Assembly: GCA_963702845.1 (NCBI GenBank) | Contig: OY969763.1 | Span: 2,336,001 to 2,400,000, forward strand | Length of the DNA stretch: 64,000 nucleotides | DNA from: an uncultured Verrucomicrobiae bacterium | GTDB lineage: Bacteria > Verrucomicrobiota > Verrucomicrobiia > Limisphaerales > Palsa-1400 | Reading direction: 5' to 3' | Part shown: positions 1 to 64,000 of the stretch, in pieces | How the letters are laid out: the number at the start of each line of letters is the position of its first letter | Position numbering within the stretch: position 1 is the stretch's first letter | The notes under the pieces: model-generated | What the model saw: only the letters and a program-made list of their open reading frames with translations | Told to the model about the DNA's origin: nothing | The model's database searches: none | Translations under genes and position numbers: made by a program

Positions 1-106
1 CGTGAACGATTCCATAGATCCCAGCGATCAGCGCACCAACGCCGGCGCAAGCGAGCATCTTCGGAAGCAGCGCCAGCGGAAACTTAGGATAAAAAATGTT
101 CTTCAT
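1..106 (-). CDS. Hypothetical membrane protein, 5' part only (runs off the window edge)
   Basis: Manual translation from ATG at 106: MKNIFYPKFPLALLPKMLACAGVGALIAGIYGIVH, hydrophobic and open to position 1; co-directional with the gene at 132-674. Confidence 0.6.
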   Translation of the reverse strand, partial: MKNIFYPKFPLALLPKMLACAGVGALIAGIYGIVH

Positions 107-131
107 CACTTCCCTAGCTCCTAACGTCTCC

Positions 132-674
132 CTATTGTCCAAAAAACGTCTCCTTCAACGTCCCCTTCTCCGTCCGAATCAACGTCCCTTCAGCGATCTG
201 GTGCCGCTTAAACCAACCCTCCTTCATCTCCAACACGTATTGGACGTCCGCAGTTTTTGCGACGATCGCATTCGTATCCTGCGCGTGCATATCGACGATT
301 TCCAAAATCTTTCCATTCGGATCGATATACGCACCCGCCAGTGGTGACGGACAATTCATCATCCAGAATGACGCGCGAAATGGCCCCGGGAAAACAAACA
401 ACATGCCGGAATTCTCCTCGATATTAGTGCGAAACATCATCCCAGTCATCTGCTGTTCTTGCGTCAAAGCCAGCTCCGCCGTGATCTCTTCCGGCCCCAT
501 CCACAACTTAATCGTCTGCAACTTCGGCTGCGCCTGCGTCGGCAACTGCGGTATCTGCGGCGCAGAATTTGTGCTCGTCGTTGCAGACCCCGAATTCTTT
601 CCACAGCCGACGGCAAGAATCGCCGCCAAGATAAACGCAGACCATTTCATTCGCAGACAAGATGCGGACACCAC
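132..674 (-). CDS. DUF192-family protein, probable lipoprotein
   Basis: AELA..GMMFR..GMLFVF..FWMMN..YVLEM pattern typical of DUF192; lipobox-like LAVGC; true start probably MKWSAF. Confidence 0.85.
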   Translation of the reverse strand: MVSASCLRMKWSAFILAAILAVGCGKNSGSATTSTNSAPQIPQLPTQAQPKLQTIKLWMGPEEITAELALTQEQQMTGMMFRTNIEENSGMLFVFPGPFRASFWMMNCPSPLAGAYIDPNGKILEIVDMHAQDTNAIVAKTADVQYVLEMKEGWFKRHQIAEGTLIRTEKGTLKETFFGQ

Positions 675-722
675 GTCCCGAATTCAAGCGCCAGCGAACA
701 GTGCCGAAGTGAAACGGGATTG

Positions 723-2729
723 TTACTTGAGCTTATGGGAGACTTGCATGCCGACGAGGCAGACGTCGTCGGCGAATTGGGAACTGCCGGAAAACTTGCG
801 GATGTCGGCTAAAATTGCGTCAAACAAATCGCCACAGTCCAGGCCGGGATGGGTTTGAACTGCGCTGAAGAGCATTTGTTGGCTGAATTGCTCGCCGTTT
901 TCGGCTTCGACTTCGTAGAGGCCGTCGGTAAAAAGCATGATCGTGTCGCCGGGATGGATCTCGCGCTGCGTCGTCGGATAGGCGGTGTCCCCGAATAAGC
1001 CGAGCGCGGGCCATGATTTGCCATCGGCCGTTTTCAACACTTCAACGGCTTTGTTCGTATGAATGATGAACGGGCGCGGATGTCCGGCGTTGGCAAAGTG
1101 AAGAGTGCGTTTTTCCAAATCGGCCACGAGATAGAAGGCGGTGGTGAACAGCGGTGTTCCGGTTTGTTGCAAAATGGCGCGGAGGTCGTGATTGATGCGC
1201 GTGAGTAATGCGCCGGGGTCGAGGGCGATGTTGCGCAGTTCTTCGACGAGAGCGCGGACCATCGCGGTGACAAGAGCAGAACGGACGCCGTGACCCATGA
1301 CGTCACAGATGAAGAGGCCGGCTTTATTTTCGGCGAGCGGGACGACGTTGAAGAAGTCGCCGCCGACCTGACCGGTGGGATGGTAGCGGTGACAGAATGT
1401 GAGCAGGCTGTCGTCGCGCGATGCGCCGAGCGGGAAAGTCGGATATTGCTGAGGCAACATGGCCTGCTGAATTTCGCGGGCCATCTTGAGATCGTCTTCC
1501 ATGATCTCGTTTTTCTTGCGCAGCTCGGATTGGCTGCGGGCCAACTCGGCCGTGGCTTGACGCTCGCGTTCTTCGGCTTGTTTGCGAATGGTAATATCGC
1601 GGAAGACGCTGAGGACAAGCGAATGGCCTTCGCGCAAATCGATGGTGGAGTTGGAAAGTTCGACGTCGACAGTTTTGCCGGAACGGAAGGTGACGTGCCG
1701 TTCGAGATTGGTTTCGATGCCACGTTCAGCCACACGTTGCTGATATTTTTGCATCATGTCAGGAAGATCTTCTTCTTCGGAGTAGCTGACGGTGAACGGG
1801 CGGCCGAGCAGGTCTTCGGATTTCATGCCGACGATTTGGCAGAAGGACGGGTTGACGGCAAGAATTGTCCCCTTCTCGTCGGTCAAACGCATGCCATCGG
1901 TGGATTTCTCCCAGACAGAGCGGAAACGGGCTTCGGAAAATTTGACGCGTTCTTCGGCGACTTTGCGGGCGGTGATGTCTTCGACCATGCCCTCGAAGTA
2001 GAGGATTTTGCCGTCGCGATCGCGAACGGCACGGGCATTTTCGGAGATCCAGATTATGGAGCCGTCCTTGCGATAGACCTGTGATTCGAAATCCTGGACG
2101 ACGCCGCGTTCGTTCATCAGGTAGACAAACTCGTTGCGGCGATCTGTCTCGACATAGAGCTTGCGGCCAATGTCGGTCATGCCGGAAATAAGGTCGTCGG
2201 TCGAACCGTAACCATAAATGCGGGTCAGAGCTGGGTTGACGCTGAGGTAACGGCCTTCCGGAGTCGTTTGGAAAATGCCGGAAACGGAGTTTTCGAAGAT
2301 GCTACGGAATTTTTCTTCGGCGCGCAGGATCGCTTTGCGCGCTTCGGTGCGTTCGATGGCGTAGATGATCGCGCGCGTGATCAGCTGGCTATCAACGCGG
2401 CCTTTGACGAGATAATCCTCCGCGCCGGCATGAACGGCGTTGACGGCAATGGTTTCATCGTCGAGGCCGCTCAAGACGATGATGGGAATTTCGCGAGCCT
2501 GAGCTTTAACGGCCTTGAAGGTGTCAAGGCCCATACTGTCGGGAAGGGTCAGGTCGAGCAAGACGACGTCGCAAGCGCCCTGCTTGAGGCGGTCGATGCC
2601 GGAGGCGAGATCTTCAACAGGCTCGATATCGAAGCTGGTGCCATCGGCCTTGTGCAAGACCATTCGGAGAAAGAACACATCGTCCGGATTGTCCTCGATC
2701 AACAGAATTTTGATGTTCTTTTGGTCCAT
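723..2729 (-). CDS. Response regulator-PAS-PAS-SpoIIE/PP2C phosphatase (RsbU-like)
   Basis: N-terminal receiver (LLIEDNPDD, LLDLTLPD), two PAS-like domains, PP2C motifs GGDFF, DVMGHG, NAGHP, FTDGL, DDVC. Confidence 0.92.
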   Translation of the reverse strand: MDQKNIKILLIEDNPDDVFFLRMVLHKADGTSFDIEPVEDLASGIDRLKQGACDVVLLDLTLPDSMGLDTFKAVKAQAREIPIIVLSGLDDETIAVNAVHAGAEDYLVKGRVDSQLITRAIIYAIERTEARKAILRAEEKFRSIFENSVSGIFQTTPEGRYLSVNPALTRIYGYGSTDDLISGMTDIGRKLYVETDRRNEFVYLMNERGVVQDFESQVYRKDGSIIWISENARAVRDRDGKILYFEGMVEDITARKVAEERVKFSEARFRSVWEKSTDGMRLTDEKGTILAVNPSFCQIVGMKSEDLLGRPFTVSYSEEEDLPDMMQKYQQRVAERGIETNLERHVTFRSGKTVDVELSNSTIDLREGHSLVLSVFRDITIRKQAEERERQATAELARSQSELRKKNEIMEDDLKMAREIQQAMLPQQYPTFPLGASRDDSLLTFCHRYHPTGQVGGDFFNVVPLAENKAGLFICDVMGHGVRSALVTAMVRALVEELRNIALDPGALLTRINHDLRAILQQTGTPLFTTAFYLVADLEKRTLHFANAGHPRPFIIHTNKAVEVLKTADGKSWPALGLFGDTAYPTTQREIHPGDTIMLFTDGLYEVEAENGEQFSQQMLFSAVQTHPGLDCGDLFDAILADIRKFSGSSQFADDVCLVGMQVSHKLK

Positions 2730-2902
2730 TTAGCCAGCAACTAACCTCTACCACCGGTTGTGTGCGGTGAAAAGAACAAGTTGTTGAGCGACAATGTGCC
2801 AAAAATGGCACTTGCCGTATTGCGATGCGACTTACCCCGCATTCGCGCCAAACCCGCCTGCGAATTTAGAAACCTGCGATAAGATGAACGCTTGCGATAC
2901 GT

Positions 2903-4195
2903 TTACTTGCCGCCAGCTTGGATTTGTTTGATGCGATCCTGAATAGCAGTGCGGATGTTCGGATCGGTGGTGACGCCCAACAACTGATTCATTGCAGTCA
3001 CGCTTTTGTCGGCCTGGAAAGTCGGATTCCGGCATTTGGAAAAGTTTTGGTTGTTCCACTCGATATGGAAAAATTGGCAATCGTTGGAACCTGGGTTTGC
3101 CGCGTTGGCTTTGGCGGCATCGCCAAACAAGTATTGATCGCCGCTGACCAATGAGATGACTTGTTGCCAGACTGCCGGAGTCAGGCGGTTGTTGCGTGCG
3201 AGGTCAAGTAGTTCATCCAAAGCTTTCTGGCTGGTGGGAGCGAGTTGGCCAAGCATTTCAGGAACGGTGCTGGGTGCGTTGGGATCCTTGGCCATGTTGA
3301 CGAGGGTGTCGACACCAGCGCCATCGGGCAGGTTGGCCAGTGCAATGACCGGATAATATTTGTAAGCGGAAGCGGCTTTCTGCAAATCAGTGGTGACACT
3401 CGGATCTCCCCACTTTTCCAAAATAGAAAAGAGCGGAGCGGCATCTTCTTTACCCAATCCGCCGCCGGTGGCGAGGTCGAGGGTCTGGCGAGCGGCATTA
3501 AGAATATCGGTGCGATATTGGCCCGGGGCACTTTGGTCGAGCGCTTTGGAAATCTGCTCCAACTCGGATGGCAAAGCGGTTGTTTGTAGGGTGCTAAGCA
3601 GGGCGGACACGGATTCTGGGCCGCCGATTTGCTGAAGCGCATCAATCATGCTGGAACGAATTGACGAATAGCCAAGCGATTCGCCGCCTGCATTAGCGTA
3701 GGAAAGTTCGACGTTGCGCTCGAGGAATTCGCGAATCGCGGGAACGGCGGTGGCTCCTTGCGCGATCAATGATTTCAAATCCTGTTTCCATTTCTCGGCC
3801 TGTTCTTTGGTGATGGGACCTTTTTTGGGATCCAATGCAGCCAGACTCGTTACGATATCTTTGGCGGGTCCGGTGACAACCGGTTTGGCGGTGGCAGCAG
3901 CGGTTGCCGGCGCAGAAGAAGTCGGGGACGACGGAGCAGGCGCCGCGATCGATGTCGTCGGATCTTTCGGTTCAACGACTTTCGATTTTGTGGATTGAGC
4001 AGGATCGGTTTGCGCAGCAGATGCGTTGACCGTGTCTGGCTGCGGCGCATCTTTGTGCATCGATTTGTAAGCAACGGCACCAACGACAATGACGCCGACA
4101 ATGATGGCGATCAGTGTTATCGGACTATTGCCGCCTGGTTCAGGACGATTATTTCCCTGTTTGGTCGAACCGGGTGAAGTCGAATTTTGAGTCAT
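2903..4195 (-). CDS. Membrane-anchored hypothetical protein with Ala/Pro/Thr linker and helical (HEAT-like) repeats
   Basis: Single N-terminal TM segment, low-complexity linker, helical AVPAIREFL/ALQQIGG segments. Confidence 0.7.
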   Translation of the reverse strand: MTQNSTSPGSTKQGNNRPEPGGNSPITLIAIIVGVIVVGAVAYKSMHKDAPQPDTVNASAAQTDPAQSTKSKVVEPKDPTTSIAAPAPSSPTSSAPATAAATAKPVVTGPAKDIVTSLAALDPKKGPITKEQAEKWKQDLKSLIAQGATAVPAIREFLERNVELSYANAGGESLGYSSIRSSMIDALQQIGGPESVSALLSTLQTTALPSELEQISKALDQSAPGQYRTDILNAARQTLDLATGGGLGKEDAAPLFSILEKWGDPSVTTDLQKAASAYKYYPVIALANLPDGAGVDTLVNMAKDPNAPSTVPEMLGQLAPTSQKALDELLDLARNNRLTPAVWQQVISLVSGDQYLFGDAAKANAANPGSNDCQFFHIEWNNQNFSKCRNPTFQADKSVTAMNQLLGVTTDPNIRTAIQDRIKQIQAGGK

Positions 4196-4316
4196 ATCCG
4201 GGGGACAAAGTAGTTACAAAGCCCACGATGGGCAAGAATTGTCAGTCTCACCGCAATTGAACACCACAGATCAACTGAAGTTCCTTGTAAACTCTTATCG
4301 CCCCACGGATGGCGAC

Positions 4317-4772
4317 TCAAGCGTGGGCCAATTCTTCAGCGGCAAAGCGGCCCATCGTATGCGCTTCGTCGAGAACGTGGCCCTGCATCGCTGAATCGAG
4401 TTCGTTGCGTTTGGCGCCGCGAGCCAGAGATAACACAGAGTCGAGCGCATACAATTTGAAGAAGTAACGGTGTTCGCCGGAAGGCGGCTTTGGTCCACCG
4501 TAACCTACGTCGCCGTAGTCGTTGCGGCCCTGAGTCGCCATCACCGGCGGCGCGTCTTCATGAATTTCTTTCGTGCGAGGCGAAATGTTGAACAGAATCC
4601 AGTGCGTGAAGGTTCCGCTCGAAGCATCAGGATCGTCCATGATTAAGACGAGGCTCTTGGCTTGTTCGGGCACGTCTTCGATCTGCAGCGGTGGGCTTTT
4701 GTCGAGACCTTGTCGGGCGAATTGGGTTGGAATGCTACCGCCTTCTTCGAATGCTGGGCTGGAAATATTCAT
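4317..4772 (-). CDS. YbhB/YbcL family (PEBP, Raf kinase inhibitor-like) protein
   Basis: DDPDA, FTHW, YGGPKPPSGEHRYFFKLYALD; start placed at MNISSPAF after an AAGGAG RBS. Confidence 0.92.
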   Translation of the reverse strand: MNISSPAFEEGGSIPTQFARQGLDKSPPLQIEDVPEQAKSLVLIMDDPDASSGTFTHWILFNISPRTKEIHEDAPPVMATQGRNDYGDVGYGGPKPPSGEHRYFFKLYALDSVLSLARGAKRNELDSAMQGHVLDEAHTMGRFAAEELAHA

Positions 4773-4867
4773 ATTTGTCTCCTTATTGTTAAACGACAAC
4801 TTTCCTGTGGCTTCTAATGATACAAGACCCGCAAACAGAGTACTCTCAGGTGAGAATTGACCTGACG

Positions 4868-7675
4868 TCATTGCTGCATGTGCAAACGATAAAAGGCGGA
4901 TTGAGCGGACAAGGGCAGGAAGATGTAAGCGGTGCCTCCGCTGTTGAGGACGCCGCCGACGGGCTGCCAGTTTGCGTCGACAGCAGATGTCGATTCGAGG
5001 TTGAAGGGCCCAATGTTTATGGGCCATTCCATGAGAAGATTGGTGCTGCTGGTGTCGGCGTATATCTCCGACCAAAGCGTCGGCGACTGGATCGGAACGG
5101 GAGCTGCGGGCGGTGTGACCGATGCCCAGGTTCGACCAAAGCGCAGTTCGTCCCATTGCATGTTGACGGGGACTGAGCTTGCGGTGTTTTGACGCATGTT
5201 GAAACGGTCGATTGCCTGCACTGTGTCTGACCCGCCGGTATTGACACTGTTTGACGGAGGTTCAATGTCGCGGCCGAAATACCATGGGTTGGGATTGATC
5301 CAGAGGGTGACTTGATTCGGTTTAATCGTGAAATCGTATTTACCGACGAGGAAGAGGGTTTGGCCCTCATAGGCGTAACCAGCGTACGTTATATACGAGC
5401 CGGTGCCGCCCTTTTGGAAATCGATTTCATAGCTGCCGTCGGGTGCCCACGCATAGGCAAGAATCTGTAGCCGGAACGAGACGTTATCGGGCCCGGTCAA
5501 TGCACCGACTTGACTGTCATTTCCGTTCCAAATGCCGTAGCCAACTTTATTAATCCGAAACAGCGCCGAAAAATAGAGCAGACCGTTGGTTACAGTGGTG
5601 CCCAATAATCGGCGGACGCCGAGGCCAGAGCCGCCGTTGGTGACACTGTTACCGATGGGATCGGCCAGCCCCGGATAGGAGAGGCTGCCGGATGTTACGT
5701 TGAGATCGTTCGCACCCGAACCGTTGACCGTCCAATTGGCGGGCGTGTTGCTGCTTACGGACTGCCCGATGTTGCTGTAAGAAAACGGCTCATAGAGAAT
5801 CAAATTATTACTGTAAGTCAGGAGGGTTAAGGTCGCCGGGGAACTGGTAACCGTACTAACGCCGCTGATAACCACGTCGTAAGTGCCAACATCATTGGTC
5901 GACGTATTTGCAACAAAGAGCGTGCCCGTGCCCGTGCCAGAGACGTTGTTCGTATCGGTCAGGATCACGCCGTTCTTGCGCCACTGATAAGAAAACGGCG
6001 GCGTGCCTGAGACACTGACGCTGAATCCCGCCGTGGTGCCTGCAAGGTTGGTTTGACTGTGCGGCTGCGATGTGATCGTGGGAGGTAGATTCGTTACAAC
6101 CTGCAAGAATGCCGGCGGTGAACTGGTAATGCTGCCCCCTGCGCTCGTGGCTATGATATCGTAACTACCAATGTCAGAACCGGTCAGATTCGATACGGTC
6201 AGTTTCGGAGTGAGCGCGCCGGATATATTTCCGCCATCGACGAGATTCGTACCATTCTTGCGCCACTGCCACGAGATCGGATCGGGCGCAATTGCACCGG
6301 TAACGAACGTCGCGGTTGTGGTCGGCAGGTTGGTAACACTTGCAGGCAAATACGTAAACGACGGAGACCCGCCGGGATAATCAAACCTATATATATGGAC
6401 GTCCCATTGCGCGAAGGAATCGCTCAGCGCATTGTTCGAAGTTGTGATCGTGCGGTTTTCGAAAAGGACAGTGGCGTTGGTCGCCCAGTCGGGCAACCCG
6501 TTGAACATTGCATTGACTGTTGCGCCTTCGCGTTTCGTCGCAAGCAAATAGAGATTCGTGCCCGATTCACGCACGAGGAATTCGACGTCGGGATAGGTCG
6601 CGCCACTCAGGACCAAGGGCAGCAGCGAATCGTGGCCGACGACTGCATCGAACGCCGGGCTTCCTGGTGAAAGTTGCAACGTGAGCGGTTTCAGAACATT
6701 GGTCCAGAAAGTCCAATTCCATCCGAGAGCAAAGTCGTTGGTGTCGGTGAGGGTTGCGGCGACGTTGCCGCCAAAGAACATCAGTCCACGAGCGCCATTG
6801 ACGATTGCTTGAAAGGCCATGTAGCGCTCCTGTTGAAACGTCGGGAAAATGAGTCCGTGACTTGGCGGTGTCGTGCCGCTGAACGCGATTTGTTCAACCA
6901 TCCAAAAAGTGCGCTGGCGATTCGCGACCTGCGATAGCTCGTGTGCCCAATCACCGAACTGGCTCACGTTGGTGTTCGTAATCGGTGGGTTATTCGCGAC
7001 CGTGCCGTTTGTCACGACGGGATAATCGTCCACCATCAAAATGTCTGCGGCGGAATTGTAGGGTTGGAGATCGGTAACAGTTCCGCGAGGCGCGTGCGTT
7101 TGCTCGACCGGATGCAACGGGTCAAGCTGGTGGATCAAATTGTATCCACGCGTCATGTTGGCGACTGTCCCCTGCCCGCCGCTCTGCGTTCCCCACCACG
7201 CTTCATCGAGATTTTTATACATACCCATGCCGGGATGAGCGCTGAACAAGCCCAGCAAATTTGTGAGCAACGTTGGGGTGTTCGTGTCGCTCGCGGAGAA
7301 ATAGGAAAGATCGTTGAGATTGAATAGCATCAACATTCCATGTTGAGCGCACCAATCCAACGCCGCCTGATTGGTGGCAACAGTTGTCAGGTTGAGCGCG
7401 TTTGAACTTTTCCATGTCGGCACCACGGGCATGCGATAGAATTGGATTCCGCCACTGCGCAATTCGTCGAGCGCATCACTACCGTTGTAAGCCAACGCGC
7501 CGACCGCCGGCCCCGGGGATACGGCCATTCCAAAATAATTCGTTCCATTGATCGTAAGCGCGAGGTCTGAGTTCGTGCCGACGATGTTGACTTGTGCAAT
7601 TGCGATTCCGGTAAGCGCAAAACCCAAGAGAGAAATAATTAAGCACGCGTATTGGCGCGAACGAACCTTGCACAT
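4868..7675 (-). CDS. Secreted glycoside-hydrolase-like TIM-barrel protein with two Ig-like domains and a C-terminal FYRL-type domain
   Basis: Signal peptide; GARGLMFF region; two repeats of SxQWRKNG..D.G.YD; ends SAFYRLHMQQ. Confidence 0.75.
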   Translation of the reverse strand: MCKVRSRQYACLIISLLGFALTGIAIAQVNIVGTNSDLALTINGTNYFGMAVSPGPAVGALAYNGSDALDELRSGGIQFYRMPVVPTWKSSNALNLTTVATNQAALDWCAQHGMLMLFNLNDLSYFSASDTNTPTLLTNLLGLFSAHPGMGMYKNLDEAWWGTQSGGQGTVANMTRGYNLIHQLDPLHPVEQTHAPRGTVTDLQPYNSAADILMVDDYPVVTNGTVANNPPITNTNVSQFGDWAHELSQVANRQRTFWMVEQIAFSGTTPPSHGLIFPTFQQERYMAFQAIVNGARGLMFFGGNVAATLTDTNDFALGWNWTFWTNVLKPLTLQLSPGSPAFDAVVGHDSLLPLVLSGATYPDVEFLVRESGTNLYLLATKREGATVNAMFNGLPDWATNATVLFENRTITTSNNALSDSFAQWDVHIYRFDYPGGSPSFTYLPASVTNLPTTTATFVTGAIAPDPISWQWRKNGTNLVDGGNISGALTPKLTVSNLTGSDIGSYDIIATSAGGSITSSPPAFLQVVTNLPPTITSQPHSQTNLAGTTAGFSVSVSGTPPFSYQWRKNGVILTDTNNVSGTGTGTLFVANTSTNDVGTYDVVISGVSTVTSSPATLTLLTYSNNLILYEPFSYSNIGQSVSSNTPANWTVNGSGANDLNVTSGSLSYPGLADPIGNSVTNGGSGLGVRRLLGTTVTNGLLYFSALFRINKVGYGIWNGNDSQVGALTGPDNVSFRLQILAYAWAPDGSYEIDFQKGGTGSYITYAGYAYEGQTLFLVGKYDFTIKPNQVTLWINPNPWYFGRDIEPPSNSVNTGGSDTVQAIDRFNMRQNTASSVPVNMQWDELRFGRTWASVTPPAAPVPIQSPTLWSEIYADTSSTNLLMEWPINIGPFNLESTSAVDANWQPVGGVLNSGGTAYIFLPLSAQSAFYRLHMQQ

Positions 7676-7932
7676 ATTCTTCGAACTCTCTGGGCGATTG
7701 GAGACGTTGGATTGCTACGACGTCTACTTTGCTACCACGTCTCGGAACGCACAGCAAGAGCCGTCGGAACGCGGCGATGCTTTTTAATTGGATTTGATTT
7801 AGTCGCCGCGAACAATTCCACGTGCATAAAAAGTAATTCTCTATCGCTTTCCCTGAAGACGATTGCAAGGAAATGGAGCGGTTGCTGAGTTCGCACCGCG
7901 GCATTTAATGTGACCGCGGGATTTACAACAAC

Positions 7933-10104
7933 ATGTCGCAATCGGGAATCACTCGCTCCAAATCTGTTAACCTCAGCAGCGTGCTTTCGCGCACGCAGGG
8001 AATCCTGCGACGTCATGTGTGGCTATGGCCGTTGATGGCGGCGTTGATTCTGATGTTTGTCGGCATATGGGTGCGCGGGCGAATGGAGGGGGCGATGAAA
8101 GCGCAGCTCGCCGGGACGCTCCAGACGATCCTGGCGGCCAATGCGGAGGCGTTGCGTTCGTGGCAAGAGACGGTGAAGTCGCAGACGGAAATAGCGGCGG
8201 AAGATGAACATCTGCACGAACTGGTCGGCCATCTGATGCAGCGCGCGGCGAAGGAAGGCGCGACGCCTGCGGTGTTGTTGGGTGCGCCGGAGTTGGCGGC
8301 GATTCGGACGCATCTGAAGCCGACGATGGAGCGCTACGGGTTCTCGGCTTTTGTCGTGCTCGACACCAACGTCACTATCCTCGCCGCGGTGCGCGATCAA
8401 TTGGTGGGCCTGCATTCACCGCCAGGATATGCGGAGAATTTTCGTACCAGTCTTGAGGGAGCCGCCGCGGTCACTCACCCGTTTCCCAGCGTCGCTATCC
8501 TGACGAATGACCTCGGCCAGTTGAAGTCGGGCGTGCCGACGATGTTCGCCGCGGCACCCATTCGCGCGCCGGACGGAAAAGTGTTGGCCGTGCTCGGTTT
8601 CCGGATGGAGCCGCGCGAGAACTTCACGCGCATCCTGGCTACGGCGCGGATCGGTAACACCGGCGAGACCTACGCTTTTGATCGCAAGGGGCTCGTGCTG
8701 TCCGACAGCCGGTTTGATGAGCAGTTGAAACATCTCTCGCTCATACCCGACTCGCCCGATGCGCAATCTATCCTGACACTGGACTTGCGCGATCCGCTGG
8801 TCGATTTGAGCAAGGGCAAAGCATCTCCCAAGCGCCGCACTGAATTGCCTTTGACGCGTGCGGCCGCCGAGGCCACTGCCGGGCGGGACGGTGTGGATGT
8901 GCATGGCTACCGCGATTACCGCGGTGTGCCGGTCGTTGGTGCGTGGACGTGGCTGCCGAAAAGCGACATTGGCTTGATCACGGAAGTGGACGTGGCGGAG
9001 GCCTTCGGTCCGCTGCACGCTTTGCGGCTGGGTTTCCTCTTCATTTTCGGGCTGCTCGTGTTGGGTGCCGGTGCGATCTTCGTGCTGATGCGCATGGCCA
9101 ATCGTTTCCAGAAATCGGCGCAAAAGGCGGCGATGCAGGCGAAGCAACTCGGCCAATACGCGCTCGATGACAAAATCGGCGCGGGCGCATTCGGGACCGT
9201 CTATCGCGGGCACCACGCGTTGATGCGTCGGCCGGTTGCGGTGAAATTGCTCGATCCGGCGCTGGCGAACGAAAGCATCATCGCCCGGTTCGAGCGCGAG
9301 GTGCAGGCGACCTGCCAACTCACGCATCCGAACACGATCGCCCTCTACGACTACGGCCGCACGCCGGAAGGCTTGTTCTACTACGCGATGGAATATCTCG
9401 ACGGCCTGAGCCTCGATCAATTGGTCAAGCGCCATGGCCGGCTGCCCGAGGAAAGAGTCATTCACCTGCTCCTGCAAATCTCCGCGTCGCTGGCCGAGGC
9501 GCATGGGCAAGGGCTCATTCACCGCGACATCAAGCCGCACAACATCTTCGTCACACGCCGTGGCGACATCGCCGATTTCGTCAAAGTCCTCGACTTCGGT
9601 TTGGTCAAAGCGACCAGTCAGGAAGGCCAGGCCGAGCTGACCACCGACCATGCCATCTTGGGCACGCCGCTCTACATGTCGCCCGAAACCATCGAACGCC
9701 CGCACAGCGTCGATGCCCGCAGCGACCTCTATTCGCTGGGGGCGGTGGGCTATTACCTGTTGACGGCCCAGCCCCTCTTTACCGGCTTATCCATTGGGGA
9801 AATCATGACCCAACAGCTCAAAACCGAACCGCCGAAACCATCGACCTGCCTGCCCAAGCCGTTGACGCCCGATTTCGAGGCGCTGTTGTTGCGCTGCCTG
9901 GCCAAGAACCCGGCCGAACGCCCGCAAAGCGCGCGCGCGTTGGAGTTGGCGCTGAGACGCTGCGCTGCCGCCAACCAGTGGGGCTCCGAGCAGGCCGAAG
10001 AATGGTGGGGCAAACTCGCCGCGATGGAGGTGATGAAGACGGTGGTGGTGCCGAAACCCGCATCCACCGAGAACGCCTTCGTTGCCGCCGCAGTCCCCGC
10101 GTGA
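7933..10104 (+). CDS. Transmembrane Hanks-type Ser/Thr protein kinase with extracytoplasmic Cache-like sensor domain
   Basis: IGAGAFGTVY, VAVK, HRDIKPHN, DFG, GTPLYMSPE; two TM segments flanking a YRDYRGVPVVGAW region. Confidence 0.93.
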   Translation: MSQSGITRSKSVNLSSVLSRTQGILRRHVWLWPLMAALILMFVGIWVRGRMEGAMKAQLAGTLQTILAANAEALRSWQETVKSQTEIAAEDEHLHELVGHLMQRAAKEGATPAVLLGAPELAAIRTHLKPTMERYGFSAFVVLDTNVTILAAVRDQLVGLHSPPGYAENFRTSLEGAAAVTHPFPSVAILTNDLGQLKSGVPTMFAAAPIRAPDGKVLAVLGFRMEPRENFTRILATARIGNTGETYAFDRKGLVLSDSRFDEQLKHLSLIPDSPDAQSILTLDLRDPLVDLSKGKASPKRRTELPLTRAAAEATAGRDGVDVHGYRDYRGVPVVGAWTWLPKSDIGLITEVDVAEAFGPLHALRLGFLFIFGLLVLGAGAIFVLMRMANRFQKSAQKAAMQAKQLGQYALDDKIGAGAFGTVYRGHHALMRRPVAVKLLDPALANESIIARFEREVQATCQLTHPNTIALYDYGRTPEGLFYYAMEYLDGLSLDQLVKRHGRLPEERVIHLLLQISASLAEAHGQGLIHRDIKPHNIFVTRRGDIADFVKVLDFGLVKATSQEGQAELTTDHAILGTPLYMSPETIERPHSVDARSDLYSLGAVGYYLLTAQPLFTGLSIGEIMTQQLKTEPPKPSTCLPKPLTPDFEALLLRCLAKNPAERPQSARALELALRRCAAANQWGSEQAEEWWGKLAAMEVMKTVVVPKPASTENAFVAAAVPA

Positions 10105-10125
10105 CTCCGGCATATGCTTACGACC

Positions 10126-10440
10126 TTAACATCGGAACAAAATCACCAGATTGGCCAGTGCGCACAAAATTAAAATGATAAGCTCCACTCTGCTCGCTCT
10201 CGAAAAGCCATTACCAACGGTCTTCCTCTGCCTGCCAGCGAACCACAGCCCGACAGAGCCGACTAACGCTGGTGGAGCAAAGAATATCGCTCCGCCCTGC
10301 AACGCCCAAACTTGAGCCGTCCCGCAAAACCGGGCGCTCGGCCCATAAATCTCGTAGTACACCGAGCCAAGAAAATAAGCGTAACACGCTGCGAATACAC
10401 CAAAGAGGCCGACAAATGTTTTGAGTGCTATCGCCTTCAT
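10126..10440 (-). CDS. Small hypothetical membrane protein (possible gene cassette)
   Basis: Three hydrophobic segments; ATG at 10440 lies a few nt after the GTT that ends the repeated element at 10447-10507. Confidence 0.6.
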   Translation of the reverse strand: MKAIALKTFVGLFGVFAACYAYFLGSVYYEIYGPSARFCGTAQVWALQGGAIFFAPPALVGSVGLWFAGRQRKTVGNGFSRASRVELIILILCALANLVILFRC

Positions 10441-10446
10441 GATGGT

Positions 10447-10507
10447 AACAATTAAATCTGCGCCAACTGTTCGCATAGTTTTAATCCGCGAACAAGGGTT
10501 TTAAAGG
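10447..10507 (-). repeat. Dispersed AT-rich repeat, attI-like element, copy 1
   Basis: Minus strand CCTTTAAAACCCTTGTTCGCGGATTAAAACTATGCGAACAGTTGGCGCAGATTTAATTGTT closely matches 25538-25596. Confidence 0.8.
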
Positions 10508-10774
10508 TGGCGCGCAGGTTTGGCGCTGCTTGTAAACTAAATGGCGCTTGACCTCGCCTTGGGCCTTTGGCACAAACGCGGCGTTCCCATGACGCTGTTT
10601 GAGTCCCAGTGTTATCATGGGCCGGGAATCGGTATCCATGGCCTGGTTTTTGGCAAGGCGATCGCGCCGGTCGGGTTTTGCGCGCGTGTCGTTCCTTCCA
10701 CTGCTTTCTCCGTTGACGTCAGTCCGACAACTGCACATCAACGGAGAAACCGCGCGAGTGCGCGGAAATCCCAT

Positions 10775-10806
10775 GTTGGCGCCAACGGGTGCCCGTTGGC
10801 GCCAAC
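10775..10806. repeat. 32-bp inverted repeat built from two self-palindromic GTTGGCGCCAAC 12-mers
   Basis: GTTGGCGCCAACGGG-TG-CCCGTTGGCGCCAAC; perfect 15-bp arms. Confidence 0.9.
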
Positions 10807-10835
10807 TAAACTTTTCCCTCGCCACACCTCTTCAA

Positions 10836-11129
10836 AAAACGCGCCCAGTGAATGTTTCCCTGGCCTCAGGGGCGACATTCCTGCCCTCAGTAGAATCGTC
10901 CCTGAGTTCAGGAACGAATTCCCTGGGTTCAGGGATGTCATTCCTGGCCTCAGTGGCCACGTTCCTGGTCTCAGTGGCGGGATTCCTGAGGCCAGTGGCC
11001 GTTTCCCTGGTCCCAGGGACGCCATTCCTGAGGCCAGTGACGGGATTCCTGGGCCCAGGAATCTAATTCCCGCCCGCAGGATTTGCATTCCCGCCCGCCC
11101 GTTTTCCGTTCCAAAACCCAGTGAGTCAA
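10836..11129. repeat. Tandem array of 14 units with exact 21-bp period and a palindromic core TYCCTG-N4-CAGKRR-N5
   Basis: Units start at 10857, 10878, 10899, 10920, 10941, 10962, 10983, 11004, 11025, 11046, 11067, 11088, with degenerate in-phase units at 10836 and 11109. Confidence 0.95.
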
Positions 11130-11158
11130 CCACATAAACACCTAAAAATAAGATACAT

Positions 11159-11779
11159 ATGCCTAGAAAAGACTTCATCCCAGAATCTAACGATGCCTTC
11201 CTGACGGAGCACGACGCTTACAAGGCCGGCATGGCTGCCGTCGGCTTGACCGTCGGTTTTACCGCCGCGGAAATTACCGCCGTCGCCACCGATAACACTC
11301 TGATGCACACTTCGGTGAGCGATACGGCCACGGCCAAAGCGACCTATCAGGGCAAGGTCAATACCCAGGGCTTGAACCGGGTCCTCATCGAGGGTCGTTG
11401 GCGCGGCAACGCCAAACGCGCCAAAGCCCATCCCGCTTACACGCCGGCCATCGGCGCGCAACTGCGCCTCATCGGCCCGGAAGACACCACCGACCTGGCC
11501 ACGTCCGCGCCGGACCTCAAAGGCCGCGACGCCGGTCTGGGCCACGTGGAAATCCAATTCAGAAAATCCAACGCCACCGGCGTCAACATCTACAGCAGAC
11601 GCGGCAGCGAACCGACCTTCACCTTTTTGGCGCGCGACACCGAATCGCCCTACATCGACACCCGGCCCTTGCTCGACCCGACCAAGCCGGAAGTGCGCGT
11701 CTACAAAATGAAATACGTCCAAGGCGACGTGGAAATCGGCAACTACAGCGATGATCTGGAAGTGACCGTCGCACCGTAA
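11159..11779 (+). CDS. Uncharacterised protein: N-terminal helical region plus C-terminal Fn3-like beta domain
   Basis: Strong coding-like codon bias; Ala/Thr-rich helical N half; C half GVNIYSRRG..FTFLARDTESPYIDTRP..YKMKY..IGNYSD. Confidence 0.85.
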   Translation: MPRKDFIPESNDAFLTEHDAYKAGMAAVGLTVGFTAAEITAVATDNTLMHTSVSDTATAKATYQGKVNTQGLNRVLIEGRWRGNAKRAKAHPAYTPAIGAQLRLIGPEDTTDLATSAPDLKGRDAGLGHVEIQFRKSNATGVNIYSRRGSEPTFTFLARDTESPYIDTRPLLDPTKPEVRVYKMKYVQGDVEIGNYSDDLEVTVAP

Positions 11780-11789
11780 TAACATTTCG

Positions 11790-11827
11790 ACGAACGGCGG
11801 GTTGGTGATATACAACCCGCTGTTCGT
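11790..11827 (+). terminator. Stem-loop downstream of the Fn3-like gene
   Basis: ACGAACGGCGGGTTG-8 nt-CAACCCGCTGTTCGT, 15-bp stem with one G-U pair; no U tract. Confidence 0.55.
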
Positions 11828-11843
11828 AACAAATCATGAAGGT

Positions 11844-12101
11844 ATGAGCATTTCGTTTTTGAGGCGCATTCTGATTACCCTGCTCTCAGTCGGTTGGCTT
11901 GGGCCGACATGGCTTGGTGTTTACATGTATCTCGATTTTTGGCGGGGCGACGGCTGGAAATTACTTCAGGGAATGCAAAATATTGGCAGCTTTCCAGTCA
12001 TCAAGTTTAGCCAAGAATGCTTCAACGTTGGAATGATTTGGTTAGCCATAGCGATTATCTTTTGGAGCTGGAAGTTTTCCCGCACCGAACATCGCACTTG
12101 A
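11844..12101 (+). CDS. Small hypothetical membrane protein
   Basis: Two hydrophobic segments (MSISFLRRILITLLSVGW, VGMIWLAIAIIFWSW); AT-richer than neighbours. Confidence 0.6.
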   Translation: MSISFLRRILITLLSVGWLGPTWLGVYMYLDFWRGDGWKLLQGMQNIGSFPVIKFSQECFNVGMIWLAIAIIFWSWKFSRTEHRT

Positions 12102-12264
12102 AGTTTAACCCATCCGGTTTCAAGACGCGCCATGTTCCTTCCGCCCACGTAGAAACGTGCGAGTTGCGTTTCTGACGTTGGCGCTTAGGGTTGAAAAAGG
12201 AGGGAGGAATTGAGGTGTTGATCAACCCCAGCAAAAACCGCGTGGCCCATCTCATTGGTTTTTC

Positions 12265-12870
12265 ATGAATGCGAACAATGCATCACAAGATTTCCGGCAA
12301 ACCGCAAAGCGGATGGTGCTGTTGCTATTGGCTGCGTGCTGTGTCGGATTCGCCTACAATGCTGCCAGTCCGTTGGGAGTGCGACGCCCCTCGAAGACGC
12401 CTTCTGAAACCGCGCCTGCGGCTCGGTCGCCAAGCGCGGCAAACTTTGGCCCAACCCAACAGCTTGGCCTCTGGCCAATATCTGACGGCCCGTTTACAGA
12501 AGGAGAAACCGACGGCTTAACGCTTGTCGCCGCCGCCACGTCAAAGATGAGTTGGTCCCAGACCAAAGAGTTGCTGGCCCAGAACCAAATCGTCCTGGTA
12601 GACGCGCGCACCGCCGATTATTTCCAGACCGAACATATCCCCGGAGCGGTTTCCTTGCCGGCTACCAGCAGCCAGTCCCAACTTGCCGCCTTCGCCGCCA
12701 ATTATCCCAAAGACACCACGTTGGTGATTTATTGCGCCTCGGCGCAATGTCCGATGGCCGCCGATTTGGCGCGTATCCTGCACAGGAAGTTTGGCTACGC
12801 CAACGTTCACGTGTTGCAAGGCGGGATGGCGGAGTATTTGCGGGCTGAGAGAACCGGGGCAGCAAGATGA
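12265..12870 (+). CDS. Membrane-anchored rhodanese-like domain protein
   Basis: VDAR..HIPGA..VIYC..C..LQGG. Confidence 0.88.
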   Translation: MNANNASQDFRQTAKRMVLLLLAACCVGFAYNAASPLGVRRPSKTPSETAPAARSPSAANFGPTQQLGLWPISDGPFTEGETDGLTLVAAATSKMSWSQTKELLAQNQIVLVDARTADYFQTEHIPGAVSLPATSSQSQLAAFAANYPKDTTLVIYCASAQCPMAADLARILHRKFGYANVHVLQGGMAEYLRAERTGAAR

Positions 12871-12876
12871 AACCAG

Positions 12877-13359
12877 ATGAAAGCTCTCGTTGAGCAGAAT
12901 GTTCGCGTCGCGTTACGGTGGATACTTGGGATCATCTTTATTTGGGCCGCCATTTCCAAGCTAGCCATCCTTCAGGATTTTTTCAGCAGTCTGGCCGCCT
13001 ACAAATTGCCAGTGCCCACCCTGTTGCTACAATCCGTCGCTATCGTCCTCCCATGGCTTGAGCTTTTTTGCGGCTTGATGTTGATAGCGGGATTATGGCT
13101 GCGCCCGGCGGCTTCGTGGGTGTTGGTGCTTTGTATTGTATTTGTGCTGTGCACCGGTCAGGCGTGGGCCCGAGGCTTGGAGATTTCTTGCGGATGTCTG
13201 AACCTCGAATTTCTCGGCCTGAACAATGACGATCATCCGTCCCTGGTCGCTCTGGTGGAATCCGTTCGTTTCGCTTTCGTTCGCGCCCTTATTCTTGCAG
13301 GCGCGTCATTCTGGTTGCTGCGCTCGGTTCGCCCTGTTGTCACAAATCACACAGATTAA
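12877..13359 (+). CDS. MauE/DoxX-family membrane protein
   Basis: LPWLELFCG and RGLEISCGC motifs; four TM segments; 6 nt after the rhodanese gene. Confidence 0.85.
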   Translation: MKALVEQNVRVALRWILGIIFIWAAISKLAILQDFFSSLAAYKLPVPTLLLQSVAIVLPWLELFCGLMLIAGLWLRPAASWVLVLCIVFVLCTGQAWARGLEISCGCLNLEFLGLNNDDHPSLVALVESVRFAFVRALILAGASFWLLRSVRPVVTNHTD

Positions 13360-13404
13360 AGCTTCGGCATGAATATTGCATTTTGAGGGCGACGTCGCAG
13401 TTTT

Positions 13405-14514
13405 GTGAGTGACAAATATTTTATAACAAAGGCCCGTGTTTTGGTCGGCATCGTAACGTTTTCACTTGCGATGCAAGGCGTTGCAAAAAACATGTCATCG
13501 GCCTTCATCGCCCGCAGCGGTGGCGTTGCAACCCCTTTCACCCTGCGATCCCGGCTACCGACTTTCGCAATCAGTGAAGAGAACCGGGTGAAAAACACGC
13601 TGGAAGAACGAATGGCCGGACTAGTTGCCGCGAAGGATTTTGACGGCCTTGATGAGCTCGCCACGCTCTTGCGCCGGTCACAGCTCGAAACCGCTAGCGG
13701 GGTTTGGTATTTATCCACCTTCTATCACATTTTGACCTACGAACCGACTGCCACGCCCAATTTGCCGGAACACGACTGGATGAAGCGGCAGGCGTTCTTG
13801 AAGAAATGGGTTGAGACCAATCCTGTTTCGATCACAGCCCGCGTCGCGCTGGCGAGGTATTGGAAGAACTACGCCTGGAAAGTCCGCGGCAATGGATTGG
13901 CAAACACAGTAACGCCGGAAGCATTGGATTTGTTCGATGCGCGGCTGCAGAAAGCAGGTCAGGTCCTGGCAGACGCGCGAAAGCTCAGGACGAAATGTCC
14001 GGTGTGGTGGGACACGATGCAATGTGTCGCGCTTGGCCGAAGCTTTAAGCTGAGCGATTATAACCGCATTTTTGAAGAAGCGGTGAAATTCCAGCCGGCA
14101 TACACACAATTTTATATCAACAAGGCAACGTATTTGACGCCACGCTGCTACGGCAAGGAAGGCGATTGGCAGAAGTTTGCGACTGACGCAGCAGATAAAA
14201 TCGGCGGCGATGCGGGTGACACTCTATATGCACGCATCGGCTGGCGCCTGCATCAACGCGGTTTCTACGAAGCGTTTTTGCGGGATTCTGGCTATTCGTG
14301 GAAGCGCATGAAAAGCGGCCTTCAGCTGATCGTTACGAAGCACTCGGAGTCGCTCACGCCGGCCAGTGAGTTGGCATATCTGGCCTACCAGGCTGGAGAC
14401 CAAAAATGCGCTAAGCCACTCTTCGCGCGTATCGGGAAGGTTGTGGATCGCGGAACCTGGCACGATGACATGTCGCGATTCATTCGCGCGCGGACCTGGG
14501 CGATGTTGGATTGA
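13405..14514 (+). CDS. DUF4034-like helical protein
   Basis: AWKVRGNGLANTV and LTPRCYG motifs; start uncertain. Confidence 0.75.
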   Translation: MSDKYFITKARVLVGIVTFSLAMQGVAKNMSSAFIARSGGVATPFTLRSRLPTFAISEENRVKNTLEERMAGLVAAKDFDGLDELATLLRRSQLETASGVWYLSTFYHILTYEPTATPNLPEHDWMKRQAFLKKWVETNPVSITARVALARYWKNYAWKVRGNGLANTVTPEALDLFDARLQKAGQVLADARKLRTKCPVWWDTMQCVALGRSFKLSDYNRIFEEAVKFQPAYTQFYINKATYLTPRCYGKEGDWQKFATDAADKIGGDAGDTLYARIGWRLHQRGFYEAFLRDSGYSWKRMKSGLQLIVTKHSESLTPASELAYLAYQAGDQKCAKPLFARIGKVVDRGTWHDDMSRFIRARTWAMLD

Positions 14515-14537
14515 ACCGTTGATCGTGAAGTGAAAAC

Positions 14538-15461
14538 CTAGACCGCCAGCGCGTCCTTGCAATATTTCAGGGCGCGGGCGATTTCGGTCATTCGATCGGA
14601 GCCAACCGGAACTTTGTATTCGAACTCGATCGTCCCCTGGATTGGCCACTTGTTATCGCGGATTAGCCGGAGAACATCTGCGATTGGTGTGTCGCCTTCG
14701 CCGAACGGCGTGTTCGGGCCGTTGTGTTTTTTGCGATCCTTCAAGTGCACGTGAGTGACGCGGTCGTGATATTTTTCGATGAACGGCGCGGGTGAAGTGT
14801 TGTTTCCGGCGACGAAATGGCCGAGGTCCACATTCGCGCCGTTGAACTTCGCCAGTGAAAACGCCAATTCCCAATGCTCCGGCGTCGTCTCGGCGTGGCC
14901 GTGATAGCCGACCATGAGCTGGTGTTTATCCGCGAATTTGCCGACACGTTTCAACTCCTCCTCCTTGCGCGAAATCTCGGTCGATATGGCGCGGCCGCCG
15001 AGGGCTTTGGCGAGAGCAAAAACGTAATCCAATTCGGCGTCAGTTATTTTGAAGATGCCATCAACCTTTACGATTTCGATCAACACACCCGCGTTTTCAA
15101 ACATCTTCCGAAACTTCGCGGCCTTGCTGACGGGCGCTGACTTTCGCCAGTTTGCTAGCGCTTCGCTTTGCGCAGAAGTGCGCGCCTTTGCAAAGATGAT
15201 TTCTTTGGGCGCGCCCAAAAACATTTCCACCGGCTGCGTCCGCAACTCAACGCCGCTGAAGCCTAGTTGCACGCAATTCTTCAGAACGTCTTCGCCGCTC
15301 ATCGACGGATTGTTGAAACTGTAAGGCACGTTGAGTCCAAGCTGCACTCCGCGGACCTTCGAGTTCGGCTTTGGCGGCGCGGCGATGCAAGGCACGGCGG
15401 AAGCGCCTGCAATGGCCGCCAAGGTTAATTTCGAAAATTCGCGCCGCGTCAAAGATTTCAT
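14538..15461 (-). CDS. Tat-exported sugar phosphate isomerase/epimerase (xylose-isomerase-like TIM barrel)
   Basis: TRREFSK Tat motif; DLGH, HVHLKD, IEFE metal-binding motifs. Confidence 0.88.
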   Translation of the reverse strand: MKSLTRREFSKLTLAAIAGASAVPCIAAPPKPNSKVRGVQLGLNVPYSFNNPSMSGEDVLKNCVQLGFSGVELRTQPVEMFLGAPKEIIFAKARTSAQSEALANWRKSAPVSKAAKFRKMFENAGVLIEIVKVDGIFKITDAELDYVFALAKALGGRAISTEISRKEEELKRVGKFADKHQLMVGYHGHAETTPEHWELAFSLAKFNGANVDLGHFVAGNNTSPAPFIEKYHDRVTHVHLKDRKKHNGPNTPFGEGDTPIADVLRLIRDNKWPIQGTIEFEYKVPVGSDRMTEIARALKYCKDALAV

Positions 15462-15671
15462 ATTGGAGCAGAGACCTTATCACCAGCGGCCTGCGCGCCA
15501 AGCCGAATCAATCCCTTGTCAACATATTCGACATGGCTGCGGTTGAACCATCAGGCGATGGCTTACCCCACGATAAAGATTGGCAGGGATTACTTTTTTC
15601 CCTGCGGCGGTATTCTCGACCAAGGTTGGAACGCGAAGCTATCCACAAAAAATGGAAACCACTTTGTGATT

Positions 15672-16772
15672 GTGAAAATCACGCTTGCCGCACTTTATCG
15701 AATCGCTATCGGTCCCTGGATCGCAGCAGCCGGCATGTTCCTCCTCACCGGTTGCACGCATCTCGGTCCCCGAACCGTCGCAGTGGATCGGTTCGATTAC
15801 AACACGGCTATCGGCGACTCCTGGAAAGAGCAGACGCTGATTAATATCGTAAAGCTGCGCTATATGGATTTGCCGGTGTTCATGGACGTGTCGTCCGTGG
15901 TCAGCGGTTATTCCATGCAAACAGGTGTCAATATCAATGGCACGCTATCTTCTCAGAACGCGGTCCAGGGCAACTTCGGCGCAATTGGTGGACAAGCTAT
16001 CTACACAGACCGCCCCACCATCACCTACGTGCCGATGACCGGGGAAAAGTTCCTGCGCGGGCTCATCACACCAATTGATCCAAAGAGTATTTTCTTCCTG
16101 CTCCAGTCCGGTTATGCGGCGGATTTTATCTTGAGCCTGGCCGTCGAATCACTCAACGGTGTGCGCAACCGCTCGACTGCCGGCGGCACCGTCCGGGACG
16201 CCGATCCGGAGTTTATCCGTGCGCTGGCCTTGCTGCGTGAAGTGCAGGCGGCCGGTGCGTTCGGGATGCGCGTGGAGGAGAACAAGGTCACAGGCGGAAC
16301 TGGCGTGGTGTTTTTCCGGCGCGGCGACGTGCCACCAGAGATCGAGGCAAAGGGGGCAGAAATTCGCCGATTGCTCAAGCTGGCTGCCAATCCGCAGAAG
16401 TTCACGCTCGTTTATTCGCCGGTGCCCGGAAAGGACAATGAACTGGCCGTAAACAGCCGCTCGATGCTCCAAATCATGCAGGCGTTTGCCAGCCATATAG
16501 ACGTCCCCGAGGCACATCTGAAGGATAAGAGCGCATGGGGCTCATCTCAAAACACCACAGCTGAGGGCGCGCTCCGAACCGTTCGGATTTACAGCGGCAA
16601 GAGCAAGCCGGCTTCGGCCTTCGCCGCCGTCCATTACCGCGACTACTGGTTCTGGGTTGATAACTGCGACCTGCAATCCAAGCGCACGCTCACGGTCATT
16701 ATTTTCTTTTTCACGTTGGTGGACACGGGCACTCCCGAAAAACTGCCGCTGATTACCATTCCTGCACAATGA
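15672..16772 (+). CDS. Hypothetical lipoprotein
   Basis: Lipobox LLTGC; LINIVKLRYMDLPVF and DRPTITYVP segments; start uncertain (ORF open from 15516). Confidence 0.75.
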   Translation: MKITLAALYRIAIGPWIAAAGMFLLTGCTHLGPRTVAVDRFDYNTAIGDSWKEQTLINIVKLRYMDLPVFMDVSSVVSGYSMQTGVNINGTLSSQNAVQGNFGAIGGQAIYTDRPTITYVPMTGEKFLRGLITPIDPKSIFFLLQSGYAADFILSLAVESLNGVRNRSTAGGTVRDADPEFIRALALLREVQAAGAFGMRVEENKVTGGTGVVFFRRGDVPPEIEAKGAEIRRLLKLAANPQKFTLVYSPVPGKDNELAVNSRSMLQIMQAFASHIDVPEAHLKDKSAWGSSQNTTAEGALRTVRIYSGKSKPASAFAAVHYRDYWFWVDNCDLQSKRTLTVIIFFFTLVDTGTPEKLPLITIPAQ

Positions 16773-17386
16773 TGCCGCTACGACCACGGACGCCTCAGCA
16801 GGCGCTTCATTGCCTGATAGAAGGAAATGAGCGATTCATCCGTGGAGAGGCAAAACACGGCAGCATCTCGCAGCAGGCTTTCGCGCGAATGCGCGGCGGC
16901 CAGAGACCCTTCGCCGTGGTATTGGGCTGCAGCGATTCACGCGTGCCGCCGGAACTGGTGTTCGATCAGGGTTTCGGCGATCTGTTCGTGATCCGAATCG
17001 CCGGCAACGTCATCGCGCCTGGCGTGACCGGCAGCATCCAGTATGCTCATAGACACCTTGGCACGTCACTCATGGTCATTCTCGGGCATGAGGACTGCGG
17101 CGCGGTGAAGGCAGCACTGGCGGCCCGGTTCTGCCGCGCGAAGCATCCGGAGCGGATTCGCCAGCTTGTCACATTGATCAGCCCGGGCGTCAGGAAGATT
17201 GACCCCATGCAATCAGCAGCAAAGCTGCTTCGGGCTGGCGTCGAAGCCAATGTACGCTGGTCGATGCACCAGTTAATTCGCACTCCGGAAATTCAGCGAG
17301 CCAACCGGGAAAAACGGAACATCCTGATCGTCGGCGCGGTTTACGAGCTGGCAACCGGAAGGGTCCGCTGGCTGGAACCCTGTTAG
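16769..17386 (+). CDS. Beta-class carbonic anhydrase
   Basis: Zn ligands in CSDSRV and GHEDCGAV; 4-nt overlap with the upstream gene. Confidence 0.93.
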   Translation: MMPLRPRTPQQALHCLIEGNERFIRGEAKHGSISQQAFARMRGGQRPFAVVLGCSDSRVPPELVFDQGFGDLFVIRIAGNVIAPGVTGSIQYAHRHLGTSLMVILGHEDCGAVKAALAARFCRAKHPERIRQLVTLISPGVRKIDPMQSAAKLLRAGVEANVRWSMHQLIRTPEIQRANREKRNILIVGAVYELATGRVRWLEPC

Positions 17387-17637
17387 AGTTGAATCGACCA
17401 GCCTCCCTGCCCCGCCGCAACGCCTTTGTCACCAGTTCGCTCTGTTCGCCAGCCGCGCCGCGTTCCTCACTGGACGCTACAACTATCTCAACCGCGTCGC
17501 GGCAACACCTCTTGCTATCGCGATGCGATACCAACCCGCGGATTCACGGCGGCTGTTTCGGTGTTTAGAGGCACACCTCCTGGGAAGCCATTTCAATTCA
17601 GTGATAAGTGAAAAGTGATGAGTAATCGATGGTGGCA

Positions 17638-17677
17638 GATTACTTCTGATTACCTCCGATTACTTCTGATTACCTTT
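17638..17677. repeat. 4 x 10-bp tandem repeat
   Basis: GATTACTTCT GATTACCTCC GATTACTTCT GATTACCTTT. Confidence 0.9.
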
Positions 17678-17796
17678 TTAGATTTTTTCTCGTCAATGGC
17701 CGCAAAACTTTACCGTTTGTTTACCATTTCTTTACCGAATTTGACGGGTAAGGGATTTCGCGCGACGGAGGCAAAGGACGCGAGCCCATAGGCGCA

Positions 17797-17836
17797 CGTG
17801 ACCAAAGATGACTGAACGTGACCGAACGCGACCAAC
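17797..17836. repeat. 4 x 10-bp tandem repeat
   Basis: CGTGACCAAA GATGACTGAA CGTGACCGAA CGCGACCAAC. Confidence 0.8.
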
Positions 17837-18480
17837 CGTTGTCGCCGCTGCATTTTGTAACAGCCTCGATTTGCAGAAATGAGGCAAAAACGGTGCAGAA
17901 ATAGTGCAATTTTCGTTTTGAAGTTCTCGCGAAGGGCGCAACGGCCGCGAAGTTTGCGATGATCTTTGGCGCGGAGGAACTTGGATTTAGTGTCTGAAGA
18001 ATGCATTCGTTAAAACAAGTTGATGGTTGAGGGTTGATCCGTCTGCGTCTGACTTCGGCGCGACAGGTAGTTGGTCGAACGCGATGCTCTGTCATGTGTG
18101 TATAGGGTGAGCGTTTCGCCGCTCGGGCGTCTAGCGAAGCAACGCGAAACAAAGCGAAACTATGCGACATTCGGGCAGATTTCTGAAGATGGCTCATACT
18201 GACCGACTGGCACGGGCACCCTCTTCTGCGCGGCACGTTTGCGTAAAAATCCGCAGCCGGCTTTTTCGAATGCGGATGCGGCACCGGCTTCGCCGGCGTC
18301 TTGATAAACTGATGGCTCTTGTTCATGCGCAAATTTTTATCACACGTTTTCAGAAAATTTTCCAAAGCTCGTTTCCCATCATGCACCTGCATGCACTGAC
18401 ACGCCCTACCGCGCCGCAACACGCCATTTTTCTATGCAAAAAAGTTTTGACAGGGTTTAGAAATCGCGAAGGCACTCCGA

Positions 18481-18555
18481 AGCCCCGTAGGCGCGACATG
18501 ATTATAGCCCAGCGGTGAAGGCGCAGGACTGACGAGTTGCGTCGAAACCCTGGGT
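18481..18555. repeat. REP-like palindromic element
   Basis: AGCCCCGTAGGCGCGAC followed by GCCCAGCGGT...ACCCTGGGT imperfect inverted arms. Confidence 0.5.
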
Positions 18556-18784
18556 AACCCGCCTCAATCGCAGATTCACTTTCGCGCAGCGGCGACGAAG
18601 GGGTTAAACACATGTGTTCTCTTGGCAGAACACAAGGCCAGCCATATCCAGACTTAGACGTTCTTGCGATGCGAACGATACCGCAGGCAAAGTGATACCA
18701 GGATTATGACGCCAGATACAGGCTGTTACCACTAGCGCTCAGATGAAACGAAAGCTTTAAAAGCGGGCGAGAGCCGATTCATGC

Positions 18785-21697
18785 TCACGGAACGTAAATA
18801 TCGGTTGTACTGGTGTAGGTAGGTGGGGTTGAGGCGGGGGCTACGATGGGGCTCAGGCCTCCGGCTACGAGCACTTCGCCGCTCTGCATGACGGTGGCGG
18901 TGCCGATGGTGTGGGAATTGGGCATGATTCCCCCATTGCTCCACGTAGCCGCAACCGGATCGTAAATTTCGGAGCTGTAGAGGCGACCCAAGCCATCGCC
19001 TCCAGAGGCTAAAATTTTACCATTCGGGAGGAGGGCCGCGGTGTGCAGCCATCGGGCGGTTGATAGAGAGGCTGTTGAGGTCCAATTACCGGTCGATGGG
19101 TTGTAGAGTTCGCAACTGGTCAGGAATGTGCCGTGGGTAGTGGAGTAACCGCCGACTGCTAAAGCTTTGCCATTGGGCAGAACGGTGGTGCTGAAGTAGT
19201 AACGGTCAGTGGACATCGAGCCGGTGACGGTCCATGCGCCGGTGGCTGGATCGAAGATTTCTGCGCTATTCAGAGAGCCGTTGGAGCCGTTGTCGCCGCC
19301 GGTGATGAGGACTTTTCCATTTTGCAACAGGACGGCGGTGTGGACGAAGCGGGCAGTGTGCAGGGAGTTGGTCAGCGTCCATGTGGCGGTGGATGGGTCG
19401 TAGATTTCTACCGTTGCGGTCGCGTGTCCTGAGGCCGGAATGTAGCCGCCGACGGCAAGGGCTTTTCCGTTTTCAAGGAGCGTAAGGGTGTGGAGAGAGC
19501 GATTGACGTTAAGCGAGCCGGTGTTGGTCCAGAGTGCTGTGGCGGGATCGTAAATTTCGCAGCTTGTCAGGATTGTTCCGCCGGAATCGCCGCCCGCGAT
19601 CAAGACAGTTCCGTTGGTGAGGCTGACGGCGGAGCTATAAGCGCGACTAGTGTTTAGCGGAGACGTTTCAGTCCAGTTTCCCGCGCTGGGGTTGAATAGA
19701 TCGCTGTTGTTGAGCGTGCCGTAGCTTGTCACGCCGCCTGCGATTAAAACGTTGCCGTTTGAAAGCAGGGCTGCAGTGTGCCAATCGCGTGAGACGGGCA
19801 TGTTTGCGCCGGGGTGCCAGCCGGTTTTTTGCAAACGGAAGAAGCGCATCGGGTCGGTGAAGTTGTTTGTGTAATGGAGGTTTGCGGACAGTAAATCCAT
19901 CCACGGGCCGGTGATATTCGTGGCCGTTTGCAGGACAAAGTTGGTGTCGGTCCAATTCACGACCATGCTGCTGGCGTTGTGGGTGAACGTGATGGTTGGC
20001 GCGTAGGGAACGACTTCACCCGTATTGAGTATGGCGGCGAAGTAGGTTCCAGCGGGGAATCCGGTGGGATTGAGGAACCGGATTTGGCTTAATTGAGAAC
20101 TGGTTAGGCCGGTGACGGTTGTGCCGAATTTAAGTTGGGTGTTACCACCACCGGAGAGGGAACCGTTCCAGTTCGCGATGGTGAGCGTGGCTGCGCTGCT
20201 CCAATTTTGTGAATGGCTGTCGGCAAAGGTTAGGACCGCGCTGTTGCCGGTGAAGTTGATGGCGGCGTGGTTGAGGAAGGTTTGGGTGAGGTCGCCTTGG
20301 GGCAATTCCCAATTCGTGACGATTTGGCTGGCGAGGATGAAATGGCCGAGGTGTTCGGCGACGATGCCGACGTCGAGAATGCCGGAGAGTTGGAAATAAC
20401 CGGAGTTGGTAATTCGATTGGCTTGGGGCGAATCGCCGATGGTCAATTCGGCGTCGAGTTGAATATTGCTGGCGGTCAGCGTGCCGCCAGAGAAGGTGTA
20501 GACACCCGGAACGGTCGGGCCATACAGCGCGTGTGGCCAGTAGCCGGAAAATACAAAGAGATTCGTGACGATGAAAGTGCCGCCAGTTTGTGAGATGTAG
20601 ACGGTTCCGGCGGTGTTCACAACATTTGCACAGCGGAGTGTGCCGCCGGAAAAACCCATGCTGCCGGGCGCGAACGTTGCGCCACGGATTTCGATGTCGC
20701 CGGCAATTGAAACCAAAGAATTGGCCATATCAAATTCACATGGTCCTCCAGCGCCATCGAGGATGAGATTTTTCGCAATGAGAGTGCTGCCGCTCAAACT
20801 ATAAACCATCCGAGTGCCTTCCCACGGAAAATGAAAGGCAGAGCCAGCAAGGTAAATGGCGTTGGTGACGACGGCCAATGAACCCGACTGGGCGAACAAT
20901 CCCTCGTCGCGATCATTTATTGCCAGACTTATTGAGTCCGCAAAGAGCGCGCCGCTGTTCACATGAAATTCCGAATGGCTGATGATCCCCATCTTCACTG
21001 GGCCAGTCGAGTTTGTGCCGCCTTCCTGGTCGAAATAAGAGCCGCCTTCTTGACCGTTCAGGTCGATATTGCTGGAAATGAGGAGGCCGCCATAGAGAAA
21101 GTACGGTCCATTGTACATTTCGATCGTACCGGTCGTGACTTTGCCGCTGTATTGATAAAACGGACTGTCGATCATTGTGAAGCCGCCGCATTGGAGTTCG
21201 CCGTTGTTCGTCAATGTGTAGGAACCGAATCCAGCGAGTGTGAGCCCGCCTATGCTGGCGAACCCGCCGCTTTGCAAGACCGGACCTCCTGCCAAAGCGC
21301 CATCGACAACTAAACCGGAGTTATAGATCAGAACTGGTCCGTTATCAAAGATGGCGATGTTGCCCAAAACGTGAAAGGGAACGTTGGTGCCGAAATTTGT
21401 CAGGAGCAGAGTGTTGTTGGCGCTCATCTCAACAATTGCAACTTTCATCGAATTGGACGCGACTTGGACAGTGGTTTGATCGACCGTGATGACCTTCGTT
21501 CCGTCGTTGGTGATGTCGATTATTTGTGAGCTGTTTGGAAGGATGTTGAGGGACCATGAGTTTGTATTTTCCCATTTTCCACTGGCCGGGTTGATCCAGG
21601 AATTGGTTTGCGCACGCAGGCCAGGTGTCGGAAGAACAAGCGTTAGGGTGATGAATAGAACAATTGTGAGCCATTGCGGTAACCTGCTTGTCTTCAT
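18785..21697 (-). CDS. Secreted protein: Gly/Thr-rich passenger-like beta region, internal FFRL-type domain, C-terminal Kelch beta-propeller
   Basis: Signal peptide; GGTL/SGGT repeats; six Kelch repeats (HTA.LL.NG.VL..GG...EIYDP....W). Confidence 0.88.
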   Translation of the reverse strand: MKTSRLPQWLTIVLFITLTLVLPTPGLRAQTNSWINPASGKWENTNSWSLNILPNSSQIIDITNDGTKVITVDQTTVQVASNSMKVAIVEMSANNTLLLTNFGTNVPFHVLGNIAIFDNGPVLIYNSGLVVDGALAGGPVLQSGGFASIGGLTLAGFGSYTLTNNGELQCGGFTMIDSPFYQYSGKVTTGTIEMYNGPYFLYGGLLISSNIDLNGQEGGSYFDQEGGTNSTGPVKMGIISHSEFHVNSGALFADSISLAINDRDEGLFAQSGSLAVVTNAIYLAGSAFHFPWEGTRMVYSLSGSTLIAKNLILDGAGGPCEFDMANSLVSIAGDIEIRGATFAPGSMGFSGGTLRCANVVNTAGTVYISQTGGTFIVTNLFVFSGYWPHALYGPTVPGVYTFSGGTLTASNIQLDAELTIGDSPQANRITNSGYFQLSGILDVGIVAEHLGHFILASQIVTNWELPQGDLTQTFLNHAAINFTGNSAVLTFADSHSQNWSSAATLTIANWNGSLSGGGNTQLKFGTTVTGLTSSQLSQIRFLNPTGFPAGTYFAAILNTGEVVPYAPTITFTHNASSMVVNWTDTNFVLQTATNITGPWMDLLSANLHYTNNFTDPMRFFRLQKTGWHPGANMPVSRDWHTAALLSNGNVLIAGGVTSYGTLNNSDLFNPSAGNWTETSPLNTSRAYSSAVSLTNGTVLIAGGDSGGTILTSCEIYDPATALWTNTGSLNVNRSLHTLTLLENGKALAVGGYIPASGHATATVEIYDPSTATWTLTNSLHTARFVHTAVLLQNGKVLITGGDNGSNGSLNSAEIFDPATGAWTVTGSMSTDRYYFSTTVLPNGKALAVGGYSTTHGTFLTSCELYNPSTGNWTSTASLSTARWLHTAALLPNGKILASGGDGLGRLYSSEIYDPVAATWSNGGIMPNSHTIGTATVMQSGEVLVAGGLSPIVAPASTPPTYTSTTDIYVP

Positions 21698-21837
21698 TTT
21701 GCTACTTCCAACACGCTGCTGAGCCTTTCCTCCGAAAGCCGAGTAGTTGACTCAATTAGCGTAAGCAGATGATTGCTGCTGCCTATCGGCAACGGCCTGT
21801 AATTGAGGCCGGAATTCCCCGCAGTGCTTCACAATCC

Positions 21838-21902
21838 GACTACTCCCACTGTCCGCCTCCCGACGCGGCCTATCTTGGATGAAGGGCGACAGTCCGAGAG
21901 CG
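21838..21902 (+). repeat. 65-bp dispersed direct repeat A, copy 1
   Basis: 59/65 identical to 23866-23930 by manual alignment. Confidence 0.9.
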
Positions 21903-21992
21903 AACAGCAGAGCAGTCAAAAAAAGAACATGAAAACAAATAAGCAAAATACAAATAAAGAAACGCCAAGGCTCATGAACTGAATCGCACAAC

Positions 21993-22021
21993 CCACGCCA
22001 TAGATTTGCTACCTCTGGACT
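21993..22021 (+). repeat. Partial (5' half) copy of the attI-like element
   Basis: CCACGCCATAGATTTGCTACCTCTGGACT versus CCACGCCAAAGATTTGCAACCTCTGGACT at 25486. Confidence 0.8.
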
Positions 22022-22065
22022 GCGTGCTATTGACAAAACAACCGCCGCTCGTTTGACTCGCATCG

Positions 22066-22214
22066 GCTGTAGGCGATGCCAAAACTATCACCGTCCGCAC
22101 TGTCATCCCGAAGGGACCGGCTCTGACACCGACGAGCGAACAGGCTCAGTCCCGGGAAATCCAGGTATGACGGCGGAGGGAGCCTCCGCGAACTCCCTGC
22201 GCATCGCCTACAGC
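22066..22214. mobile_element. 149-bp element bounded by perfect 14-bp inverted repeats (MITE/REPIN-like)
   Basis: GCTGTAGGCGATGC (22066-22079) and GCATCGCCTACAGC (22201-22214); no target duplication identified. Confidence 0.5.
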
Positions 22215-22221
22215 TTGCTAA

Positions 22222-22272
22222 CAACCCCCTCAACTTCCCTTGAATAATCACGCGCAGCTCCGTCGCAGCCGT
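22222..22272 (-). pseudogene. 3' fragment of a terminase-large-subunit-like gene, copy 1
   Basis: Translates TAATELRVIIQGKLRGL; shares TGAATAATCACGCGC and flanks with 25393-25476. Confidence 0.5.
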
Positions 22273-22311
22273 CCGCTCTAGGTAATTCCAACGCTGATTA
22301 AATAAGACTCG

Positions 22312-23277
22312 CTATTTATGTTGGCGATACGCGGCTGAAAGCGAATAGACCCTGGCACGTAACGCGGGCAGCGGGTCATCGGACAATTCGATCCCATCCG
22401 TCAAGTGCGTCGGATCGTATACCATTTCTCTTTCGACTCCGGCACTGTCAGCCACAATCGACGTGATGCTAACCGTCCCGACCTCAATTGTCTTGCGGTC
22501 GTCAGGCCACACGAGCGAGGGATCGCTTGTGAGATCGTCAGCGTTTGGGAGTTGCACGACCAAACGGAAGTGGATCGGCCCGGTCGCCAGGCGCGTCTGG
22601 AGGTCTTGAATGAGAAAATCGGCTGTTCTGGTTTTTGCTTCGGCATCACTGAGGTCTTGCCGGCCAGCAACCGGAACAATCTGGTAGCGTCCGGCTTGTT
22701 TCACTCCATTCCTATTTACGAAAACAAATGCGTCATTCGAGAAAAACGCCTCGCTGGCGAAGCTGGCTGGCACCACGCGATTGTCCTGGACGAATTTCAG
22801 CGCGTGAGGATGTGTTCCTAAAAATTCTTCAATGGGCCATGGATGTGGTTTGCGCGGATCGGTAGCGACAACGGCTTTTTGCAGCGCGAGAAACTCTTCA
22901 CCGGTTCCTACGATGAAACCATTGTGCGACATCGCGACGATGTCTGGATTCCCACCATCAGGGAGGTTGAACCTTATTGCCATTCCGCGGGGACCGGCGT
23001 CCGGCGAGTTATCCGGAATGTAAGGATTGGGCGAGCCGTCTGAAAACCGAACTGTGATGGGCACCGAAGCGTTAAAATGAGCGGCTTTGGAGAGAGTCGC
23101 CGCCTTCGCTGAGGGCACAAAAGTTCCCTGGCATACAATGCCTTTCGCGTGGACAGGACGGGAGCCCGACGTGTTTCCGGGCGCTTGAATCATGGTATCG
23201 AAAATTTGCTGGGCAAGGTCCTGCTCCGCCAGAGGTTCAACATCTGCTTTCCGATTTGGGTTTAGTGTTGTTTTCAT
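22312..23277 (-). CDS. Catalase-related peroxidase (SrpA-like small catalase)
   Basis: RPVHAKG, VRFS, RGMAIRF, SDDPLPALRARVY with the proximal Tyr. Confidence 0.9.
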   Translation of the reverse strand: MKTTLNPNRKADVEPLAEQDLAQQIFDTMIQAPGNTSGSRPVHAKGIVCQGTFVPSAKAATLSKAAHFNASVPITVRFSDGSPNPYIPDNSPDAGPRGMAIRFNLPDGGNPDIVAMSHNGFIVGTGEEFLALQKAVVATDPRKPHPWPIEEFLGTHPHALKFVQDNRVVPASFASEAFFSNDAFVFVNRNGVKQAGRYQIVPVAGRQDLSDAEAKTRTADFLIQDLQTRLATGPIHFRLVVQLPNADDLTSDPSLVWPDDRKTIEVGTVSITSIVADSAGVEREMVYDPTHLTDGIELSDDPLPALRARVYSLSAAYRQHK

Positions 23278-23865
23278 GAGATTCATCTTGGCGATGAGGG
23301 CTGTCCCGTGCCACTCGTTCCCATCGCGTTCATGCCGCAAGGTGACAGTGCTGGGCCACTTGGCAATTGCTGAATTTCCCTATTTTGAATTGCTGGAAAA
23401 AAATTCAAAAAATAAAACAGGCGCTGGTCGGGTTCCGTGGTTCGGTGTTGCGGTTTTATCATGATGGTGTTCATAAGCCAGTTCAGTTCTGGGTCGCGTG
23501 CGGTTCCCCGTCGTCGTGCGTGCCGCGTTTGCCATGGTGGCAGCCGTGGGTTTGGATGTTCATCATGGTGATGGGTTGGTCCCGGTCTTTTCCCCGTCCG
23601 CGTTTCCCGCATCGGTATCATTCGCACTGGCGCTAGTCGCCCAACGCTCATGTGACTCCAACGACCCTGTTTGCTGCCGACTCCGCAAGCTCCGCGGCAG
23701 CATACGGAAAGTCAGTTCGCTTTGCTCAATAGTGTCGAACGGGAACGCCGCTCGCCCTCTTTCCCTTCTTGCTACGTCCCTATCTATTTCCCCCTCGTGC
23801 CGCCCGCGCATTGCCCCTCGCTCACCGACACGCTTCAGCAGGGGGACAACGCGGCGCCTTCTGAA

Positions 23866-23930
23866 GACTACTTCCACTGTCCGCCTGCCAACGTGGCCTA
23901 TTTTGGATTAAGGGCGACAGTCCGAGAGCG
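23866..23930 (+). repeat. 65-bp dispersed direct repeat A, copy 2
   Basis: 59/65 identical to 21838-21902. Confidence 0.9.
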
Positions 23931-24197
23931 CGACCACGATTCGCGATAGCGAAAAACTCTTTATGGGCACCTGACTAGTGGCGGGCTTGGGAGGGCAACC
24001 TGAGGAGTTAAAAAAAGAAGATGAAAACAGAAAACACTGTAAACAAAACTGACGCTTCTCCATAGATTTTACAGATTTGCAAGGGAAATGCCTATTGGAG
24101 TCTAAAACTCGAAGTCGCTACTGTTCAGTTAGTTGACTGCTCATCCAGAAAAACCCCGCCCGATTGGCACAAAATGTGGTGAAAACATCGAAACCAT

Positions 24198-24365
24198 ATG
24201 AGACTCGGAAAATTTTCAATCGTCGCAGTCGCGTTACTCGCTATCCTGAGCACTACGTCCTATGCGCCGCCGCCTGCTTCACTGCCTGATGCTAGCAGCA
24301 CCGTGGGATTGTTGGGCTGTGCGTTTGTTGGTTTGGCAGGGTTGCGCTTCTGGTTGAAAAAATAA
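24198..24365 (+). CDS. 55-aa protein: signal peptide plus VPDSG-CTERM/PEP-CTERM-type sorting domain
   Basis: Manual translation MRLGKFSIVAVALLAILSTTSYAPPPASLPDASSTVGLLGCAFVGLAGLRFWLKK; absent from the ORF track. Confidence 0.8.
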   Translation: MRLGKFSIVAVALLAILSTTSYAPPPASLPDASSTVGLLGCAFVGLAGLRFWLKK

Positions 24366-24626
24366 TTAATTTCAAACCGCGGGTGGTCGTCGCACAGACG
24401 ACGAACACGGCCAGCCCGTCAAAACCGTTTATCGCGTGGGTGGCCGTATGCTAACACCTCGCGCGTGTGATGTCTGCCGAGCGAACGCTTGAACTCATCA
24501 ACGAAGCACATCCACCCGTTGAAGTAGAAGCCGCCGCAGCATAGTAGTGGCCGTACGCTAGCACATTGGCTCGCGTCCGCCCAGGGCGCGAGCCATTCCT
24601 TTTGGAGACTCACGTCGTCTCCAAAC

Positions 24627-24708
24627 CTCCACGCCAGAGATTTGCAACCTTTGGACTCCGCTCTCTTTTCCCCCTATAAAACCCTCGTTCGCATATTAAT
24701 TGTTGGGC
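24627..24708 (+). repeat. attI-like element, copy 2 (internally deleted), ending in GTTGGGC
   Basis: CTCCACGCCAGAGATTTGCAACCTTTGGACTCCGCTCTCTTTTCC nearly identical to 25484-25528; ends ATTAATT-GTTGGGC (GTTRRRY). Confidence 0.8.
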
Positions 24709-24717
24709 GAAGCATAC

Positions 24718-25380
24718 ATGCTAGCTCTTGCTAAACATTACTGGAGCCTGATTCGAGGTGCCAAGAACTGGTTTGCCTTTACCACGTGCCTTTTTCTCTG
24801 CGGCTGTCTTGCCGGTGTCGTAATGGGAATCACAAAACCAGGCCTGGCTGAGAGCGTGCTAGACCGATTGCTTGATGGCGACGCGGGTGGCGCGAGTGGA
24901 TTTGAAGATGCCATCCTTATCCTCACGAACAACTTACTGATCACATTTGTGAGTTGGTGTGGAAGTTTAGTCCTGGGTCTGCTTCCCCTCTATAAGATCC
25001 TTTCAAATGGATTCGTACTTGGGGGCATATTTGTTGAGAGCCGTCAGGAAATCCCAGCGTTTCAATTCTTTCTCACGCTCTTTCCACACGGAATCGTCGA
25101 GGTTCCGGCAATATTCCTCTCCAACACCTTTTTCTTAAGGCTTGGTGTGAGATGGGCTTTCCAGAAGAACGGAGCTGATCGGAAGCGAACGTTTGTTATT
25201 GACTTCAAAGACAGCTTTGAAGTAGCTCTCCTGTGCGTCCTTTTGTTCTTCATCGCCGCTATTATCGAATCCTTTGCGACGCCGAAAATAGTAGATGCAT
25301 TCTATCCCAAGCCGAAAGCACAAGGGGTCCAACAATGCGCTCCAGCTCATGGCCGAGGCGCGGGGACGCTCCGGCCATAG
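24718..25380 (+). CDS. Stage II sporulation protein M (SpoIIM/DUF95)-like membrane protein in a cassette-like unit
   Basis: ILTNN, NGFVLG, PHGIVEVPA, AAIIESFATP motifs. Confidence 0.88.
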   Translation: MLALAKHYWSLIRGAKNWFAFTTCLFLCGCLAGVVMGITKPGLAESVLDRLLDGDAGGASGFEDAILILTNNLLITFVSWCGSLVLGLLPLYKILSNGFVLGGIFVESRQEIPAFQFFLTLFPHGIVEVPAIFLSNTFFLRLGVRWAFQKNGADRKRTFVIDFKDSFEVALLCVLLFFIAAIIESFATPKIVDAFYPKPKAQGVQQCAPAHGRGAGTLRP

Positions 25381-25386
25381 CTGAGC
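25327..25386 (+). other. Integron attC-like site lacking the R' box
   Basis: GTCCAAC (RYYYAAC), 5 nt, GCTCCAGCT-C-ATGGCCG...CGGCCAT-AGCTGAGC; pairing leaves two unpaired C; no downstream GTT. Confidence 0.7.
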
Positions 25387-25392
25387 TTTCCA

Positions 25393-25476
25393 TCACAACT
25401 CCCTCATCTTCGCCTGAATAATCACGCGCGGCTTCGTCGCGCCCAGATACCGCAACGCATCCGCCGCATCGTCACC
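25393..25476 (-). pseudogene. 3' fragment of a terminase-large-subunit-like gene, copy 2
   Basis: Translates GDDAADALRYLGATKPRVIIQAKMREL-stop; DDxxDALRY resembles the C-terminal nuclease motif of large terminases. Confidence 0.65.
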
Positions 25477-25483
25477 CCAAAAT

Positions 25484-25596
25484 CTCCACGCCAAAGATTT
25501 GCAACCTCTGGACTCCGCTCTCTTTTCCAGAAGAGCGCCTATAAAACCCCTGTTCGCCATTAAAATTATGCGAACAGTTGTCGCATATTAATTGGT
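25484..25596 (+). repeat. attI-like element, copy 3 (longest; final GTT reads GGT)
   Basis: 5' half matches 24627-24671; 3' half matches 10447-10507 on the minus strand. Confidence 0.8.
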
Positions 25597-25646
25597 CCAG
25601 GCGACTTGCGGTGACGCGAGGCTGCAATGACACTTTATGCGCATTT

Positions 25647-26117
25647 ATGAATCCCGACATCATTCATGCTCTTAAGATCGGCGCTATCGTAGTCGCGGGG
25701 ACGATGACCGGCAGCGAACTTGCCGTGGCGATGTTCTTTCACCCTCGTATCAGCCGCCTTGACGACGCGGTGCATATCCAAGCCGCCCAGACATTGGCGA
25801 AGGTCCTCGGCATGGTGATGTCGTTCTGGTATCCGCTTACATTTCTGCTTTCCCTTGCAGTGACTTTCGTTGCGCACACGACACGAGGCACGCCGTGGTG
25901 GCTGGCACTCGCCTCAACGGCGCTTTTTGCCCTCATAAGTGTTTACTCCCTGCTCTTGCCAGTTCCGATCAACAACCAGGTTGCCCGCTGGCAGCCTGAT
26001 ACGGTGCCAGCAAATTGGCGAGCTTTGCGCCGGCGCTGGGATTTGCTTCATGCTATCCGGGTCGCCTTTTTAGTTATCGCTCTGATTCTTCTCGTTGCAT
26101 CATGTGTTTGTGTATGA
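25647..26117 (+). CDS. DUF1772 (anthrone oxygenase-like) membrane protein
   Basis: VPINNQVARW..P.NW..LRRRWDLLHAIR; four TM segments. Confidence 0.85.
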   Translation: MNPDIIHALKIGAIVVAGTMTGSELAVAMFFHPRISRLDDAVHIQAAQTLAKVLGMVMSFWYPLTFLLSLAVTFVAHTTRGTPWWLALASTALFALISVYSLLLPVPINNQVARWQPDTVPANWRALRRRWDLLHAIRVAFLVIALILLVASCVCV

Positions 26118-26541
26118 ACAGCCCTGGTGCGACGCCGACGTTCGGCTCGCCGAATAAATGCAACACCTCAGCCCACATACACGCCTCCTTATGGGACCAT
26201 AGTCTAGCCGAACCGCTGCCACTGGTCTGAAAGTCACATCAGGGCACGCCTGTATTCGCGATCAGACAATCAACTAAATTATTCGGTGGAGGGAATTAAA
26301 AACCCCCGTCTGTGGTAGTTTTGCGGGTATTTTACGTGCCGAACACCAAGGCGAATCAGCGCGCCAACCTGCAACGGCGGTTTTCAAAAGCCTTGTCAAG
26401 TATTTCACTAGTCCCATAGCTTAAGCGGCGAAAGGCACTCCGCCGTTTGCTTGAAAACAAACTGCCGTTTATATTTGTCTGCGCGGTGACTTTGTCCCCA
26501 AGCGCATCGGTTTGAGGAATGTGGGATTGAGAAAGGTTTGA

Positions 26542-27291
26542 ATGATCGCGAACACAAAGGCGCTAGCCGCCGAAGACACGCTTGCACCGCCGCAACCAAT
26601 CGCGACTACGCGCACAAACGGTTTTAATGTAGTTCCGCTAACGCAAGGGAATATCCGCATTCGCGGCTACGCGCCGGAAGACAGGAAAGAAATTCGCAAC
26701 CTTTGTTGTGAAACAGGATATTTTGGCAACCCCGTCGACGCGCTTTTTCAGGATCGCGAATTATTCGCCGACCTGTTTACGAATGCGTATTTGGACTATC
26801 AACCGGAATGGGGGATGGTGGCGGAAGCCAATGGCAACGTCGTCGGTTATTTACTCGGCTCGATCGCGACGAATTTTGATTTGCTCCAAATGCGCAGCGG
26901 CTTCCACACCACCACGAAAATGCTCCTGCGCCTCGCCACCGGCAAGTATTCATCGCACCCTCGCAGTCGCCAATTCATTCGATGGCTCTTGTTCTCCGGC
27001 TATTGGGAACAGCCGAAACATCCACGGAACGCGGCGCATCTGCACTTCGACCTCGATCAAAAATATCGCGGACGGGGAATCGGACACCGGTTGTGGCACG
27101 AATATGAAAAGCGTTTGAAAGCTGCTGGCGTGAAACACTGTTACGGAGCGTTCTTTTCGCATTCAAAGCGCCGGCCTGAGACGGCCTACGCCCGCTATGG
27201 CTTTGGCGTTTACGACCGCCGCCATACCACAATGTTTCAGCCGGAGGTCATGGATCCGGTGGAAGTAGTTTGTGTTTCCAAACAACTCTGA
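26542..27291 (+). CDS. GNAT-family N-acetyltransferase
   Basis: VVGYLLG, AHLHFDL and the acetyl-CoA motif YRGRGIG. Confidence 0.85.
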   Translation: MIANTKALAAEDTLAPPQPIATTRTNGFNVVPLTQGNIRIRGYAPEDRKEIRNLCCETGYFGNPVDALFQDRELFADLFTNAYLDYQPEWGMVAEANGNVVGYLLGSIATNFDLLQMRSGFHTTTKMLLRLATGKYSSHPRSRQFIRWLLFSGYWEQPKHPRNAAHLHFDLDQKYRGRGIGHRLWHEYEKRLKAAGVKHCYGAFFSHSKRRPETAYARYGFGVYDRRHTTMFQPEVMDPVEVVCVSKQL

Positions 27292-27305
27292 GCAACGTCG
27301 TTGCG

Positions 27306-28175
27306 ATGAAACGAATTTTCTTCACGCTGGCAAGCGCGCGTTCGGGAACTTTGTTTCTGCGAGGTATATTTCAAAGCAACGTGCGCGGCTGCGATTGCCG
27401 CCATGAACCTTTTTTCGACTGGGGTAATCCGACTTTATTTGGCCCCGCAATTTATGACGCCCACGCAGGACGGCACGAACGCATCCGCGAACGGCTGTTG
27501 AAGAAAAAACGGTATATCGATCGATTGCCGGGAAACATTTATCTCGAATCGAACCACGCGTTTTTGAAATCAATGTACGTGGCAGCGATAGACGTGTTTC
27601 CGCAACTTGAGTTGATCCACGTCGTGCGCGATCCGCTTCGCGTGGCGAGGAGCGAAGCTTATCGGGAAGAGTGGCGGCGGCGCGTCCATGCACCATTTCA
27701 CTTCTTTAAGGGCGATGACGGCCAACGTCATTTTTGCTGGTCACTCACTGGCAACGAAGAGATTTTTCAACATTTCGAAGGCCGCAAGCTGACGCTCTTT
27801 CAGTGGTACCTGATTCAATGGATTGAAATCGAAAATCGCGCGATGGCATTTGTGCAGCAACACAACCTGCAGGATCGTTGTTTCGTGCTCCATTCACCGC
27901 GCGACTTGAACGACGCGGATAAAATCCGAACCATGCTCGAGTTTTTTGATCTTCCAACCAAGGGTGAACGCGTCGTATTGTCCGGTCGCCGTAATCAAAG
28001 TTTTGGTTATAAGGCGACCGATACATCGGATGAAGAACACCAGTTAAATGAGGTTGTCAGTAATATGCCGGAACATTATTTACAGATATTCCGGCGTGAA
28101 CCTTACCGTAATTTCGGATGGGCGAATCGATTGCGCCGGCTCGACCTCACACCTACGTTGCACCATGCGCACTAG
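27306..28175 (+). CDS. Sulfotransferase-like protein
   Basis: 5'-PSB-like ASARSGT, RHEP and 3'-PB-like IHVVRDP..VARS. Confidence 0.7.
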   Translation: MKRIFFTLASARSGTLFLRGIFQSNVRGCDCRHEPFFDWGNPTLFGPAIYDAHAGRHERIRERLLKKKRYIDRLPGNIYLESNHAFLKSMYVAAIDVFPQLELIHVVRDPLRVARSEAYREEWRRRVHAPFHFFKGDDGQRHFCWSLTGNEEIFQHFEGRKLTLFQWYLIQWIEIENRAMAFVQQHNLQDRCFVLHSPRDLNDADKIRTMLEFFDLPTKGERVVLSGRRNQSFGYKATDTSDEEHQLNEVVSNMPEHYLQIFRREPYRNFGWANRLRRLDLTPTLHHAH

Positions 28176-28632
28176 AACGTTCGCTGCTGTCCTATTGACT
28201 TGTGTTGTCGCCGTCCTGGCCGGCTGCCGAACAATGAAACCGCTGCCGGCAGCAGATCTGAAGGAGCCGGGTTGGACAGTCCGGGAAGGACAGGCCGTTT
28301 GGAAACGCCAGGCGAACGCACCGGAAATTGCCGGTGAAATCCTCGTCGCCACACGCACGGATGGCCGAGCCTTTGTGCAATTCAGCAAAAATCCTTTTCC
28401 GCTGGTGATCGCCCAAAGCACTCCGAATGGCTGGCAGGTTGAGACCCCGACCGAGAATAAGTTTTATTCGGGACACGGCAAACCACCTGCCCGTTTGATT
28501 TTTCTCTACATCCCTCGTCTTCTCGCAGGTGACCCGGCCCCACCAGACTGGACCTACGAAAAACCCGACGACGGCTACAAACTCGAAAACCACAAAAACG
28601 GCGAATCGCTCGAGGTCTATTTTACACAATGA
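28165..28632 (+). CDS. Hypothetical lipoprotein (possibly LolB-like)
   Basis: Lipobox VLAGC; overlaps both neighbouring genes. Confidence 0.7.
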   Translation: MRTRTFAAVLLTCVVAVLAGCRTMKPLPAADLKEPGWTVREGQAVWKRQANAPEIAGEILVATRTDGRAFVQFSKNPFPLVIAQSTPNGWQVETPTENKFYSGHGKPPARLIFLYIPRLLAGDPAPPDWTYEKPDDGYKLENHKNGESLEVYFTQ

Positions 28633-31079
28633 AGCAACCTGCCCTGCAACACCCCGGGCGATGGTGGTGGCTGCTTCTGCTGATACCCATTGGCATCGGG
28701 CTGCTGCGTTTGCACATGGACGCTGAGGTGTTCGATTTGCTTCCCCCGAATTTGCGTTCGGTGCAAGGATTGCAGATTTATCAAAAACATTTTTCCAACG
28801 CGCGCGAATTAATCATCACCGTGCAGTCGGCCAATGCAGAAACGACCGAGACTGCCGCACGGACCATCGCGGAAACATTGCGACCGATGAGCAATGAAAT
28901 TGCGGGCGTCACGTGGCAGCCGCCATGGTTGGAACACCCCGAACAGATTTCAGAATTGGTCGCTTATCTGTGGTTCAATCAACCGCCAGCAATTTTCGCC
29001 GAACTGATCGACCGCCTTGCGCCTGGAAATCTTGTCCAAACATTACAGGATACGCGCGAACAACTGGCAACGTCGCTATCGCCCGAAGACATCGCCCGGT
29101 CGAGTTACGATCCATTTGGCATGACGCGGCTGCCTGAAAGCGCGGCTGGCGCGGCGCCGTCATTTATTCAAGGTGGCGAGGGCTTCAGTTCCCCTGACGG
29201 CACCTTCCGAATCGCGTTCGTTCAAGCTGCCATTGATTTGCAGAGCTACCCACAATGCGATCGCTGGCTGAAATTGGTTCAACCAGTGGTGGACTCAGCG
29301 GTTTCCAAGCTCAACGCCGGGCAAAGCACGCCCGTCAAAATCGGTTACACAGGCCGCCCGGTGTTTGTTACCGAAACGGCGGCGGGGATGAAACATGACA
29401 TCCTCACGTCAGTCGGTGGCACAGTGGCCGTGATTGCCATTCTGTTCTGGCTGGCCCACCGACGAATCAAACCGATGCTGTGGTTGCTCACGCTACTTGC
29501 ACTCATTCTCGGCGCGACGCTGGCGTTGGGAGGTCTAATTTTCGGAACGATCAACGCCATCAGCCTTGGTTTCGCCGCCATCTTGCTCGGACTTGCCGTT
29601 GACTACGCGGTCGTTCATTACCAGGAAGCACTCGCCCACCCTGCTCTTTCCATTGCGCAAATTCGTCACGCCATCGCCCCGGCAATTTTTTGGGCAGCCG
29701 TGACCACTATCAGCGCGTTCCTCGTTTTAAATTTTGGCGGGCTGCCTGGACTCGGCCAACTCGGGACATTGGTTGCGATTGGCGTTGCCTTGGCGGCGAG
29801 CATCATGATTTTTGAATATCTCCCGCCTCTATTTCCCGATCGCAAATATCCAAAACCGGACGCCGATGCACCCGAACTTACCACGACACCGCACACACCG
29901 GTTGCACCCGCAAAGAAACGTTTTGTATTTACGTTATCGGCAATCGTTCTGATGTTTGGATTCGGCGTGCTGTTTGCATTTGGTCCTCCGCAAATCGATG
30001 CGACCGCCAATGCGCTCCGACCACATGACAGCCCGGCCTATAATGCGCTCAACGATATCCAGAAAAAACTCAGCCAACATGAATCGCTCTGGTTGATTAT
30101 CAGCGGAGAAAACATCAAAGAAATTGGTGCGCGATTGGATCAGGTTCATACCGTTCTCGAACGTGCCGAGTCGAACAACATCGTCAGCAGTTCACTTTTA
30201 CCGGTGCAGCTTTGGCCGCGGCCCGAGAACCAGATCGCCAATCGCGCGAACGCACTAAAGCTATGCTCAGAAGGACCGCTGCTGCGCCAGGTCGCCCTGA
30301 CCAATGGCTTTGGCGAAAGTGCGCTGGGATTATCGGATCTGATGTTGCAGACGTGGTGCGGTGCCGCATCACAGACAAACGTCTATTGGCCGACGAACCC
30401 ACTTAGCCGTTGGATTTTCAACAAAATGACGGCACGAACCGCGACCAACCAATTCGCACTCGGTTTAGTTTATCTGTCATCTAACGCCACGCCCGCCGCC
30501 GTGTCCAACCTCCAATCCCAATTGCCCTCCGATAATGTGTGGCTCTCGAGCTGGGAACTATTGGGGGAAGAAATTTTTGCGCGCGTCAAAGCGAACATGT
30601 GGAAAGTTGTGGGGCCGATGATCGCGCTGGTTTTTTTATCGTTGTTCATGGCGTTTCATCGCACGCGCGAGATTTCACTTAGCCTGATTGTTCTATTAAT
30701 CAGCGGCGTTTGCCTGCTCGCCGTGATGCGTCTCGCTGGCTGGTCGTGGAATCTGCTGAACTTGATGGCCATTCCGTTGATTCTCGGAACAGGCGTCGAT
30801 TACAGCATCTTCATGCAACTGGCGTTGCGACGTTACGATGGCGACCTGGACCTTGCCAATCGCGCCGTTGGGCGAGCGCTGCTGTTGTGCGGTGGAACGG
30901 CAGTGGCAGCTTTTGCATCCCTTGGATTCTCGAGCAATGCCGGCATGGCGAGCCTGGGAGAAGTCTGCGCCGTCGGCATTGGTTGCAATATGCTCATCGC
31001 TATTTTCCTTTTACCCGTGTGGTGGCAGCAGATCCGTGGAAAAGAACATTTGCACAAACCAGGAACTGCTAAAAATTGA
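28629..31079 (+). CDS. MMPL/RND-family lipid exporter
   Basis: Two repeats of large loop plus TM bundle with GLAVDY and GTGVDY motifs. Confidence 0.9.
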   Translation: MKQPALQHPGRWWWLLLLIPIGIGLLRLHMDAEVFDLLPPNLRSVQGLQIYQKHFSNARELIITVQSANAETTETAARTIAETLRPMSNEIAGVTWQPPWLEHPEQISELVAYLWFNQPPAIFAELIDRLAPGNLVQTLQDTREQLATSLSPEDIARSSYDPFGMTRLPESAAGAAPSFIQGGEGFSSPDGTFRIAFVQAAIDLQSYPQCDRWLKLVQPVVDSAVSKLNAGQSTPVKIGYTGRPVFVTETAAGMKHDILTSVGGTVAVIAILFWLAHRRIKPMLWLLTLLALILGATLALGGLIFGTINAISLGFAAILLGLAVDYAVVHYQEALAHPALSIAQIRHAIAPAIFWAAVTTISAFLVLNFGGLPGLGQLGTLVAIGVALAASIMIFEYLPPLFPDRKYPKPDADAPELTTTPHTPVAPAKKRFVFTLSAIVLMFGFGVLFAFGPPQIDATANALRPHDSPAYNALNDIQKKLSQHESLWLIISGENIKEIGARLDQVHTVLERAESNNIVSSSLLPVQLWPRPENQIANRANALKLCSEGPLLRQVALTNGFGESALGLSDLMLQTWCGAASQTNVYWPTNPLSRWIFNKMTARTATNQFALGLVYLSSNATPAAVSNLQSQLPSDNVWLSSWELLGEEIFARVKANMWKVVGPMIALVFLSLFMAFHRTREISLSLIVLLISGVCLLAVMRLAGWSWNLLNLMAIPLILGTGVDYSIFMQLALRRYDGDLDLANRAVGRALLLCGGTAVAAFASLGFSSNAGMASLGEVCAVGIGCNMLIAIFLLPVWWQQIRGKEHLHKPGTAKN

Positions 31080-31095
31080 TCAAGGAGCCAACAAC

Positions 31096-31785
31096 ATGAC
31101 GATGAAACAATTAACTCGATTCGGCTGTATTGCCGTTCTTTTAACCCTATTCAACTCCGTTGCCATGGCTGACGACCTCGCTCCAGCGGTCATTAAATGG
31201 CTGGATGCCCAAGCGAAGATTCACACCTGGACGGCAGACTTTACGCAAACGCGCAAACTGAAATCGTTGACTCAGCCACTCACCGCTCACGGTAAAGTCT
31301 GGTTCGCGGAGCCCAATAAATTCCGCTGGGAGCTCGGTGTTCCGGCGCAAACAATCGCTGTGCGCGCCCCAGAGGAGTTGCTCATTCTCTATCCGCACCT
31401 CAAACGCGTCGAACGCTTTCCCATGAGCGCACAGCAGGCAGGCCCGTGGCGTGATGCTCTGGCATTGCTCGAAGCTGGCTTTCCAAGGAGCCGCCCCGCC
31501 ATGGAAGCGCAGTACAATATCCTATCGCAACAATTTGAAGGACAGATTTGCCGACTGGTGCTCCAACCGAAGTCTGTTGCAGCGCGTCGCATGATGCCGC
31601 AGATCGAAGTCGATTTCGACACTGTGGAAAATCTGTTACGCGGCACTGAACTCCAGTTCGCCGACGGTTCAACAATGCGCAACGATTTTTCAAATATCGT
31701 GACGAACCCCAACATCGAGATGCAGATGTTTTCGCCGCCGATCCCGGCGAATTTCAAGGTCATCGAACCGATGAAGCACCGCTGA
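31096..31785 (+). CDS. LolA-like periplasmic carrier protein
   Basis: Signal peptide; ADFTQTR..G.VWF..PNKFRWE; AAGGAG RBS. Confidence 0.85.
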   Translation: MTMKQLTRFGCIAVLLTLFNSVAMADDLAPAVIKWLDAQAKIHTWTADFTQTRKLKSLTQPLTAHGKVWFAEPNKFRWELGVPAQTIAVRAPEELLILYPHLKRVERFPMSAQQAGPWRDALALLEAGFPRSRPAMEAQYNILSQQFEGQICRLVLQPKSVAARRMMPQIEVDFDTVENLLRGTELQFADGSTMRNDFSNIVTNPNIEMQMFSPPIPANFKVIEPMKHR

Positions 31786-31787
31786 CG

Positions 31788-32801
31788 CTAGCGCGCGCGT
31801 TCGCGCCAGCTGTTTGCTTCGCCTCGAATTTGCTTCAACGTGACTCCGCTTTGTCCGAGTGCGATAAAGCCGGCAATGGATAGCGGCAACGTCAGGACGA
31901 CAAAGGCGAGCAAAGAAAACCCCGTCGCGACAGGTTTTGCGACGTGAAACACTTCCAGACCGGCGATGCAAAACACCTGAAACACACCAACGCTCGCAGG
32001 CGTGCTGGGTATCGACATGCCAACATACGCGACGATAAAGATCGCCAGTTGCACTTCAATCGGGAACTGAAATCCGTATGCCCATAGCACGACTAAAAAT
32101 GCGAAACATTGAACGACGAACTTAAGTAGAGACACGGCTAGTGCGGCCACGAGGACATGCGACCGACCAATCGTACGCACCTCTTCGAGCATGTGAACGC
32201 TCGACTCACGAAGTTTCTGAACCCACGTTGAACGATCGAGTCCGTGAGAAGTTTGCTTCGAAGTTCTACGTTTTCGAAACACGATCCATCCACCGATGAT
32301 CAGCCCAAACACAATGATGCCCGCCCAAATTTCTGCCACCCGCGAGATATTCGCGGGCAACGGAAAAAATATCGCCGCAATTCCAATCCCAAGCGCCAGC
32401 CATATCCCGTCCAGCAGCCGTTCAACCAGGAGCGACGGGACGACAGAGGTAAACTTTGTCTGCAGCCAGCGGGACATTAGAAATACACGCACAACATAGC
32501 CGACGTGAACCGGCAAAACATCGTTCGCAAATCGCCCGGCAAATACCGCTTGAGTTGCTCGAGCAATTGAAACCTTGCCTACCGGTCTAAGTAACAACTG
32601 CCACACCCATGCGCCACAGACGTAAACCAGAAGATCGAGCACGACTGCCGGCACGATCATCCACCAGCGCACCTCGTGCAGCGGTTCCAGCAACTCGCCC
32701 AGATGTATGTCGTGAAATACCCAATACAAACAGACCGCCGCGATCCCGTAGCTGACGACCCAGCGAACCAGCGCGTTCGACCATTTGGTTTTATGATCCA
32801 C
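31788..32801 (-). CDS. Lysylphosphatidylglycerol synthase TM / flippase-like (UPF0104) membrane protein
   Basis: NDVLP, VERLLD, IPSTPASVGVF motifs; multiple TM segments. Confidence 0.85.
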   Translation of the reverse strand: MDHKTKWSNALVRWVVSYGIAAVCLYWVFHDIHLGELLEPLHEVRWWMIVPAVVLDLLVYVCGAWVWQLLLRPVGKVSIARATQAVFAGRFANDVLPVHVGYVVRVFLMSRWLQTKFTSVVPSLLVERLLDGIWLALGIGIAAIFFPLPANISRVAEIWAGIIVFGLIIGGWIVFRKRRTSKQTSHGLDRSTWVQKLRESSVHMLEEVRTIGRSHVLVAALAVSLLKFVVQCFAFLVVLWAYGFQFPIEVQLAIFIVAYVGMSIPSTPASVGVFQVFCIAGLEVFHVAKPVATGFSLLAFVVLTLPLSIAGFIALGQSGVTLKQIRGEANSWRERAR

Positions 32802-32808
32802 TCGGGTG

Positions 32809-33762
32809 TCAGCTTTTCGGTTTGCTGAAGACCGTTGGCACCCCTTCTTCGAGGATCCGCAAATGATGACTCAGATTATGAACAGCGGCGAGTTCGCGCA
32901 ACCAGCGTGGCGGTTCGTCCATGTCTTCGAACGATAATCGGAACGCGCCGTAGTGCATCGGCACCAGCCACTGCGCCCGCAGGTCGCGAAATACTTTGAT
33001 CGTCTCGTCGGGCCCCATGTGCACGTGCCGGAACGAGTCAGGAAAATAGGCGCCAATTGGCAACATCGCGATCTCCGGCGGACAGAGGCGGCCAATTTCC
33101 TTGAAGCCGTTGAAATAGGCACTGTCGCCGGCATGGTAAAGCCGGCGTCCCTGATGTTCGAGAAGGAAGCCTCCGTAACCGCGGTGCTCATCACGAATGA
33201 CGCGGGCGCCCCAGTGCTTTGTCGGCGTCAAAGTTACGCGCCAATCGCCATGCGAAAAGCTTTCCCACCATTGCAACTCAATGACACGTTCAAAACCAAT
33301 GTCCGATGCCAAATCTCCGACACCCCATGGAACCACAGCGATTTTGGGAGAAATCAATTTGCGCAAAGTTGGCTTATGAAAGTGATCGAAATGTGCGTGG
33401 GTCAGCAAAACCAAATCAATTGGCGGCAAATCTTCAACCCGCAAACCAGCGCGCTTGACCCGTTTCAAAAAGAACAGCCAATTGGCAAAGTTCGGATCGA
33501 TCAGGACATTTAAATCCGTAAACTGCGCCAGAAATGACGCGTGCCCGATCCATGTTAACGCGACCTGTCCCTCTGTCAGTCTCGGAAACTTCGGTTTGTT
33601 ATGCTCTCCGGTGCGTGGAGTCAGCAGCGCTTTCCAAACCATCTCGTAAAAGAATTTGCTCGGTTTAAAATGACGGCTGGGAGTCAGGTCTTTAAACGAC
33701 CTGGGCAGCTTCTTGCGGACCTTCCCCGTTGGCGGGGAACTGATCGAATCTTTTTCAATCAT
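32809..33762 (-). CDS. MBL-fold metallo-hydrolase (NAPE-PLD/RomA-like)
   Basis: WIGHAS, THAHFDH, AGDS, LPIGAY, PMHYG. Confidence 0.9.
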   Translation of the reverse strand: MIEKDSISSPPTGKVRKKLPRSFKDLTPSRHFKPSKFFYEMVWKALLTPRTGEHNKPKFPRLTEGQVALTWIGHASFLAQFTDLNVLIDPNFANWLFFLKRVKRAGLRVEDLPPIDLVLLTHAHFDHFHKPTLRKLISPKIAVVPWGVGDLASDIGFERVIELQWWESFSHGDWRVTLTPTKHWGARVIRDEHRGYGGFLLEHQGRRLYHAGDSAYFNGFKEIGRLCPPEIAMLPIGAYFPDSFRHVHMGPDETIKVFRDLRAQWLVPMHYGAFRLSFEDMDEPPRWLRELAAVHNLSHHLRILEEGVPTVFSKPKS

Positions 33763-33849
33763 TGCTAAACAATATAGAGCAGAGGCCGCGCCACACCAAA
33801 TTTGAGTGAGGCACTGGTAATTCCGCCATTTCTGGTTTAATACATCATC

Positions 33850-34401
33850 GTGTCACTCGAACAACAACTCGATAAATTTCTGCGTAAAAAACCGACGCTT
33901 GGCGAGCACGTTTATATCGCCTCGTCGGCCATCGTCGTTGGTGACGTCACGCTCGGTGAACATTCAAGCGTTTGGTACAATGCTGTACTTCGCGGTGACA
34001 TCAACCGGATTGTCGTAGGTCATCACAGCAATATTCAGGACAACGCAGTGCTTCACCTCGCCGACGATTATGCCTGCATTGTCGGCAATTATGTCACGGT
34101 CGGCCATTCCGCAATCGTCCATGCGTGCACCGTTGGCGACGAGTGCCTGATTGGCATGGGGGCGACGATTCTTGATGGCGCGGAAATCGGCGAACAATCA
34201 TTGATCGGCGCAAACGCACTGGTGAAACAAGGCATGAAAGTGCCGCCCGGGTCTCTGGTCCTCGGCTCGCCCGGCAAGATTGTGAAAGAGCTGACTGCCG
34301 ATGAACGCAAGCAACTGAAATATTGGGCCACGAAATACGTCGACAACGCTGCCTATTGTTTGAAGCACAAGATCAACGTCGGCGCGGCGCTCCCAAGCTA
34401 G
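33850..34401 (+). CDS. Gamma carbonic anhydrase family (YrdA-like) hexapeptide-repeat protein
   Basis: VLRGDIN, SNIQDNAVLH, TVGHSAIVHAC. Confidence 0.92.
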   Translation: MSLEQQLDKFLRKKPTLGEHVYIASSAIVVGDVTLGEHSSVWYNAVLRGDINRIVVGHHSNIQDNAVLHLADDYACIVGNYVTVGHSAIVHACTVGDECLIGMGATILDGAEIGEQSLIGANALVKQGMKVPPGSLVLGSPGKIVKELTADERKQLKYWATKYVDNAAYCLKHKINVGAALPS

Positions 34402-34404
34402 AGT

Positions 34405-36969
34405 TTAGTCCAGTTGCAGAACGCGATAGTACCGTTGCTGATCGACCGATGGCAGGTTGGTGAAAGACAGCGAACTCCCGGACGCGCGGAGGTCCAGTCC
34501 AATCTCGCGCCACTTCGCGCCGTTTAAGTCGAACTTGTACTGCACGCGATACGTTTTTCCAGAATACGAAGACCACGATAAAATTGCGGCGCTGTTTGTA
34601 ACCGCCGCCGTGATTAACACGGGCGCGGCGACAGGCACATTGAACGGTACAACGAGAATGTTGTTGTTCTCGTTTCCCTCGGCGAACCGATTGATGTCAT
34701 CGACGTTTGCGATGAGTTGATGCGCCCCGGCAGTGCCTGGCCAATAATTGACGCCATTTGGCCCACCATCCGCCGTCACCGTGATCGTTGCGCCTGCGGC
34801 GACTGAAGTTGAATAACCCGACGACCAACTAACAACGCCCCCCGAATCGATTGAGTATCCAACGCCAAGCGTGATCCCCGACGGGGTTGCTGCGCCGCCC
34901 TGATTTTTCACGGTCGCGCGAAAAACCACATTGCTTCCCACGCCAAGGGTTGCGGGCGTCCACGACACTCCGGTAAGGATGACATCGGGCAGCGCATTCG
35001 TGGCCGTTGCTGAAACTTGCGCCGAATTTGCACTTTCCCCTGCTCCGTTCACCGCAGAAACAACATAGTAATAAATGCCCGCTGCGACCGAAGTGTCGAC
35101 ATAAAGGGCGTCAAAAATATTCGTCGCGATAACCGAATACGGCCCACCATTGATCGACGCCCGCTTCACCCGAAACTGTGTTGCGCCGCTCGGCACGCTC
35201 CAATTGAGCGTGATATTTCCAGGACCAACAGCCGCGCTTAATCCCGCGGGGGCTTCCGGAATCGAATTAGTTGGATTAGCGACGATCTCGATCCCATTGC
35301 ACGCCGCATTGTTTAGAACAGTTATAAATTCGATTGTGATTCGGCCACCCGCATCTGGAATGGCGTTGAACTCCTGAACGTTCGCTTTGAACTGGCCACC
35401 TGCGGCTGCAAAAATATCAAATGAACTCAATACCGTTGCGCCATTGATCTTCACATTGAAAAGTCGTTGACCAGAACTGGTAAAGTAGACCTCGGCAAAA
35501 TGCAGACGCACCTTGTAACTGCCCGGCGCGAGGTTTGGAATCGTATACATCATCGTCTGATATCGCTGGGTTTGATAGACCGCCATCGGCGCAGGATTCA
35601 CCACGCCGTTCGTATCAACGCTCGTGGCAGTTGAGAACGTCAGTCCTCCAACAAAAAACGTGTCATCGATAAATGCTCCCTCTGCGCCGCCTGAACAGTT
35701 GATCTTCGGTGGTGCCGCTGCGCCCGAGACTTCGATGGAATTATCGCTTTCGCCAAAAGCATTCAACGCGCTCACCACGTAATAATAGGTCGCTCCGCTA
35801 AGCGCGTTGGTGTCCGTGAAAATCACGTTACTGACACCTTCAGTCACATTTCTTGCAATGACGGAATATGGTCCGCCAGCGATATTGCTTCGTTTGATGT
35901 TGTAAGTCGTCGGATTAAGAGGCGCATTCGTCCACGTTAACATCAGCAAGTTCGCGCCGTTCGCGCTGAGTCCCAGCGGAACGGGTGGCGCGTTTGTTGG
36001 ATCCAACAAATAGCGATGAAACCATCCTGTAATCGGTTCCAATTCGAACGATGGCCAACCCGACGAATCGCCGTTTTCGAATAGCGTGCAACCGAGCAGA
36101 TACGAATCCTGGCGCATCTGATAATCGAACCAGTTCAGCCAACGCTCATATTGACCGGCAGTCCCTCGTGCCTGCCAACCGGACGTGAACGGATCACCTG
36201 ACTGATCAACTCCACCCTCCGTCAGGATGAGCGGCATGTCATTCAAGTCAGGAAAGTTCTGCGCGAAATACGAGTAGAACTGTCGGTAACGTAGCGACCA
36301 CCAAATTTCCGCAGCAACGTCAGTCGAATATTGCACGGTGTAGGCGTGATAACTCCAGGCACCACCCACCGCCTTCGCCTGCCGCAACGCCGGCACGAAG
36401 TAACCCAGCAGCGAGAAAGGGTCGATGTTTCCCACTGAAATGCTACCGATACACGGCTTGATTCCGGCAGCGACGACTTTTGGCGTTAGATTCGTCCAGA
36501 ATTGATTAAGCCACTGCGACGCCTGCACCTGCTGATCGAAAGGATAACCAATCGTTGGCGTCTGCCCCTCGTTCGGTCCTTCCATGTAATCGATCAGTGC
36601 GCGATCCGATGCTCCGATCGAATTCAATGCCGGCTGAATAATGGTGCTCCAAAAATCATTAGCGCTCGCGGTGGGATCGTTCGTCATGAAGTATATCTTG
36701 GGCGAATACACCCGGACGACGATTTTCCCGGTTGGCACTTTCGTTTTGTAATCGCGCATCGCCTGCACCATGCCCGGCGGAAACCCTGAATCGAGCGCGA
36801 GCACTTTGAGCAATCGCGGCTTACCCGACACAATGTTTGAAGAACCAACGGTATATGCGTTGATCAGGTGCGCGCTCAACTTGCTGGCAGATTGCCCGCG
36901 CGCACAAATTCCGAACACGCAAAAAGCAATCACAAGAAGAGTGCACAGGTTGGGTTTGCGCAGGCTCAT
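34405..36969 (-). CDS. Secreted clan GH-A-like hydrolase with Fn3, malectin, Fn3, CARDB and C-terminal YYRV-type domain
   Basis: EGPNE and ILTEGG motifs; YYYVVSA.N..GES twice; VRLHFAEVYF..GQRLFNV; EGNENNN; ends RYYRVLQLD. Confidence 0.85.
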   Translation of the reverse strand: MSLRKPNLCTLLVIAFCVFGICARGQSASKLSAHLINAYTVGSSNIVSGKPRLLKVLALDSGFPPGMVQAMRDYKTKVPTGKIVVRVYSPKIYFMTNDPTASANDFWSTIIQPALNSIGASDRALIDYMEGPNEGQTPTIGYPFDQQVQASQWLNQFWTNLTPKVVAAGIKPCIGSISVGNIDPFSLLGYFVPALRQAKAVGGAWSYHAYTVQYSTDVAAEIWWSLRYRQFYSYFAQNFPDLNDMPLILTEGGVDQSGDPFTSGWQARGTAGQYERWLNWFDYQMRQDSYLLGCTLFENGDSSGWPSFELEPITGWFHRYLLDPTNAPPVPLGLSANGANLLMLTWTNAPLNPTTYNIKRSNIAGGPYSVIARNVTEGVSNVIFTDTNALSGATYYYVVSALNAFGESDNSIEVSGAAAPPKINCSGGAEGAFIDDTFFVGGLTFSTATSVDTNGVVNPAPMAVYQTQRYQTMMYTIPNLAPGSYKVRLHFAEVYFTSSGQRLFNVKINGATVLSSFDIFAAAGGQFKANVQEFNAIPDAGGRITIEFITVLNNAACNGIEIVANPTNSIPEAPAGLSAAVGPGNITLNWSVPSGATQFRVKRASINGGPYSVIATNIFDALYVDTSVAAGIYYYVVSAVNGAGESANSAQVSATATNALPDVILTGVSWTPATLGVGSNVVFRATVKNQGGAATPSGITLGVGYSIDSGGVVSWSSGYSTSVAAGATITVTADGGPNGVNYWPGTAGAHQLIANVDDINRFAEGNENNNILVVPFNVPVAAPVLITAAVTNSAAILSWSSYSGKTYRVQYKFDLNGAKWREIGLDLRASGSSLSFTNLPSVDQQRYYRVLQLD

Positions 36970-36997
36970 TGGTTGCGTGCAGCTTACAGAGCCATTG

Positions 36998-39223
36998 CTA
37001 CTGCTTCAATGCGTTTAACTGCGCTTGCAATTGAGGATCGTTGGGGCGCAGTCGCAGAGCTTCGCGATATTCTGCTTCCGCTTCCGAGCGTTTGCCGGCA
37101 CGTGCCAAAGCCGTGGCGTAGTTCGCGTGAGTTCCGGAATCACCTCCGTGCAACTGCACTGACCGGGCGTAATGCTCGAGCGCCTCTGGCATTTTCCCAA
37201 GCTCCATATAAACATTCGCGAGATTGTTTTCCGTTTGTCCATCACTGGGGTTGAGCTTCAGAGCCGATTGATATTCAGCAACCGCCTCGTCTTTTCGGTG
37301 CAGCGCCGCGTAAACATTACCCAGACTACCGTGGCCGCTCTCATCATTTGGATGCTCGCTCACAAACGCCTGAAAATGCGGCAACGCATCCTCAAAACGT
37401 CCCGCCATCGCCAGCATCATTCCGCATTCGTAGTGCGCCAAAGCCAGATTCGATCGCAAGCTCAGCGCCGTTTCGAACTCCTTCTTCGCATGTTCCACGT
37501 CCTCCAAAGCATGATATGCGCTACCAGCGTTGTAGTGCGACTCCGCTGAATTTGGATTGATTTGCAACGCAATCAACGCCTGTTCCAGAGCCTCTTTCGG
37601 ACGGTTCGCTTTTAGCAAAGCGTTCGCGAGATTATTCCGGCAATCAGCGAATCCACTCCGAATTTGAATGGCCGCTTCATATTCCTTGATGCCTTCGTCC
37701 AAACGACCTTTATCAACCAATGCGATACCGTAGTTGAAATGGAAATTAGCCATTTGCGGCTGAATCTTAACAGCCTGTTGAAGATGATCGAGAGCTTCGT
37801 CCAATACTCTTTCGGCGCCCTGCTTGTTCGAACTTTTCCATTCCTCGTATTTCGCCACAAGAGCGTTTCCCAAATTGCTATGCGCATCGCCAAAATCAGA
37901 TTTGATGGCGACAGCTTGTTTATAAATCTTAATGGACTCGTCCGTCTTCTGCTTCGCACCAATTGCATTACCCAAATTGTTGTAAGCCATCCACGCGTTT
38001 GGATTGCGGGCGATCGTATCCGTCCAAAGCGTTTCCTCATTCTGATAAACCGACGCCCGAATCCAGGTCGACAACGACAAAAATGAGAGCACAGCAATGG
38101 CCATCCCCACCGAAACCGATGCTGGCCACTTCGCTTTCTGAACGAAGTAAGCGACGCTGCAAACCGCAAACGGAATACTCACAAGCAGTGCCAGATACTG
38201 CCAATGATCCGCCACCCGAGAGAACACCAGGAAATACATATTGAAGAAGCCCATCACCGGAAACAGTGTGACCATAAACGCCAACAGCGCAAAAACTACA
38301 TGCCGCCCCCATGTTCTCCGGAACCGCCATCCGACACCGAGCACCGCAACAATTACGAGCGCCGGGATGTATTCAACAACCGAGCGCCAGTCGATCGCCC
38401 ACTGCGGATAAATCACCATGATATTCCACGGTACCCACGCCTTCCACAGATAGAACCAAACCGCTCGCGTCGCTGCGGCGAACTGCCCTGCCCTATTCAA
38501 ATCTTGAATCATCTCTCCACCGATCGCGCGGTGATTCTGAAACCAAATCGCCGCCAACGCCTCCCCGAAGGCCAACACGAAAAAGGGCGCCAACCGAAAA
38601 AAGTCTGCGCGGGTTAACGTTCGATTCTTCCACCAAACCAGCAACAACAACACCGCCGGCAACACCACGACCGAACCCTTCGTTAACAGCGTAAAAACAA
38701 ACACAACGAGCGCCACCGCGTAATTTCGCGAACTCGGTTTTTCTTCGAAGCGCAAATAAAAGAGCAGCGTCCAAAGATAAAAAATAAGCGAAACCGTGTT
38801 CTTCTGTTCCGACACCCAGGCCGCCGACGCCGCGCAAACCGGATGCAGCGCAAAGACCGCCGCTGCAAGCCATGCGCCCGGCAATCGCAATCGCAGCAGA
38901 ACACGCCAAAGCAAAACCGCCCCGAGCGCATGCAACAACACATTGACGATATGAAACCCAACTGGATTATTCCCCCACAACTGCCACTGCAACCAAATGG
39001 CGCTCAAGGTTACGGGAATATGGTCCGCTGGCTTGTTGGTAAACCAAATGTCGTACAAGCCCGACGCCGTGCGCAGCATTTTATTATCCGTCACCATGAA
39101 GCTATCGTCCCAAATAAAAGTCGCATGCAACACCGGCAGGTAACAGACACAAGTCACCGCCACCAGCAGAAGTCCCCAAAACCATTGTTTTTGTGCAGGC
39201 CGCAAGCCATCCAGCATTCGCAA
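36998..39223 (-). CDS. TMTC-like membrane glycosyltransferase domain plus TPR repeats
   Basis: FIWDD, FHIVNVLLH, FALHPV, ADHWQY, ETLWTD, then many NNLGNA-type TPRs. Confidence 0.88.
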   Translation of the reverse strand: MRMLDGLRPAQKQWFWGLLLVAVTCVCYLPVLHATFIWDDSFMVTDNKMLRTASGLYDIWFTNKPADHIPVTLSAIWLQWQLWGNNPVGFHIVNVLLHALGAVLLWRVLLRLRLPGAWLAAAVFALHPVCAASAAWVSEQKNTVSLIFYLWTLLFYLRFEEKPSSRNYAVALVVFVFTLLTKGSVVVLPAVLLLLVWWKNRTLTRADFFRLAPFFVLAFGEALAAIWFQNHRAIGGEMIQDLNRAGQFAAATRAVWFYLWKAWVPWNIMVIYPQWAIDWRSVVEYIPALVIVAVLGVGWRFRRTWGRHVVFALLAFMVTLFPVMGFFNMYFLVFSRVADHWQYLALLVSIPFAVCSVAYFVQKAKWPASVSVGMAIAVLSFLSLSTWIRASVYQNEETLWTDTIARNPNAWMAYNNLGNAIGAKQKTDESIKIYKQAVAIKSDFGDAHSNLGNALVAKYEEWKSSNKQGAERVLDEALDHLQQAVKIQPQMANFHFNYGIALVDKGRLDEGIKEYEAAIQIRSGFADCRNNLANALLKANRPKEALEQALIALQINPNSAESHYNAGSAYHALEDVEHAKKEFETALSLRSNLALAHYECGMMLAMAGRFEDALPHFQAFVSEHPNDESGHGSLGNVYAALHRKDEAVAEYQSALKLNPSDGQTENNLANVYMELGKMPEALEHYARSVQLHGGDSGTHANYATALARAGKRSEAEAEYREALRLRPNDPQLQAQLNALKQ

Positions 39224-39344
39224 AGAATATCAGAGCCGCGCGCGTCAGCAAGCGGCTTACCACAGCCTGCTTGATACTCTGACAAAATCGCGCACACTAA
39301 GAGATTCGATAGACGAAACAATTTTTAGAATTACGTAAATATAT

Positions 39345-42300
39345 ATGGCAACAGCCCCTTCATCCGATCGCCCCACCAAACGCCGTGGAATACTTTTCAA
39401 ACTTTCGATGGTCCTGCTCGTCCTCGTGGTCCTGGTGATCGCGGCATTCTTCGTCGTCACCAGCAGCGCCTTCTTCAAAGGCGTCATCCTGCCGAAAGTC
39501 GGTGCGAGCATGAATTCGGACATCACCGTCAGCAGCGCCTCCATTGGCCTCTCGGAGGTGGTGCTCAACGATTTAAAACTCGTGCCGCACGGACACGATC
39601 AACTGCTCCAGGCACAACTCGTGCGCACCCGCTTTTCGCTGAGCGACATCATTGGAGGCAACATCGTCGTTCACGAACTGACGCTGCAATCGCCAGTTAT
39701 CAACATCGTCAAGGACGCCGATGGCACCAGCAATCTCGACCCGCTGACGCAACAAACGAAAACGACCACGGAAGAAAAGAAACCGTCCACCACAACTGAG
39801 ACCAAGGCGAAAAAAGAACAGAAGATCGACATCACCAACGTCTCCATCAAAAACGCGCAGGTCACGATGACCGAGAAACTCAAAGGCGGCGCGCAAAAGG
39901 TCACGCAAATTTCGAACTTCGATTTCGCCGTTGATAAACTCCAAAATGGCGCGCCCGGCAAACTCCAAATCAGTGGCGACGCAAAAGTCGATCAGCCTGG
40001 TGTTGCAGACAGCGAAGCCGGAGCGTTGGCAGCCAAACTCGCGGTCAATTTCAATTACAAACTCGCTAACGATCTCTCACCCCAATCCGCCGACGGCACC
40101 GCACAAGTCCAAATCACCAGCGCCACCGGTTCCATGGCCGAACTCTCAACCGCCGCCATCAACTTGAACTGCAATCTGACACCCACCGAGATCCAGAATT
40201 TTGCTTTGCAATTTCAACGTGGTGGAAACGCCCTGGGCGAATTGCGCGTTAATGGTCCATTCTCCGTTGAAAAAAAAGAAGGTCGCTTCAATGTGAGCCT
40301 GCTTGGACTCGATCGTCAGGTCTTGAATTTCGTCGGTGCAACGCACGGTATCGATTTCAATCAGACGAAAATCAGTTCGACAAACCAGGTTGAACTTCAA
40401 CAGGGCGGCAATACCATCGCTGTCAGCGGCAATTTTGATGCCTCGCAATTCAGCATCACCAAAAAAGCTGATAATCAAACGACTCCTCCGCTCGACCTGC
40501 ACATCGCTTATCAGGTCACCGTCGATCAAAACAAACAATCGGCGTTACTTCAAAAGCTGGAAATCAATGGTGTTCAAAACCAAAACGAATTTCTGACCGG
40601 CACATTATCTAAACCAATGCCGGTGAGCTGGGGCCAGGGCGCAGGCGTTCCTGAAGAAGCAGCGTTCAACTTGAAGGTCAACAACCTCAACCTCGCCGAT
40701 TGGAAAAGTCTCGCAGGCGACCTCGCGCCTTCCGGTGCCGCAACGCTCAGCTTGAACCTCGTTTCGCGCAATGCTGGCAAACAACTCACACTCGATCTCA
40801 GTTCGCACCTCGCAAACTTCGCCGCCAAATTCGGCAGCAACCAAATCGCCAACGCCGACATTCAACTCACCGCCAAAGGCCAGGTCGATGACTTCAAGAA
40901 GGTCAACTTGAGCGAATACCAACTGCAGCTCGCGCAAAACGGCCAGGCAGCGGCAACGATTGCCGGCTCAGGCACAGTTGACACTGCAACAAAGGCCGCC
41001 GACCTCAAAACGACTGTTCAAGCGAACTTGCCACAACTGCTCCACATCGCCTCCATTCCCGATCTTTCTGTGAGCTCCGGTGACGTAAAGTTCGACGGGC
41101 GTATCATTCAAACCGGCAACACACAATCGCTCGATATACAACTCGCTACGGTTAACCTCAGCGCCAAATCCGGCAGCAATCAAATTTCAAACGCCGACAT
41201 CCAACTCACAGCAAAAGGCCAGGTCACTGACTCCAAAAAGATCAATCTGAGCGAATACAAACTTCAGCTCGCGCGACAAGGACAACCCGCGGTCACCATC
41301 GCCGGCTCTGGCTCCGTTGATACGTCAACAAAATCCACCGATGTAAAAACAACACTGCAAGCCAGCCTGCCCCAGTTGCTACACATCGTCTCGGTTCCAA
41401 ATCTCGCCATCAGTTCTGGCGACGTGAACTTCGACGGCCACATCATCCAAAACGGAAACGCACAAACCCTCAACGGCAAATTCGGCCTGATCAATCTGTC
41501 CGGGAACTATGACAAAACGAAACTCGATCGCCTCGCCGTACAAATGAACGCTGACATCGCGATGACTGGTGCTGACGTGAATATCAAAAAACTGAACGGC
41601 AACCTCACTCAAGCCGATCAGCCAGCCGGCAACTTTGACGTCAGCGGCACCTTGAACCTCAGTAATAAAGTCGGCCAAATTACCGCTAAGCTCGCCGGCT
41701 TCAACGAACGTGCCCTCGGCCCATTCCTCGCCCCTTCACTCAACGGCAAACAACTCGTCAGCGTTCAAATCGACGGCAGCGCCGCGGCAAACCTGCAAAG
41801 CGCTAATTCCGGTTCAGTCAACGCTGACCTCACCGTGACAAACCTCCTCGTGCGCGACCCCGCCCACCCCAGCACCAACGCACCGCTGAACGCGCATTTT
41901 GCTGTCGACGGCTCAATGCAAGCCAACGTCTTCAATCTCAAACAAGCCCGGATCGCGCTCTCTCCAACTCAACGCGCCAAGAATGAAGTGGAACTATCCG
42001 GACAGGTTGACATCTCCAAAAGCAACAGCCTCATGGCCAATCTCACCGTAAAGTCAGACGCTCTGGACGTGACCGAATTCTACGATCTCGCCTCCAAGCC
42101 GACGACATCGACATCGGCCGAACACCCCAACGCGGCGCCTGCTCAACAAGCGGCCAGCGCTGCTCCATCAACAACCAATCCAAACGCCGAACCCGAGCCG
42201 GTCCACCTTCCAATCGGCCTGGCGACGGTCGACGTGAACATCGCCCATTGCTATGTGCATGACCTCGACGTAGCGGTCAAAGGAAACCTAAAGATCAGCG

Positions 42301-43175
42301 ACGGCAGCCATGTCGTTCTCAACCCATTCCAGGTGCTAATCAACAACGCGCCAATCAAAGCAAACGTCGACCTCAACCTCGGCGTCCCCGGCTTTGCTTA
42401 TAATCTAACCCTGAACATGGATCGCGTCTCAGTCGGCGCGCTGGCGGACACGTTCATGCCTGCCAGCAAAGGCGCATATCGCGGTGATCTCATCGCGAAT
42501 GCAAACTTCAAAGGACAAGGCACCACCGGCAAAAGCCTGCATGACAATCTGACCGGCCAAGCCAACCTGGTGTTGACGAACGCAAATGTACAGCTGAGTC
42601 TCAGTCGCTTTTGGGGAACAACGTTGAAACTAGTCGCGACCTTGCTTCAAACCCCGGAAATCACTCAATCGCCATTAACTCTGGTGAACGCGAACATCGC
42701 TGCCGGAAATGGACAAGTGAAAATCAACAACACATTCGCCCAAGGCCCTGCGTATCAGGCGACGGTTCAAGGAACCATTCAAATTGCCAATGTGTTGACG
42801 AATTCCCCGGTGAACTTGTCGGTCGATATGAGTCTGGCGAAAAATCTCGCGCAGCGTTCTCATCTCGGTTCTGCGAACTCCGGCAACGGTGCCTATGTTC
42901 CCTTACCGCAGTTTCTGACAATCGAGGGCACCGTTGGACAGCCGAAGGAAAAGATCAACAAACTAGCCCTCGCAGCAACGACTATCGGCGCTGTCACTGG
43001 ATTTATCGGCGGCAAGAACGCCGCTACCCTCCAAGGCGCACTAGATTCATTAACTGGCAACAAACAACAGCAACCCCAAGGCACAACCACCAACGCGCCA
43101 CCAGCCACAAATGCAAACAAACCTACAGTGAACGATTTGATCAAGGGCTTCGGCGGCTTCCTAAAGAAGAAATAA
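39345..43175 (+). CDS. AsmA-like (repeating beta-groove) protein
   Basis: N-terminal TM, P.INIVKDADGTSNL motif, long beta-rich body, IEGTVGQP near the C-terminus. Confidence 0.85.
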   Translation: MATAPSSDRPTKRRGILFKLSMVLLVLVVLVIAAFFVVTSSAFFKGVILPKVGASMNSDITVSSASIGLSEVVLNDLKLVPHGHDQLLQAQLVRTRFSLSDIIGGNIVVHELTLQSPVINIVKDADGTSNLDPLTQQTKTTTEEKKPSTTTETKAKKEQKIDITNVSIKNAQVTMTEKLKGGAQKVTQISNFDFAVDKLQNGAPGKLQISGDAKVDQPGVADSEAGALAAKLAVNFNYKLANDLSPQSADGTAQVQITSATGSMAELSTAAINLNCNLTPTEIQNFALQFQRGGNALGELRVNGPFSVEKKEGRFNVSLLGLDRQVLNFVGATHGIDFNQTKISSTNQVELQQGGNTIAVSGNFDASQFSITKKADNQTTPPLDLHIAYQVTVDQNKQSALLQKLEINGVQNQNEFLTGTLSKPMPVSWGQGAGVPEEAAFNLKVNNLNLADWKSLAGDLAPSGAATLSLNLVSRNAGKQLTLDLSSHLANFAAKFGSNQIANADIQLTAKGQVDDFKKVNLSEYQLQLAQNGQAAATIAGSGTVDTATKAADLKTTVQANLPQLLHIASIPDLSVSSGDVKFDGRIIQTGNTQSLDIQLATVNLSAKSGSNQISNADIQLTAKGQVTDSKKINLSEYKLQLARQGQPAVTIAGSGSVDTSTKSTDVKTTLQASLPQLLHIVSVPNLAISSGDVNFDGHIIQNGNAQTLNGKFGLINLSGNYDKTKLDRLAVQMNADIAMTGADVNIKKLNGNLTQADQPAGNFDVSGTLNLSNKVGQITAKLAGFNERALGPFLAPSLNGKQLVSVQIDGSAAANLQSANSGSVNADLTVTNLLVRDPAHPSTNAPLNAHFAVDGSMQANVFNLKQARIALSPTQRAKNEVELSGQVDISKSNSLMANLTVKSDALDVTEFYDLASKPTTSTSAEHPNAAPAQQAASAAPSTTNPNAEPEPVHLPIGLATVDVNIAHCYVHDLDVAVKGNLKISDGSHVVLNPFQVLINNAPIKANVDLNLGVPGFAYNLTLNMDRVSVGALADTFMPASKGAYRGDLIANANFKGQGTTGKSLHDNLTGQANLVLTNANVQLSLSRFWGTTLKLVATLLQTPEITQSPLTLVNANIAAGNGQVKINNTFAQGPAYQATVQGTIQIANVLTNSPVNLSVDMSLAKNLAQRSHLGSANSGNGAYVPLPQFLTIEGTVGQPKEKINKLALAATTIGAVTGFIGGKNAATLQGALDSLTGNKQQQPQGTTTNAPPATNANKPTVNDLIKGFGGFLKKK

Positions 43176-43249
43176 AAGCAGCACAGGACTGTCGTATTTG
43201 GTGCTTGGAGGTTGGAGCTTCTCTGGAGCTTGAATCTCGACGCTTTTAA

Positions 43250-43930
43250 TTAGCTCCTCAACACCTCAGTCACACTAATCGCCGCCAAATCCTCCGCCGC
43301 CCAATCCGCCTCGTGCTCACGCAACTGCGCAACGCTGAACGATCCCGTAGCAACGGCCAAAACCTTAGCCCCAATCGACCGCGCGCAGCGAATATCCAAC
43401 GGCGTATCCCCAATCACCAGCACCTCATCGTTGCGCACTGGTTTCCTAAAATGTTTTTCCCCACGCTCCCGCGCAGCTGCCGCGATACCATTACGATCCT
43501 CATGATCATCCGCGAACCCGCCGAATGCGAACCGCTCCCATATTCCGAATTTGTTCAGCTTAATCTGAGCGCCTCGTTTAATATTGCCTGTTAACAATCC
43601 AACCGCCGGCTTCTCCTCCAGCAGCTGCATTTGCGCGAAAAAATTGTCCACACCGTGAAAGACGCCGCCATCGCAATCGGCGACCATCTTTTCCAGCCAA
43701 TGAAGATACACCTCGAAATAACGTGAAAAATGTTCCGGCGTCGGATCAATCTTGTGGAGATTGAAAAACTCACGCACCAGCGACACATCCGTGCGCCCGG
43801 CAAACTTCAAGTTTTCCGAACCGTCATGCAGTCCAAACTCTTCGGAAAACGCGCGCGCAAACGCCTTCACCCCTGCCCCACCGGTGTGAATGAGCGTGCC
43901 ATCGATATCAAAAAGAACTACTCGAATCAT
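43250..43930 (-). CDS. HAD-family hydrolase
   Basis: FDIDGTL, LLTGN, IGDTPLD. Confidence 0.92.
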   Translation of the reverse strand: MIRVVLFDIDGTLIHTGGAGVKAFARAFSEEFGLHDGSENLKFAGRTDVSLVREFFNLHKIDPTPEHFSRYFEVYLHWLEKMVADCDGGVFHGVDNFFAQMQLLEEKPAVGLLTGNIKRGAQIKLNKFGIWERFAFGGFADDHEDRNGIAAAARERGEKHFRKPVRNDEVLVIGDTPLDIRCARSIGAKVLAVATGSFSVAQLREHEADWAAEDLAAISVTEVLRS

Positions 43931-43964
43931 TAGTCAGGAAGAATTAATAAGTAAGCTGTAAGAA

Positions 43965-44765
43965 GTGCAACGCCAAACCAAAATCATTCGATGGCAAGAC
44001 GGCAAGGCTCCAACCGCCGAAACCGACGCCGTCGCCTGCGAAGAACCGTTGGAAATCCGCATCGATAACCAACCCGTCACCGTGACCATGCGCACACCAG
44101 GCCATGACGACGAACTCGCCGCCGGTTTTCTACTAACCGAAGGCATCCTCGCGAAACGCGAACACATTGCAAAAATCGAACCCTACCCGCGCAACCGCGA
44201 CAAAAACGTTCTCAACGTTTTTTTGGCTCCCGACGTCGAAGTCGATTTCAAACGCCTGACGCGCCATGTCTTTGTCTCCTCGAGTTGCGGATTATGCGGC
44301 AAGAGCAGCATTGAGGCAGTGCAACAACACTTCCCAAAAATCAAAAGCAAAACAAACGTCTCCGCCAAAATCCTTCAGGACCTTCCCGCAAAAATCCGCG
44401 CAAACCAGGTCACCTTCGACAAAACCGGCGGACTCCACGCCGCCGCGATTTTCGATAGCACTGGCAATCTCATCGTCATCCGCGAGGACGTCGGCCGCCA
44501 CAACGCCGTCGACAAAGTCCTCGGCCACGCCCTACTCAACAATCTCTATCCGCTCGACAAACATATCCTCCTCGTCAGCGGTCGCGCCTCCTTCGAAATC
44601 ATGCAAAAAGCATTAGCCGGACGCATCCCCATCATCGCGGCCGTCTCCGCTCCGTCCAGCCTCGCCGTCGATTTCGCGCAAGAGAGCGGCCAAACCTTAA
44701 TTGGCTTCCTACGCGAAGGACGCATGAACATATACTCCCACCCGAAGCGAATCGTTTCCCCGTAG
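43965..44765 (+). CDS. fdhD: Formate dehydrogenase accessory sulfurtransferase FdhD
   Basis: EEPLEI, MRTPG, SSCGLCGK, TGGLHAA, EDVGRHNAVDK, SAPSSLA. Confidence 0.95.
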   Translation: MQRQTKIIRWQDGKAPTAETDAVACEEPLEIRIDNQPVTVTMRTPGHDDELAAGFLLTEGILAKREHIAKIEPYPRNRDKNVLNVFLAPDVEVDFKRLTRHVFVSSSCGLCGKSSIEAVQQHFPKIKSKTNVSAKILQDLPAKIRANQVTFDKTGGLHAAAIFDSTGNLIVIREDVGRHNAVDKVLGHALLNNLYPLDKHILLVSGRASFEIMQKALAGRIPIIAAVSAPSSLAVDFAQESGQTLIGFLREGRMNIYSHPKRIVSP

Positions 44766-44789
44766 CAGCTTCAAATTTAACTTTCATTC

Positions 44790-44825
44790 CTTTGCGCCTT
44801 TGCCTCTTTGCGCCTTTGCGTTAAA
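44790..44825. repeat. 4 x 8-bp tandem repeat (CTTTGCGY)
   Basis: CTTTGCGC CTTTGCCT CTTTGCGC CTTTGCGT; related sequence in reverse at 53684-53718. Confidence 0.8.
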
Positions 44826-44837
44826 GTTTCCGTCCCG

Positions 44838-46187
44838 ATGCCACGCGTATTTATCAAAACCTACGGCTGCCAGATGAACGAGCGCGACTCCGAAGCCGTC
44901 GCCGCTCAGCTCGTCGCCAAAGGTTACGAAATCGTCGCCACCGAGGCGACCGCCGACGTCATTCTGCTCAACACCTGCAGCGTGCGCGATATGGCCGAGC
45001 AAAAAGCCATCAACAAAATGGAGAACCTCGCCGGTCAAACGCGCAAGAAACGCGACGTCGTGTTGGGCTTTATGGGTTGCATGGCGCAAAGCCGCGGGCA
45101 ACAACTCATCGATCAACTGCCCGACGTTGATCTCGTTCTCGGCACACAAAAATTTCATCGCGCCGCTGAATATCTCGACGAACTTCTCGCCGGCAAACGC
45201 GACAAGATCGTCGACACCGCCGAAGAAGCCGGCAGCGAAGGCACGATTAAAGAACATCTCCTCCTCGGCAGCTCCGAACGCAAATCGGTCAGCGCCTTCG
45301 TCAGCATCATGCAAGGCTGCAACCAATACTGCACCTTCTGCATCGTCCCCTACACCCGCGGCGAAGAACGTAGCCGCACCATTGCCGACATCGTCGCCGA
45401 GTGCCGCAAGCTCGTCGAAGGCGGCGTGCGGGAAATCACGCTACTCGGCCAAATCGTCACCAGCTTCGGCAAGCGCGAAATTGCCGCCGTCAGCGGCAAG
45501 TCAGCTTTCGTCCAACTCCTCGACGCCGTTCACGACATCGACGGCCTGGAACGCATCCGTTTCACAAGCCCACACCCGAAAGGCTACGGCGACGATCTGG
45601 TCGAAGCTTACGGTCGCCTCCCGAAACTTTGCCAGAGTGCTCACATTCCTCTGCAAAGCGGCAGCGACCGCGTGCTCAAGCTCATGCACCGCAGTTACAC
45701 CCGCGAACGTTTCGTCGGCATCATCGAGAAGCTGCGCAAAGTCAAACCCGACATCGGCCTCACCACCGACATCATCGTCGGCTTCCCCGGCGAAACCGAA
45801 GAAGACTTCGAACAAACGTTGGCACTCTGCCGCGAAGTCGAATTCGACAATTCCTATCTCTTCAAATACTCGCAACGCCGCGACACTCCCGCCGCCGCGA
45901 TGCCCGATCAACTAACCGAGGAATTGAAAGAAGAACGGCACGCGCGCATTTTGGAATTGATCAACGACATCGGTGCCCGGCGCTATCGCGGGCATGTCGG
46001 CCAACAAATGCAAATTCTGGCCGAAGGCCCCAGCCGCAACAACGCCGAGCGGATGATGGGCCGAACCCGTTGCAACAAAATCGTGATCTTCGAAGGAAGC
46101 CCCCGCCATCAGGCCCAATTGCTCGACGTAAAAATCACCCGCGCCAGCCTCTTCACCCTCTACGGCGATCCGGCGATTTTGGGGTGA
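44838..46187 (+). CDS. miaB: tRNA-2-methylthio-N6-dimethylallyladenosine synthase MiaB
   Basis: TYGCQMNERDSE, NTCSVR, radical-SAM CNQYCTFC, C-terminal TRAM domain. Confidence 0.95.
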   Translation: MPRVFIKTYGCQMNERDSEAVAAQLVAKGYEIVATEATADVILLNTCSVRDMAEQKAINKMENLAGQTRKKRDVVLGFMGCMAQSRGQQLIDQLPDVDLVLGTQKFHRAAEYLDELLAGKRDKIVDTAEEAGSEGTIKEHLLLGSSERKSVSAFVSIMQGCNQYCTFCIVPYTRGEERSRTIADIVAECRKLVEGGVREITLLGQIVTSFGKREIAAVSGKSAFVQLLDAVHDIDGLERIRFTSPHPKGYGDDLVEAYGRLPKLCQSAHIPLQSGSDRVLKLMHRSYTRERFVGIIEKLRKVKPDIGLTTDIIVGFPGETEEDFEQTLALCREVEFDNSYLFKYSQRRDTPAAAMPDQLTEELKEERHARILELINDIGARRYRGHVGQQMQILAEGPSRNNAERMMGRTRCNKIVIFEGSPRHQAQLLDVKITRASLFTLYGDPAILG

Positions 46188-46211
46188 GAAGGCATATCTG
46201 CTCTCCCAATT

Positions 46212-46520
46212 TCAGTCTGAAACCGCTGTCCGCTGCCCGCTTCGCCTCCACGATTCCCAAGCCAGAACGAGAAGATACTGAGCAATCCAGCCGAGCATTA
46301 AGGCAGGAACGGCGCTCCAAAACAAAGTCTCCACAAAGAAATTCCAGATGTCAGATGTGACTCTAAAGCTAGTCTGATGGAGGTAGTGAGTGAGATAACC
46401 CCAGTCTGATATCGTCCAGCCTTTGACATCGCGCGGTCTCACCCAACTATAGACAATCGGAGGCATACTAAGAACCATCCAAAGCCACCAATTAATTCTT
46501 AGTTTGCGACGAAGGTTCAT
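46212..46520 (-). CDS. Small hypothetical membrane protein
   Basis: Trp-rich with two hydrophobic segments; start uncertain. Confidence 0.5.
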   Translation of the reverse strand: MNLRRKLRINWWLWMVLSMPPIVYSWVRPRDVKGWTISDWGYLTHYLHQTSFRVTSDIWNFFVETLFWSAVPALMLGWIAQYLLVLAWESWRRSGQRTAVSD

Positions 46521-46664
46521 ATGAGTTGAAAGCTCCGGAGCTCTCACCATCAAGGCTCAAGCCCCGAAGCCACGTTAGCCTTACGGCGCGCAGTTGACGA
46601 CTATTTCCGTGGAGGTTTTCAGAGATAATAGACACGCATGGATCGTTTGGTTGAGCGTGTGCCC

Positions 46665-49442
46665 TCACGGCAGCGTCATCAGAACTCGATAAAACCGCGC
46701 CGGACCATTTAGCGGTAGTGAAACGTGCACGACATCGTTCGTCGCCAATATCGAACTGCCCACATTCCCCCAGCTATTCGAGGTCAGAGTAGTGGAAGAT
46801 TGGATTTGGTAAGAAGTATTCAGGAGGGCTGTCCAATTAAACGCTACGTTGCCACCGCCCACCGCTGCGGAATATAGAACCGGCGCAGGAAGCGCTTGCA
46901 CAGTCACATCATCGAGCCCAAATGCACCCGGCGTGTTGTTGAAATCAAATTCCAATGTCCCGCTGGTCCCCGACGGATAAACGATATACTGCATGTTCGT
47001 CCAACCGAACACCGCGAGATTCGTGCCCGTGAAAAGAGTCGCACCATTCCATTTCGCTGCGAAGCCGTTTGGCGTGGTATTGCCTCCATCGTCGGGAACA
47101 CCCGTCAGCGAGTACCAGATCAGCAATGGTTGGCCCGGAACCGTCGGAACGGTCTGCGACAATTTCCCATTATCAGGCCATTGCCCCAGGTAACCGCCAT
47201 AAAGTCCGGACCGAACGAACAACGTATCCGCCTTTCCCGGCAACGCCTGTTGTCCCGCAATTTCAGCATCATCGGCCGCAAGCGCGAAAGTAAGACTCGT
47301 ATCCCCAACGAGAGTCCAGTAATCAAGCGCGCCATTTTCAAATCCACCGTTGCCCACGTACAAATCAAATTGCCGATTCTGCGTCGTGCCGGCGGGGACG
47401 TTGTTGAAAGCAACGTTGCCGCTGGCGTGCGTGATCAAAAAGCTATTCGCATTCGCGTTGAGGCTCACCGTCACCGTCGTGCTGGCACCAGGATTCAACG
47501 TGCCGCCCGTCGCCGAAACATTCAGCCAATTCGCACTATTGTTCACACTCCACGTCAAAGCCGTCGAACCCGTGTTCGCGAGGGTGAAAGTCTGCCCCGT
47601 GACGCTAAATGGGCCGCCACTTTTGCCAAACGAAGTGAAACCTAGCGGAGACGTGACCCGCAATGTCTCCGAAGGCGGCGCCAGCAGCGCATTGAACAGA
47701 TTCGTGCTGATCGTTCCCAATCCCGTGCAAAGATCATAACCAGCGACAGCGGAATACTTCGTCGGGCTCGCTGCATTCGTGTTCCTACCGGTCGTGATGT
47801 CGTGGAAGCTCGAGAGATAATTCGTGCTCTTGCCGATCGCATAAAGCACCGGATTCATAAAGCCAATCGGCGGCTTACCGTCCGCCGCAGCCTGTTGATT
47901 CACCAGCGCCATGAAACCGGCCCACAACGGCGCGGCCAGACTCGTGCCCACCAGTGGAAAATCAATTGGGTCAAAAAACTCATAACCCCAGGTAACAGTG
48001 ATGTTGTCGGCTACCAATGCGACGTCCGGCACGTTGCGCATGGTTGAAGAACCTTGATTGGCCGCCATGTTGATACCTTGTTGCCATGACGGAATAGGGT
48101 AAGTCATGCTCACACCACCGCCCGATGCATACTCCGGCGAGCCCTGTGACGGATCAGCGGGTGTGAGCCAAACTGTTTCCGATTTGTAGAATCCGTTGGT
48201 ATCCGTCGTCAGTGAGGTTCCTCCGACAACCGTGATGTAAGGATCATCAGCCGGTTCATCAGTTGCCGACGTAAACGCACCGGAATCGCCGCTCGCCAGG
48301 AAAAAGCTCTGACCTTGCGCCGCGTATTGTTGGAAGATCTGCACTGTCGAAAGATTGATATCCATCCCGTACGAACAACTCAGTTGTTTGGCCTGATTAT
48401 CCGTAGCCATCCGATTCAGCACATCATTGATCTGGGCTGTCGTTGTCGGGTTCTGGATATAACCCGTCCCAAGCGGAGGCTCATCCAATGGGGTAGGTCC
48501 GATATACACCAAAACTTTGCTTAACGATGGCGCCATCGCGATCGCCATCTCGATATCGCCGGTGGTCTCCAGGGCATAAGACAGGTAACCATCCTGATCA
48601 AGCGCGTTCGAATCATCGTCCGTCCCGCCATCGACTAAAACCGATTCCACGGGGACGTACGGAAAAATAAAGGACTCATCTTCGTAAGCCTCGATATCCT
48701 GGATGGAGTAACCATAAAGTTCAAAAATCCCGACTGACTGTCCCTCGCCCTCCTGCGACAGGTCAGGCACGTAAGCGTCACGGAACTGATACCCTTGGTA
48801 AGGGCCGGTGTAAGTGCCGCTCCCGCCACCGCCTCCACCCCGCGGGCGGATTTTTGGAGACGTGCTCGACCGGTGTATCTTCGGACGCGGTGTCACATAG
48901 TTATCCAAACCACTGATCGCCAGCACCGGCGTCTTCAGCTCCAATGACGGCTCGACATCCGGTGAGAAGAATTCGCGATTCTCTTTCGGATGTTTGAACC
49001 TCTGCAAATGGACGTTAAACGCATTCTCGATGTCCATCACCGAACCGCTGACATCAACCAGCGTGCGGTTGGGATGCGCGTGGGTGACTTTCAGGTGATG
49101 GGCTTTCGCGAATTCAACCACCGACTGGTAATCCTCCGCGCTCGGCCCAAACGAAGCCGCAAACTCATTTGCTGTCAGAAAATGGCGAAAGTTCGGGCTG
49201 GACGGATTATAAACGTCTTCGAGGAGGTTTGTGAGCTGCTCCCGATTGCGCAACGGCAAACCGATCGTCACCTCCATGTGATGATTGGCCTCGAGCCTGC
49301 CCAGAGGGGAAAGTTTCTTTGTAATGTTGCGGACATGGCCGTGGAGCACCTGCGGTTGATCAGCCCCGGTTGCCGACGCGAATGGAACAGCCAGTGCCGA
49401 CAAAAGTGCTACGCCGAGAAGGATTTCTAATTTCATGTTCAT
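46665..49442 (-). CDS. Secreted S53 (sedolisin/kumamolisin-like) peptidase with pro-domain, BACON-like domain and C-terminal FYRV-type domain
   Basis: Pro-domain VYNPSSPNFRHFLT; catalytic ETTGD, ASGDSG, GTSLAAP; GYDLCTGLG; ends RFYRVLMTLP. Confidence 0.92.
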   Translation of the reverse strand: MNMKLEILLGVALLSALAVPFASATGADQPQVLHGHVRNITKKLSPLGRLEANHHMEVTIGLPLRNREQLTNLLEDVYNPSSPNFRHFLTANEFAASFGPSAEDYQSVVEFAKAHHLKVTHAHPNRTLVDVSGSVMDIENAFNVHLQRFKHPKENREFFSPDVEPSLELKTPVLAISGLDNYVTPRPKIHRSSTSPKIRPRGGGGGGSGTYTGPYQGYQFRDAYVPDLSQEGEGQSVGIFELYGYSIQDIEAYEDESFIFPYVPVESVLVDGGTDDDSNALDQDGYLSYALETTGDIEMAIAMAPSLSKVLVYIGPTPLDEPPLGTGYIQNPTTTAQINDVLNRMATDNQAKQLSCSYGMDINLSTVQIFQQYAAQGQSFFLASGDSGAFTSATDEPADDPYITVVGGTSLTTDTNGFYKSETVWLTPADPSQGSPEYASGGGVSMTYPIPSWQQGINMAANQGSSTMRNVPDVALVADNITVTWGYEFFDPIDFPLVGTSLAAPLWAGFMALVNQQAAADGKPPIGFMNPVLYAIGKSTNYLSSFHDITTGRNTNAASPTKYSAVAGYDLCTGLGTISTNLFNALLAPPSETLRVTSPLGFTSFGKSGGPFSVTGQTFTLANTGSTALTWSVNNSANWLNVSATGGTLNPGASTTVTVSLNANANSFLITHASGNVAFNNVPAGTTQNRQFDLYVGNGGFENGALDYWTLVGDTSLTFALAADDAEIAGQQALPGKADTLFVRSGLYGGYLGQWPDNGKLSQTVPTVPGQPLLIWYSLTGVPDDGGNTTPNGFAAKWNGATLFTGTNLAVFGWTNMQYIVYPSGTSGTLEFDFNNTPGAFGLDDVTVQALPAPVLYSAAVGGGNVAFNWTALLNTSYQIQSSTTLTSNSWGNVGSSILATNDVVHVSLPLNGPARFYRVLMTLP

Positions 49443-49600
49443 AGCAAAGCACGCTCGCCGCACCGCAAAAAGTCACTCCCGTAAATCAGCCTTGATGCTA
49501 CCCGCAAACCAAAAACGAATCAACGAATACACGCATCAGAAGTTGCTGATAGTTTCATCATTGCGAACACCCGCGTTTTATGTTCCCTTTCCGACGACTT

Positions 49601-50146
49601 ATGACAGTCAAACTGTCCATACTCGCAATTTGCCTGGGATTATTGGTGGCGCTCGTCAACCTCGCCGGACTCTTGATGCCCGCGCCCGTGACCGCGTTCG
49701 CGCGCAAATTTCCGCGCAACACCGCCATCGGTTACGTCCTCATGCTCATCGGCACCCTTTGGTTTCTCTACAACGTCAGCATCGAATCGCTCGCAGATTT
49801 CGAATCGATGAAGAAATTCCTTTTCGGCCTCTTCGTCGCCATCGCCATCGGCACCTGCATCTTCGTAAAAGATTTCCTGGCCGTGCGCGGGTTGGCGATT
49901 GTCATGCTGCTTCTCGGCAAGCTCATCGTCGACAGTGCGCGTTGGGTTGATTCTGATTGGCGATTGGTCATGGTCGTTTGGGCTTACCTTATGATCATCG
50001 CCGGCATGTGGCTGACGGTTTCGCCCTGGCGATTGCGCGACGCGATCAACTACAGCACCGCAAACGAAAAACGCCTTCGGATGTTAAGCGCTGCCCGGCT
50101 CGCCTTTGGCGTGCTCGTCGCCATCCTTGGTTTTGTGGTATTCTAA
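49601..50146 (+). CDS. Hypothetical membrane protein
   Basis: Several TM segments; first gene of a tightly packed three-gene run. Confidence 0.75.
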   Translation: MTVKLSILAICLGLLVALVNLAGLLMPAPVTAFARKFPRNTAIGYVLMLIGTLWFLYNVSIESLADFESMKKFLFGLFVAIAIGTCIFVKDFLAVRGLAIVMLLLGKLIVDSARWVDSDWRLVMVVWAYLMIIAGMWLTVSPWRLRDAINYSTANEKRLRMLSAARLAFGVLVAILGFVVF

Positions 50147-50155
50147 TGTGATTGG

Positions 50156-50941
50156 ATGTCCCTCTCATTCACTTTTCTAGGCTCAGGCACTTCGCAAGGC
50201 GTGCCACTCATCGGCAAAGAGTATCCACCTGAGTTTCTCGCCAACCCAAAAAACAATCGCCTTCGTCCGTCCATCTACGTCGCCAGCGACAAGACCAAAC
50301 TGGTCGTCGACACCACGCCGGAGTTTCGCATCCAAATGTTGCGTGAGAAAATCATGTGGCTCGACGCCGTCGTCTTTACCCACTCGCACGCCGACCACAT
50401 CATGGGTTTGGACGACTGCCGTCGGTTCTGCGATATCCGCGAAGGTCGCCTGCCGATTTACGCGAACGAAGCAACCATGAACGATCTGAGACGCGTGTTT
50501 CGCTATGCGTTTATCGACGAGCCCATTCCCAAGGGCTACTTCATGCCCGACCCGCACATCGTCGATGGTCCGTTCACGATCGGCGATTTAGAACTGCAAC
50601 CGCTCGTTTTGCCACACGGCCGCGCGACCACGAACGGCTACTTGTTCATTCAAAACGGCAAGAAACAGTTCGCCTACATGAGCGATTGCAAAGAAGTGCC
50701 GCCGGATGTCATCGAAAAAGTCCGCGGCTGCGATGTGGTGGTTCTCGATGCGTTGCGCCGCAACGTTCATCCAACTCACATGTGCCTCGACGAAGCGCTC
50801 ACCGCTGCACGCCGCATTGCGGCGAAGCGGACCTATTTCACTCACCTCACCCACGACTACGATCACGACCTCGCCCAGGCTGAATTGCCGGACGGGGTTT
50901 GGTTTGCCTACGACGGGCTCAAAGTGCAGATTGCGTCGTGA
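50156..50941 (+). CDS. PhnP-like MBL-fold metallo-hydrolase
   Basis: [33 protein letters not shown]. Confidence 0.92.
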
Positions 50942-52488
50942 AATTTTGGACATTCCTATTTTCCACAATCGTTGCCCTTAGCTCGTTTGCAGTAAACGAC
51001 GGCAATGACGTTGTCGTCGTCTACAACTCGGCGATGGCTGAATCCAAAGACGTCGCCGAACACTACGCCAGCATGCGCGGCGTGCCTGCGTCGCAAGTGT
51101 TGGGAATACCACTTCCCCGCACCGAGGTCATGTCTCGCGCGCAATACCGCGAACAATTACAACAGCCATTGCTCAAATTTGTTGAGAACCAAAAGCTGTT
51201 CACGTTCGAGCGCTCGAAAGTTTCCGAAGCAACCGTGCGCTACATCGTCCTCTGTTACGGCGTCCCACTAAAAATCGCTGCCGATCCAACGATTACGGAA
51301 AAAATCGACCCGAAACTCAAAGGCGACCAGCGCAACAATGGCGCCGCCGTTGATTCCGAATTAGCAACCCTGCCTTCCGTCTATCAGAACCTTGTTCTAG
51401 CCGGACCGCTACAAAACCCCATTTATCGCACGACCAACTCAGCCGCGATCAGTCCCACCAACGGCATCATCATGGTCGCACGTCTGGACGGCCCATCCGT
51501 CGAGATCGCGCGCTCGCTCGTGGACAAAGCCGTGCAAGCTGAGCGCGACGGCCTGTGGGGTCGCGCTTACATCGACATGCGCGGAATAACTAACGGTCCC
51601 TTCGCCGAGTACGACACAAACTTCCTTGTCGCCGCCGAAGCTGCACAGCGCAGCGGATTCGAGACCGTTGTCGACAAAAGCCCCAACACATTCCCGGCAT
51701 CGTTTCCAATGAGCCAAATTGCGCTCTACGCCGGATGGTACGACGAAAACGTTTCCGGCCCGTTCACCCGTAAGAATGTTGAATTCATGCCAGGCGCGTT
51801 TGCGTATCATTTGCATTCCTTCGATGCCCAAACGCTACGTTCCACGAACACGCATTGGGCCGGCCCGTTTCTGGCCCAGGGTGTCGCGGCGACGATGGGA
51901 GCGGTCGACGAACCTTACCTCAGCGGCTTACCTGACGCGGCGGTGTTTTTCACCCGTTGGTTGCTGTTGCACATGACCTATGGCGAATCGGCTTACAGTT
52001 CGTTCGTGACCGTTTCGTGGCAAGGGACAGTCATCGGCGATCCGCTTTACAACCCGTTCCGCAAACCTGCTCAGCAACTCCACGAAGAACTCGCTAAACG
52101 CGGCAGCAAACTTCTCGAGTGGTCGCACCTCAGAGTTATCAATCTCAACACTGCAATGGGAACACCCGTGCGCGAATTGGTCCAATATCTCAATCAGGAG
52201 CCAACGACCAAAACAAGTGCCGTGCTTTCCGAAAAACTGGGCGATTTTTATAGCGATCAAGGCAAACCGGAATCGGCTATTTTTCAATATCGCCAGGCAC
52301 TAAAACTGAGTCCCTCACCTCAACATGAAGTCCGGTTGCGCCTGAACTTAATCCAGAAACTGATTGCTGCCGGCAAACACGATGAGGCGGTTGCTGAATT
52401 CGAAGAATTCCGCAAACACTGCCGCGACTATCCGGACATGGCCGCGCTGGAGCAACAGGTGCTCACAAAACAGAGTCCCGCGCGTTAG
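50938..52488 (+). CDS. TIGR03790-like protein with C-terminal TPR
   Basis: [49 protein letters not shown]. Confidence 0.85.
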
Positions 52489-52571
52489 CAGGCAGCTGTT
52501 ACCCTTAGCTTCGATTCCAGCAATCGACAAAAACCGCTTGCTCACGCACGCGGCTCTGTTCCCGACTCGCC

Positions 52572-53603
52572 TTAAGCTCCCATGCCTTCTTCGAAGGAAC
52601 CGGCGGCCATCGGGAAGCACAGATTGTCGCGCACGAAGGCGATGCCGTTTGCGCTGGTCGCATCGAGATCGCGATAGGCGCTTTCGGCTTCGACGACGAG
52701 CGGCGCGGTCTTTCGTCCCATGATCTTGCAATAGCGTTGCACGAAGCCAGTGTGGATCAGCAGCTCAACGTAGCGACTCATGTTCAAATCGCCCGACGGG
52801 ATGTCCACAAATTGCATCGCGCGCTTTTGCCAGGACGGTTCCATCATCCGCAGCGGCAGTCCGGGACGGATGACAAAATTCTTCACGTGGCACGCGTAGA
52901 TGCGCGACGCGACTTTCAAGAAGCGCGTTTCCCACGATTCACCTTCCCAGCAGTGTGACGGGTCAGCATTCACGCCCAACACTTTGTCGCCGTCGCACGC
53001 ATCCACGAGCATGTTGAAATCATCGGCACACATCGCGGCGGTGCCGGGATGAATTTCGTGCGCGAGATAAATGCCAAGTTTCTTGGCGTGCGCGCGAAGC
53101 TTCGCAGTTTTGGTAGCAAAACGTTCTTTGCCTTCTTCGATCAAATCGTAATCGCCACCCTTCCAGAATCCCCACGGATAACCAGTCGCTAATTCCCAAC
53201 CAAATGCCACACCCCAGAACATTGGCATGATCTTCACGCCGAGCTCAGCGGAGAGATCCATCAACTTCAGCAAATAATCCTCGCTCCACTTTTCAATCGC
53301 CTTGGCATCCTTCTTCGCGACATCGGGCGGCAGGAACGGACGGACCGTCGGGCTGTTCGTCCATGCCGTCGTGTGAACCCAGAACGGGCAGTGTGCCGAG
53401 ATGCCGTCGAGGATCATGTGGCGTTGCGAGAAAGTCTCCTTGATTTCCTTCGCGCTCTTAAAACCTTTATCGCTTTGCAGCATGTAATTGGACGGCTGCG
53501 CGCCTTTGGCTCCGGAAACCCGGGCGTAGTCGAGGAAGTCAGCGAGAGACTTCGCGCCATGTTGCGCGCCTTCGATGCTTGGATGAAAAATTGTGTCAGC
53601 CAT
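52572..53603 (-). CDS. Sugar phosphate isomerase/epimerase (xylose-isomerase-like TIM barrel)
   Basis: HEIHPG, DPSH, HVK, EAE metal-binding motifs. Confidence 0.88.
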   Translation of the reverse strand: MADTIFHPSIEGAQHGAKSLADFLDYARVSGAKGAQPSNYMLQSDKGFKSAKEIKETFSQRHMILDGISAHCPFWVHTTAWTNSPTVRPFLPPDVAKKDAKAIEKWSEDYLLKLMDLSAELGVKIMPMFWGVAFGWELATGYPWGFWKGGDYDLIEEGKERFATKTAKLRAHAKKLGIYLAHEIHPGTAAMCADDFNMLVDACDGDKVLGVNADPSHCWEGESWETRFLKVASRIYACHVKNFVIRPGLPLRMMEPSWQKRAMQFVDIPSGDLNMSRYVELLIHTGFVQRYCKIMGRKTAPLVVEAESAYRDLDATSANGIAFVRDNLCFPMAAGSFEEGMGA

Positions 53604-53750
53604 AAAATTAGATGTTATGAGTTCGTTGTGTTGACAGTTTGCGAGCGTAAAGCCCTGTCTCGTAGGAGGCAATTGGATTTTTCAACGCAAAGACGCCAAG
53701 GGGGCAAAGATGCGAAAGTGGCGAGAACGGAAAAAATTCGTCGGAAAGTC

Positions 53751-53820
53751 GCACATTGCCGCACATTGTCACACATTCCCGCACATTGTGGCACTTTTGT
53801 GTAAAATAAGTGGCACTTTT
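53751..53820. repeat. 4 x 10-bp tandem repeat followed by an 11-bp-period repeat
   Basis: GCACATTGCC GCACATTGTC ACACATTCCC GCACATTGTG, then GTGGCACTTTT twice 22 bp apart. Confidence 0.88.
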
Positions 53821-54366
53821 TAACGTTACAGAGAGCATACCCGATGGGGAAAGTAGCACAGAAAGTGGATGGTTGATGGTCGACGGAACCGAAAATGTTT
53901 CTTTTTTAAAACCGATATTACCCGGCACTACTCGATACCATGCGCTACCCACCCGCGGACACGAATATGCAATTTTCGCTGTTTTTGAAGCGAAATTGAT
54001 CTTCGTTCGTGTTTTTGTTGCGGTTTGCATGGCGTGTTGTTTCCATTTTTTTCTTTTAAAGGGCTTGCTTGCGGCACCTCTTCCCTACCCAAGTAGAGCA
54101 TGCCGTAGTTTAACATGAAGCCACTGTTTGTTAACTATTACAGAATCGACCTATAGGACAGGAACTGGAGTAAAGGCATCGAAAACCAACTCAAGGTGGA
54201 AGCATCTGCAAACTAAAGGAAAATGGCGGCGTCTTTCCAAAAACGAACGATGTTAGGGAGTGATACCTTTTGGGCCCCGTTTGCCGACTTGAACCTGTGA
54301 GAGCCGATCACAGGCGCGAGCACCCAGACGAATGGAGGATCAAAGGTTTAAGAAAGGAGTAGTGTT

Positions 54367-54765
54367 GTGAATCAGACTGTGGAGGAATGGAACAAGACGC
54401 TGGTGCTAATGGCCTTCGACACCTTGTTTAACAAGCGGGACTACCAGGCGGCTGAGCGCTATTGGTCACCTCACTACATTCAGCACAGCGCCCATATCGC
54501 GCCGGGTCGCGAAGGCCTGTTTAATCTCGTCAAGGGCAGCCCGCCAACGCTCAAGTATGAGCCCGGCACAATCGTAGCCGAGGGAGATTTTGTAATCGTA
54601 CACGGCCGGTTTTCAGGAATCGGGCAGCCGGTCAACTGGATTGCCGCTGACATTCTTCGCGTCCAGGACGCAGTCTTAGTCGAGCACTGGGATGTGATTC
54701 AAGACGAAGCCAAACGTGAGGAATCAAAAAGCGGCCTTCCTATGTTCGGCGACGAGTTTGGTTGA
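54367..54765 (+). CDS. SnoaL-like / NTF2-fold protein
   Basis: YIQHS, AEGDFVIVHGR, EHWDVIQ; AAGGAG RBS. Confidence 0.9.
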   Translation: MNQTVEEWNKTLVLMAFDTLFNKRDYQAAERYWSPHYIQHSAHIAPGREGLFNLVKGSPPTLKYEPGTIVAEGDFVIVHGRFSGIGQPVNWIAADILRVQDAVLVEHWDVIQDEAKREESKSGLPMFGDEFG

Positions 54766-56334
54766 GTGAACGCTAAATCGCATAAGTATAGGCTGAACGC
54801 AGTTCTGGCTGCCACGATCCTCGGGTCGAGCATGGTGTTTATCGACTCGACGGTCGTGAATGTCATCCTCCCCCGGCTTCAAGTGGAACTGGGCGTCACC
54901 GGCGTCCAGATCCAGTGGGTGGTGGATGGCTATCTGCTCTTTCTCTCGGCGCTGCTCCTGTTGGGCGGGGCTCTGGGCGACCGCTTCGGGAGGCGCGTTG
55001 TTTTCGAGACGGGCATTGTCGTTTTTGCGGCGGCCTCGGTGGGTTGCGGGCTGTCCCGCAGCTTGTGGTCACTCACTCTGGCCAGGTGCGTGCAGGGAAT
55101 CGGGGGCGCAATGCTGACGCCGGGGAGCCTCGCGATCCTCAATGCGTGCTTTCCTGGCGCCGACCGCGGCAAGGCCATCGGGACCTGGTCGGGCTTCACC
55201 GCGATCACGACGGCTCTTGGCCCAATGTTAGGCGGTTGGTTGAGCGACAGCTTTTCCTGGCGGTGGGTCTTTTTCATCAACGTGCCGCTGGCACTGGTCA
55301 CGTTGTTCATTAGTCGCAAGTTTGTTCCCGAACTGCGCCCGGATGCCGCCCGACCCGCCCTGGACCTCAAGGGAGCCGCCGCTTCGATGCTCGGCCTCGG
55401 GGGTGTTACGCTGGGCCTGGTCGAGTCGGCGCGTGCCGGAGTGCAGAGCCCGTATGTCTGGACAGCTCTCGTCGGCGGTTTGCTCCTGCTGCTGCTGTTC
55501 CTTCGACTTGAAAGTACCTCGCCGGCCCCAATGCTGCCCTTGAGCCTTTTCGAGTCGAAAGTGTTTTCCGGGGCGAACGCTCTGACCTTGCTGCTCTATG
55601 GCGGCTTTGGCGCGGTCTTGTATTTTCTGCCCTTTAACCTGATTCAGGTTCAAGGGTTCACCGCAACCCAGTCCGGCGCTGCGATTTTGCCGCTCGTATT
55701 GATCATGTTCCTGATCTCGCGCTGGTCGGGAAGCGTATATGACAGGTTCGGGGCGAGGCTGCCCTTGACCATCGGTCCGCTCCTGGTGGCGTACGGATTT
55801 CTGTTGCTGGGCTATTTGCCGGGGTTCCACTCCCACTATTGGACGCAATTCTTTCCAGGGATCGCGGTGCTGGCGATCGGGATGGCCATTTGTGTTCCGC
55901 CGCTGACCACGGCGGTGCTGGCGGCGGCGCCGGATAAACGATCCGGCATCGTCTCGGGAGTTAACAACGCCGCTGCGCGATTGGGATCACTCCTGGCTGT
56001 GGCTGGCTTGACCCTCTTTGTTTTCTTTTCCTTTGCCCGGCATCTGCAAATCGAACTGGGCCCTCTGGCGATTAATCCGGACACCAAAGGCCAGCTCATG
56101 GCGCAGTCGCAAAGCCTGGCCGCGCCGAAGATTCCTAAGGCAGATCCGCGCGTGAAATTTCTACTGACGCAGGCGGTTGCTGAGTCGTATTTAAAGAGCT
56201 TCCGGGAGGTGACTCTGATTGCCGCGCTGCTGGCAGTTTCGGGCGCGGTGGTCGGCTGGACGACGTTAAAGGGGGTCGGCGTCGAAGCCGGCGGGAAGAG
56301 TTCCCAAAGGCAGATGCGTCAATGGACTTGTTAG
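54766..56334 (+). CDS. MFS drug:H+ antiporter (DHA2, 14-TMS)
   Basis: DSTVVNVILP, GDRFGRR, WRWVFFINVP. Confidence 0.92.
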   Translation: MNAKSHKYRLNAVLAATILGSSMVFIDSTVVNVILPRLQVELGVTGVQIQWVVDGYLLFLSALLLLGGALGDRFGRRVVFETGIVVFAAASVGCGLSRSLWSLTLARCVQGIGGAMLTPGSLAILNACFPGADRGKAIGTWSGFTAITTALGPMLGGWLSDSFSWRWVFFINVPLALVTLFISRKFVPELRPDAARPALDLKGAAASMLGLGGVTLGLVESARAGVQSPYVWTALVGGLLLLLLFLRLESTSPAPMLPLSLFESKVFSGANALTLLLYGGFGAVLYFLPFNLIQVQGFTATQSGAAILPLVLIMFLISRWSGSVYDRFGARLPLTIGPLLVAYGFLLLGYLPGFHSHYWTQFFPGIAVLAIGMAICVPPLTTAVLAAAPDKRSGIVSGVNNAAARLGSLLAVAGLTLFVFFSFARHLQIELGPLAINPDTKGQLMAQSQSLAAPKIPKADPRVKFLLTQAVAESYLKSFREVTLIAALLAVSGAVVGWTTLKGVGVEAGGKSSQRQMRQWTC

Positions 56335-56569
56335 GCCACGGTGGGTAGACGCGACTAAGGTTGTAGGATTGCCAGCTTCCCCAAGTATCCGCAGCGACAG
56401 AGCCTTGAAATTTCCGTCCCTTTGCGCCACGAGGCGAATTCCAACTGTGAGAGCAATACTGGAAATGGGTGCTTGGACTTACCTATCCAACTTGCTGAGT
56501 GCATAAGACAAAACCAACCGCGAACGACCGGTTTTGGACAAGGTTACCGAACCAGCATTGGCAAAATAA

Positions 56570-57736
56570 TCACACTGCCTTCGACAACGAACCTTTGAGG
56601 TAGCCGTGATAGGCGGAAATAAGGTCCTGCCTTTTCGTCGCTACGAGGTACGCGCATGCGCCTTTGAAAAATCTTTGCGCCTCGACCCTATTTCCAAGCG
56701 CCGCATTGATGATCGCCAACTTGGCATTCAGAAGAAGAATCGAACTCTCAAACACGTGATATCTGTTTTTCGCATTTTGAAGCACCCCTGCTAACGATTC
56801 GCGAAACAGGCGGTCAGCCGAAACAAAATCCTTTTCGCGATAGGCGATCATGCCACGAAGACGCGTGACCGCTGGGATTACGATTGCCGCGAGTGTTTTG
56901 CCTTCGACTTTTGACAATAAGACCTTTGCTTCTTCGACAAACTCGAAAGGGTCAAGCAAGTAACTGGCAAGGTCGATACATGCGATCGAATCCTCGTTGG
57001 ATGCAACAAACGATTGACGGCGATATTCAAGTGCCTTGTCGAATTGTTGCGCGACATTATACATCGTGCCGATGTGGGACAGTCGCAACCATTCCGGCAT
57101 ATTCGACGCTGCCGCCTCTTCGCTAAAAAGTTTCATGCCTTGTTCAACCTGGCCGGTGCCGGCCAAAGCTAGGCTCCAATAGCGTGCAACCTCCGCGCGG
57201 CCCATTCCGATTTTTGTGCGTTTGTGCGCCTTATTCAGCTGGTCGATGCATTGCAAAACCTCCTGCCAGCGCCACCATGTGCGCGCAGTGTTCAATCGTA
57301 TGAACAGTTTAGAAGGCGCGGCAAACCAGACGTGAATTACCGGAAACAAAAAGACCACGACGAGCAACAGCGCGCCAATAATAACAATGCCGACTGTTTG
57401 CTGGCGGTAAATACTCCAGGCAAGAAGCACCGCGCAAAAACCGATCGTTCCCTTTGCGTCGACAACGGAGGTCATCCAGCGTTGCCAGAATCCGGGCTGC
57501 TCTCCTTTGTGAAACTGGAGTTCCTCCTTCGGCGTGAGTTGTGGCTGATACTCCGTCGGCGTGACTTTCGCCATCGATTTGTGGATGTAATTCGCGATCT
57601 CTCCTGTGTGAAGTTGCAGTTGCGTCCAGCCTCTTCCTTCAAGAGTTGCTTTTGCTTCCTCGACGTTGGGAGCTTCGACGCGTTCAGCAGATTCCTCTCC
57701 GGACGGATTCTTACCGGACCAAAGGTAGGTTGGCAT
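56570..57736 (-). CDS. Hypothetical membrane protein with PilC/GspF-like N-terminal segment and TPR-like C-terminus
   Basis: MPTYLWSGKNPSGEESAERVEAPNVEEAKATLEGRG, two TM segments, helical repeats. Confidence 0.7.
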   Translation of the reverse strand: MPTYLWSGKNPSGEESAERVEAPNVEEAKATLEGRGWTQLQLHTGEIANYIHKSMAKVTPTEYQPQLTPKEELQFHKGEQPGFWQRWMTSVVDAKGTIGFCAVLLAWSIYRQQTVGIVIIGALLLVVVFLFPVIHVWFAAPSKLFIRLNTARTWWRWQEVLQCIDQLNKAHKRTKIGMGRAEVARYWSLALAGTGQVEQGMKLFSEEAAASNMPEWLRLSHIGTMYNVAQQFDKALEYRRQSFVASNEDSIACIDLASYLLDPFEFVEEAKVLLSKVEGKTLAAIVIPAVTRLRGMIAYREKDFVSADRLFRESLAGVLQNAKNRYHVFESSILLLNAKLAIINAALGNRVEAQRFFKGACAYLVATKRQDLISAYHGYLKGSLSKAV

Positions 57737-58399
57737 GCGTTCGGGTATATCCGTCCTGACCACAGCCGTCAATTCTGACAAAAAACCGAAACGGGGTCAG
57801 TTTAAAACAACCGGCGCCCGACTGGGTGACCCCTTTTCTTTTGCTGTCTAGTGATTTTTGATCAAAGCCAAGACAAGCCCAGAAGAGGCTAAAAGACATA
57901 GCGCCCCGACAAAGCGAATATTGATGATATACACGTTTGATTGCATGAAATTTCTTATGACGGTTTTATTCCGAGTTGGACCGCAATCAAATACCCGTAT
58001 CGCGAACGATTGAACTTTTCGCGGAAAGCATTAAAAAGTAATTCCCAAACCAAGGAATACAAATAACGCAGCTAACGGTCCAAAGAGCTCCATAAAAGGG
58101 TTATTGCGATTGTTCGTCGCTCGATTTGAATTTCTCCACATTGAGATGCGGTCCAAGGAGATGGGGGTTTCCAAGGTCAAATCGCAGCGCAACGTGCTAA
58201 AGCGCTTTTATTTGCTGCGGCTGGCTAACACCAGACGAAAAGGGGTCAAACGCCAGCTCCGGGCGCGCACATCTTCCCCGGCCAACCGAATATTTTCTTC
58301 GAACACGGGTCAGTCCTAACTCTCTTTGACCCCTCTTTCGAGTTTCGTTGACACCGAGTATGGCGAGTTTGCATCATACTATCGAAGTTCTGTCGTCTT

Positions 58400-60175
58400 G
58401 TGAATTTACTCGGAAAAACTTTCGGAGTGATCGTCGGTTCCGTAGCGCTCGCGGCGGCGACGCTCGCGCAGCCTGCTAATGATAATTTCGCGCAGAGACT
58501 GACTATCATCGGCACTAATATTGCCGTTTCCGGCTCTCTTTCCAACGCGACCGCCGAAGTTGGCGAACTGCTTCTTCCGGGGATTTCCAGCGGCCAGACC
58601 GCTTGGTGGACTTGGACTGCTCCATCAAACGGCATCGTCAACCTTTCCGTTTCTGCCACTAATTTCAACCCACTGCTGACTGCTTACACCGGCACCGATA
58701 TTTCAACTCTTCTCCTCGTCGCGAGTAACAACTATCAAATCTGCTATGCTGACGGCGCATGCGGGTGTCACTGGCGCGAACGCGACGGCACGACTTTCCA
58801 CGTCGCTCGCGGAGAGTCGTATCAAATCGCCGTGGATTCCGCGATTTGGACGGATGCTTCGATGGGAGAGCTGAGCATACCCGTAACCAACGACGAAGGG
58901 GTCGTGGATGGAGATTTGATGTATTGGGGGCCAAGCTTCAACACAAACGTTAATCCCGGTGGTGATTTGACGATGCAATTGCAGTTCACCCCCACGCCAC
59001 GGAACGATGACTTTGAAAATCGTGTTGCACTGTTCGGATCGCAAACCCGAACGCAAACGTCAAACGCTGGTGCGACAAAACAAGCAGGCGAACCTAATCA
59101 TCTTGGAAATCCGGGCGGCAGTTCCGTTTGGTTTTCGTGGACGGCACCGGCATCAGGGCGAGTGACCTTGTCCACAAATAACATTCCGCCCTATTTGCCG
59201 CCGTCTTGGACCGATGGTAACGGCGTCGACGTCATTGATGTTAGTATTGGGCCGCCGAGTTGTGGAGAAGCCATTGACCAAAACCCCCCGCCTGTTTTCT
59301 ATCCACTTTTGGCCGCTTATACAGGCATTGCTGTCGATTCGCTCGCATCGGCAAATTGCTTACCAATGTCACTCGAGGCATATCCCCACGCCGTGGAGTT
59401 CGATGCAATCAAGGGACAAACCTATCCGATTGCATTCGATGGCAATATGGGAACAACCGGCGACTTAACCATGTATCTCGCGCTGACTCGACCCGCGGTT
59501 AACGATAATTTCAAAGATCGCGTTCACCTCCACGGCGTTTATATCGCGGCCAATGGATTCAACGCTGGCGCAACACATGAAAATGGCGAGCCAATTGCGA
59601 ACCGCTCTACCGGCAAAAGTGTTTGGTGGTCCTGGACCGCGCCGGTCACAGGCACGGTCACGGTTAATTTAACCGGGAGTGACTATTCATTTCCTCTTGC
59701 TGTTTTCACGGGAAACAGCGTCTCCGATCTTACCCAAATCGCGACCGGGCAAGGCAACGCGTCGTTCAATGCCACTCAAGGAAAGGTGTATCAAATCGGA
59801 GTTTATGATGCTGCCGGATTGACGGGCCAAATTAAATTTACACTGACCGCCCCTGTAATTGAGCTGCCCCTTCTGCGCAATCAGAGCGCAAGTTGGATGA
59901 GACTTCTTTCCTTCAGAGCATCACCGGGACAAGTCGCACTTTTGCAGACACAGCGGGCGAACCGTTGGTGTAATGTAGCTGTCGCTCAATCGCGTTCAAC
60001 CGTGGTTTGGTTTGCTCTCCCCCGGAATAGCGATATGGGTAACTCTTATCGTGCCGTTGTTATCGACTACAATTCCGCCGCAATGCCTCTCGGCCATACG
60101 TTCGTGTCTGTTGATCACGCCATTCAACAAGGCGAGATCAATGCCGGTTACTTTCCCCCCGTGCCGTCGCATTGA
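58400..60175 (+). CDS. Secreted protein with three P.ND.F / W.SWTAP..G beta-domain repeats
   Basis: Signal peptide; PANDNFA, PRNDDFE and PAVNDNFK each followed by W.[ST]WTAP. Confidence 0.8.
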   Translation: MNLLGKTFGVIVGSVALAAATLAQPANDNFAQRLTIIGTNIAVSGSLSNATAEVGELLLPGISSGQTAWWTWTAPSNGIVNLSVSATNFNPLLTAYTGTDISTLLLVASNNYQICYADGACGCHWRERDGTTFHVARGESYQIAVDSAIWTDASMGELSIPVTNDEGVVDGDLMYWGPSFNTNVNPGGDLTMQLQFTPTPRNDDFENRVALFGSQTRTQTSNAGATKQAGEPNHLGNPGGSSVWFSWTAPASGRVTLSTNNIPPYLPPSWTDGNGVDVIDVSIGPPSCGEAIDQNPPPVFYPLLAAYTGIAVDSLASANCLPMSLEAYPHAVEFDAIKGQTYPIAFDGNMGTTGDLTMYLALTRPAVNDNFKDRVHLHGVYIAANGFNAGATHENGEPIANRSTGKSVWWSWTAPVTGTVTVNLTGSDYSFPLAVFTGNSVSDLTQIATGQGNASFNATQGKVYQIGVYDAAGLTGQIKFTLTAPVIELPLLRNQSASWMRLLSFRASPGQVALLQTQRANRWCNVAVAQSRSTVVWFALPRNSDMGNSYRAVVIDYNSAAMPLGHTFVSVDHAIQQGEINAGYFPPVPSH

Positions 60176-60210
60176 TAAGGTCTGGAGCCATCATCGGCTA
60201 ATTCCTTAAG

Positions 60211-60241
60211 AAAAGGGGGCAGACCCGAATGGCCCCTTTTT
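60211..60241. terminator. Probable bidirectional intrinsic terminator
   Basis: AAAAGGGG...CCCCTTTTT between convergent genes. Confidence 0.7.
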
Positions 60242-60379
60242 CGTCGTCTGTTGTCTGTCGCGGCTTCCGCGATCACGAACCAATCGCAAGTTCGGCGGTG
60301 GGGAGTTGAATAGTGGGACGATGCGGAAATCGTTCCTACCATTTACCACGGTTGCGCTATTTGTGACAGCGACTATGTG

Positions 60380-62206
60380 CTACCTGAACTCCACGTCATC
60401 AATTTGGAAAACGAACTTTCCAGCGGGTTGGCCAGCGCCGAAGAAAAGGCCGGTGATGTCATGGCCGTCGAGTCCATCGAAATCGCGGAGTTTGAAAGTA
60501 AATTGCTTCCAGTCCGCGCCGGCTTTGAATTTTTGGATGGCAGGTGCAAACCCGCGACTCGTCGCAAAAAACATCACGTTGTAATTGCGTCCATCGCCTT
60601 TGGCCCAGAAACTCATTTCCTTTTTAGAACTAAGGTCAGCGGCGGCCATGGGATAGGAACCGGGAAAGAAAATCGCTCCAGACCAGGCATACGACAGGTC
60701 GCCGACAACAGTGCCTTTGATTTCGAGCGCGCCTTTGCTGTTGTGCGCGCCACCAGAGACGATGCGAAATTCGGACGTCGATTCTCCGCCGCGAAGTGCG
60801 TCAGTGGACCCTTGCCAACCGGAACCGAACTTCACGTCAGGTTCGGAACCCTCGAAGTCGCTGACTAATTTGGTTGAAGGTTGAGGGTTGAGCGTTGAGG
60901 GATTGGACGTGGATTCGTCAGACTTCGTTGTCGCGAATTTCTTGCGATATGTCGCGCGGTCGAGGGGGAAGCCTTCTTTCCAAACGCCGACGATGTGCCG
61001 CGTAGCGAGAATGTTTGCGGTGGGATCGCCGTCGACGAGCACAAGATCGGCGCGTTTGCCGACGGCGATTTGGCCACGGTCGTTCAGGTGAAAACAGCGC
61101 GCGGGAACCAACGTCGCGGCGGCGAGCGCTTCCGTTGGAGTGAGGCCGGCGTGAACGAGATTTTCAAGTTCCTGATGGAGGCTCGCGCCGTGTGCGGTGC
61201 CGGGGTTCGGGCAATCGGTTCCGGCAAGGATCGGGACTGAAGCCGACTTAAGTTGGCGCACGGCCTCCTCGGCAGCGGAGTAGTCGAGCCAGGTTGGAGT
61301 CCGCCATGGGAAAGTGCGCAGAAGTTGGGTTTTGTCACCAGCTGCGATGAACGGCCCAATGTTCGGGTCTTTCGCCAAAGCGTCGCCGCCGGATTGACCA
61401 GCGACACTGCGCAGAACGGCGAGGGTTGGGACGACGAAGGCGTGATGGTCTGCGACCAGTTTTGCGAATTGCGGATCGGGTTTGCGGTCCTGAAATAAGT
61501 GCGCGAGACCATCAGCGCCTGCTTCGATGGCGTCGCGAGCGTCTTGCAATGTTCCGATGTGAACGACGGCGAGTTTCTTGCGATTGTGCGCGGCTTCGAT
61601 AACGGCGTGGAGTGTTTCTTTGCTCAGCGTCGGAATGGTGATGTGATAAGCACTGCCGTTGTCGTAAACGATTTTGATGTAATCGGAGCCTTCCGCGATC
61701 CGCGCATCAACAAACGCCTGGGCATCGTCGGATGGGCGCAGCGTCGGAATTTTTCCGCCATATTCGGTGCCGTGACCGCGCGGTGCGGTCACGAGAATTC
61801 CAGCCGAACGCAAGTCGGCCAATTCCGAGGCGTGAGCACCCTTCAACTCGCGACGCATCTGCGAGAGAGAGTCGAGATCACAAAACATATCCAGCTCCGT
61901 CGTAACGCCGAACACCAGGGCCGCGCGCAGCGAATTGACGGAATGCGCGTGGGCGTGCGCATCGATCAAACCGGGCAGCAGTGTCTTGCCGGCGCCATCG
62001 ATAATTTCGGCATCGGCTGGAATTGGCCCGGTCCCAACAGAGCTGATCTGGCCGTTCTGGATGACAACGGTTGTTGGTGGAAGGGATTGGATGCCGTCAA
62101 AGACACGGACGTTTTTGAAAGCGATTGGGGCGGCGGTAGCGTTTGAGGCAGCAATTAGATAAACGAGCAAAAACGCTGCGATGGGTTTGGTGATCTTTGA
62201 TGGCAT
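60380..62206 (-). CDS. Secreted amidohydrolase fused to a CIA30/CBM11-like domain
   Basis: PGLIDAHAH, IKI, AGTD, GKRADLVLV; C-terminal SFWAKGDG..IDDVEF. Confidence 0.9.
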   Translation of the reverse strand: MPSKITKPIAAFLLVYLIAASNATAAPIAFKNVRVFDGIQSLPPTTVVIQNGQISSVGTGPIPADAEIIDGAGKTLLPGLIDAHAHAHSVNSLRAALVFGVTTELDMFCDLDSLSQMRRELKGAHASELADLRSAGILVTAPRGHGTEYGGKIPTLRPSDDAQAFVDARIAEGSDYIKIVYDNGSAYHITIPTLSKETLHAVIEAAHNRKKLAVVHIGTLQDARDAIEAGADGLAHLFQDRKPDPQFAKLVADHHAFVVPTLAVLRSVAGQSGGDALAKDPNIGPFIAAGDKTQLLRTFPWRTPTWLDYSAAEEAVRQLKSASVPILAGTDCPNPGTAHGASLHQELENLVHAGLTPTEALAAATLVPARCFHLNDRGQIAVGKRADLVLVDGDPTANILATRHIVGVWKEGFPLDRATYRKKFATTKSDESTSNPSTLNPQPSTKLVSDFEGSEPDVKFGSGWQGSTDALRGGESTSEFRIVSGGAHNSKGALEIKGTVVGDLSYAWSGAIFFPGSYPMAAADLSSKKEMSFWAKGDGRNYNVMFFATSRGFAPAIQKFKAGADWKQFTFKLRDFDGLDGHDITGLFFGAGQPAGKFVFQIDDVEFR

Positions 62207-62338
62207 CGAGTTAGAGTGGTCGAATTGGACGAAACGTGACAATAAAAGAAGGAATTCTTCGGTTTCAAAAAAAATGTCACGTTTTGGACTCGGGCGGCCA
62301 TAGATAAATGCAGGAAACGGATGACTGCAATCTTGCGG

Positions 62339-62416
62339 GAAAAAAACATGTAGCTTTTCCAGGTAACGGAATCAACATAACAGCCGTCCGTTGAATTCAA
62401 GAGGAGGGTAACGCAC
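62339..62416 (+). promoter_or_regulatory. Duplicated 5' leader, copy 1
   Basis: Shares AAAAACATGT, GGAATCAACATAACA, AATTCAA and GAGGAGGG blocks with 63091-63168. Confidence 0.75.
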
Positions 62417-63082
62417 ATGCAAGTAACGCAAAAAAACTTACGCCGATGCGGTTTTACTTTAATCGAGTTGCTGGTCGTTATTGCCATTATTGCGATCCTG
62501 GCAGGTTTGTTGTTACCGGTGCTGAGTCGGGCAAAAGAGAGTGCTCGAACCACCGATTGCCTCAGTCGCTTGAAGCAACTCGGGATAGCGATGCAGGTCT
62601 ATAGCGACGACAACAAACAGTTGTTGCCTGTGGCGCATGAAGTCGTGTTTTGGGGGAACCCAACTCCTTGCACTATTTGCAATACTAACGTCCAGGCGTG
62701 GCTTTTTACGCTGCTTCCGTACTTTCAAAACAGCAATCTCGTCTGCTGCCCATCGCTCTCGAAGCAATATCAACACTCGCGATTCAGCTATTTTATGGGA
62801 GCGCGTGCGGTATGGGTGCAGACCCAAAAACATGGCAGTGTGTCCGTGCCGCAGATGGCGTCGCCGTCGTGCTACATCCTGTCGGGAGATGCCAATGTGG
62901 ATACGAGGCCAGATGACGCTGATCCAGACGATTACGCCGTGGATGTCGCCTTTGGGAACAAATCTCCAGTGCACAATTCGCGGGAAAACATTCTCTTCGC
63001 CGATGGCCACGCAAAGACTTGCCCGAAGTTTGATGTTGGCGAGATGACCTATTTTTATGCGGCCACCAATGCTCCCTTTTGA
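62417..63082 (+). CDS. Prepilin-type N-terminal cleavage/methylation protein with H-X9-DG motif
   Basis: [36 protein letters not shown]. Confidence 0.92.
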
Positions 63083-63090
63083 GTGGGTAA

Positions 63091-63168
63091 GAAAAACATG
63101 TCGCTTTTTTCACAGTAAAGGAATCAACATAACACCGCTCGTTAAATTCAAAGAGGAGGGATACGCGA
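63091..63168 (+). promoter_or_regulatory. Duplicated 5' leader, copy 2
   Basis: Matches 62339-62416 in the same blocks and spacing. Confidence 0.75.
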
Positions 63169-63996
63169 ATGCAACAAACCCAAAATAGCTGTCGTCGAGC
63201 CGCTTTTACTTTAATTGAGTTGCTTGTCGTTATTGCCATTATTGCAATCCTGGCTTTCCTGCTGTTACCGGTCCTCGGAAGAGCCAAAGTGTTCGCACAA
63301 CGCAAAGCGTGCATGGCAAATTTAAAGTCACTGGCTCTTGGCAGTAAAATGTATGCCGACGATAACCGCGGCAAGCTGGTGGCAAGCTGGCCGTTGGGGT
63401 GGAGCAATTATCCGGTCAATCCATATTCATGGTGTCCAGGCTGGGGCTCGACGGCGCCGCAAGACCTGACCTATGGGCCATCTCCGGAATATAGCTGCAC
63501 GAACGTTTACGCTATCCAACACGGTGCGATCTTTTCTTATGTCCAAAACGCCAAAGCTTTTCGCTGCCCAACCGACCAACGGCTAAGCGACGGCGTCCCA
63601 TTGGTTCGCAGCTACTCGATGAATGCCTGGATGAACGGGCGTAGCTCGGATCCTTCTGGAAATTCCACAACGTTTTTAACACCGGATGACGATGGCGATC
63701 TGACCTATACGTTTTTTCGCAAAGAAAACCAATTAACCAGCCCGTCGAAGTTATGGCTCTTAATCGATGAAGACGATAAGACGATCAACGACTCAATGTT
63801 CATGGTTTTTATGGGGGCGAACAATTACATCTGGGACCAGCCTACGCGACGACATGGCAACAATTACGAATTGGTTTTCGCGGATACGCATGTTGAGCCT
63901 ATGACGCTTGTGAATGGGACATCTGACTGGACAGGAGCCCCGACCAACAGGGACTGGGAAAATCTCAAGTCTCTCACCACGATTCCTCAGCAATGA
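63169..63996 (+). CDS. Prepilin-type N-terminal cleavage/methylation protein (H-X9-DT variant)
   Basis: [36 protein letters not shown]. Confidence 0.92.
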
Positions 63997-64000
63997 AACA

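Follow-up and report, generated by a model that had tools for sequence, protein, structure and literature searches.

Dozens of probable integron attI sites, nearly each before a different gene, in a Verrucomicrobiae genome with no detectable integrase

Results

Three copies of a repeat and their surroundings

The window (the whole stretch analysed, 64,000 nucleotides of an uncultured Verrucomicrobiae genome) contains three copies of an AT-rich repeat that we read as an integron attI site. The copies and the start codons behind them lie where the original prediction had placed them (Table 1). A 19-nt core pattern has two matches within the window, against 0.00 expected from 100 shuffles. All three downstream genes encode proteins with two to four hydrophobic segments, in line with the small membrane proteins that had been noted, but genome-wide just 27 of 39 first genes have such segments. 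Neither an Rfam search of the window nor PADLOC applied to four window proteins returned a match.

Copy 1 lies where a host kinase gene has its 3′ end, and a "kinase stub" that recurs at five attI-linked loci elsewhere derives from that end. The gene behind this copy has no Pfam or PADLOC match and no recognisable attC (fold z +0.66). Copies 2 and 3 appear to sit in a decayed terminase-island relic, whose second part resembles islands near 137-141 kb, 1718-1719 kb, 2246 kb and 4290-4294 kb of the contig (C1), with 76-97% identity over 30-280 nt.

Copy 2 lacks one of two tandem units, a deletion between direct repeats that bears out the loss of a dyad described earlier; its length class is that of the intI-adjacent sites in the relatives G015 and L098. 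The putative attC of its cassette folds into a bottom-strand hairpin with a bulged base (-17 kcal/mol, z -2.5), and the final GTT of R′ is missing where it is joined to the terL stub. At copy 3 the crossover position (25594) is degenerate, reading GGT and not GTT; the ATG is 53 nt from the crossover G, and the gene has no recognisable attC (fold z -0.43). A scan for sigma-70-type promoters over 24300-26300, which includes copies 2 and 3, gave no match; other promoter types are outside its reach.

Two further "5′ halves" of the element had been proposed. The one at 21993-22021 is not attI: it is a separate arm of about 33 bp of the terminase-island family, which also occurs without attI. The one at 24058-24082 matches nothing in the genome but itself.

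Table 1. Putative attI copies, their genes and neighbouring features in the window
Feature	Position	Strand	Details
Ser/Thr kinase gene, intact, convergent on cassette 1	7933..10104	+	ORF
First putative cassette gene behind copy 1, 104 aa	10126..10440	-	ATG 10440; 2 hydrophobic segments
Putative attI copy 1, long two-unit form	10443..10503	-	core 10449-10503; crossover G 10449; nhmmer E 3e-17
Arm family A of copy 1	reaches to about 10526	-	differs from arm at 21993-22024
Presumed island relic 1	21838..22266	+	conserved island block; arm without attI 21993-22024; terL 3′ stub 22221-22266 (terL antisense)
Presumed island relic 2	23396..24661	+	matches island blocks; ends in arm C (24629-24661)
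Putative attI copy 2, short one-unit form	24676..24708	+	crossover G 24702
SpoIIM-family membrane protein gene (PF01944), putative cassette 2	24718..25380	+	ATG 24718
Putative attC of cassette 2	25327..25392	+	R″ agrees with the cassette's R′ at 6/7
Terminase large subunit gene, 3′ stub	25393..25476	-	begins at its stop codon
Arm C and putative attI copy 3, long form	25486..25600	+	arm C 25486-25518; attI 25540-25600; E 1e-15
Gene behind copy 3, anthrone oxygenase family (PF08592)	25647..26117	+	Pfam

Copy number and form of the element

In a genome-wide nhmmer search the core of about 56 bp is present 47 times, and the reversed-genome control gave no match (51 matches at E ≤ 1; the 46 at E < 0.01 and the short copy 2 make up the 47 used). 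These copies fall into 24 clusters, so the repeat is distributed and does not form one array, as had been suspected. The accompanying idea of solitary pads with one cassette each was too narrow, since one cluster holds 11 copies and several copies head runs of attC sites.

One or two tandem units of about 29 bp make up each element, every unit being a dyad whose spacer is 5 bp long, and the element terminates in an L/R simple site with the presumed crossover at G/TT. Many cores still have an intact simple site; the divergence between cores is reflected in a median pairwise score of 0.72. Around the crossover, conservation extends from about -53 to +2, fades at +3 to +6 and is absent from +7, as measured in 39 of the 47 copies (eight were excluded for poor ungapped anchoring); because the anchor spanned -13 to +4, conservation there is partly circular, and the loss past +6 is unaffected. 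The claim that similarity stops at GTT thus stands for the loss of conservation, but not for the degenerate copy 3. To the left of the copies there are at least eight arm groups plus singletons, and the right sides are unrelated; we found neither a constant second end nor a terminal inverted repeat around the copies. LexA boxes of Verrucomicrobia have a 4-nt spacing, and a LexA-box reading of the 17-nt attI dyad was rejected on spacing.

Genes behind the copies

The 39 scorable copies precede 38 distinct genes, and the first ATG follows the crossover G at a median of 17 nt. An attC motif (R″ plus L″) lies near the stop codon of 13 of the 39 first genes, compared with 305 of 3971 control ORFs (Fisher p 5e-6), an enrichment that is flattered by the motif having been made by hand once the data had been viewed. 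This is in line with the expectation of attC sites behind the copies; within the window it holds for copy 2 and not for copies 1 and 3, which are among the 26 of 39 whose first genes have no recognisable attC start. Complementarity between R′ and R″ exceeds its control both in this genome (29 versus 21.1±2.9, p 0.008) and in relatives (27 versus 19.0±1.9, p 0.001; 7 of 14 scored loci, of 25). An attC-profile search of the genome gave 27 matches at E < 1 and one in the reversed control; a strict regular expression (7 matches, 3 in its control) was set aside. Many attCs are truncated, and many attI sites and attCs are degraded. Taken together, the sequence comparisons support the view that genes downstream of attI behave as integron cassettes.

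The integrase in this genome and in relatives

Searches with Pfam, TIGR02249, tblastn and the clade's DNA and protein profiles detected no intI, intI pseudogene or intI stub in the single-contig genome (6.03 Mb, 89.8% complete), and no HUH Rep was found in it. The best TIGR02249 score is 85.9 bits (cut-off 265) and belongs to XerC/D-like proteins; likewise, the clade IntI protein profile recovers only two XerC/D-like proteins. The left arms were rejected as intI remnants in this genome.

None of the 47 copies adjoins an intI, but homologous sites do so in seven related Verrucomicrobiota (G015, G043, G045, G048, G170, L098 and L102), where they lie divergently at the intI 5′ end; the full-length IntI of relatives scores 281 bits against the cut-off of 265. 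The intI-adjacent site is of the long form in G048 and G170 and of the short form in G015, G043, G045 and L098. When 51 outside loci were searched with a profile built from this genome's copies alone, 14 matches reached E ≤ 1 (none in the reversed control), mostly at intI starts; the best intI-adjacent E is 0.003, and most of the outside matches have E 0.01-0.9. The homology to intI-adjacent sites depends on a short AT-rich motif. The exact long subfamily was found beside no intI: intI is missing nearby both in its one metagenome match and at the copies of the congener G002. The long-form pattern had no match in 40 relatives; the short-form scan overlooks known matching loci such as that of G015, and its blanks were disregarded. 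In a BLAST-type search of 30 family genomes the element was found only in G002, which has the same arm plus attI and a terL 86% identical. The repeat is very probably an integron attI site, as first proposed, and by sequence would belong to a Verrucomicrobiota IntI clade.

Of 401 genomes from the order, 173 contain IntI-family genes, some of which adjoin a rolling-circle Rep module. Five relatives without a full intI have dispersed attI copies together with intI stubs (nine copies in G008, six in G011, five in G014, two in G016 and three in G017), which indicates that the multiplication is lineage-wide. Among 23 family-level matches, 18 are 5′ intI stubs of roughly 260 nt, and in most of these the fusion to attI persists, with a different cassette behind it. 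In G008 and G014 the stubs have kept a Rep-intI junction motif, of which a 52-bp trace lies at C1:4348203. An intI occurs within about 1.5 kb at only 2 of 18 Rep loci, and the notion that Rep and IntI always move together was therefore rejected; conversely, of 10 loci with a full clade intI just two have that Rep, and one more has a different HUH-like ORF. Scanning viral contigs for the exact pattern gave no attI match and no viral relative of the clade IntI was found, so a free viral carrier is unsupported.

Islands, arms and junctions

Of the 47 copies, 21 have a terL or portal gene no more than 25 kb away (null mean 3.1, p 0.005); the other 26, including all three of the window, are more than 25 kb from any full terL or portal. 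An attI is divergently upstream in four of five portal genes, and three of seven full terL genes face an attI-cassette. Sister island loci share a 1.8-kb left flank at 92-93% identity, yet have different cassettes at the same attI, which may reflect in-place exchange by IntI or a swap by homologous recombination within the cores; the linkage of core to arm is weak (p 0.12, 0.03 and 0.09). Similarly, copy 1 and the copy at C1:1299234 have 80 nt of left flank and a 118-nt right stub in common (98%), and the genes between differ. These common arms and junctions mean that many copies descend from one another.

Flank stubs start at the stop codons of convergent genes, often at G/TT-like positions. 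In only 5 of 39 copies was an attC start recognised to the left of attI at a distance of up to 150 nt, and in only one an intact L′/R′ end; the remaining copies are joined to their arm via short microhomologies, not at G/TT. At C1:4310125 a short stub separates an attI copy from the intact attC before it, and at locus L055 a duplicated 102-nt segment, made up of the first codons of gltX and the region upstream of them, flanks a unit of host segment, attI, gene and attC.

Discussion

About 47 orphan attI copies, nearly each with a different cassette-type gene, stand in a genome with no detectable integrase. We give a probability of about 60% to an account in which islands and duplication spread the site and a past or visiting IntI loaded it. 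The attI would have multiplied mainly as a passenger of a multi-copy terminase/portal island family, within which it would occupy fixed places in the terL-portal interval. A second route may have been the illegitimate, microhomology-joined duplication of units made of arm, attI, gene and flank stub. An IntI, ancestral or brought transiently by a mobile element, probably loaded the cassettes at G/TT, and most copies would at present be inert or latent docking sites. Loading in trans, as in the original prediction, is supported as history or as the work of a visitor, but the missing intI and Rep leave a working in-trans system without support in this genome.

The pads could instead still be maintained and reloaded in trans, by an IntI from an unassembled replicon or a recurrently infecting mobile carrier. 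The closely similar sister loci with different cassettes, the intact simple sites and the frequency of IntI genes in the order, some of them beside a rolling-circle Rep module, would fit, but with every integrase search negative, the cores diverged, copy 3 degenerate and many attCs cut off, we regard this as quite improbable. Somewhat less so, though still unlikely, is that each copy is the relic of a separate insertion of a small mobile integron (HUH Rep, an ssDNA-binding-like gene, intI, attI and cassette) at secondary sites, with later loss of Rep and intI. The stubs fused to attI in relatives, their dispersed copies, the junction motif and trace, and stubs beginning as expected from attG insertion speak for it; this genome, however, has neither stub nor Rep, Rep and intI are seldom linked, and the shared arms imply descent of copies from each other. 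IntI might also excise a unit running from attC (or attG) to attI, whose circle integrates efficiently at any attC. Mobile attI-type cassettes of this sort have been described from class 1 and 2 integrons, at least in the cases that PMC12901181 treats, and locus L055 and C1:4310125 fit them; the scarcity of attC to the left and the microhomology joins make this a poor bet as a general explanation. An AT-rich repeat with internal dyads, always directly upstream of a gene, might also be taken for the end of a MITE, for a mobile promoter or for a repressor operator common to accessory genes, but with no constant second end, no terminal inverted repeat and no sigma-70 match over copies 2 and 3 this reading is scarcely credible, and it leaves the intI-start position and the R′/R″ complementarity unexplained.

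Returning to spread by islands and duplication, a bolder and rather doubtful extension may be sketched, in which the integron platform of this lineage has come apart: attI as a hitch-hiker on phage-like islands and chromosomal hotspots would provide dozens of first-position pads, a transient IntI (for example on a small rolling-circle element) would reload them, island particles would export the captured genes, and the activity that reloads the pads would also package host gene ends as pseudo-cassettes.

Integron models presuppose one attI per integrase. Like integron attI, the site lies divergently at the intI start in relatives, has a simple site ending in G/TT as well as repeated accessory units, and is directly followed by an apparently promoterless gene with matching attC; unlike integron attI, it has about 47 copies rather than one per integron, lies in a genome without detectable intI and occurs in length variants of one or two units. 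The attI1 of class 1 integrons, in the passages of the sources that describe it, comprises an L/R simple site and direct repeats with crossover at G/TTRRRY (PMC9892861; 10.1101/2022.09.11.507474), and the likeness to it is one of site organisation and position. CALINs and SALINs are attC clusters or single sites without integrase, defined by attC only where these sources define them (PMC4889954; 10.1101/2022.09.11.507474). This genome has such attC away from any intI and scattered cassette genes, but its integrase-less units retain their own attI and many lack attC. The attI-type and delta-attI-type cassettes, as far as PMC12901181 covers them, are uncommon and for the most part have a truncated attI, in clinical class 1 or 2 arrays beside their intI; the extra attI that follows a gene or stub within an array and the tandem gene-attI-gene runs recall them, whereas here full-length attI is scattered through the chromosome in 24 clusters and the joins are for the most part something other than clean IntI crossovers. 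Phage-borne integron parts and accessory-gene hotspots of phages and satellites (PMC9892861, in part) resemble these islands in having cargo that varies at a constant place between core genes, except that attI marks the place here and sister islands of one chromosome differ in the cassettes behind it. In the literature we found no account of genome-wide attI multiplication; the supplementary attI lists of PMC12901181 and PMC9892861 may bear on this.

Sites of this kind escape notice in surveys, to which attI outside classes 1-3 are invisible by the portion of PMC4889954 that deals with them. A lineage with dozens of orphan attI represents a route to CALINs and SALINs that retains the entry site. 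Its 47 natural variants, in one- and two-unit forms, and the cognate IntI clade make attI specificity and loading in trans directly testable. Many orphan attI would allow many cassettes in first position simultaneously, and those at terL/portal islands link cassette capture to phage-like islands.

Copies of the element and its boundaries

The three main copies claimed by the original prediction were all found in their places. The window covers C1:2336001-2400000 of a single-contig genome of 6.03 Mb (89.8% complete), where a profile built from 34 copies gathered by BLAST gave 51 matches at E<=1, and none in the reversed genome. The 46 matches at E<0.01 together with window copy 2 formed a working set of 47 copies, which fall into 24 clusters on both strands. 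Conservation around the crossover (G|TT) runs from about -53 to +2 and is lost by +7 (39/47 copies; the anchor is partly circular), in agreement with the claim that similarity stops at GTT. What had been taken for a single element is two modules: the core of ~56 bp stands, being common to all copies, and the 5' stretch is a separate arm. Left arms fall into at least eight groups; the supposed 5' half at 21993 belongs to one of these and occurs without a core, and the one at 24058 has no other match in the genome.

Features in the window, elsewhere in the host genome (G000) and at loci of relatives
Feature	Location	Description
attI-like copy 1	window 10443-10503 (-)	
attI-like copy 2	window 24676-24708 (+)	
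attI-like copy 3	window 25486-25600 (+)	includes arm C
Arm stretch	window 21993-22024, 24629-24661, 25486-25518	also present without core
Tandem repeat array	window 10859-11089	~21-bp imperfect repeats; one related array at C1:516915
Inverted repeat	window 22066-22079, 22201-22214	perfect, 14 bp, around ~120 nt, between arm and terL stub; no second instance in genome, no Rfam match
Catalase-domain gene	window 22312-23340 (-)	inserted between two island relic blocks
Arm family F	G000:C1:1826918, 2638509	hairpin up to 13 bp, AT-rich loop, overlaps attI left end
Trace of relatives' Rep-intI junction motif	G000:C1:4348203-4348254	52 bp, 86%; ~30 kb from 11-copy attI cluster
intI/Rep loci	L025 (G015:C220) 27-2383; L029; L030	full-length intI convergent with HUH Rep (PF23343) and small ORF, read as ssDNA-binding-like, no family match
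intI locus	L026 (G013:C192) 970-1307, 3370-4371	intact intI, its attI replaced by attC-like site; 2 kb away, truncated intI with attI, cut beside IS200-like (Y1) transposase gene
attI-gene-attC unit	L055 2891-3652	between 102-nt, 89% duplication of gltX upstream region and first codons

Genes behind the copies

Thirty-nine of the 47 copies could be scored (crossover and an ORF of >=60 aa), leaving out one truncated copy, five without crossover and two without ORF. Their genes start a median of 17 nt past the G and have a median length of 139 aa, and just one pair among the 39 first genes is homologous. A motif for the R'' and L'' parts of attC, hand-made after the candidate data had been viewed, lies near the stop in 13/39 first genes vs 305/3971 control ORFs (p 5e-6), an enrichment of attC starts by this motif. 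Independent of the motif threshold, complementarity between R'' and the cassette's own R' is 29 vs 21.1+-2.9 for shuffled partners (p 0.008), and in relatives 27 vs 19.0+-1.9 (p 0.001; 7 of 14 scored, 11/25 loci unscorable). Within the window, cassette 2 (a SpoIIM-family gene) alone is followed by a recognisable attC (bottom-strand fold z -2.5), whose final GTT is missing where a terminase stub adjoins it; no attC was recognisable behind copies 1 and 3. Overall, 26/39 first genes lack an attC recognisable by the hand-made motif, which points to decay.

Integrases in the host and in relatives

No integron integrase was detected in the host genome using PF00589, TIGR02249, tblastn or profiles specific to the IntI clade at DNA and protein level, and neither tblastn nor the clade profiles found an intI stub; the claimed absence from the window thus extends to the whole assembly at its 89.8% completeness. 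PF00589 matched 11 host proteins, of which the best two are XerC/D-like and four others inspected are not IntI-like, and the best TIGR02249 match reached 85.9 bits vs a cut-off of 265.

TIGR02249 matches were present in 8/40 relatives. In G015, whose IntI protein scores 281 bits, the last 25 bases of the sequence lying divergently from the start of intI are almost identical to those of the element. This IntI as query retrieved a clade across the family and order, with nearly all records labelled Limisphaerales or Verrucomicrobiota. Homologous sites in relatives do adjoin intI, a check named in the original prediction: sites with one ~29-bp unit, as in window copy 2, in G015, G043, G045 and locus L098, and sites with two tandem units, as in copies 1 and 3, in G048 and G170. 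The own-genome profile reaches these intI-adjacent sites (14 matches at E<=1 in 51 loci, control 0), with modest individual E-values. The long subfamily was not found beside intI; its single metagenome match and the copies in the congener G002 have no intI nearby.

Eighteen of 23 family-level matches are 5' intI stubs, most still joined to attI, and five genomes without full intI (G008, G011, G014, G016 and G017) hold 9, 6, 5, 2 and 3 attI copies. On dispersed attI (loci L144-L168) the stubs end 255-267 nt from the crossover in 12/25 cases; these ends could go back to one deletion in an ancestor or mark a promoter kept by selection. The relatives look like an earlier stage of multiplication.

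Islands and proposed local duplication

The host genome encodes seven full terL and five portal genes; attI lies divergently upstream of four portal genes, and three of the terL genes point towards an attI-cassette. Within 25 kb of terL or portal genes lie 21/47 copies (null 3.1, p 0.005). Two sister pairs have 1.8 kb of left flank in common at 92-93%, with cassettes unrelated from G|TT on. Between 21.8 and 26.2 kb the window is pieced together from parts of the same terL/portal island, namely its blocks, arms and terL stubs, and G002 has a matching arm plus attI and an 86%-identical terL.

Short copies of the 3' ends of convergent genes, starting at stop codons, often come after cassettes. 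Judged from translations, these look like kinase and terL ends, and a further one looks like what we take to be a phosphoketolase end; an intact kinase in the window is the source of one stub type. The arm and stub of window copy 1 recur at C1:1299234 around a different gene. Where a stub or cut attC meets the arm, inspection by eye mostly shows short microhomology, and only 1/39 copies is preceded by an intact attC end.

Origin and spread of the copies

The copy number and boundary of the element are shown, as are the cassette character of the genes behind it, its homology to sites beside intI, its association with islands and the lack of a detectable intI. Judged by sequence, it is a real multiplied attI. 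IntI would bind the element dyads, and a past or visiting IntI would load cassettes at G|TT. The attI would spread with islands and through illegitimate duplication, and cassettes could turn over either by IntI in place or by homologous exchange inside cores.

Other routes of multiplication are compatible with these. Repeated integration of a Rep-intI element may have contributed: intI abuts an HUH Rep (PF23343) in G015 and G043, and L025, L029 and L030 are possibly a rolling-circle mobile integron; no intI lies near 16/18 Rep loci, and no Rep was found in the host genome. A tRNA-Gly 3' fragment adjoins the intI/Rep locus in G015. Hopping of attI-type cassettes may also have contributed, and such cassettes are known from clinical arrays (PMC12901181). 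Insertion of attC into attG at GWT is documented in 10.1101/2022.09.11.507474, where attI itself showed no significant rate of genome integration; jumping of attI alone to arbitrary sites is therefore disfavoured.

CALINs and SALINs are defined by attC (PMC4889954), the attI of most integrons cannot be searched for (PMC4889954; 10.1101/2022.09.11.507474), and phages carry integron parts (PMC9892861). The literature searched, with thin coverage of subscription journals, yielded no paper listed with an account of attI multiplication across a genome. The multiplied attI appears to represent a new, lineage-wide variant of integron organisation.
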